Assembly (NCBI GenBank): GCA_002269645.1
Contig: NIVC01000419.1
Coordinates: forward strand, 248,001 to 312,000
Length of the DNA: 64,000 nucleotides
Origin: Macrostomum lignano
Lineage: Eukaryota
Reading direction: 5' to 3'
Below the pieces are notes generated by a model. That model saw nothing but the letters and a program-made list of their open reading frames with translations. It made no database searches and had not been told where the DNA came from. Both the position numbers and the translations under genes were made by a program. Positions 1 to 64,000 of this stretch are shown piece by piece. Numbering within the stretch: the first letter of the stretch is position 1; each line of letters starts with the position of its first letter.

Positions 1-3000
1 AGAGTCGTGCATTACGTAGGGCTTGTCCGTGCGCAGTCGGTCGTTGGTACCGCGAATCATGAGCTCCTGATGATCGACGTTTAATAGAAACACCTTGTGC
101 GGCACAATGCCGTGCTGGGTGAGCAGCTTCACCTGGCGCATGCTGCATGGAAATCCATCGAATACGTAGCCCCGAACGGAGGTTCGCGTGTCCATCAGGA
201 CGGTCTCGACAGCGCGCACGACCAGCTCCTCGGGCGCCACGCCTCCAGCCAGCAGGTGCCTATTAATCTCCTTGGCCAGTGAGGTCTTTCGCTGCTCCTG
301 CAGTACTCGACGAAGAGCGTCTCCCGCACTGAGCCGGACGAGGCCGAGGTCCTTGGCAAATCGGCTGGCCAGGGCGGTCTTGCCGGACTTCGGCGGGCCC
401 AGAACGGCCACTCTAATCGGGACCACCACCCGCGGGTGCTTGGCGCTGCTGTCCAGGTAGCGACGCGGGTCGGCGGCGAAGGAGTCGCGCCTGGCCGCGC
501 TGGACATGAAGTAGACGAAGCTCTGATAGACGGCCGGGAAAGTCGGATGCGCCTCGTCGGCGAGAGGCAGAACGCAGTCGCCGTCGTACAGAGCGACTGG
601 GCACCAGCGGCCGAAGCTGCTGAGGTGCTTGTAGCCGGTGGTGAGCAGACGGGCGGCTGTCTTTTCCGATACCGGGTAAACTCGCTCGAAGATGCTGCGC
701 CGGTTCTCAATAAGGTAGCGCAGGCTCTTGGTGATGTAGTGGCGCACAATGTGCGGCTTCTTGCCCGACTCGACTACGAAACGCGGAATCAGCATCTCCT
801 CCAGCACATCCTTGACAGCGTCCAGCGAGTTCAGATCGCCGTCGTACACATCGTTGATGTCGTTCTTCAGCCGATCGATGGCGTCCTCTTCAGGCTCCTC
901 GTCCTCGTCCTCCATCTCCTCCTCCTCCTCAAACTCCTCAGCCAGGATCGCTTCGATGTCGTTGGCCTCCTCTTCCTCCTCCTCTTCTTCTTCTTCCTCT
1001 TCGTCGCCCTCCTCGATTTCACCGTCCTCGATGCGTTGCTGCCGTTCCGCTTTGCGCTGCTCCTGGCGCTCATTGCGAGCCTCCTCGTTCTCCTTCAGCA
1101 GCTCCTTGCGTCGCTTCTCCATCGCTTCTTGGCGCTTCTTCTGCGACTTCTCCTTGTTACGCTGCTTGATGTCGTTCTTCTGCTTTCGACGCTCGCGCCA
1201 TTTCTCCAGCTTAGGCGGCAGCATCCGGGCGATGATCTCCTGGTCGCCCGTGTTCAACACGATCGCTCCATCGACGAATAGGCCGGCCTCGGCGAGGAAT
1301 TGCGCCTCCTCGGCGTCCTGGGAAGCCTTCGAGCACGAATCCGATGTTCTTGAACGGTTCGCGCGCCAGAACTGCGTCAGCAGAGTCTCCAAGGACTCAG
1401 TAGTCAGCGGATCCTGCTTCTCAATGTTGTTCTTCACGTTCTCCTCCAGATCCGAGTAAGAGATTTCCTCCTCCTCGTCCGGCTCCTCCGGCGACTTCTC
1501 CGATGGCTCTTCAACCTCGACCGGCTCACCGTCGGTCCGTCACGGACGTCTCAGGCAGGTCGGGCAGCTCCTCAGGCAACTCCTCCAGCTGCTCCTCGTG
1601 ATCCGGGCCGATCCGCTTGCGCGTTTTCGGCAGCACAACTTCTTGCAGCCGGTCGCGGAAGGAGATGTGAAACAGGCCAAGTCGGCGGGCCAGCTGCTTT
1701 CCGTGCAGAGTTTTGCCCGAGCCTTTCGGACCGAGGATCAGCAGGCGAAGAGGCGGCGGCTTCAACGGCGTGTCAGTTGGCAGGAAGAGCTCTGGCTGTT
1801 CGAGGAACTTGTCTCTAGCTTCGTTGGACGCGAAATAATAGACCTTGCCGCGATACTTGGCGGCGATCTCCGGGTTGCCAGGCCACATCACCTGGATTAG
1901 GGAATTGAGGAGGTGAAAGTGTGGGTGATGGCCCCAGATTCGAGCGTTAAAAATTGGGTGTCAAAAGGACGTCTTTTCGTCAGTTTCTTGGAAACACTCA
2001 AACAACTCACCTGATTGTCGTGTAGGCTGACTGGACAGAAGAAGCTGGACTCGCCCAGCTGTTTGTTCTTGCCCCGGTTGGGATCTTCTTCCTCCTCGGC
2101 GCCGCCCTCCTCCTCTTCCTCGGCTTCTGCTCTTCCGCCTTGGCCGCCTCGTTGTCCTCCTCCTCCTCCTCGATGTCCTGGCCGGTGAGCTCCCAGGCCT
2201 GATAGCGGAACGGCTTCTCCATGGTGGCAATAATTTCGTTGACAATGTCCTCCTCTGTGCGATCGTTGATCACCACCTCGGTGGGGTCGATGCGGTGTTA
2301 CTCTGCACCGCCGTGACTATGCGCGCGAACTCGGACTCGAACTCCTTGCGCTTGGCTCTGGCCGCGTCAATTTCCGACCGGGCGGCGGCAGCGGCTGGTC
2401 TAGCGGATCCTCCGGAGCTTCAGCAGCGTCGTCAGCGTCGGCGTTCCCAGCGCCGGCATCTTCAGGCTCGACGGAGGACGCAGGCGGCTCCTGGAATTTC
2501 ACCTCGGGCTGGCGGGTTGGCCGCTTCTCTTCTTCCTCCTCGTCATCGTTCTCTTCTTCCTCTTCTTCCTCGCCTTCCTCCTCGGCAGTTTTCTTGGCTT
2601 TGCCATCGCCCTCGCCTTCGCCTCTTCGCCTCATCGCCCTCGCCGGCTTCTTTGGCCAGCCGCTCGGCCTCGAGCGCCAGGCGCTCCTGCTCGGCGCGCT
2701 CTTCTTCCAGTTTGCGCAGCGCCTCCTCCTCGCGACGGCGCTTCTCCTCGGCCTCCCGATCCAGCGCTCCTGGACGCTGGCGCGCACCGAGTCGCGTTGC
2801 GCTGGTACCAGCGGCGCAGCAGGTACTCGCCGCCGTCGCTTGAGTCGCGCAGGATCACCAACTCGTCGGGAAGAAAGCCCTTCTCTTGGCCCTTCTCGAG
2901 CACGGCGTTCCAGACGTCGCGATTCAACGGGAAATTGTCGATCACCCAGCCGCCGGCTAGGGTCCCTGGTCGTTCGGAGCCGACTGGCGCTGCTCGCGTT

Positions 3001-6000
3001 CCACCTGCGGCGGTGTGACAGAGCGAATTTTCTATAGTTTCTTTTCTGAGCCTGCCTACGCATCCCTGTAATTAAGTACTTAGAGTAACTAACCAACCAG
3101 CCAAGCAGCTAAGCAAACAGACAACAGGCAAACTCCAACCTGACGAATGGCATCCTCCAGAACTTCTACGTAAACCTCTGCATCCAGTGTAGCCTTCGCA
3201 CTAGCCGCCTCCTTCACTTTGGCCTCAACTATGGCCACCACTTCCGGATGCTGGGCGTCCACTTCTGGCAGAGGCTCGTCCTGCTCTTCTTCCTCGCCGC
3301 CCTCGACTGCGCCAACATCGGCGGCGGCGGTGTTTGTCCGTCGGGCTCCGGAGCTGCCGTGGCCTCCTCTTCCTCCTTCTTCGCCTCCTCGCTTCGCCAT
3401 CTTCCTCGCCCTCTCCGTCGCCCTCGCCTTCGCCTTCCTCCTCGCCTTCGGCTTCGCCACCTTTGGCCGCTTCGGCTGCCCGTCGGGCCTCCTCAGCTTC
3501 CTGTGGCCCTCTCCGCCGCTTGCTTGGCCGCCGCGCCGCCTCGCGCAGTTTGGCGCGACAATCTCTATGGCCAGAGCCGTAGCCTCTGAGCGAACTTTCT
3601 CCAGTCGAAGCCGAATCTGCTGCTCGATCCGCGGCAGCATCAGCGTTCGAAGTCGATCACCTTGGCGTTGTACCGTTCGGCTAAGAGGAGTGCCGTAGAC
3701 GTTTTGCCCGAATGTGGCGGTCCAGAAACGACCACCTTGACCGGAGGACGCGGCTGCGGCGGCCAGCAAGTACGGTCGGGGTTTTTAGTGAACTTGGCCA
3801 AAGCTTCGAGAGACGAGAGGCAATAAATCTTGTTGAGGAAGCTGCAGCAGAACTCCGGCTTGCCGGGTACCAGGGAGCCTTCGTACAGGGCCACCGGGCA
3901 ATAGCGGAGCCACCTGCTGCGCTGCCAGCGATACCTGTAAGTGCGGTTATGGTGGCTCATTGGTTTGCTTCCTGGGTGGTTGGTCCTCTTTTAGCTCGTA
4001 GTCACAAAATTTCATTGGGTTCGTATCTAGTCATAGGACAACTAGCTTAACTTCCTGAGCTTCCTACATACCTCGTAGTCACGAAGGTCTGACAGTTTCG
4101 CTCTTGGTCCTAGAAGTTTACTATAGCTTCCTAACTTTTCACAGTGTAGTAAACTATAGATACGAGTATGTTCACAAGCTTCCAACCATAATTCTATGGG
4201 TTTCATTCACCTTGGTGCTGGCATCTTCTTGGGCCCCAGCATGCGCATGAGCTCCTCGGTGTCCATGTCCTCAGGCGGCTGGTCCTCCTCGTTGCCAGCC
4301 TCAAACAGGCGCATCGGCGTCACCGCCGGTTGAACGCCGAGGCTCTGCAGCTTCAACTGGACCTGCCGGAAGATGTCTGACGGCAGCAGAGTTGCGTTGA
4401 GCTCGATAACGCATTGTTGATCGTGATCGGACATCAGGTCCTCTACCAGGCGTTGGCACCGCGCCACGTAGTCGTTAATGCCGGCCGTCACCGACTGCGG
4501 CATGTCCTCGGGCCGACGTAGCAGTCGCTGGATCACTTCCGGTGCCAGAAGCGGGAAGTCCGCGCTGCCTGGCAGTTCCAGCTCCTCTTCCTCTTCGAGC
4601 TCCTCTTCTTCTTCCTCTTCCTCATCGTCGTCTGCGTCCGGCTCAGGTTTCTCCTCTTTAGGCTGCTTCTCCGGCTTGTCCGGGTCGTAAAACTCCTTGC
4701 CATAGAGGGCGCCGTCCTCGAAGTCGATCCGGACGGTGACTCGTCGCGATTGAAGATCCTCGTTAGTCAGCTTCAGGTGCAGGATGTAGTCGGGCGACAG
4801 GGACATTGATTTGAGCAGATCCAGCTGCTTCTGCATCGGCATGAAGCTGTCGTTTGAGCAGGGTAGGCCATCCAGGACATAGCCATGATGCTGCACCTCT
4901 GGTGACTTCAGTTTGTCCAATAGCAGCTGAGTTGGCGAAAGAAATTGAAAAATGCAACATTAATTAAAGTAGATACATTAGCTGTAGTAAACTAACTGTG
5001 AAACTGGCGAAACTGCCTCCTTGTGAATTTTTCTCCATAATTATTTAAAAAGCAAAAAATTGTACCACATTGAATGATCAGTGACCAAATACAATACAAA
5101 TGCAGTGAAAATAAAACGACAATTTTATCAACGCATTGTAGAAAATTTCTGTTCATGTAAATTACCAGCTTTCGTTAATGTCCGCCTGAATGCTTAAGCA
5201 AAATTCATAGAAAATAAATTCAGATTAGTATTGTTGAATTACATTTATTTTGCTGTAGACTAACTTAGTTCAAAAGTACAGAATATTTACCTTTTAGAAA
5301 AGCAAAATATAATAAAATATCAACAGGCATCAGAAATTAGTACCATATTTTTGTTTACTTTTTCAAGAAATAAAAGAGAAACATGAAATGTCACAATACT
5401 ATTTTGATATTATCGGATTTTCGTCTGATAATTCAAGTCCATCTCTTTGTGTGCTATAAATTTATGAATACCGATTCCAAGGAACAATGCTATACGATAT
5501 TGATATATCCAGCCCTACTATTACTTCTATTATTAAAGTTTAAGGTCCATTAAATCAGTTGAGATAATATTTTTGTCAATTTTAGGTAAATATCAAAGCC
5601 CAACAAGAAAAAGAAGCCTCTGTGCTGACTGTGCACCATTTCAACTGCAAAAAAAATTATTTTCTGTCTATAGCTCTATGCCAAATGCAAGTGTATATTA
5701 AACTGATGGAAAATTTTAAAACTAAAACTAAATACTATGTCTTTAACCTTCTGTAAAACACCTGGTAAAGTAAAGAGCTGAAGTACATGCTTAAAAATTT
5801 TTATGGAAGTTATTACACATTTGCAACCTCTAGTCTACTAACTTTAATAACTATATTTTACTGTGATTTATGCTCTACAAATTTCTACAAACAAAAGCAA
5901 AAAATATATGCATATATATTCAACACTGAAAAATTCTTACATTAAAAACAACTTCATCGCTCAAAATCTCGCCTGCTTCCAGCTTTTTTCGAAGTTCTTC

Positions 6001-6303
6001 TCCGAGCTCAGTCTCTGTGTGAATTATCCCATTAAGAATTTCTGTTGGATTAACGAGCTCACAATTAAAAGCATCACGAATCTTTTTAGCCAAAGTGGTC
6101 TTTCCTGAACCAGGCTTTCCAATTATTAAGAAGCATGCTGGCTTTCGATTTAGTGTCAACAATTCTGCATCGTCTTCTGAAAACGGATCCACATGTTCGT
6201 TCTTAATCAAGCTAGAAATTTTATCCTTTTCAGTTTGGCTCTTGACCCTTGATCTAATCGGAGACGGGTCGAAAGCTCCAAATGAATCTGCTGTTGTACT
6301 CAT
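1..6303 (-). CDS. AK9: Adenylate kinase 9 (multi-NMP-kinase-domain protein), 5' part; continues off the left edge; several apparent frameshifts
   Basis: Exons inferred at 6303-5941, 4926-4211, 3934-3140, ~3004-2011 and 1891-<1 with GT/AG junctions. Repeated P-loops (GKPGSGKTT, GPPHSGKTS, GPKGSGKTL, GPPKSGKTA), YCPVALYEG/KIYCLSS and FCPVSL/WPGNPEIAAKYRGKVYYF repeats, GGWVIDNFP, GYVFDGFP and acidic linkers match the AK9 architecture. Confidence 0.88.
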
Positions 6304-7753
6304 TTAGATAGTCATATTAACTCAGGAATAAAATCTAACTTGGGTTACTGTTACTCCAGTTTTTTTTACAATAAATCATTTTGCGCTAGGAACTCAAATC
6401 CAATCTGCTTTCGTTTCCACTAGCGATTTAAAAGTAAAACAAAAATAACGATTTCCTGCCGACAGGACATTTAAAATATATTCTTCAGTTTGCAGTAGCA
6501 TATATTATTTTGTAAAGATACATAATAAAAACCTATAATAATCATTTTATGGTTATAAAACTTTTCTTTGTTTACTTGTCAATTTAGTATGCTATAGTCG
6601 ATATAATACTATTGCAGTTTATACATTAGACCAATGCACAACAATGCGTTTCTCTTGCCAATTTTGTACATGAATATATAAACATGTGCACTTAATTAGT
6701 CAGAAGGCATGAAATCGTAGATAAATTACATGTACTTGCGTACAAGCTTCATACATTTTATTCTTTAAACTCGGTCATTTAGTGTTAAAATTATCGCGCT
6801 AACAACGATTTTCTACGTGTAATGCAAAATATTAATTCTGGTACAATTATATGTATGCGTACTCGAGCTTCGATCTTAGCTGTACAAGTAAAACATTATT
6901 ATTTCTTGCTTGAATTCATTATTATCTTCATTATCTTCATTTATATCTTCATAATCTTCATTCATTCATTATCCTCATTATCTTCATAATGATGGTCATT
7001 TCTTGCTTGATTGGAACTCTCGCTGCAAATATATGTAGCTACGTAAAATTCAAATGAAATGAATAAAATGACACATAAAATAGTTGTACTTTTTCCGTGC
7101 AGACCCTGCATCGTGACCTATTATTTTCTATGCGGGTTATTTGATCGTATTAATTAATTTGCACTACAGTGTATCATATCATATTCAAAGATGCGTGCTT
7201 GGCCGGAATATCCGCAAACCCGTGTCTCAGTGGGCAATGGCATTAGTAGCCCATGCTCATATTTATTACATATTAATGATCATTTTATATGGATACTATA
7301 TGCTGTTAATAAAACCCAAGAGAATGTCATAAATTGTCCCAATGAGATTCGCTTGCAGTGCTCAATGATACTCGAATGAAGCGGAGGAACCTACTAGATA
7401 TCGGGGAATCGAATAATTTGCACCCACGAAATCCAGACACTAACTAAATGACACAAGCTCCATTTATCGTATACTGGCTCTTATCTGAAAGCTTTATTAC
7501 TTCATGCCTATCTCAAATTTTGGCTTTTGCTTTTTCATATAGACATGTCTTTAGAATTGCATTCCTGAGATTTGAAGGATTAATTGCATGACTCTGTTTC
7601 TTTTCATAAATAAACGCGATACCAGATGAGAATCTAAATGAATAATCCTACCCAAGGCTGCACAGACGAATCCAGCCACGAGTAATCAGCCCTGAATTCC
7701 AATTGGTCGGGAATTATCCAAATATATAGCTACATATAGGTTCCCAACTATCG

Positions 7754-10700
7754 ATGCTGCAACTCAGCTGTCAGATTCATCAAAGCACGCCGCCTATTAA
7801 GATTCTGCCCGAAAGCATGCGCTCTGAAGAATCGGCAAAAAACAACAGCGTTCCCGAGCTGACGCGCCTCAATGCCGACTCATCCTTGCCGGCCAAGCCA
7901 GTGCCTCAGCCTTCTGCCAACATTCGGCAGCTGTTCTGCAGCAGCAGCAGCCTGCGCGGTGTGCCAAAGATCTGTCGAGCTGACACAACTTTCCTTCGAA
8001 TACTCTGGCTAGTCTTTGTCCTGGCCATGTTCATCCTGTTAGTGTACTCGTCCACTAGGGTGCTGATGAACTATCGAGAGTACGACGTGTCAGTGCAGAC
8101 GTCAGTCATAGGCAATGATCCCAGCGACTTTCCCGCCATCACAATCTGCAGTCATTATCCGTTCTCGCCTAGGGCGGCTAGAATGTGGCAGCAGTGCGAT
8201 GGACAACTGGCACCAGCGACTTTCAACCGGCGGTTGAGACAACTGACCAGACAGTTGTTGTTCAGCGGCAACCTGCGACTGGCCAACACGCTGCTGTTTT
8301 ATGATAAGGTTCGGTTTTGGATGAAGGGTGGCCTGTCGCAGATTTTACGCTCAGATATGACTTTTTCGGAACGATTGGTAGTGTTTTTCAATGTTCTGTG
8401 ACTGCTTCACAACGATTGGTAGTGTTTTTCAATGTTCTGTGACTGCTTCACAACGATTGGTAGTGTTTTTCAATGTTCTGTGACTGCTTCACAACGATTG
8501 GTAGTGTTTTTCAATGTTCTGTGACTGCTTCACAACGATTGGTAGTGTTTTTCAATGTTCTGTGACTGCTTCACAACGATTGGTAGTGTTTAAAGAAGTG
8601 TTTGTTCTCGATAGCTATTGCAGAATGACAATAGGACTTACCATAAGGCGAGAAAAAAGTTTTAGTTTAAAAAAGCTACCAATCAAACATTTTCGGCATG
8701 AGGGCGAGTGTTTATAGAGGATAGAGAGAGATCGAGAGCATTTTGGCAAGAGCTCGGACTGTCTGCGGACATACAGATATAGTTGTGTTACAATACAACC
8801 GAGACAGTTTTGTACACAGTAGAACGCATCTGTAGAATTAACAAATTTATCGGCTAAAATCTCTGTTTCATATCTTGTGAATTGATGAGTTTTCGACGCT
8901 ACCAAACTTTTTTATGCTTAAAGAAGAGATTCTAGACTGCATGGATGCCTCTCAATTGTAGAGCTCAAGGAGCCGAAAGTAATATTGAAAAAGAACAAAT
9001 TTTCATACCGACTTGTTTAATTTTTAATGCCAACTGGAGCCCCTCCCCCTGAGGCAACTGCTACCCAGGAAACTACTTGTCTTGTCTCGGTTTTCAACCA
9101 CCAGCAAAACCTTTTCTTCAATTGAAATAATCAGCACTACCTTGATTTATTATTTGTGTCGGAAAGTCTCTAAAAAGACACTGCATGACCTGGTGGAACC
9201 CCAGACAGCAATATGCCTTCGGCATATTTTAAATAAATAGGAGCTTAGCTGGAGTATATTTATATATATTTTTTCATTTTCGCAGGTGAACACGTATTAT
9301 CAGAATCTGGACCCAAACGTGACCGTGTCCATGGGTCACAGTGTGGACGAGTTCCTCCTTCACTGCATGATCGCCATCGGCAACTATGTGATGGTTGGCA
9401 AAGCCAGCGAATGCCAACTAACCTTTCAGCTGGTCTCGCACCCGAAGTACTTCAACTGCTACACGGTTAAGCCGACGCAGGCGGACAAGTCGCAAGCAAT
9501 GTCGGCTGTGTATCTCATTGTGAATCTGGGTTCGAACTCGCGACAGCACCCCTGGGAGCAGGCCTTCGTGATGGACGTGTTCGACCAGGCCTACGGGCTG
9601 CGCCTGCTGCTGCACGAGGCGAACCTCTATCCCGGTATTGAGAATGCCGGAGTGCATATTGAGCCAGGTGAATCCGATGGAAGAGCCTCATAGAGGCTTC
9701 GAAGACTGACGTAAGATCCCCATTCTTTCTCCGAAGTATTGAAGTCACGAAGCTTTGGACGCGTTCTCATTCCATTTAATTCCCATAGGATTTAGTTTTA
9801 GTGGGTGTCTGCTTGGCTGTCTTATCTACGAGTATATCAATGCGTCTAGCTGCGTCCATCAAATACGCATAAAACCGAATGGCTGGATGTACAGAGCGAC
9901 AAAAAGTTTCCAGTCTACAAAATAAGCTCATAGCTAACTATGTCCTTGGTTGAGAAAACCTTCACACCGATTTAGGGTGCTGTTAAAGAGCTGAATTATG
10001 CACAGGCAGCATAAATTGAATTTAACTGACCCTACCGTATTTTTAGAAACCCCAATCCAGACGAATTCGTGAAATTGAGAATTGATCGAATTTGCACTTT
10101 AATCTGAAATCAATATCGCACTTGATATTTGATCGAGTACGAACTGAGTCTGTGGTCTCTTTGACTTAGAAGACTTTTGGCACTTTTAGACTCTACATAC
10201 ATTTACATACACCGTGCCTGGAGTTAAAAGTAGCCTGAAAATGATGAGAAAAAGCATGAGAAGTAGCCTGAGAATGATGAGAAAGAGCATGAGAAGGAGC
10301 CTGAAAAGGAACCTGAAAAGGAACCTGAAAAGGAGCATGAGAAGGAGCATGAGAAGGAGCATGAGAAGGAGCATGAGAAGGAGCATGAGAAGGAGCCTGA
10401 GAAGGAGCATGAGAAGGAGCATGAGAAGTAGCCTGAGAATGATGAGAAAGAGCATGAGAAGGAGCCTGAAAAGGAACCTGAAAAGGAGCATGAGAAGGAG
10501 CATGAGAAGGAGCATGAGAAGGAGCATGAGAAGGAGCATGAGAAGGAGCATGAGAAGGAGCATGAGAAGGAGCCTGAGAAGGAGCCTGAGAAGGAGCCTG
10601 AGAAGGAGCCTGAGAAGGAGCCTGAGAAGGAGCCTGAGAAGGAGCCTGAGAAGGAGCCTGAGAAGGAGCCTGAGAAGGAGCCTGAGAAGGAGCCTGAGAA

Positions 10701-13700
10701 GGAGCCTGAGAAGGAACCTGAGAAGGAGCCTGGGAAGGAGCCTGGGAAGGAGCCTGAGAAGGAGCATGAGAAGGAGCATGAGAAGGAGCCTGAAAAGGAA
10801 CCTGAGAAGGAGCCTGAGAAGGAGCCTGAGAAGGAGCCTGAGAAGGAGCCTGAGAAGGAACCTGAGAAGGAGCCTGGGAAGGAGCCTGAGAAGGAGCCTG
10901 AGAAGGAGCATGAGAAGGAGCATGAGAAGGAGCATGAGAAGGAGCATGAGAAGGAGCCTGAGAAGGAGCATGAGAAGGAGCCTGAGAAGGAGCATGAGAA
11001 GGAGCCTGAGAAGGAGATTAGACTATTAGACTTCTAATACTATTAGAGGAACAAAAACTATGAGCGCAGTTTTTTTGACACAGCCTTTGAGCAAGACTTT
11101 TCCGCTCGGAATCAGCTAGCAACCCACTGCCCTAAAGATACCCTAAGACCGTTTCTTCGGGCTAATCTCGCTTTCATGCAAATTACAATTGTATTTGAAT
11201 TTTCTCCATTCTAAAACTAAATGTAGATCACACGTGGAGAGCAATGAGAATTTAGCCAAGGACATATTTTAAGACATTCCAACCGAAAATCTTGTATCAC
11301 ACCGAGATCACACATGGCTCTCTCTAAAAAGAACCAAGAAACTCCACATGAACCTCTCGTAAGATTGTGAGATCCCACACGAATCTCTGATAGATTTTGA
11401 GATCCCACAATGATCTCTCATAGGATTGTGAGATCCCACACGAATCTCTCATAGAATTGTGAGATCCCACACGAATCTCTCATAGAATTTTGAGATCCTA
11501 CACAAATCTCTCATAGGATTTTGAGATCCCACACGAATCTCTCATAGGATTGTGAGATCCTACACAAATCTCTCATAGGATTTTGAGATCCCACACGAAT
11601 CTCTCATAGGATTGTGAGATCCTACACAAATCTCTCATAGGATTTTGAGATCCCACACGAATCTCTCATAGGATTTTGAGATCCCACACGAATCTCTCAT
11701 AGGATTGTGAGATCCTACACAAATCTCTCATAGGATTTTGAGATCCCAAATTAATCTCTCATAGGATTGTGAGATCCTACACGAACCTCACAAATGACAA
11801 TAAGATCCCACAGAGAACAGTTGGATTCTACAATCAAACTGGACAATTGTAAGTCCTCAATCAGGAAATCTGAAAGCTATAAATAATAAGCAGAGGGTAT
11901 TTTGCACAATACTGAAGCACAGTGATGGCTAACTGAAGCATCTAGAGCTGTCAGAAGGCTCTCCCATAAATATCCCATTCCAAAAATTGATGCAGACTGC
12001 ACTGCCGATTTTGCATTCAATTTACTTAATTGGCCTTTCTGCGTCAGACCCCCGTGCCACTGCCACTCCTCAATCAAACCTTGATTGAGGTTTCAGCTTC
12101 AAGCAATTAAGGAGTAAGTAAATTGTAATGATATTGCAATTGCTAGTTTTTCATATGGCTGCCTGCAAAATGAGCCGTTGTTTGATCGAAAATTTCTACG
12201 GATATTAAACACAAAATACTACCTTCCTTCATGCGAATTTCCCAATTAGAAATCCCATAGCTACAGAAATCCATAGCTACAGAAATCCCACAGTTACAGA
12301 AATCCATAGTGTTGTGTATTGCAAAGGCATGCGAGGCGTAGGGGTAGTTCGGGGACAGCGTTTCTAGAAACTTCCACCGCGGACTTGTTTACGCATAGTT
12401 CCAGAAGTTTCCTTCCCCGGTCTTTCTAGAACTTTCCTTCCCCGCGTGCATAAATATACGAGCCGCCCTCCTATTGGCCAGTCCCTTCTTTGGTGCCACT
12501 GAGCGCCCGGATAATTATCTATCTTGTTTCTGCGTTCGTTAATTCAACAACAGAACATTGGCGACGAGGATGGGATAGCATCCCTGCACCCACGCCCTTC
12601 CTGGCGAACTGCGGATCACCGACAGTACCATGGAGCCGATGGATTGAGGCCTTTGAATTTTATTACGAGGCGGCCCAATTCAAGGAGCCCGAAGGGAAGG
12701 AAGAGGCGAAACCGCTGAAGAGGAGCCTTCTGCTCCATCTGCTTGGATTCGAAGGTCAGCGGGTTGCTCGAGCACGCCAAGCAATCAAGGAGAACGACAC
12801 GTTCGCAGCAACTAAGGCGGAGCTCGAGAAGATCTTCGGCGAGAAGCCCAACGTGATGGTAGCCAGATATCGCTTCCGCCAGCGCCAGCAGCTACCCGGC
12901 GAGGACGTCAAGACCTTCGTGGCAGCCCTGAGGGAGCTGACGGAGCTGTGCAACTACGGCGCGATACAGGACGATCTCATCAGAGACCAGCTGGCTGAGA
13001 AGACCAGTAACCCCAGAATCCGAGAGAGGCTGCTGACGGAGAAGGTGGAGGACCTCAACCTGGCGAAAGCGCTCAGCATCGCGGTCTCCATCGAGGAAGC
13101 CTCCAAAGAAGCCAAGGCGATGGCGCCATCAACCTCGAGCACGGCAGCCGTCCAATCGATCCGACAGCCGAGGGGCCAGAAGGTCGCTGCAAAGGGGAGG
13201 CACCGCCCAGCACCAGCTGGCAGGACGGCCAAACCCGGCGGCGCCTGCACGCGCTGTGGGCGAGACCACGGACCGACGACCCCCTGTCCGGCCAAGGGCA
13301 AGACATGCGACGCTGTGGCAAGAAGAACCACTTCCGGAGTTGCTGTCGCAGCCAGCAGGCTGCTGTCAATGCCGCGGACGAGGTGATCACAGTCTACGCA
13401 GTGCCGGGTGGCGACAGGGAGGTCCGGGCGACGCTGGAACTCGGACCGGACAGGACCGCTGTCAGCCTGATGGTGGACTGCGGCGCAAGGGTGTCGCTGC
13501 TGTCCGACAGACCGCCGACCGGATCTCAGGCGCAGTCACCTCTCCCACCACGACGAAGCTGCGTGCCTACGGCGGACTGCCGATCCAGCTAAGTGGTGTC
13601 ACCGAGCTGGAGGTGCGCTACGGCGACAAGGCGATGCAGCACCGGTTCTTCGTTGCGCCAGGCGGCGACAACATCGTCGGTAGAGACCTGATGGAGAAGC

Positions 13701-16700
13701 TGGGCTTCCGAGTCGACCTTAGCGGGCAGCCGCCCGGAATCGCGGAGGTCAGCGACTTGACGGCGGACTTGCAGGCGCGGTACCCAACGACCTTCAGCGG
13801 TGCGATAGGATGCTGCGCCGGCGCTGTACACCAGCCCAAGGTCGACCCAGCAGTGCGACCCGTCCAGCAGCCACTCCGCCGCCTGCCCCTCATGCGACAG
13901 GAGCAGGTCGGTGCCGAACTCGACAAGATGGAGAAGGACGGCATCATCGAGCGAGTCAACGCTAGCGAGTGGGTCTCCAATCTAGTGGTGACGGCGAAGA
14001 AGGATGGCAGCATCCGAATCTGCGTCGACGTTCGCGAGCCGAACAAGCACTGATCGTCGACAAGCACCCGATGCCACAGCTGGACGAGATTGCCTCGAAG
14101 ATCAAGAAAGGCCGCGGCCGAGTGTTCAGCAAGATTGATCTGAAGTCGGGCTACATGCAGATGCAGCTGCATGAATCGAGCCGCAATCTGACAGCCTTCA
14201 TCACGCACAAGGGGCTCTTCCGCTATCGTCGAGTTCCCTTCGGCCTGGCATCGGCACCAGCTGCTTTCCAGCGCATGCTCGACGATCAGGCCGCCGACCT
14301 CGACGGAGTGGAGCACATCCTGGATGACTTCATCGTGTACGGGCGCAGCGAGGAGGAGCATGATCGACGACTGGAGAAGTTGCTCCAGCGCCTCGAGGAC
14401 AAGGGCATGACGGTGAACAAGCAGAAGTGCGCCTTCAAGCAGAAAGAGGTCGAATTCTTCGGATTCGTGATCTCGGAGGCCGGCATCCGGCCAACGGAGT
14501 CAGCCACAGCGGCCATCAGGGACATCCGGCAGCCCGGAGATCAGAAGGCGTTGAAGTCATTCCTAGGCGCCGCTAACTTCCTGATGCGCTTCGTGCCGCA
14601 CTACGCCGACATCACAGAGCCGCTTCGAAGGCTCCTGAAGGCCGACTCCAACTTCGACTGGACGCCGGAGTGCCAACGGGCGTTCGAAGCAGTGAAGGAC
14701 GCCATCAGCAAGGCACCGACGCTCGCCCACTTCGACCCGAAGGCCGACACTATTGTCACCACGGATGCCAGCGCCAAGGCCATCGGAGCCCAGATGTCGC
14801 AGATCCAGGACGGCGTCGAGCGACCGGTCGCCTTCGCCGCCCGAGCGCTGACGACGACGGAACAGCGCTACGCCGCGAACGAGCGCGAGGCACTGGCTAG
14901 CCTCTGGGCGATGGAGAAGTGGCATTTCTACCTCTACGGTCGCCACTTCGAGCTGCGCACAGATCATCAGGCGCTGCAGCAGCTACTTCTCGGACCGACC
15001 GGCACGGGACACCGGCCACTGCGGATCCATAGGTGGTGCGACCGGCTGCTGCAGTACGACTTCCATGTGCGCTACCTGCCAGGAAACAGCAACTACGTGG
15101 CCGATCTGCTGTCCCGGTGGAGCAGCGGATCGGAGCTGAACCTGATCCACCTGCCCGACACTCCAGGCCCGAGAGTCAAGGCGGTCACACTGGAAGCACT
15201 TACCGCAGGGACCTCGGCTGACGAGACACTGGGGACAGCCATCAGGAGCGTCATCAGCGGCCGGTGGCCAGCTGACATCGACGACGTTGAGCTGCGGGCT
15301 CTCTGGAAGGTGCGCGAACAGCTCAGCGTCTGGAACAACGGCAAATGCCTCGCCTTCCAGGAGAGAGCAGTCATCCCGGAGTCTCTCCGCGGCCATCTTC
15401 TCGAGCAGGCTCACGAAGGGCACCAGGGCATCGTGCGCACCAAGCAGGCGCTCCGCGACTCAGTCTGGTGGCCCGCCATGGACAAGGCGGTCGAGACCTT
15501 CGTGCGACACTGCGTAGCGTGCGAGACAGCCGAGAAGAACTTTAAGGTCAGTCCGGCCCCGCTCAAGACCATACGCTGGCCAGATTCACCATGGGCAGAG
15601 ATCGCCGTGGACATCGTCGGAGAACTGCAGGCGGCGCCGGCCTCTAGCAGGTACCTCATCGTCGTGACCGACCTGCACAGCAAGTGGCCGGAGGTCATCC
15701 CGACGGCCAGCATCACCACGGAGACCATCTGCCGTGCGATGCGCAGCCTGTTCGCAAGGTGGGGGCTGTGCGAGAAGGTGCTGACGGACAACGGCCCGCA
15801 GTTTGGCAGCGAGTTCTCGGACTTCTTGGCCGAGCAGGGCATCCGGCACGTCAAGACCAGCCTCTACCATCCGCAAACCAACGGCCAGACGGAGCGTCTC
15901 AATCGGTCGCTACTCGCCAGCATCAGAGCGGCCATGGTGGAGAACAGGCCGTTTCAAGACGCCGTGACCAACTTCTTGAGGCCTACCGGAGCTCCAAGCA
16001 CAGCCTGACGGGCAAGTCACCGGCCGAGCTCATGCTGGGTCGGAAGTGGCGCACCGCGATCACCATGCTGTCTCCCGGAGGGGGAATGACAACGACCGAG
16101 GCGACGCCTCAGGCACTGCGGCGGCAAATAGAGGCGCGGCAGCAGCGGATCAAGGCCTACACCGATGCCAGGCGAAGGGCCCGCCCCGAGACGTTCCACC
16201 CCGGCGAGTGGGTGAGAATCCGACGGCCCACCAAGAAGGGCAAGCTGGGTACCCGCCTCTCACGGCCACTACAAGTGCTCCATCAGGCGGGACACCACGC
16301 GGTCGAGCTCAGCGACGGCACCAGATGGAACCAGCAGCGGCTGATCCGAACACCGCACCCGGCGCAGCCGAGAGAGCGGTTCGACCCACTGGTGGACTCG
16401 GCGCCAACGACCGGAGCCGGCACGGCGGCACCGGCGGCACCGGCGGCGGAGCCTCCGGCAAGAACAGCAGCGCCCCGCCGATCTGAGCGAGCCAGGCACC
16501 CGCCGATACGCTTCATGAACTGCCGCTGGGACTGATTAAAGTGAAGCTTGGGGACTGTTGGACTCCTTGAAGGAGGGGAAGAATGTTGTGTATTGCAAAG
16601 GCATGCGAGGCGTAGGGGTAGTTCGGGGACAGCGTTTCTAGAAACTTCCACCGCGGACTTGTTTACGCATAGTTCCAGAAGTTTCCTTCCCCGGTCTTTC

Positions 16701-19700
16701 TAGAACTTTCCTTCCCCGCGTGCATAAATATACGAGCCGCCCTCCTATTGGCCAGTCCCCTTCTTTGGTGCCACTGAGCGCCCGGATAATTATCTATCTT
16801 GTTTCTGCGTTCGTTAATTCAACAACAGAACACATAGCTACAGAAATCCCATAGCTACAGAAATCCTATATCTACAGAAATCCATAGCTACAGAAATCCC
16901 ACAGCTACAGAAATCCTATATCTACAGAAATCCATAGCTACAGAAATCCCATAGCTACAGAAATCCCACAGCTATAGAAATCCCATAGCTTCAGAAATCC
17001 CACAGTTACAGAAATCCATAGCTACAGAAATCCCATAGCTACAGAAATCCATAGCTACAGAAATCCCACAGCTACAGAAATCCCACAGCTACAGAAATCC
17101 CACAGTTACAGAAATCCCATAGCTACAGAAATCCCATAGCTACAGAAATCCCACAGCTATAGAAATCCCATAGCTACAGAAATCCCACAGTTACAGAAAT
17201 CCATAGCTACAGAAATCCCATAGCTACAGAAATCCTATATCTACAGAAATCCATAGCTACAGAAATCCCATAGCTACAGAAATCCTATATCTACAGAAAT
17301 CCATAGCTACAGAAATCCCATAGCTACAGAAATCCTATATCTACAGAAATCCATAGCTACAGAAATCCCATAGCTACAGAAATCCTATATCTACAGAAAT
17401 CCATAGCTACAGAAATCCCACAGCTACAGAAATCTCACAGCTATAGAAATCCCATAGCTACAGAAATCCCACAGTTACAGAAATCCATAGCTACAGAAAT
17501 CCCACAGTTACAGAAATCCATAGCTACAGAAATCCCACAGCTACAGAAATCCCACAGTTACAGAAATCCATAGCTACAGAAATCCCACAGTTACAGCAAT
17601 CCCAAAGCTACAGAAATCCCACAGCTACAGAAATCCCACAGCTAATGAAATCTCAAACCATTCCAGGCAAAATGGTGGAAATCGCATTCGACACGGTGCT
17701 GTGGAAGGAGACCCAAGACTCACCAATGGACCGTTGCCATGACGGGTGGAGACCAGCTATCGAGGACCTGCAAAATCGATACCGTTATTCCTACCAGGCG
17801 TGCAAGGAGGCCCACATGAACAAACTGTTCATTGCCAAGTGCCAATGCCTGTTGTCAAGGTTTCCCCGTCCGGCAGGGCTGCCCAGCAACCAGATACCTT
17901 ACTGCGGAGACTTTCGCACTAGCAATATCTCCATCATTGAGAGGTGAGCGCCGGTTGCTTTAGGCTGAATACAAGAGGTTTCTTTAAAACTGTTTCAATT
18001 ATGGGCAGCTATGGTGAAAAGGAGGTTGCACTCGTGATTGCCAATTTTAGTCGCTATCCTATCCATGTAAAAATCGGTCGAATAATATTCTGACTAAAAA
18101 TGTCTCCAGAAAAAAACTGGTATTTAGTATCTGTGGTGCGTGCCATCTGTGGTGTGTGCCAGCGTACAGTGGGAGAGTCAGCTGAATAAACAGAATGTGT
18201 ACTTGAAAATGACCGTCGTAGGTTAGAGCTGTCTACTTACAGAACTGAGGTACGTTAGAGCTGTCTACTTACAGAACTGATGTAGGTTAGAGCTGTCTAC
18301 TTACAGAACTGATGTAGGTTAGAGCTGTCTACTTACAGAACTGATGTAGGTTAGAGCTGTCTACTTACAGAACTGATGTAGGTTAGAGCTGTCTACTTAC
18401 AGAACCGATGTAGGTTAGAGCTGTCTACTTACAGAACCAATGTAGGTTAGAGCTGTCTACTTACAGAACCGATGTAGGTTAGAGCTGTCTACTTACAGAA
18501 CCGATGTAGGTTAGAGCTGTCTACTTACAGAACCGATGTAGGTTAGAGCTGTCTACTTACAGAACCGATGTAGGTTAGAGCTGTCTACTTACAGAACCGA
18601 TGTAGGTTAGAGCTGTCTACTTACAGAACCGTCGTAGGTTAGAGCTGTCTACTTACAGAACCGATGTAGGTTAGAGCTGTCTACTTACAGAACCGATGTA
18701 GGTTAGAGCTGTCTACTTACAGAACCGATGTAGGTTAGAGCTGTCTACTTACAGAACCGATGTAGGTTAGAGCTGTCTACTTACAGAACCGTCGTAGGTT
18801 AGAGCTGTCTACTTACAGAACCGATGTAGGTTAGAGCTGTCTACTTACAGAACCGATGTAGGTTAGAGCTGTCTACTTACAGAACCGATGTAGGTTAGAG
18901 CTGTCTACTTACAGAACCGATGTAGGTTAGAGCTGTCTACTTACAGAACCGATGTAGGTTAGAGCTGTCTACTTACAGAACCGTCGTAGGTTAGAGCTGT
19001 CTACTTACAGAACCGATGTAGGTTAGAGCTGTCTACTTACAGAACCGTCGTAGGTTAGAGCTGTCTACTTACAGAACTGAGGTAGGTTAGAGCTGACTAC
19101 TTACAGAACTGAGGTAGGTTAGAGCTGTCTACTTACAGAACTGAGGTAGGTTAGAGCTGTCTACTTACAGAACCGATGTAGGTTAGAGCTGTCTACTTAC
19201 AGAACTGAGGTAGGTTAGAGCTGTCTACTTACAGAACCGATGTAGGTTAAAACTGTCTACTTACAGAACCGATGTAGGTTAGAACTGACTACTTACAGAA
19301 CCGATGTAGGTTAGAGCTGTCTACTTACAGAACTGAGGTAGGTTAGAGCTGTCTACTTACAGAACCGATGTAGGTTAAAACTGTCTACTTACAGAACCGA
19401 TGTAGGTTAGAACTGACTACTTACAGAACCGATGTAGGTTAGAGCTGTCTACTTACAGAACCGATGTAGGTTAGGGCTGTCTACTTACAGAACCGATGTA
19501 GGTTAGAGCTGTCTACTTACAGAACTGAAGTAGGTTAGAGCTGTCTACTTACAGAACCGATGTAGGTTAGAGCTGTCTACTTACAGAACCGATGTAGGTT
19601 AGAGCTGTCTACTTACAGAACCGATGTAGGTTAGAGCTGTCTACTTACAGAACCGTCGTAGGTTAGAGCTGTCTACTTACAGAACCGATGTAGGTTAGAG

Positions 19701-22102
19701 CTGTCTACTTACAGAACTGAGGTAGGTTAGAGCTGTCTACTTACAGAACCGATGTAGGTTAAAACTGTCTACTTACAGAACCGATGTAGGTTAGAACTGA
19801 CTACTTACAGAACCGATGTAGGTTAGAGCTGTCTACTTACAGAACTGAGGTAGGTTAGAGCTGTCTACTTACAGAACCGATGTAGGTTAAAACTGTCTAC
19901 TTACAGAACCGATGTAGGTTAGAACTGACTACTTACAGAACCGATGTAGGTTAGAGCTGTCTACTTACAGAACCGATGTAGGTTAGGGCTGTCTACTTAC
20001 AGAACCGATGTAGGTTAGAGCTGTCTACTTACAGAACTGAAGTAGGTTAGAGCTGTCTACTTACAGAACCGATGTAGGTTAGAGCTGTCTACTTACAGAA
20101 CCGATGTAGGTTAGAGCTGTCTACTTACAGAACCGATGTAGGTTAGAGCTGTCTACTTACAGAACCGTCGTAGGTTAGAGCTGTCTACTTACAGAACCGA
20201 TGTAGGTTAGAGCTGTCTACTTACAGAACCGTCGTAGGTTAGAGCTGTCTACTTACAGAACCGATGTAGGTTAGAGCTGTCTACTTACAGAACCGTCGTA
20301 GGTTAGAGCTGTCTACTTACAGAACTGAGGTAGGTTAGAGCTGACTACTTACAGAACTGAGGTAGGTTAGAGCTGTCTACTTACAGAACCGATGTAGGTT
20401 AGAGCTGTCTACTTACAGAACTGAGGTAGGTTAGAGCTGTCTACTTACAGAACCGATGTAGGTTAAAACTGTCTACTTACAGAACCGATGTAGGTTAGAA
20501 CTGACTACTTACAGAACCGATGTAGGTTAGAGCTGTCTACTTACAGAACTGAGGTAGGTTAGAGCTGTCTACTTACAGAACCGATGTAGGTTAAAACTGT
20601 CTACTTACAGAACCGATGTAGGTTAGAACTGACTACTTACAGAACCGATGTAGGTTAGAGCTGTCTACTTACAGAACCGATGTAGGTTAGGGCTGTCTAC
20701 TTACAGAACCGATGTAGGTTAGAGCTGTCTACTTACAGAACTGAAGTAGGTTAGAGCTGTCTACTTACAGAACCGATGTAGGTTAGAGCTGTCTACTTAC
20801 AGAACCGATGTAGGTTAGAGCTGTCTACTTACAGAACCGATGTAGGTTAGAGCTGTCTACTTACAGAACCGATGTAGGTTAGAACTGTCTACTTACAGAA
20901 CTGATGTAGGGTAGAGCTGTCTACTTACAGAACCGATGTAGGTTAGAACTGTCTACTTACAGAACCGATGTAAGTTAGAACTGTCTACTTACAGAACTGA
21001 TGTAGGTTAGAGCTGTCTACCTACAGAACTGAGGTAGGTTAGAGCTGTCTACTTACAGAACCGATGTAGGTTAGAACTGTCTACTTACAGAACTGATGTA
21101 GGGTAGAGCTGTCTACTTACAGAACCGATGTAGGTTAGAACTGTCTACTTACAGAACCGATGTAGGTTAGAACTGTCTACTTACAGAACTGATGTAGGGT
21201 AGAGCTGTCTACTTACAGAACCGATGTAGGTTAGAACTGTCTACTTACAGAACCGATGTAGGTTAGAACTGTCTACTTACAGAACCGATGTAGGTTAGAA
21301 CTGTCTACTTACAGAACTGATGTAGGTTAGAGCTGTCTACTTACAGAACTGATGTAGGTTAGAGCTGTCTACCTACAGAACTGAGGTAGGTTAGAGCTGT
21401 CTACTTCAAGTACTTAGAGAACTTTGCTTTAGTTGAATAGTCTACTTACAGTACGATAGCAGTGCTAAGCAGTATAAAATAAAGCAACACGTAAAATTTA
21501 AATTTCTGTTTTCAAGCCGTTTGCGCTGTCTGGAAGAGATTGGCGAGCACCAGTCCAAGATGCCGCAGCCAGCAGCAGCAGCAGCAGCAGCAGCAGTAGC
21601 AGACGATTCCCAATGTCGCAAGCGCTGCACTCGGTACAGCTATGATCAGGAGCTGTCAATCACCCGCTGGCGGGCCAGCAGCTACCAACTGCACTGGATG
21701 CTGCATCAGTCCGACAGTTGGAAACGGCTACGCGAGGTCAACAACGAGTCGGAGAAGCGACACCTGTTGCGCAATATTCTCGACTACCTGGGAGCGGACA
21801 ACTTGACCCGCCTGCCGGTCTCGTACCAGCAGCAGGAGCGGCAGCAGCAGGCAACTCTCACCGACTCAGCCGAGGACACCTACGCCTACGTGGTAGTTCG
21901 GCGAAAAAGTTTCGACACATTGAAACGAGAAGAGAAGCTCACGGTCACGTTCGAAGCTTTGATGAGTCGTGTTGGCGGCCTGTGCTCGCTGTATCTGGGG
22001 CTCACCATGGCCTTCTTTGTGGAGATTGTCGAGTTCCTCTACTTGGCCTGCCTGCGACAGCGGGTGAGGGGCCGGGAGCGGGCGGTCGATCGGCCGGCTT
22101 AA
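7754..22102 (+). CDS. DEG/ENaC (amiloride-sensitive sodium channel family) subunit, 4 exons
   Basis: Exons 7754-8308, 9286-9667, 17667-17943 and 21517-22102 join with consistent phases 0, 1, 2. Motifs: pre-TM1 SSLRGVPKI, TM1, FPAITIC, HPKYFNCYT, GLRLLLHEANLYP..GVHIEPG, Cys-rich YSYQAC..CQC..YC..CRKRC, TM2 LMSRVGGLCSLYLGLT..VEIVEF. Confidence 0.9.
8370..8590. repeat. 41-bp minisatellite, ~5.4 copies (ENaC intron 1)
   Basis: Unit AACGATTGGTAGTGTTTTTCAATGTTCTGTGACTGCTTCAC recurs at 8370, 8411, 8452 and onward. Confidence 0.95.
10231..11016. repeat. 12-bp minisatellite (ATGAGAAGGAGC/CTGAGAAGGAGC), ENaC intron 2
   Basis: Direct tandem units over ~790 bp; explains the low-complexity ORFs 10186-10995 and 10214-11029. 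Confidence 0.95.
11368..11790. repeat. 31-bp minisatellite, ENaC intron 2
   Basis: Unit GAGATCCCACACGAATCTCTCATAGGATTGT, about 13 copies. Confidence 0.9.
12310..12557 (+). repeat. 5' LTR (248 bp)
   Basis: TGTTGTGTATT...CAGAACA; matches the 3' LTR except one C in a C-run (GTCCC vs GTCCCC) as read by eye. Confidence 0.97.
12361..12458 (+). promoter_or_regulatory. Three perfect heat-shock elements plus TATA-like box in 5' LTR U3
   Basis: tTTCtaGAAacTTCc 12361-12375, gTTCcaGAAgtTTCc 12398-12412, tTTCtaGAActTTCc 12423-12437, then ATAAATATA 12450-12458. HSE consensus is alternating nGAAn pentamers. Confidence 0.8.
12559..12576 (+). promoter_or_regulatory. Primer binding site complementary to the tRNA-Ser(GCU) 3' end
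   Basis: TGGCGACGAGGATGGGAT, 1 nt after the LTR; reverse complement ATCCCATCCTCGTCGCCA is the 3' end of eukaryotic tRNA-Ser(GCU) as I recall it. Confidence 0.85.
12570..16535 (+). CDS. Gag-Pol polyprotein of the LTR element (Gag, zinc knuckles, aspartic protease, RT, RNase H, integrase), split by ~5 single-base frameshifts
   Basis: Gag ARYRFRQRQQLPGE..LIRDQL; CTRCGRDH..CPAKG..CGKKNHFRSCC; protease LMVDCGA; RT FSKIDLKSGY..VPFGLASAPAAFQ..ILDD; RNase H TTDASAKAIGA; integrase HEGHQG..CVAC, TDNGPQF, HPQTNGQTERLN. Frames switch near 12573, 13308, 13506, 14048 and 15982. Confidence 0.9.
16569..16583 (+). other. Polypurine tract
   Basis: GAAGGAGGGGAAGAA directly abutting the TG of the 3' LTR. Confidence 0.9.
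16584..16832 (+). repeat. 3' LTR (249 bp), also with 3 HSEs (16635-16711) and TATA-like box
   Basis: Copy of the 5' LTR, followed by TSD CATAG. Confidence 0.97.
16833..17643. repeat. 16/17-bp minisatellite (ATCCCATAGCTACAGAA); left remnant at ~12253-12309
   Basis: The same unit flanks both sides of the LTR element, so the element inserted into this array. Confidence 0.95.
18212..21406. repeat. 32-bp satellite, ~100 copies, filling ENaC intron 3
   Basis: Unit GTAGGTTAGAGCTGTCTACTTACAGAACCGAT; rare variants recur at 512 and 704 bp spacing (16 and 22 units). Confidence 0.97.
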
Positions 22103-23985
22103 AGTCTCGGAGATTTTGATAAACAAGAATATAGGCCTTCAAATATAGTCTAAGATTTTCCTTGGTACAGACAATGGCGTTCTTGATAGTACTACATTTA
22201 AACAGAGGAGCAGAAACTAAGGAGACGGTTCCACTCAAGCCCTGATTTTGTCTAATATAGCATACCTATCTTGTGTAATTTACATGTACTTTTGTAAATT
22301 TTCACTTTTTAATATCTGAGTGCACAGAAAGAAGTGAATCAAATTTGTATACAATTTAAAATCTTTCCTGTACTGAAAAACATAGTTAAAAAAATAATAG
22401 CGTACTCGAAATTGAACGCTAAGTGAAGATTCAAGGTGACGACGTGTACTTTTGCAATATTGAGGTGAGGAGGTGTACTTTTGCAATATTGAGGTGAGGA
22501 GGTGTACTTTTGCAATATTGAGGTGAGGAGGTGTACTTTTGCAATATTGAGGTGAGGAGGTGTACTTTTGCAGTATTGAGGTGAGGAGGTGTACTTTTGC
22601 AATTTTGAGGTGAGGAGGTGATGTAGGTTAGAACTGTCTACTTACAGAACCGATGTAGGTTAGAACTGTCTACTTACAGAACTGATGTAGGTTAGAGCTG
22701 TCTACTTACAGAACTGATGTAGGTTAGAGCTGTCTACCTACAGAACTGAGGTAGGTTAGAGCTGTCTACTTCAAGTACTTAGAGAACTTTGCTTTAGTTG
22801 AATAGTCTACTTACAGTACGATAGCAGTGCTAAGCAGTATAAAATAAAGCAACACGTAAAATTTAAATTTCTGTTTTCAAGCCGTTTGCGCTGTCTGGAA
22901 GAGATTGGCGAGCACCAGTCCAAGATGCCGCAGCCAGCAGCAGCAGCAGCAGCAGCAGCAGTAGCAGACGATTCCCAATGTCGCAAGCGCTGCACTCGGT
23001 ACAGCTATGATCAGGAGCTGTCAATCACCCGCTGGCGGGCCAGCAGCTACCAACTGCACTGGATGCTGCATCAGTCCGACAGTTGGAAACGGCTACGCGA
23101 GGTCAACAACGAGTCGGAGAAGCGACACCTGTTGCGCAATATTCTCGACTACCTGGGAGCGGACAACTTGACCCGCCTGCCGGTCTCGTACCAGCAGCAG
23201 GAGCGGCAGCAGCAGGCAACTCTCACCGACTCAGCCGAGGACACCTACGCCTACGTGGTAGTTCGGCGAAAAAGTTTCGACACATTGAAACGAGAAGAGA
23301 AGCTCACGGTCACGTTCGAAGCTTTGATGAGTCGTGTTGGCGGCCTGTGCTCGCTGTATCTGGGGCTCACCATGGCCTTCTTTGTGGAGATTGTCGAGTT
23401 CCTCTACTTGGCCTGCCTGCGACAGCGGGTGAGGGGCCGGGAGCGGGCGGTCGATCGGCCGGCTTAAAGTCTCGGAGATTTTGATAAACAAGAATATAGG
23501 CCTTCAAATATAGTCTAAGATTTTCCTTGGTACAGACAATGGCGTTCTTGATAGTACTACATTTAAACAGAGGAGCAGAAACTAAGGAGACGGTTCCACT
23601 CAAGCCCTGATTTTGTCTAATATAGCATACCTATCTTGTGTAATTTACATGTACTTTTGTAAATTTTCACTTTTTAATATCTGAGTGCACAGAAAGAAGT
23701 GAATCAAATTTGTATACAATTTAAAATCTTTCCTGTACTGAAAAACATAGTTAAAAAAATAATAGCGTACTCGAAATTGAACGCTAAGTGAAGATTCAAG
23801 GTGACGACGTGTACTTTTGCAATATTGAGGTGAGGAGGTGTACTTTTGCAATATTGAGGTGAGGAGGTGTACTTTTGCAATATTGAGGTGAGGAGGTGTA
23901 CTTTTGCAATATTGAGGTGAGGAGGTGTACTTTTGCAGTATTGAGGTGAGGAGGTGTACTTTTGCAATTTTGAGGTGAGGAGGTG
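21255..23985 (+). repeat. Tandem direct duplication of a 1365-bp unit containing the ENaC terminal exon
   Basis: 21255-22619 is repeated at 22620-23984; ORFs 21521-22102 and 22886-23467 translate identically. Confidence 0.95.
22882..23467 (+). CDS. Second copy of ENaC exon 4 (thumb/knuckle, TM2, stop) with intact acceptor
   Basis: TTTTCAAG|CCGTTTG acceptor at 22881/22882; same 193-aa translation as copy 1. Confidence 0.75.
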
Positions 23986-24215
23986 TACTTTTGCAGTATT
24001 GAGGTGAGGAGGTGTACTTTTGCAATATTGAGGTGAGGAGGTGTACTTTTGCAGTATTGAGGTGAGGAGGTTGTACTTTTGCAATATTGAGGTGAGGAGG
24101 TGTACTTTTGCAGTATTGAGGTGAGGAGGTGTACTTTTGCAATATTGAGGTGAGGAGGTGTACTTTTGCAGTATTGAGGTGAGGAGGAGGTGTACTTTTG
24201 CAATATTGAGGTGAA
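23810..24215. repeat. 29-bp minisatellite downstream of ENaC stop (shorter copy at 22445-22620)
   Basis: Unit GTGTACTTTTGCAATATTGAGGTGAGGAG. Confidence 0.92.
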
Positions 24216-25296
24216 GAGAAAGTGTACTTATAAAAGATTGAAGTGAGGGGTATGCTTTATATAGATAGAGGTTGTTAGGATGTGTACTTTTAAGGCATAG
24301 AGGCGAGGAAGTGTACTTTAAATGACACTCGATGAAGGAATTTACTTTCACTTACGAAAGTAAACGTGTGCGTGTTTCAGCATATTCTTAAACAGATATT
24401 GTATTTAGGAGCATTAATATTTGCTTCAAAATTGAATTATTTAATATATTTTAAATATTTGACATCTATATATTTTCTCCTCTCGCTGCTTTTAGCTCGT
24501 AAATTATAATTTCAGTCACTAAAATAAATGTACTCAACAGATACTTTTGGTAACTTTTCCAAACCAAACTCTCAAGAAGTGTCGGAAACAGTTTACTAAC
24601 AGTAGAAATGCGAAAATATTGCTTGTCATATTAATACTTTGGTATTAGTATACTTCATGGTTTACACGAAAAACAAAGAATGGGCAGAATTGCCGCTAGC
24701 GCTGTGTCGTGAAACGACGTCTCCCAAGACATTGCATCACAGTGGCCACAATCCTTCTTTGAATATTTATTTATATTTATAATTTAATTTATAATTTATA
24801 AGCCTTGCTCAAAGGTGTTAGAATAAGTTAGTAACAATAAACTAGTGTACTGATCGAGTGCTTTTTCGAGCCAATAAGCAGGCGACAAGTTCAAAATTGC
24901 CTGCGATTGGATGAGAAAATTGCAGGGCTACAAAAGAAATGCTTCTTCTTTTGTAAGGTAAAATAAAGCCAGCTATAGTTTACGTGTTGAAACGCTTTTA
25001 TTAAAAAATCACGTAGGTAAGTTTCTGACCAGCTCTTTTTTTATAAATCCTAGTTGTTAATTACGACTTCATATGCGATGCGGCCTAGACAGCCGATGAA
25101 ATAGATTTGACTTGATTAGATTCATAAATAAATATTTAACCACTATTTCATAAACGAGATTAGAGTCGTACCAAAACATTGGCCTGAGAAGCCAGCTATC
25201 TAGAATAAGATATCAGATCTCCTATGGCCTTTCTAGTTAATTTAACGATTTCCCAATTAATCTTTTATATTTAAATGGGTGATTATTTTATAACTG

Positions 25297-25714
25297 AACC
25301 CTAACCAAACCACAACCCTAACCAAACAACAACCCTAACCAAACAACAACCCTAACCAAACAACAACCCTAACCAAACCACAACCCTAACCAAACCACAA
25401 CCCTAACGAAACCACAAACCTAACCAGACCACAACCCTAACCAGACCACAACCCTAACGAAACCACAACCCTACCAAACCACAACCCTAACCAAACCACA
25501 ACCCTAACCAGACCACAACCCTAACGAAACCACAACCCTACCAAACCACAACCCTAACCAGACCACAACCCTAACCAAACCACAACCCTAACCAGACCAC
25601 AACCCTAACCAAACCACAACCCTAACCAAACAACAACCCTAACCAAACCACAACCCTAACCAGACCACAACCCTAACGAAACCACAACCCTAACCAAACC
25701 ACACCCTAACCAAA
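25297..25714. repeat. 17-bp telomere-like minisatellite, ~24 copies
   Basis: Unit AACCCTAACCAAACCAC; contains AACCCTAACC, i.e. GGTTAGGGTT on the minus strand. Confidence 0.92.
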
Positions 25715-25762
25715 CGACAATTTTCACCTGCACAGACCACAAAGAGTCGCTCAGCTGCTCTG

Positions 25763-27083
25763 ATGCAAAACAGCACGGAATCAATGAGACCAGCCTGCCT
25801 ACCGGACCACAGCTTAGCCAGGGCCAATGCTGACTCTGACGGAGTAGCTGAAATCATCATTAAGTTCATTCCTTGGATATTTCTAATTGTAGCCATTCTT
25901 GGCACCGCCGCCAACACAATGGTGCTGGCTATTTTCGGCCAGAATCGACGGATTATAAGTCGGAATCCCAGACTGCTGGTCATAAATCAATCAACCATCG
26001 ACCTGCTTGCCTGTCTGACCATGGGGGCCAAGTGGGCGACACTCGACGCTCCGAGACACGTGCCCGCCAACTTTGCAGGCGACTTGTTGTGCCGAGTCTG
26101 GTTCAGCGAGTACGTCATCTGGGTGCTGGTCATCTGCAGCACGGTGAGGGAAACCTTGGAAACTAACCTGACCTAGAAGTTATAAGAAACTAAACCTGAC
26201 CTATTGTTGAAATTTAGAAACTAAAACCTGACCTAGAAGTTTGGAGACTAAACCGAATATTTAAGTCTAGAAACTAAACCTGACATACTGTAAGAAGTTT
26301 AGTAACTTTCTAATATTTAGAAACCTGAGCTAAAAAGCAAAATGATGGCAAACTAAAATAATAATTTGAAGCTGAAAAACCGTTGACAAAGCCCCCTTTC
26401 CATCCCACCAGCTGAACCTGCAGGTCATCACTGTCGAGAGATTCCTCGCTCTCGTCCATCCCTTGGTGTCGCGCAGTCGTCAAAAGTTGCGTGTCGCTTG
26501 CTGCTCAGTCTGGGTGTACAGCTGCCTACACGACTGGCGCGTGTTCATGGACGTCACACGCGGATTGGACGCCGACCCGTCCACTCGAAGCTGCTGCGTC
26601 TACAACCGCGCGATTCCCGATTGGCTGTCGAATCTGTTCGGGCTGCAGAATTTCCTCATCACCTTCGGCCTGCCGCTGGTGAACATGACGCTGTGCCACG
26701 CCGCCATAATCCGCAGTCTGCGACGCAGAGGTCGCACCGTAGCGGAGGCGAGTCAGCGACGCAAGCTGGCCGCTTCCAGAGTGCTGATCAAAACCTTTGC
26801 CATCGCTGGAGTTGCCTACGTGTTGTGCTTCAGCACCAACCAGATCTGCTACCTGCTGCACATGTTCCACCTGTTCAACTTTGATCAGAAAGGCCTGTTC
26901 TACAATGTCAGCTTAATTCTTGTCAGCCTAAATATGCTTGTGAATCCGGTGATTTATTTCTGCTTTATGCCCACTTTCAAGAAGGCTGCGATTCGTCTGT
27001 TCCACTTGAATCAGCGCCCGGACGAGCTTCGATGCGTCACGGACGGCACAGCGGCTGCTGCGGCAAAGGTTACGAGATTTTAA
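25763..27083 (+). CDS. Class A (rhodopsin-like) GPCR, probable peptide receptor (galanin/allatostatin-A-like orphan), 2 exons
   Basis: Exons 25763-26143 and 26412-27083 (phase 0). TM1 GTAAN, TM2 NQSTIDLL, TM3 CRVW..LNLQVITVERF, TM5 FGLP, TM7 NMLVNPVIY. Confidence 0.88.
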
Positions 27084-27150
27084 GCTAAAAATATCACGCT
27101 GAGGGAAATCCCTTCTGACTAGCTGCTTGCGGAAAATCTCTTCCTGTGCT

Positions 27151-27380
27151 GGCCAATGAGAGATAAGCAATGGGTTCAAGGAGGGGGATGCTGCGAAGGT
27201 CACCGGATTCTGAGCTAAAAATAAACCATCTGGAATGATTGTTTCATGCTGGCCAATCAGCGATAAGCAATAGGTTCAAGGACGGGGATGCTACGAAGGT
27301 CACTGGATTCTGAGCTAAAAATAAACGTCTAGAATGATTGTTTAATACTGGCCAATCAGCGATAAGCAAAGGGTTCCAGA
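27151..27380 (+). repeat. ~100-bp diverged tandem duplication (2.3 copies) in GPCR 3' region, with AATAAA in the two full copies
   Basis: GGCCAAT.. starts at 27151, 27251 and ~27350; AATAAA at 27220 and 27320. Confidence 0.8.
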
Positions 27381-27755
27381 AGGCGAATCATCGCGTTCTA
27401 AAAATAGAAACGATAATAAACTTCTTGTTTCATCTTCAATAAAGGCACACAAGCTGAAAAAGTTTTGTTATTTAACTTCAAAAATTATATAATTCTTAAT
27501 GGCTTTCAATTTTACTTGATTTATTTATTCAGAAGAGACAAGTTCCAAGACTAAATATAGAAGTTTTCGCCCAAGAATACGAGGAAAAAGTCTTCCTATG
27601 CTACGCTCAAAAAAGGGTAGAAAAATTCCGACACCAAAAAAAACTCTTCAAAGAGTAAAATTAGAAATAAACAAAACTGGCTAAATGCCAACCAGAGCGT
27701 AAAAAAGTCGGTAAAAAAGGAAGAACAACTCTTTTTTAAAAAGTAGTTATAGAGC

Positions 27756-30700
27756 TCAAAACTCCGATTTCAACAGCTCACCCTTGACTTCGGTGTATCC
27801 GACACGGTCGCGTGAGTATCTATTCAAAAATATTCTCTGCCAACAGAGGCAGGTGACGCCCACCATGAGCAGTGCGGCCACCACAACAATCAGCACTACG
27901 GCCATCACTACGTTGCTCATGTTGGGGAAGAAGGCCAAGATGACTGGTCCCTGGAGTGGAGAGGAGGGACAATGGGCTGAATACAAGTAGAGTGACAATG
28001 GATGAAGACAAGTAGAGTGACAATGGATTAAAGACAGTAGAGTGACAATGGATGAAGACAAGTAGAGTGACAATGGATTAAAGACAGTAGAGTGACAATG
28101 AAATGCAGAAAGTAGAGTGACAATGAATTGCAGACAGTAGATTGACAATGAATTGCAGACAGCAGAGTGACAATGAATTGAAGAAAGCAGAGTGAAAATG
28201 GATTGAATACAGTAGAGTGACAATGGATTGAAGACAGCAGAGTGACAATGGATTGAAGACAGCAGAGTGACAATGGATTGAAGACAGCAGAGTGACAATG
28301 GACTGAAGACAGCAGAGTGACAATGGATTGAAGGCAGTACAGAGTGACAATGGATTGAAGGCAGTACAGAGCGACAATGAATTGAAGACAGCGGAGTGAC
28401 AATGAATTGCAGACAGCAGAGTGACAATGAATTAAAGACAGCAGAGTTACAATGGATTGAAGACAGCAGAGTGACAATGGACTGAAGACAGAAGAGTGAC
28501 AATGGATTGATGGGAGTACAGAGCGAAAATGGATTGAAGACAGCAGAGTGAGAATGAATTGAAGGCAGTACAGAGCGACAATGAATTGAAGACAGCAGAG
28601 TGACAATGAGTTAAAGACAGCAGAGTGACAATGAATTGAAGACAGCAGAGTGACAATGGATTGAAGACAGCAGAGTGACAATGGATTGAAGACAGCAGAG
28701 TGACAATGGATTGAAGGCAGTACAGAGTGACAATGAATTGCAGACAGCAGAGTGACAATGGATTGAAGACAGTAGAGTGACAATGGATTGAAGACAGCAG
28801 AGTGCACAATATATTGAAGGCAGTACAGAGTGACAATGAATTGCAGACAGTAGAGTGACAATGAATTGCAGACAGTAGAGTGACAATGAATTGAAGACAG
28901 TAGAGTGACAATGGATTGAAGACAGCAGAGTGACAATGGACTGAAGACAGCAGAGTGACAATGGATTGCAGACAGTTGAGTGACAAGTCAGACAGACAAC
29001 AAAGTACAAACTCACCTGCTTTCCCTCAGCCGCAGCAGCAGTCTCAATGGGTCTCTCGCAGAAGGTCACATTGTACTTTGATTTTAGCGCGTCAGCTTTC
29101 GAGAAATACCAGTTCCAAGCTGGGAATCTGAAATATGGTTATTAAATACTCGTGATTAAAAGCCAACTTGAAAAAGTTACTCTTGTTGAGAGCTACGCTC
29201 GTATCTGGGTAATTTTCAAACAACATTTACCTGGCAATGTGAATTTGTTCGTGCTGACGGCACTGACTGTAAAGACAGTTCAGTTTGTAAATTATCTGAA
29301 AAATGAGTTTAATGAAGGCTGTAAGTTATATCCTATTTTTAGCATTGACAATCTGCTAGATGCGTGAGTATTAGTACGCCTACTAGAATTATAAGTACTT
29401 CAAGTAATTTCTACCTTCATATAGGAGTACAATTGAGCCACTTGATACAAGGATGACTGAAGTAATCTATACTTAAGTAGTCCTTGACTTGGTATTGGAG
29501 TCCAGGTGCTCGACCCAGATATCAGAATCTGAGTACCCCTAGACACCCAAGTCTAGATGCCCCACCCGAGTCTAAATACCCCAACCCTAGATACCCAACC
29601 CCAGTCCTAGATACCCCACCACAGTCCTAGAAACCCCACCCCAGTCTAGTTACCTATATACCCCAGTCTAGAAACCCCACCCCAGTCTAGTTACCTATAT
29701 ACCCCAGTCTAGATACCCCATCCCAGTCTAGATACCCCATCCCAATCTAGATACCCCACTCAGTCTAGATACCCCACCCCAGTCTAGTTACCCTACTTCA
29801 GTCTAGATACCCCATCCCAGTCTAGATACCCCATTCCAGTCTATATACCCCATCCAAGTCTAGATACCCCACCCAGTCTAGATACCCCATCCCAGTCTAA
29901 ATACTCCACTCCATTCTATTCTAGATACCCAGTCTAGATACCCACCCAGTCTAGATACCCACCCCAGTCTAGATACCCCACCCCAGTCTAGATACCCCAC
30001 CCAGATACCCGCCCACCTGGCGGCACTGAACCGGGCAGGGGATGCCCGGACGTCCAACGCAATCGCAGACTCTTTGAGCAGACGCGTTGCCAGCCTCCCT
30101 AGCAACGTCGGCGTAGGCGTACTGCAGCAGGTCCAGAACGCCTTCCAGACAGTAGGGCACCGAGTCTTTGCCACCGTCGAGGCCTGCGCCGGCCTGCTGC
30201 AGCTCCGTGAGGCCGCACAGCAGATCGACGGCGTTGAAGGTCAGCTGGCGGTCCTGGTCGATCAGCTTGGCGGCTGGGCAAGCGGACAGGCGGTTCAGGC
30301 AGGGCCGCAGGCGGCACAGGTTCGACCGGACTCGATCGTCGCGCCAGCTGAGAAGGAGCCGGTCCTCCAGCTCGGTGGGCTCGGCCTGCTCAGGGGATTG
30401 GGTTGATATGGATATGGAGTCTAGATACCTCACAGGTATCTGAGTCTAGCTACCTCACAGGTATCTGAGTCTAGCTACCTCACAGGTATCTGAGTCTATA
30501 GCTACCTCACAGGTATCTGAGTCTAGATACCTCACAGGTATCTGAGTGTAGGTACCTCACAGGTATCTGAGTCTATAGCTACCTCACAGGTATCTGAATC
30601 TAGGTACCTTACAGAAATCTGAGTCTAGGTACCTCACAAGTAGCTGAGTCTAGGTACCTCACAGGTATCTGATTGCAGGTACCTCACAGGTATCTGAGTC

Positions 30701-31855
30701 TAGCTACCTCACAGGTATCTGAGTCTATAGCTACCTCACAGGTATCTGAGTCTATAGCTACCTCACAGGTATCTGAATCTAGGTACCTTACAGAAATCTG
30801 AGTCTAGGTACCTCACAGGTAGCTGAGTCTAGGTACCTCACAGGTATCTGAGTGCAGGTACCTCACAGGTATCTGAGTGTAGGTACCTCACAGGTATCTG
30901 AGTCTATAGATAACTCACAGGTATCTGAGTCTATAGATACCTCACAGGTATCTGAGTCTATAGCTACCTCACAGGTATCTGAGTGCAGGTACCTCACAGG
31001 TATCTGAGTGTAGGTACCTCACAGGTATCTGAGTCTATAGATAACTCACAGGTATCTGAGTCTATAGCTACCTCACAGGTATCTAAGTCTAGGTACCTCA
31101 CAGGTATTTGAGAGCAGGTACCTCACAGGTATCTGAGTCTATAGCTACCTCACAGGTATCTGAGTCTAGGTACCTCACAGGTATCTGAGAGCAGGTACCT
31201 CACAGGTATCTGAGTGTAGGTACCTCTCAGGCATTCGAGTCTATGTACCTACCTTACAGGTATCTGAGTCTAAGTACCTTACAGGTATCTGAGTCTAAGT
31301 ACCTTACAGGTATCTGAGTCTAGGTACCTCACGGGCATCTAAGTCTATAGAATATACTCAAGCGCATTAAGGTTCACTAAGGCTACTGAGTCTAAGTACC
31401 CAAAAGTTACCCCATAGAGTATCAGTATCTGGGTGAGTGCGAGTGCTTAGAGGAACTGGTATCAATGCTTGCCTCCTCAATGCAGGACTAAGCCACCATG
31501 TAACGAACTAAGTAACAAATCAAGGCACAGGTACAGTACGCAGGAAATTGCTCCTGCCTGCTCACCTGAGCGAGGTGAACGCAATACTCTCCAGGCTGAC
31601 ACTTGCTCACTATGAGCCCCACAAACACCCTGGACTTGGTCTTGCTTCGAATGTAATGCACTCCGAAGTCTTCGCCGAACAGTCTGAGAGTCTCGTTCGG
31701 CAAGCCTGAGCAGACCTTGTTGATTCTCAAGTTGTCAACTTGATTGTACGATTGTACTCAGGCACATTAGGCTCGATAGATGATGCAGTTGTTGCTGCTT
31801 GAGCCTGCAGAAGCAGCAGAACCTGCAGGAAAAAGGCGAGAAAAGCCTTAGGCAT
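27756..31855 (-). CDS. Unrecognised type I membrane glycoprotein (~320 aa): signal peptide, Cys-rich ectodomain, single TM, short tail
   Basis: Exons 31855-31566 (MPKAFLAFFLQVLLLLQAQA..., one frameshift near 31741), 30385-30017 (GC3-rich, Cys-rich), 29127-29016 and 27950-27756 (TM VVMAVVLIVVVAALLMVGVTCLCW, tail GYTEV). All junctions are GT/AG; exon 2 to 3 needs one more frame correction. Confidence 0.62.
27985..28985. repeat. 25/26-bp minisatellite, intron 3 of the TM gene
   Basis: Unit GACAGCAGAGTGACAATGGATTGAA. Confidence 0.92.
29545..30010. repeat. Degenerate ~19-20-bp minisatellite (CCCCAGTCTAGATACCCCA)
   Basis: Repeated TCTAGATACCCC core up to the exon donor at 30016. Confidence 0.85.
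30415..31350. repeat. 25-27-bp minisatellite, intron 1 of the TM gene
   Basis: Unit TACCTCACAGGTATCTGAGTCTAGC. Confidence 0.92.
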
Positions 31856-32314
31856 AATTGCTTGCTAAAAAAGACAGAGAAGAATAGCTTAGCAGAATTT
31901 CATATCCGGGGCGGTGGAGTCTAGTGGCTTAAGTAAAGGAAAGGAGGAAAGGAGAGGCGGGCAAGGACTAAAATCGATTGATTTAAGCTGAGCGCGCAAC
32001 GCATGGCAACAATTTGCGGGCAAAACTGGAAAGGGGGACGCCAGACAAAAAGAGTTGAACAAGCGCTACTGCCATTGTGCCAATGCAGCTTTAGACTTCT
32101 CTAGAGCTATGCTCAGCTGAAATCCCCCTACTGATCCTTCCGTAATGCAGAGAGCACAGAAAGGGTAGTAACGAAAATAATGGTAAAGACAGAACCTCAC
32201 TTGTTTAGGGTTAAGCAAAGGCAGCGGGAGCCATATTGGGTTAGGGTAGCTTTTACCAAACTGCATTGTGGCGGGCTACTTGCATTCAGCTTGGCAACTC
32301 TTGCGAATGAGCGA

Positions 32315-32990
32315 GTGAGTGAGTTAATGAGAGTGAGTTAGTGAGTGAGTATTTTAGTGAGTGAGTGATTTAGTGAGTGAGTATTTTAGTGAGTGAGTGA
32401 TTTAGTGAGTGAGTATTTTAGTGAGTGAGTGATTTAGTGAGTGAGTGACTTAATGAGTAAGTAGTTTAGTGAGTGATTGATTGAGTGTGTGTGTTTCAGG
32501 ACCTAAATTAAGTTACAGATGTATTTGTCAGGACCTAAATTAAATCACAGGTGTGTGTGTGTGTGTGTCAGGACCTAAATAAGTTACAGGTGTGTGTGTC
32601 AGGACCTAAATTAAATTACAGTTGTGTGTGTCAGGACCTAAATTAAATCACAGGTGTGTGTGTGTCAAGACCTAAATTAAATTACAATTGTGTGTGTCAG
32701 GACCTAAATTAAATCACAGGTGTGTGTGTGTGTGTGTCAGGACCTAAATAAGTTACAGGTGTGTGTGTCAGGACCTAAATTAAATTACAGTTGTGTGTGT
32801 CAGGACCTAAATTTAATTACAATTGTGTGTGTCAGGACCTAAATTAAATTACAATTGTGTGTGTCAGGACCTAAATTAAGTTACAGCTGTGTGTGTGTGT
32901 GTCAGGACCTAAATTAAATCACAGGTTGTGTGTCAGGACCGAAATTAAATCACAGGCGTGTGTGTGTGTGTCAGGACCTAAATTGATTTC
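32315..32990. repeat. (GAGT)n-like microsatellite followed by a ~33-40-bp CAGGACCTAAATT..(GT)n minisatellite
   Basis: Direct tandem units visible. Confidence 0.88.
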
Positions 32991-33074
32991 TGGTTCAAGA
33001 TTTCTGGTGAGGGGATGTCAAATGTGCAAGTTGGTTATGTCTAAGAATAGGAATTATCGGTCGACTGGTCTTAT

Positions 33075-34028
33075 CCAGGCGCTCCGTGGGAGAGAGTCTA
33101 CTTGGACTTCGCCGGCCCCATCGACGGAACCTAGATGTATCTCCGAGTGCTTGTAGACGCATTTTCCACTATCCTGAAGTGCAGTTAACAAAATTTATGA
33201 AATCAGCCGCCGTGATCTCAGATATGGTGTTCCTGTATATTCTGGTGTCTGACAACGGACCCAGTTTCGGAGCTGGTTGTCTGTCTCATCGATAACTACA
33301 TGTACTACGGCTTATCACCCGGAAAGCAACGGCTTGACCGAGCGTTTCGTGAGGACAATAAGGAGGCTGTCAAGGCCAACGGACTGAGCCATGTAGCTGC
33401 ATTAAGGAGGCTGTCAAGGCCGACGGACTGAGCCATGTAGCTGCATTAAGGAGGCTGTCAAGGCCGACGGACTGAGCCATGTAGCTGCATTAAGGAGGCT
33501 GTCAAGGCCGACGGACTGAGCCATGTAGCTGCATTAAGGAGGCTGTCAAGGCCAACGGAATGAGCCATGTAGCTGCAATGCTCATTATCGAGAGCCACGT
33601 ATCGATCGCTATCTACTATTCTATAGAGAAGGAGAAGCAAGGGCTGTTGTCTCCTGTGGAACTTCTGTCAGGGCGAAAGCTAAGAGTACCCCTCCGATCG
33701 GCCGAATGGAGTCCATCCGACAAGCTGGTGTATCGAGTTGGAGTGCGTAGTTGCGAGGCCACAATGGTGAGTCCGCTGGGTTCAAATACGGCTCTTGTCC
33801 GGCTGATTTGGATCAGCGCATCATGAGGGCTCATCAGGACTGCAAGTACAGCGTTGTGACCCGCCGCCAGAACAGGAGATAGACACAGGGGTCCCGAACA
33901 GCGTTGTTCAAGCGACTTTACGAGTTCAGACTCAGCCGATGGTCGAGCCTGAGTCGGTGACACCGACCAACGCCGGGTTGGAAGGCACCATTACAGGATG
34001 GTGGTACACCCGTATCTCTAAGAAGGAG
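33075..34028 (+). mobile_element. Degraded Ty3/Gypsy integrase relic
   Basis: Fragments APWERVYLDFAGPIDG, VSDNGPSF, TTAYHPESNGLTERFVRTIR, SPVELLSGRKLRVPL with stops and frameshifts; possible PPT AAGAAGGAG before TG at ~34029. Confidence 0.8.
33360..33578. repeat. 44-bp tandem repeat, 5 copies, inside the integrase relic
   Basis: Unit AAGGAGGCTGTCAAGGCCGACGGACTGAGCCATGTAGCTGCATT. Confidence 0.92.
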
Positions 34029-34475
34029 TGAACGGCCACAGCTTACGGGGTATAGGGTACGGTATTTCATTTTAAGCCAAAGCAAGAGCCGACTCCGCGG
34101 CAGCTAAGGAAATAAGAAAATAAAAAGGAAAGACAGAAAGGCTTCCAGCCGTGCTTTGTTAACATAAAAACGTCTTCATCTTTGTCAATCGAAAGATACA
34201 ACAAAAATTACTTTCCAAAATGATAGAAATTAAATTTTTATATAGCTTTCGATACATATCGGTAGAACGTAAAAAAAACTAATTAGATGCGGAAAGATGC
34301 GGTCGAAATAAATACATAGATACGATGTTTTATTATTTTCAAATCACGGCACAATGAGCACCGGCTCGCGGGAATGATGCAGCACATAGTCGGACACGCT
34401 ACCGAGAAAGGTTCGTCGAACTTAAACCCAGACCTCGGCTGCCCAGCAACAGGCAGGTGACGGCCTCCTCTTGGC

Positions 34476-34600
34476 TGACGTCAACGATGGCCGGTCCGGG
34501 GGTGCCAATATTGGTTTCTAGAGACGCTAAAATGAGTTAATCCTGGTTGCTAGGGACGCCAAGAAAAAAATCTGGGTTGCCAATATTGGTTTCTAGAGAC
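34476..34600. promoter_or_regulatory. Motif cluster: palindromic CRE, two perfect CArG boxes, X-box-like motifs
   Basis: TGACGTCA 34476-34483; CCAATATTGG 34505-34514 and 34580-34589; GTTTCTAGAGAC x2; GTTGCTAGGGAC 34546-34557. Function not shown. Confidence 0.35.
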
Positions 34601-35319
34601 CTTATGCATATTACAGCAGCTAGCAGGTCTTTGTTTTGATATTCTTATATTCTAAAACTGTTTGCTGTACTAAACTTTGACAGCTTACCTAATTACCCAA
34701 TGATGAATAACGCTTTATTTTAATTTTCAATGACAGAGCTATTTGACTGTTTGATCCCCTTTACAGTAGCTGTAAATTACTGTACGAGCGAACGAAGTAT
34801 GCATCGTTATGATAAAATATTGGCTAGCAACAATATCGTGATTGCTGCCTGTTTACTTTCTAAATCAAACACAACTAAGATGCTGCTTGCCGATTGTGCA
34901 AACCAGCAAAGCACACTAAGAGGTGCTTTGGCTTGAGGATCCTGCTAATGACTGCTCTGTGCATGCACTTCCATATGACACATCTCCCACCGTATCTCTC
35001 CGTTGCTTGAGTTGATAAACTCAACTCAACAAGCTTTCAGACAAATTGTTAAAATTAATTTGCGAATTCATTGAAGGCAGCGAGACATATTGCAGATGGG
35101 AGACTAGTAGCACTGCAGCTTAGGGAAATGAAAAAATATTTATGAGTTAAGAAGCTGTCAATATATGGAATCAGTCAACCTCCCCCTCACTCCTGACTCC
35201 TGAGCGTCAGACTTTACGGCCCAGCCATAGAAACCCTCTAGCTGCAGCTCATGTGGTCCAAAGCCAGCTAGGTAGCCAGTTGGTTATGGAAAAGAATAAC
35301 CCCCCAAAACAAAATGCAA

Positions 35320-35880
35320 GAACAGCAAGAACAGCACCGCCGGCAGTGTCTGGGGCGCCGGCGTCAACCAGCAGGCAGTCGACGAAACGCCGAGTGCGCG
35401 CCTGCCCCGGCAGTAGGGTGCCTGCAGCGTCAGCAGCAGCACCTCCTACACAGGCTGTGGGCAGTACGACTCGGCTTGGATAAAATGGCCTGCCAGCTGG
35501 AGTCGCCGACGGCGCAACAGTTTGCTGGGACGGAGCAGGCCAGTGCTGCGATAGAGTGGCGCTTTGGTGACTCGCTCGCAGCCGATCTTGGAGGCGGCGC
35601 GAAGCAGGCCAGTGTTCGGGCGAATCCGTCAGCGTCCAGGTCTCGGCGTTGTACAACAGGACGGTCTCAATCACCGCCTGGAACGACGCCACCCTCTGGC
35701 GGTCAGGTAGGGCCTCGGACTGCAGGACAGCCCTCACGGAACGGAAGGCACCCCAGGGAAGTCCACGGCGACGTCGCAGATCCTCGCGAACGTCAGGCAC
35801 CAGACCGCCGAGGTAGACGAACTGCTGACAGAACGGAAGCCTCGTCAGCGCCTGTCCGTCAGTGCCTCGGCAGAAAATTG
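35320..35880 (-). mobile_element. 5'-truncated non-LTR retrotransposon (RTE-like) relic, RT C-terminal region
   Basis: QQFVYLGG..EDLRRRRGLPWGAF..FQAVIETVLLYNAETWTLT resembles the RT thumb/C-terminal motif of RTE-type LINEs; frameshifted downstream. Confidence 0.75.
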
Positions 35881-36443
35881 CAGCCGGGAAGTCGTCCAAA
35901 TTGCTGAGAGAAAGAAAAAGAGCTGTTGCATGGCTCGTTGAAACAACGCAGCGGTGTCTCTGGGGGAGACTGTCCTTCCATACTTTTTCAAAGGACAGGA
36001 AAATGAGGAACAAGTGGCTGATAGCGTTGAGATGAAAAGATCCATCGCCATCCACACAAATCTGCTCGATTAATTTTGAGGGATATTGCTTCAAAGGAGC
36101 AGTCCGCTGGCTTTCTGCCTATCGTCACTAGACGTCTGTACTCCTCCCGTCTTCCTGATGTTCCCTGACCAAAAGAAACGGGAGATTGCCACCGCGGCCG
36201 CAGCTTTGCTGTTGTTGTTGTGTGTATGCGTGTGCGTCTGCATGAGTGAGTGAGTGAGTTAGTGACCGAGCTACCGAATTCAGACGGTGTCTATCAAACA
36301 AAGAAATCAGTAGTCAAAGCCATAGACTATGAAAACAATTGAATCAAACTAAACTTGAGACGACAGTCTTAAGAACCAAATCAGAGCTAAAGCAAGGCTT
36401 ACATGCACTCTGCAACGAGCTGTCATATAAATTTAGTCAAATC

Positions 36444-38695
36444 ATGCAGCCCATGTCACCGCCAGGCAGTGAAGACCTGCCTATCATTGGCAGTCCTCTG
36501 TCAACGCCGTTGCACGAGCTGCTGCTCCGAGCTCAAGCGGTCCACCGCTCCTTGGTTGGCGTGGCAGCCTCCAGCGAAAGGCGACATCCGCGCGATGACA
36601 GCCTCGCATCCGCCGCCGTCACCAACACCGGTGCCTCGTCGATTGGATCGGCCGTTTGGACAATCGCCGGTCTCATGTCGGCGCAGTTGCGCAAGGACAG
36701 CAGTGGCGGCGGCGGCGGCGGCGGGAGCTGCTGCTGTTGCTGCAGTCCACGAGACGGACTGGGCAAGTTAGCAGCCGCAAGTCCGGACGGATTGCTGGAA
36801 GCGGCTGGCAGCAAGAAGATGGTGGCTTTAACGCTGACGGTACAGTGTGTACTTTTTTCGAGTTGATCAACTCTCATCTTGAATTAACTTACAGATAAGA
36901 GCTGCTGTTCAGGGATTAGCGGAATGGGCGCCCGCGCCTTCCCGCTGTGTCCCCTCCGGGACAGCCCTGCAGCTAAGTCAAGATAAGAGCTGCTTATCAG
37001 CAGGTGTGGCTCCTTATCTTATATGTTATCTAACAGTCAATAGTTGACGATGTCTCGCGGTTGTACATTAGTAGGTATAGCCAATCTTGCTATTGAACTC
37101 ACGATCGCTAAAATCAATTAAAAAAAACCATGGCCTTAAATCCCAGATGGCCGAAGAGCGCCGACTATTTGCCGCTAGCCTAGGCAGTCAATTGGTCACA
37201 TTGGGTATCGGATTTAGCAAAGACCTGCTGCACAACGAATTGAAATGGACCGATGACAAACCCGAGTGCGTGCTGGCTCGATTTGAGCTCAACGTCGAAC
37301 GCCAATTAGTTAACAGCTACCTGACAGCTGGACTAAGAGTTATTTGGACGAAATATGACAGCAAGAATTGTGAGTCAGACCCACTCCATGATCCTTCTCA
37401 TCCTTCTTCCATGATTCTTCTACCCTCTAGAGCCAAAAGAATCCAGTCAAACCCACCACCCATGATCCTTCTACCCTCTAGAGCCAAAAGAATCCAGTCA
37501 AACCCACCACCCAATGATCCTTCTACCCTCTAGAGCCAAAAGAATCCAGTCAAACCCACCACCCAATGATCCTTCTACCCTCTAGAGCCAAAAGAATCCA
37601 GTCAAACCCACCACCCCATGATCCTTCTACCCTCTAGAGCCAAAAGAATCCAGTCAAACCCACCACCCAATGATCCTTCTACCCTCTAGAGCCAAAAGAA
37701 TCCAGTCAAACCCACTACCCCATGATCCTTCTACCCTCTAGAGCCAAAAGAATCCAGTCAAACCCACTACCCCATGATCCTTCTACCTTCTAGAGCCAAA
37801 AGAATCCAGTCAAACCCACCACCCAATGATCCTTCTACCTTCTAGAGCCAAAAGAATCCAGTCAAACCCACCACCCAATGATCCTTCTACCCTCTAGAGC
37901 CAAAAGAATCCAGTCAAACCCACTACCCCATGATCCTTCTACCCTCTAGAGCCAAAAGAATCCAGTCAAACCCACCACCCAATGATCCTTCTACCCTCTA
38001 GAGCCAAAAGAATCCAGTCAAACCCACCACCCAATGATCCTTCTACCCTCTAGAGCCAAAAGAATCCAGTCAAACCCACTACCCCATGATCCTTCTACCC
38101 TCTAGAGCCAAAAGAATCCAGTCAAACCCACTACCCCATGATCCTTCTACCCTCTAGAGCCAAAAGAATCCAGTCAAACCCACTACCCCATGATCCTTCT
38201 ACCCTCTAGAGCCAAAAGAATCCAGTCAAACCCACTACCCCATGATCCTTCTACCCTCTAGAGCCAAAAGAATCCAGTCAAACCCACTACCCCATGATCC
38301 TTCTACCCTCTAGAGCCAAAAGAATCCAGTCAAACCCACCACCCCATGATCCTTCTACCCTCTAGAGCCAAAAGAATCCAGTCAAACCCACCACCCCTTT
38401 CTACCATCCAGAGTCAAATCCAGTCAAATCAAAACAAAAATCACACTGAACCAATTTTATTTTCACAGGTACGCTTCTCTTTACATTGGATCAACGCAGC
38501 CAGGGCTCAAATGACCAGCAAAACGATGAGCTCAACAAAGCAGTAGACTATCTAATTAAAGTCGCGCGCAAAGGCTACTTTTGGATCGAGTATCCGGAAA
38601 GTAATTTGAATTTCTGTCCTCCACAAGAGGCGGCAATTTGGACATCAAAGAGGATGGCTGTTGAAGCGGAATTCTCTTCGGATGACACAGCTTAG
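36444..38695 (+). CDS. Unrecognised 3-exon protein (~280 aa) with Gly7-Ser-Cys5 low-complexity segment
   Basis: Exons 36444(or upstream)-36839, 37147-37369 and 38469-38695 join in frame with phases 0 and 1 at canonical GT/AG sites; no family recognised. Confidence 0.65.
37411..38400. repeat. 52-bp minisatellite, ~19 copies, intron 2 of the unknown gene
   Basis: Unit ATGATCCTTCTACCCTCTAGAGCCAAAAGAATCCAGTCAAACCCACCACCCA. Confidence 0.95.
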
Positions 38696-39850
38696 AGTCA
38701 ATACACTGAATAAGATTAATGCTTGTAGTGTGTTTACGACGTATATTAGAATAAGATTTCGGAGAATATCTAGCATGCCTCATGTTGAAGACACAAAATC
38801 CTAAGAAATTATCCAAAATAACTTTCAAACTAATAGTTCCACAATCTGACGTATATACCAACTTGAAACTTAAAGGATGAGAAACCCAAATTAAGTCGAG
38901 TTAAAGTCTTGCAGCCTTGCCAAGCCTTTAAATTTCATCAGCATGTCGACCGCTGATCGATCGATGTGTCTGCATCAGCTCTGACTTTCACCCAGGCGGA
39001 GCTCCTGGACCTTCAACAGGTGACATCTTATAGATAGATAGTGGTTCTACTGTCAATTACCCACTGTCATTGACATAATGTTCGGTCAGATAGAAACCAA
39101 TAAATAGATTTGAAAATTCGGCTTTTAAACATTTAAATTGTTCTTGACGATCTGATTAAACATTACCAATGCATCCTTTTCTGTTCCTATAAATAATATT
39201 ATTTGGCAGAGTGCAAACAAAAAAATTATCAATCACCAATCATACAAAAAGAACTTAATACATCATATATATAACTACAGAGAGTTGATATAATATTGGT
39301 TCAAGAAATCGACAATCTGAGAAAGCAAGTGTGAACAATATACTGAGATAAGTTATTAAGAAGGTTAATGCTTAGAACATGCTTTAGAGAGGTAAAATGA
39401 AAAGACACCCTACAAAGCTGGATAATTAATTCTATTAAACTGTATTATTGGTTTTCTCTCGCCAATGTCTCACCTAATTCCTATTCAGTAGATTTAGAAG
39501 TTTTGCTATACTATTTTGCAAGGCAAAAAAAACATTTTTTAAATTGAGATTATATACTACTAAACAGAAAAGTAGTGTAGTTGATCGCATTTTAGCAACA
39601 GTTGCAGAACAATGTTACTGGCATTCAATACATGAGTATCATTAGAATCACAGAGAACTATGCAAATAATGTGCATGCATATTGTGTTGATTTTAATTAC
39701 TACTCTACACATCCAACACCGATTAATAAATAATAAAATATAAATCCATAACGATAACTAGGGAATGTTGATACCAGCATTTGTTCAATTCAATTCTGTC
39801 TAAACGATAATTACACATGTAATTAATGATAATTAGTAGTTAATAATAAT

Positions 39851-55311
<15,461 letters not shown>

Positions 55312-55394
55312 CTGGGGGTGGTGGAGTTAGACATTTCGCATAAATGCGCTCGTAAATGTTACCACTTAAACAAATGGATGATTTTGACAACAAA

Positions 55395-55860
55395 TGACTC
55401 ATTCTGACTGCAGATGACTCACTCTGACTGGAAATGACTCATTCTAACTGAAAATGACTCACTCTGACTGCAGATGACTCACTCTGACTGGAAATGACTC
55501 ATTCTAACTGAAAATGACTCACTCTGACTGCAGATGACTCATTCTAAGTGAAAATGACTCATTCTGACAGGAAATGACTCATTCTAACTGGAAATTACCC
55601 ATTGTAACCAGAAATTACTGATTCTGACTGCAGATGACTCACTCTGACTGGAAATGACTCATTCTAACTGAAAATGACTCATTCTGACAGGAAATGACTC
55701 ATTCTAACTGGAAATTACCCATTGTAACCAGAAATTACTGATTCTGACTGCAAGATGACTGATTCTGACTGCAAGATGACTCATTCTGACTGCAAGATGA
55801 CTCATTCTGACTGCAAGATGACTCATTCTGACTGCAAGATGACTCATTCTGACTGGCTGA
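55395..55860. repeat. 20/21-bp minisatellite (ATGACTCATTCTGACTG core)
   Basis: Direct tandem units. Confidence 0.9.
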
Positions 55861-57819
55861 ATTCTGACGGGAAACGATTGATTCTCATTTCTAATACGAA
55901 ACTGATTCCGCGAATTCAACAGTGAATTTGCTCAGAAAAAATATCATGCAGTTTTGTAGTGTGCTTTAAATAGATTTTTTGTCTGTTTTGTTACGCACTG
56001 GAGGACAGAGTCTATTCATGCATATTCTATGTGATAGTGACAGTAGAAAAAAAATTCAATTCGCCCGTTCACGAAGCGTGCATTCGGTTGCTTTGTTTCA
56101 AAAGCAACTTCGGAATTTCAAAGAGGAGCTAACAATTTGGATTGCAACAGAGAAACATAACGAGTAAAACAATAGCTAAGGTTAGTACGCTCGTAAATTT
56201 TGTTTCTCTAATTGTATTTTTGCAAAATTATTTTTTGCATATATTTGAATTATTAACTGTTTGTTTTAATTCGATTTTAAAGCCCGATGGCGTTAAGTCT
56301 AATTTTCTATTACTACTCTGATGTATGTATGCCAATTTATTTATGAAATTAGAATGAGATTTATTGTAGGGGGTGGTATTATAAAAGTCAGTCTGCGATT
56401 TTGGATCTACTGATTTCTCAAACTTTCACTGTGCATACATTAAAGACAGCGCATCTATTTTTTTGTGAAAATCGTTCAAAATTATATTGTTCTGACGCAA
56501 GGCGAGTGTAGTTTTAATTTTAATTAATATTCAGACTTCCGGCTCGTCCCAAAACTAAACTGAAGGCCATTAGCCCTGTGAACATGTATGGCGGCGTTCA
56601 GAACAGTTCAATCGTTCTCTAAAAATAATGCCTTCAAAGAGAATGTGTTCCGGACTCTGCTAAACCAACGCACATCCGATCCAATCAAGCCTAAAATCTC
56701 TCAAAGAAGAAGAAAACATTTTCTGCCTAATTTGCTTTTTTAAATCGCTTTTAAGCAGGCTAAAAAAGCTAAATAAAAATTAGAAGGGATTTGACAAGAA
56801 AATTAAAAGCGGAAATTAAAGTTACACAGAATAATTTCCAATTAAGTCTTAATTTTTCCTGAGGCTTAATACAATGCATAAATCTGAATAATTTGACTGC
56901 CACAAATTGACTGCTAAACCGAAATCATTTCGTCTGCAAGCGCGACAAGAATTTCTGTTTGGTTTTTTTCTGTTCTGCCTTCGACTAAATCATTTCACAA
57001 CCAGCGCGCCAATACCGTACACAGACACGCACTCATACAGAAGCTCACACAGGGTGTACATCGGGCCTCTGACTTTCTAATCGGTCAGGCATGTACACCT
57101 CTCTGTGCCTTGGGGGCTGGCCCTCATGGTGACAACTCCCTGGGCCGCGAACTGCTCCGGTCCTCTATTGCTGGATTCTATTACTGCATAGTCCAGCTAA
57201 AGAAAGCCAGTATTGAGGGAGAAAACTTTTTATAAAAAGTCAACTGAGGCCAAAGAGAGCAGGGAAAGCGGAATTCCACATAACGGCAGCCATACTCTCC
57301 TTTGAGCTCTTCACATGGGGGATTTAGAGAGAAGCGACTAACAGCGAGCTGACATTTTTCCAATTTCCAGCATGCCCCGCCTGACGGATGAACCAACGAC
57401 GAGTGGGCGGGGAAATTAAAGAGAAAAAAAACTGCCTCCTAGAGATGAAAAGCTGCTCGACATTTTGTGGCCGTGAGAACCTGAATCAGAGAGCGCCGCC
57501 AATCCTGGCTGGGGGGGGGACCCTGATAATCCTGTCTACTCTCCCAGCCTGAACATCTCTCGGGACTTCCTTCTCGCTAAAATGAAATTGCATGGACAAG
57601 AAGCTTTATTTGAAAGCAAATTTTCGGGTTAATCAGTAAGCACTGACTGAGGCCGAAGAGTGAAACGAATGAAACGATTTTAGCAGGTAAATTTTTTTTT
57701 CAGAAGACGATTAAACTTATGGATTAACTTCTAGTGTTGGTCATTCTTTGAATTTGTCATAAACAATATATTGAAAAGCGTTATCATAATTTTAACTATT
57801 AGGAATTTTGAAGATATTA

Positions 57820-60800
57820 CAAACACAGCTAGAGATTACAACCACAGCTAGAGATTACAAACACAGCTAGAGATTACAACTACAGCTAGAGATTACAACT
57901 ACAGCTAGAGATTACAACCGCAGCTAGAGATTACAAACACAGCTAGAGATTACAACCGCAGCTAGAGATTACAAACACAGCTAGAGATTACAACTACAGC
58001 TAGAGATTACAACTACAGCTAGAGATTACAACCGCAGCTAGAGATTACAAACACAGCTAGAGATTACAACTACAGCTAGAGATTACAACTACAGCTAGAG
58101 ATTACAAACACAGCTAGAGATTACAACTACAGCTAGAGATTACAACTACAGCTAGAGATTACAACCGCAGCTAGAGATTACAAACACAGCTAGAGATTAC
58201 AACCGCAGCTAGAGATTACAACTACAGCTAGAGATTACAACTACAGCTAGAGATTACAAACACAGCTAGAGATAACAACCACAGCTAGAGATTACAACCA
58301 CAGCTAGAGATTAGAATCATAGCTAGGGATTACAATCATAGCTAGGGATTACAATCATAGCTAGGGATTACAATCATAGCTAGAGATTACAACTACAGCT
58401 AGAGATTACAAACACAGCTAGAGATAACAACCACAGCTAGAGAATACAACCACAGCTAGAGATTACAATCATAGCTAGGGATTACAATCATAGCTAGGTA
58501 TTACAATCATAGTTAGGGATTACAATACAACCACAGCAAGAGATTACAATCCCATCTAGAGATTACAAGCATAGCTAGGGATTACAATATAACCACAGTA
58601 CAATCACAGCTAGAGATTACAATCATAGCAAGAGATTAATTACACTCACAGCTAGAGATTACAATACAACCGCAGCTAGAGATTACAACCACAGCTAGAG
58701 ATTACAAGCATAGCTAGAGATTACAATCATAGCAAGAGATTAATTACACTCACAGCTAGAGATTACAATACAACCACAGCTAGAGATTACAAACACAGCT
58801 AGAGATTACAAACACAGCTAGAGATTACAATTATAGCTAGGGATTACAATCACATCTAGGGATTACAATCATAGTTAGGGATTACAATACAACCACAGCA
58901 AGAGATTACAATCCCATCTAGAGATTACAAGCATAGCTAGGGATTACAATATAACCACAGTACAACCACGGCTAGAGATTACAAACACAGCTAGAGATTA
59001 CAATCACAGCTAGAGGTGACAATCACAGCTAGAGATTACAATCACAGCTAGAGGTGACAATCACAGCTAGAGGTGACAATCACAGCTAGAGGTGACAATC
59101 ACAGCTAGAGATTACAAACACAGCTAGAGGTGACAATTACAGCTAGAGGTGACAATCACAGCTAGAGATTACAATCACAGCTAGAGGTGACAATCAAAGC
59201 TAGAGGTGACAATCACAGCTAGAGGTGACAATCACAGCTAGAGGTGACAATCACAGCTAGAGATTACAAACACAGCTAGAGGTGACAATCACAGCTAGAG
59301 ATTACAAACACAGCTAGAGGTGACAATCACAGCTAGAGGTGACAATCACAGCTAGAGGTGACAATCAAAGCTAGAGATTACAATCACAGCTAGAGGTGAC
59401 AATCACAGCTAGAGGTGACAATCACAGCTAGAGATTACAATCACAGCTAGAGGTGACAATCACAGCTAGAGATTACAAACACAGCTAGAGGTGACAATCA
59501 CAGCTAGAGGTGACAATCACAGCTAGAGGTGACAATCACAGCTAGAGATTACAAACACAGCTAGAGGTGACAATCACAGCTAGAGGTGACAATCACAGCT
59601 AGAGGTGACAATCACAGCTAGAGATTACAAACACAGCTAGAGGTGACAATTACAGCTAGAGGTGACAATCACAGCTAGAGGTGACAATCACAGCTAGAGA
59701 TTACAAACACAGCTAGAGGTGACAATCACAGCTAGAGATTACAAACACAGCTAGAGGTGACAATCACAGCTAGAGGTGACAATCACAGCTAGAGGTGACA
59801 ATCAAAGCTAGAGATTACAATCACAGCTAGAGGTGACAATCAAAGCTAGAGGTGACAATCACAGCTAGAGATTACAATCACAGCTAGAGGTGACAATCAC
59901 AGCTAGAGATTACAAACACAGCTAGAGGTGACAATCACAGCTAGAGGTGACAATCACAGCTAGAGGTGACAATCACAGCTAGAGATTACAAACACAGCTA
60001 GAGGTGACAATCACAGCTAGAGGTGACAATCACAGCTAGAGGTGACAATCACAGCTAGAGATTACAAACACAGCTAGAGATTACAACTACAGCTAGAGAT
60101 TACAAACACAGCTAGAGATAACAACCACAGCTAGAGATTACAATCACAGCTAGAGGTGACAATCACAGCTAGAGATTACAATCACAGCTAGAGGTGACAA
60201 TCACAGCTAGAGGTGACAATCACAGCTAGAGGTGACAATCACAGCTAGAGATTACAAACACAGCTAGAGGTGACAATTACAGCTAGAGGTGACAATCACA
60301 GCTAGAGGTGACAATCACAGCTAGAGATTACAAACACAGCTAGAGGTGACAATCACAGCTAGAGGTGACAATCACAGCTAGAGGTGACAATCACAGCTAG
60401 AGATTACAAACACAGCTAGAGGTGACAATCACAGCTAGAGATTACAAACACAGCTAGAGGTGACAATCACAGCTAGAGGTGACAATCACAGCTAGAGGTG
60501 ACAATCAAAGCTAGAGATTACAATCACAGCTAGAGGTGACAATCACAGCTAGAGGTGACAATCACAGCTAGAGATTACAATCACAGCTAGAGGTGACAAT
60601 CACAGCTAGAGATTACAAACACAGCTAGAGGTGACAATCACAGCTAGAGGTGACAATCACAGCTAGAGGTGACAATCACAGCTAGAGATTACAAACACAG
60701 CTAGAGGTGACAATCACAGCTAGAGGTGACAATCACAGCTAGAGGTGACAATCACAGCTAGAGGTGACAATCATAGCTAGAGGTGACAATCATAGCTAGA

Positions 60801-60895
60801 GGTGACAATCAAAGCTAGAGATTACAATCACAGCTAGAGGTGACAATCAAAGCTAGAGATTACAATCACAGCTAGAGGTGACAATCACAGCTAGA
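57820..60895. repeat. 19-bp satellite, ~160 copies
   Basis: Units ACACAGCTAGAGATTACAA and TCACAGCTAGAGGTGACAA. Confidence 0.96.
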
Positions 60896-62591
60896 CATTA
60901 AAGTACAGTCGAAGTAGTATCTATCTAGTGCAAAGACAGATGGAGATACTAAAAGAATGCGCACTACATCTAGTTTGACATTTTTAAACAATGTCCACCA
61001 GCAAGGACAAGACCATTCCGATATTTTGCTGCCTTTTTCAAGAACTGCCCTGGTTCCACTGCAAAGAAGATACAAAATGGTAAGGCACAAGTACAAATAG
61101 CTTTAGCGTCATAAGTCAGCACAAACTGCATTCAGATGAAAGCAGTTTTTTCCTGCAACAGCTTGGCATTCCAGTATTTTTACAAGCTGAACAGTTATTC
61201 GTTGACTGTAAAACCAGTCTAGTTGTTGCGAAAGCAACACAGTTAATTCAATGCGTTGCTAACCATGTTGAAAAAAATATTCCTTTATATTCAACCGGAT
61301 GACACTTTACGAGTAGTTGTTGTGATGATCTAATGTATTGGCCCGGAACTGTACTTTAGCCGCCCCCAATGATGCTTTATCCTCCCCCGCGCTGATTGGC
61401 TGCTCGCTTGTCGCCAGCCATCCTAGTTTTCTACCCCCCCCCCACTGTGTCCAGCTCGGCCGCAGCCAATCATCTCTCTCCCTCAGCCCCATCCCACCGT
61501 TTCTCTTACCCTGCAGCTTACGCCCCACCTCACTTTTGCGTGCAGCTTTCCCACCGCCCGTTGCCCCTGCCCTCCAAGCCAAATATCTAAGGGATTTGCA
61601 CTTGTGAGACCGTTTAGAGCGACAAAATGCCAGCAACCGCAAATTGTGACTAGTGACCCTGCTTCTGTTCCTTCGGGTTCAGTTTAGACCATTGTCACCA
61701 GGGCCTGCTCGTTAGTGCGACAGTGAGTTTGGCAAGCAGTGGGACTTGAAGTGCTGAGTCTCGAGTCTCAGTGCTCGCATAGAGCGTTGGGATATAGCCA
61801 ACTTAAGACACCGTCTTAAGACACGTGTCTGCTTTTGTTCAGATGGCTTGCAAATAAATATTTAATAATTTGTTAACAAATAAAAATCAGTTTCTTAGAG
61901 CTCACAACAAACAGGAAAATGGCATCTTGCCAAGTACTAAACGCTCTCCTAAAGATAAAACGAAGCGAAAATGGGAATGAGAAAAGAAAAAGGGCTAAAG
62001 AAAGCCGGCAGAGAATTCATACATACGTGATGCAAAAGTTCTAGCAATTAATATATGGCTTCTGTTCAAGTGTCAGGCCGACCTAGGGCGCTAACCCCAC
62101 CTGGCTATGTACAACGAGCTAAACGAGTGCAGAAACACGCACATAGATGAAAGGCAAAAAGGGAAGAGCAGTAAGAATGAGAGCAAGAAACTGCAAGATA
62201 CAAAGCAAGACTTCAGCCATCCAGGTTGACTAGTACTAGTCAGCCAAAGAGATTTGCGTGGTGAAACAACCAGAAGCGGCACCGAAAGCCTCTCTCCATA
62301 TTATTTTTTTCCTTGTCGTTCAGAGAGTCCTCGCCGCGCGTGACACACTGGCACAGCCAGCCAATCAGAGACGAGCTGTGGACGCCCCACCGAGAACCAA
62401 TTAGGCAGCCGGATGAAAGCATATATTTCACTTCTACACTTCTCCTCAGAGGAATGCTATCAGCATATATGAGAGCATCAACTCACGACGACAAAACTCG
62501 AATTTCCTTCACACAGAAACAGAAAAGCCGAGTAAACAGGCAGAGCCGCCTAAGAAAAAGAGAACATTGCCTGCTACAAATAAACTTGGCC

Positions 62592-63299
62592 ATGTCGCAA
62601 CCGGAGACGGACAATGGCAGCTGGGTGCCGACAAGCAACTGCAGCAGATACAACTTCAGTTTGATTTACTATCTAGACCAGAGGCTCAGCGGCAGAGTGC
62701 ACGGCTATTTAAGCAGCAGCATCTGCATTGTTGGCATCATGCTAAACATCATTATGTGCGTCGTACTGACTCGAAAGACGATGCGAAATCCGTTCAACGT
62801 CATTCTAACTGGGATTAGCGTTTGCGACACTATCAAGATGACAACTTACGCTTATTACGCTATCTACATGTACATAATTAGCGAACCAATACCAGACGCT
62901 ATACACTCCAAATTGGCCATGCTACTAATTCTTGCGCACAATGTTATTACTATCATCGGTCACGTGATTGCAACGCTGTTCACGGTGGCTCTGGCTTTCT
63001 TTCGATTTATAGCAGTGTACTTTCCAACCGAAGGACCGACTTGGTGCAGCATGAAGAGGACAAAGTACTGCCTAATTGGCATAGTGGTTGTGTCTGTGCT
63101 GGCTACACTGCCTAACTCGATGAGCTTCAAGTTGAAGCAGAGCAAAAACACCGATAGCTGGTGGTTCGATGTCTACGATTGGGTTAAACGGTTGAAGATC
63201 GAGAAGCTCAACATGTACATCTATGGCATATTTGTCAAGATGTTTAGCTCCCTGTTAATCTGCATCTTCAGTGGAATGCTATTGTACGCGCTCAGACAG
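62592..63299 (+). CDS. Class A GPCR of the myosuppressin/DmsR/sex-peptide-receptor-like group, first coding exon (TM1-TM5)
   Basis: ATG at 62592; HGYLS..ICIVG..N..VVLTRKTMRNPFNVILTGI..D, TVALAFFRFIAVYFP, IYGIFVK..LLYALRQ, then donor CAG|GTTAGT at 63299/63300. TM6-7 lie beyond the window. Confidence 0.85.
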
Positions 63300-63435
63300 G
63301 TTAGTAGTGCAATATTGATTGATATTTGATACAATTAGCAACTGCACTACCATGAGCATTCTGATTGCATCCGTCAAATAGCTCGTACTTTAGGCTGTAA
63401 TTCATGCATGGACTTACAATCTATACTCAGTAGGT

Positions 63436-63744
63436 GAGGCGTGAGCACCTCAAGGGCCAGATATAGAACCTAGAGCATGACTGCAGCCAGATAAGAGGAG
63501 AAATGAGATGGAATAGAGAAGAGAGAAAGAAAATAAGAGAAAGCGAGAGGCGATGGAATAAAGGAAAAAGAGAGATGAGAGGAGACTTGAAATAGGAGAC
63601 GACAAAGATAGGAGAAAGGAGAGGAGAGAGGGAGAGAGAGAGGGAGAGGAGATGAGAGAGAAGAGCACTGAGAAGAGACAAACCCTGAATAGAGAGGCTT
63701 CGGAGGCTGCATGTGGCCCACAGGCCGGGGTTTGCCGACCCCTG
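63436..63744. mobile_element. Possible degraded hAT/Charlie-like MITE
   Basis: Right end GCATGTGGCCC..GGCCG..GTTTGCCGACCCCTG (63730-63744) resembles hAT termini; left end is only a degenerate match and no clean 8-bp TSD is seen. Confidence 0.4.
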
Positions 63745-64000
63745 TACTAAATAGACCGCGACAATCATCAGATAAAGTACAGGTCTTGGTAAGTTTTCCA
63801 CAATAATAAATCATATAGAAAAAGAAAAGAAAAACAACTACGACAGTTGTTGACAAGCAGGCTGACATATGTGAGAAAACTATTACGAGCTCGTAAAATG
63901 TCGTTAGTTTTGGCTAATCCCGTCTTCGATAAAGACATCGCCTGCAGTTTAGAATAAAACAGGCGTGCTACACCACTGTCAATTACAAACAACCAGCTAT

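What the first reader, a model, noticed from the sequence alone, without database searches (positions are those of the whole stretch)
12361..12458. LTR promoter built like an hsp70 promoter: three perfect heat-shock elements directly upstream of the TATA-like box
Seen: TTCtaGAAacTTC, TTCcaGAAgtTTC and TTCtaGAActTTC within 77 bp, the last ending about 12 bp before ATAAATATA; the same set is in the 3' LTR (16635-16711). Established: HSF1 trimers bind three alternating nGAAn units, and the plant Copia element ONSEN is heat-activated through LTR HSEs. Inference: an animal Ty3/Gypsy family that has acquired HSF control and mobilises under heat or proteotoxic stress. Three perfect 9-position matches in a 248-bp LTR are very unlikely by chance. 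I cannot check whether this family is already described.
Basis: partly seen in the sequence, partly recalled or inferred. Interest (0 to 1): 0.88.

Follow-up and report, generated by a model that had tools for sequence, protein, structure and literature searches.

The report
Known heat-activated flatworm LTR retrotransposon
This is a copy of a Ty3/gypsy retrotransposon of the flatworm Macrostomum lignano whose promoter carries three perfect heat-shock elements; the motifs are real and far beyond chance, but this family was already published in 2024-2025 as strongly heat-induced through exactly these elements.

Summary
Each 248/249-bp LTR of a 4.5-kb Ty3/gypsy element (12310-16832, + strand) carries three perfect TTCnnGAAnnTTC heat-shock elements (HSEs). 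They lie just upstream of a TATA-like box. There are no others in the 64-kb window, where about 0.9 would be expected by chance.

The window is Macrostomum lignano assembly Mlig_3_7, contig NIVC01000419.1, positions 248001-312000. Ustyantsev et al. (bioRxiv Dec 2024; Mobile DNA Dec 2025) mined this same assembly. They reported a single Mag-clade family with HSEs, Mlig-id115, with 19 copies and three HSEs per LTR, all of the form nTTCnaGAAnnTTCc. All three HSEs here fit that form. They showed more than 250-fold induction at 37 °C, and that mutating the HSEs abolishes heat induction of an LTR reporter.

Direct HSF binding and heat-driven transposition remain unshown.

Points specific to this copy:
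- The LTRs are near-identical, so the insertion is recent.
- It has a 5-bp target duplication inside a 17-bp minisatellite.
- It sits in an intron of a DEG/ENaC channel gene, on the same strand.
- Five single-base frame breaks may be long-read assembly errors.

The parts
12305..12309 (+). Left copy of the target-site duplication, CATAG. It lies inside a 16/17-bp minisatellite (CATAGCTACAGAAATCC).
   Evidence: Flanks read directly. The array continues at 16833-17652.
12310..12557 (+). 5' LTR, 248 bp, with TGTTGT...AGAACA termini.
   Evidence: Pairwise alignment with the 3' LTR shows one 1-bp indel and no substitutions. BLAST against the window finds no further copy.
12362..12374 (+). HSE1, tTTCtaGAAacTTCc. 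Centre at about -112 from the inferred start site.
   Evidence: It fits the published form nTTCnaGAAnnTTCc.
12399..12411 (+). HSE2, gTTCcaGAAgtTTCc. Centre at about -75. First unit of a 25-bp tandem duplication.
12424..12436 (+). HSE3, tTTCtaGAActTTCc. Centre at about -50. It ends 13 bp before the TATA-like box.
12450..12458 (+). TATA-like box, ATAAATATA.
   Evidence: Sequence read directly. Its function is inferred.
12478..12483 (+). Initiator-like CCAGTC. The A at 12480 lies 30 bp after the start of the TATA-like box and is the inferred transcription start (U3/R boundary).
   Evidence: Sequence read directly. This is inference only and was not mapped.
12559..12576 (+). Primer-binding site TGGCGACGAGGATGGGAT, 1 nt after the LTR. 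It is complementary to a tRNA-Ser-type 3' end (recalled from memory). The gag ATG (12570-12572) lies inside it.
   Evidence: Sequence read directly. A related element in L002 has the same LTR-end/TGGCGAC.AGGATGG layout, with its gag ATG in the PBS.
12574..13311 (+). gag (window frame 1): a PNMA-like capsid region and the first zinc knuckle. It is out of frame by +1 with the ATG at 12570.
   Evidence: Weak Pfam PNMA match. tblastn with 15 gag homologues. Frame detail.
13290..13592 (+). Second CCHC knuckle and protease N-terminal part with DCGA (frame 0). The frame break at about 13300 looks like a 1-bp deletion in CDA[C]GKKNHFRSCC.
   Evidence: The homologue P0001 is continuous across this break.
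13523..14047 (+). Protease C-terminal part and start of reverse transcriptase (frame 2). There are frame breaks at about 13490-13523 and about 14044.
   Evidence: The L001 product is continuous across 14044.
14044..15981 (+). Reverse transcriptase, RNase H, integrase zinc finger and integrase core (frame 1).
   Evidence: Pfam RVT_1, RT_RNaseH_2, Integrase_H2C2 and rve. tblastn with more than 100 homologues.
15969..16535 (+). Integrase C-terminal part (frame 0). The frame break at about 15975 looks like a 1-bp deletion, TTG[G]AG.
   Evidence: P0016 and many other homologues are continuous across it.
16569..16583 (+). Polypurine tract GAAGGAGGGGAAGAA, abutting the 3' LTR.
   Evidence: Sequence read directly.
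16584..16832 (+). 3' LTR, 249 bp, with the same three HSEs (16636-16648, 16673-16685, 16698-16710) and TATA-like box (16724-16732).
16833..16837 (+). Right copy of the target-site duplication, CATAG.

Best explanation
This is a young, full-length copy of the heat-shock-element-bearing Mag-clade Ty3/Mdg4 (gypsy) retrotransposon family of Macrostomum lignano. [quoted passage not shown]

Proposed mechanism: the U3 region of the LTR is organised like a heat-shock gene promoter. Three trimeric HSEs are centred about 112, 75 and 50 bp upstream of an inferred start site, followed by a TATA-like box at -30. On heat stress, activated heat-shock factor trimers are presumed to bind these sites and drive a burst of genomic RNA from the 5' LTR. 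That RNA serves as gag-pol mRNA and as template for reverse transcription, primed at a tRNA-Ser-type primer-binding site.

What is shown here: the motifs and their significance, the element's anatomy, and the host and assembly. What is shown in the literature: strong heat induction of the family, and the requirement for the HSEs in an isolated LTR reporter. What is inferred: HSF binding, the exact start site, and any link between heat and actual transposition.
For: Motifs:
- Six perfect three-unit HSEs occur only in the two LTRs, against 0.87 expected per 64 kb.
- Their spacing to the TATA-like box and Inr-like site is typical of heat-shock promoters.

Element anatomy:
- It has TG..CA LTRs, a 5-bp target duplication, a primer-binding site, a polypurine tract, and gag-PR-RT-RH-IN domains.

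Host and assembly:
- The Mon2 exon in the window is 100% identical to M. lignano PAA83451.1.
- Window 29851-64000 is 100% identical to GCA_002269645.1 contig NIVC01000419.1.

Literature on that same assembly:
- Only one Mag family has HSEs. It has three per LTR, and all have the form nTTCnaGAAnnTTCc, which all three HSEs here fit.
- The four strongly induced HSE families had log2FC of about 8, and Mlig-id115 was the top one. Induction appeared within 5-15 min at 37 °C.
- Mutating the HSEs abolished induction of the LTR reporter.

Controls:
- Related Mag-like elements without the adaptation lack HSEs: L004 from M. lignano and L005 from another assembly. The motif cluster is therefore family-specific, as the paper says.
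Against: - I could not align this copy with the published consensus or the cloned LTR, because the paper's supplementary files are not held. The family assignment rests on assembly, clade-level features, HSE number and HSE form.
- Mag-clade placement was not tested by phylogeny here.
- The authors did not show HSF binding. They also note that two one-HSE Copia families were not induced, so HSE presence alone is not sufficient.
- This copy has five single-base frame disruptions as assembled. If these are real, it cannot make its own proteins.
Confidence: 0.9

Rival explanations
1. It is an HSE-bearing M. lignano Mag lineage that is related to, but distinct from, the published Mlig-id115 family. 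It could be one of the small lineages filtered out for having fewer than four copies. In that case it would be an undescribed member of the same kind.
For: The preprint counted 12 lineages with HSEs, and 3 of 221 Mag lineages. [quoted passage not shown] No direct sequence comparison was possible.
Against: The final paper merges the Mag HSE lineages into one family with three HSEs. The stated form of all its HSEs (nTTCnaGAAnnTTCc) fits all three sites here, including the less expected trailing c. The assembly is the same.
Confidence: 0.08
2. The HSE-like motifs are a by-product of a local tandem duplication, or bind some other factor, and do not confer heat control on this LTR.
For: HSE2 and HSE3 lie in a 25-bp tandem duplication, and HSE1 aligns to the same unit. 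The paper found one-HSE Copia families that were not induced.
Against: Each unit is a perfect three-unit HSE with the 2-bp spacing specific to HSF sites, not the 3-bp spacing of STAT-type sites. The cluster is placed at -50 to -112 from a TATA/Inr pair. Mutagenesis of the three-HSE Mag LTR from this genome abolished heat induction.
Confidence: 0.02

Closest known systems
Mlig-id115|Mag (Mlig_LTR-RT_ID206|Mag), the heat-activated Ty3/Mdg4 family of Macrostomum lignano (Ustyantsev et al., Mob DNA 2025, PMC12801592; bioRxiv 10.1101/2024.12.18.629116)
   Same: Same genome assembly (Mlig_3_7). Ty3/gypsy with PR-RT-RH-IN order. Three canonical HSEs per LTR upstream of a predicted TATA box. Every HSE has the form nTTCnaGAAnnTTCc.
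   Different: No difference was found. Identity to the published consensus could not be checked directly because the supplementary sequences are not held.
ONSEN / ATCOPIA78 of Arabidopsis and other Brassicaceae
   Same: An LTR retrotransposon whose LTR carries a cluster of HSEs and is transcribed on heat stress.
   Different: It belongs to the Ty1/Copia superfamily, which by established knowledge has integrase before reverse transcriptase, and its host is a plant. HSF (HsfA2) binding and heat-triggered transposition are demonstrated for ONSEN but not for the flatworm family. The two are convergent, not homologous.
Helitron1_CE of Caenorhabditis elegans
   Same: An animal transposable element that carries HSEs and is heat-induced in an HSF-1-dependent way (as cited).
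   Different: It is a rolling-circle DNA transposon, not an LTR retroelement, and has no LTR promoter.
Heat-shock gene promoters (Drosophila hsp70 type; M. lignano Hsp20 promoter used in transgenesis)
   Same: Several trimeric nGAAn/nTTCn arrays lie within about 120 bp upstream of a TATA box. The proximal site is about 50 bp from the start site. (The architecture is recalled from established knowledge.)
   Different: Here it drives a retroelement genome rather than a chaperone gene. No sequence similarity to a host hsp promoter was tested, so capture versus de novo origin is open. The 25-bp duplication suggests local amplification of one unit.

Membership tests
Mlig-id115|Mag family of M. lignano (PMC12801592) | [quoted passage not shown] | tested here: met
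   Mon2 exon 100% identical to PAA83451.1. Window 29851-64000 is 100% identical to NIVC01000419.1.
Mlig-id115|Mag family of M. lignano (PMC12801592) | Three canonical HSEs in each LTR | tested here: met
   The paper reports three HSEs for this family.
Mlig-id115|Mag family of M. lignano (PMC12801592) | All HSEs of the form nTTCnaGAAnnTTCc | tested here: met
   tTTCtaGAAacTTCc, gTTCcaGAAgtTTCc and tTTCtaGAActTTCc, compared with the Methods of the paper.
Mlig-id115|Mag family of M. lignano (PMC12801592) | At least 80% nucleotide identity over at least 80% of the length to the family consensus (the paper's family rule) | not testable with these tools
   Supplementary sequences are not held. No sibling copy could be retrieved: protein searches, metagenome scans and the window itself all gave none.
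Mlig-id115|Mag family of M. lignano (PMC12801592) | Mag-clade placement in a reverse-transcriptase phylogeny | not tested
   No GyDB reference set was available. Indirect support only: PR-RT-RH-IN order, and a canonical CCHC second knuckle in gag (CX2CX4HX4C once the 1-bp gap is allowed for) plus a near-canonical first one. The closest relatives are 'K02A2.6-like' / gypsy-integrase-like proteins of fish, echinoderms and M. lignano at about 45%.
Mlig-id115|Mag family of M. lignano (PMC12801592) | Strong heat induction that depends on the HSEs | not testable with these tools
   Reported for the family by RNA-seq, qPCR and a mutated-HSE reporter. It was not measured for this copy.
LTR retrotransposon, Ty3/gypsy (Metaviridae) type | Paired LTRs with TG..CA ends, target-site duplication, primer-binding site and polypurine tract | tested here: met
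   The PBS-tRNA match is recalled from memory only; no tRNA gene lies in the window.
LTR retrotransposon, Ty3/gypsy (Metaviridae) type | pol domain order protease - RT - RNase H - integrase | tested here: met
   Pfam hits in order along 13969-16008. Homologue tblastn map.
Canonical heat-shock element / heat-shock promoter | At least three contiguous inverted nGAAn units with 2-bp spacing | tested here: met
   Three separate perfect TTCnnGAAnnTTC sites per LTR.
Canonical heat-shock element / heat-shock promoter | Occupancy by heat-shock factor on stress | not testable with these tools
   This needs ChIP, EMSA or HSF knock-down. The published work also did not show it.
ONSEN (Ty1/Copia, Oryco cluster) | Copia-type pol order (integrase before RT) and plant host | tested here: not met
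   Integrase is C-terminal to RT/RNase H and the host is a flatworm. The element works like ONSEN but is not a member.

The most novel reading that the evidence does not exclude
This insertion sits in the intron between exons 2 and 3 of a DEG/ENaC (amiloride-sensitive channel) gene, on the same strand. Its 3' LTR, with an intact three-HSE promoter, lies about 0.9 kb upstream of exon 3, separated only by a 17-bp minisatellite. On heat stress the 3' LTR could therefore fire into the host gene and the satellite. That would produce heat-inducible N-terminally truncated channel transcripts or satellite RNA, which would be a concrete case of a stress-responsive LTR rewiring a host gene in an animal. 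The published study looked only for solo LTRs within 2 kb of up-regulated genes.
Probability: 0.15. Interest if true: 0.45.

Novelty: already known. Interest (0 to 1): 0.22.

Why it matters
HSE-bearing LTR retrotransposons show how a mobile element can plug into a universal stress pathway, so that it is transcribed exactly when host control is weakened. That was long known only for the plant element ONSEN. The flatworm case is the first experimentally supported animal LTR example, and it is convergent with the plant one. Because it was published in 2024-2025 from this very assembly, the present finding adds no new principle. Its value is as a clean blind rediscovery and as an annotated, very young intronic copy. 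That copy could be used to ask whether heat also drives transposition or host-gene read-through.

Tried and rejected
- **Sibling LTRs in the window.** BLAST of the LTR and the whole element found only the two LTRs themselves.
- **Sibling or orthologous copies in public collections.** The gag and integrase protein searches gave best hits of only 52% and 69% identity, on short Logan contigs without U3. A first pol search timed out. A metagenome scan for the double-HSE pattern found nothing. A protein-guided metagenome scan found only relatives at 36-50%.
- **HSEs in more distant Mag-like elements.** L004 (M. lignano, 213-bp LTRs) and L005 (132-bp LTRs) have none.
- **Host identification.** The k-mer-based protein search missed the M. 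lignano Mon2. For a while this wrongly suggested a different species. The exhaustive HMMER search plus cluster look-up resolved it.
- **Direct comparison with the published LTR.** No supplementary files are held. The 2020 note is not held. Full-text searches for the HSE strings and for 'Mlig-id115' gave nothing beyond the paper. A search for the Logan run prefix was uninformative.
- **RNA genes.** Rfam and tRNA scans of the window found nothing. The bacterial promoter scan is irrelevant here.
- **Other readings of the motifs.** STAT-type sites were rejected because they need TTCnnnGAA spacing. Chance was rejected on the statistics.

Full report
**Observation.**
- Three perfect TTCnnGAAnnTTC motifs lie at 12362-12374, 12399-12411 and 12424-12436.
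- The last ends 13 bp before ATAAATATA (12450-12458).
- The identical set recurs at 16636-16710.
- A whole-window scan on both strands finds only these six sites. Dinucleotide-preserving shuffles give 0.87 per 64 kb, and none of 100 shuffles reaches six.
- That is about 0.003 expected per 248-bp LTR, so the cluster is not chance.
- The three sites are related. HSE2 and HSE3 sit in a 25-bp tandem duplication, and HSE1 aligns with the same unit. The cluster probably grew by local duplication of one HSE-bearing unit.

**The element.** The motifs lie in the LTRs of a 4,523-bp LTR retrotransposon on the + strand.
- The 5' LTR is 12310-12557 and the 3' LTR is 16584-16832. They differ by a single C in a C-run and by no substitution.
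- The ends are TG...CA.
- A 5-bp target duplication (CATAG) flanks the element inside a 16/17-bp minisatellite.
- One base after the 5' LTR comes TGGCGACGAGGATGGGAT, a primer-binding site. From memory, it matches the 3' end of a tRNA-Ser.
- A polypurine tract (16569-16583) abuts the 3' LTR.
- Pfam finds RT, RNase H, integrase zinc finger and integrase core, in that order, plus a weak PNMA-type gag match. This is a Ty3/gypsy architecture.
- The element is GC-rich (0.62) against 0.45 for the rest of the window.
- An initiator-like CCAGTC places a plausible start at 12480, 30 bp after the start of the TATA-like box. The HSE centres then fall at about -112, -75 and -50. This is the layout of a heat-shock gene promoter. 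The start site is inferred, not mapped.

**Coding state of this copy.** Mapping more than 130 homologous proteins onto the element shows frame changes where the homologues are continuous.
- Changes occur at about 13300 (inside the second CCHC knuckle), 13490-13523 (protease), 14044 (start of RT) and 15975 (integrase).
- At three of them the local sequence reads as a single missing base. At 14044 and 15975 the missing base is one G of a GG pair. The break in the protease could not be resolved to a base.
- The gag ATG lies inside the primer-binding site, as in a related element, and is off by one base (a GGG run).
- So there are five single-base frame breaks and one LTR indel, but no LTR substitution.
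- That pattern looks more like consensus errors of a long-read assembly than like mutational decay. This is an inference.
- As assembled, gag and pol are broken at the places listed.

**Host and source.** Other parts of the window encode host exons:
- a DEG/ENaC channel;
- the C-terminal region of Mon2;
- rhodopsin-type receptors.

The word-indexed protein search failed to find a close Mon2. The exhaustive HMMER search found a 1,697-residue protein 100% identical to the exon. The cluster look-up names it PAA83451.1, BOX15_Mlig014339g3, from Macrostomum lignano. Its locus on GCA_002269645.1 contig NIVC01000419.1 is 100% identical to window 29851-64000. The window is therefore NIVC01000419.1:248001-312000 of assembly Mlig_3_7.

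**What is already known.** A full-text search found Ustyantsev et al. (Mobile DNA, Dec 2025, PMC12801592; preprint Dec 2024). They mined LTR retrotransposons from exactly this assembly.
- Canonical HSEs occurred in six of 137 family consensuses.
- Among 78 Mag-clade families, only one had them: Mlig-id115, with 19 copies and three HSEs per LTR.
- The four strongly induced HSE families had log2 fold change of about 8 after 2 h at 37 °C, and Mlig-id115 was the top one.
- The response appeared within 5-15 min.
- The isolated LTR drove a fluorescent reporter after heat in embryos and adults.
- Changing 'all original HSEs nTTCnaGAAnnTTCc' abolished the response.

All three HSEs here have exactly that form, including the trailing c. 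The element here matches on five counts:
- genome assembly;
- Ty3/gypsy architecture;
- relatives of Mag type;
- HSE number;
- HSE form.

I therefore identify it as a copy of that family with about 0.9 confidence. I could not align it with the published consensus, because the supplementary files are not held.

**Controls.** Two more distant Mag-like elements with identical LTR pairs have no HSE. One is from M. lignano (L004) and one from another assembly (L005). This agrees with the paper's view that HSEs were acquired by particular families. No sibling copy could be fetched from any collection available to me. Conservation of the HSEs among the 19 copies therefore rests on the paper's majority-rule consensus.

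**Mechanism and its limits.** The best-supported reading has these steps:
- Heat activates HSF, which trimerises and binds the three HSEs.
- Transcription then starts about 30 bp after the TATA-like box.
- The transcript serves as gag-pol mRNA and as the template for reverse transcription.

The requirement for the HSEs and the magnitude of induction are shown in the literature. HSF binding is not shown. No one has shown that heat produces new insertions. The near-identical LTRs of this copy show only that the family transposed recently.

**Context worth noting.** The element lies in an intron of the DEG/ENaC gene, on the same strand.
- Exons matching Pfam ASC profile positions 1-87, 144-253, 270-337 and 356-455 lie at 7754-8401, 9325-9690, 17720-17911 and 21521-22102.
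- The 3' LTR is therefore about 0.9 kb upstream of exon 3.
- Heat-driven read-out from it into the satellite and the host gene is possible but untested.

**Verdict.** The finding is already known.

Noticed in passing
window 7754-8401, 9325-9690, 17720-17911, 21521-22102 (+): A DEG/ENaC (Pfam ASC) channel gene spans the retrotransposon. The element sits in the intron between the second and third detectable exons, on the same strand, and its 3' LTR is about 0.9 kb upstream of exon 3.
   Followed up: partly
window 21255-22620 and 22620-23985: A 1,366-bp segment that includes the last DEG/ENaC exon is tandemly duplicated at 100% identity, next to 29-bp and 32-bp arrays. It is either a very recent duplication or an assembly artefact.
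   Followed up: partly
window 12573, ~13300, 13490-13523, ~14044, ~15975, and 12473/16747: Every frame break in the element, and the only LTR difference, is a single-base indel, mostly in short homopolymers. There is no LTR substitution. This suggests consensus errors in the long-read Mlig_3_7 assembly rather than decay.
   Followed up: partly
window 12559-12576: The gag start codon (ATG 12570) lies inside the primer-binding site. A related element from a Logan contig (L002, ATG at 145-147) has the same arrangement, so the leader is almost nil.
   Followed up: partly
whole window, e.g. 10245-11016, 18218-21406, 37409-38397, 42522-43894, 50621-52179, 57812-60900: There is an extraordinary density of unrelated minisatellite arrays (periods 12-52 bp; 48 TRF rows), mostly inside introns of the Mon2 and DEG/ENaC genes.
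   Followed up: no
window 25297-25720: An interstitial 17-bp array, AACCCTAACCAAACCAC, contains a telomere-like AACCCT (TTAGGG) core.
   Followed up: no
window 57004-57129; L004 6240-6337, 8880-8967, 9180-9299: A repeat of about 100 bp is shared at about 82% identity with three sites on another M. lignano contig. In both places it lies next to tandem arrays, so it may be a small mobile element that carries or seeds minisatellites.
   Followed up: no
window 39851-40867, 43909-44697, 46883-47413 (-) and 62313-63329 (+): The Mon2 gene (54 kb, 1,697 aa, annotated as BOX15_Mlig014339g3) has a Srw-type GPCR gene nested antisense in one intron. The protein cluster holds three near-identical Mon2 gene copies (g1-g3) on different contigs, in line with the redundancy or hidden tetraploidy of the assembly.
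   Followed up: partly
window 1-4920 (-): A GC-rich (about 0.6) stretch has long ORFs with charged low-complexity sequence and a weak adenylate-kinase match (4207-4920). It is probably a host gene and not a second retroelement.
   Followed up: no
L001, L002, L003 (Logan runs SRR31628392, SRR31628437, SRR31628403): One sequencing project holds a Mon2 at 75-80% identity to M. lignano and a related Mag element (gag 52%, integrase 69%). It is presumably another macrostomid. Its LTR U3 is not covered, so whether the HSEs are older than M. lignano is open.
   Followed up: partly
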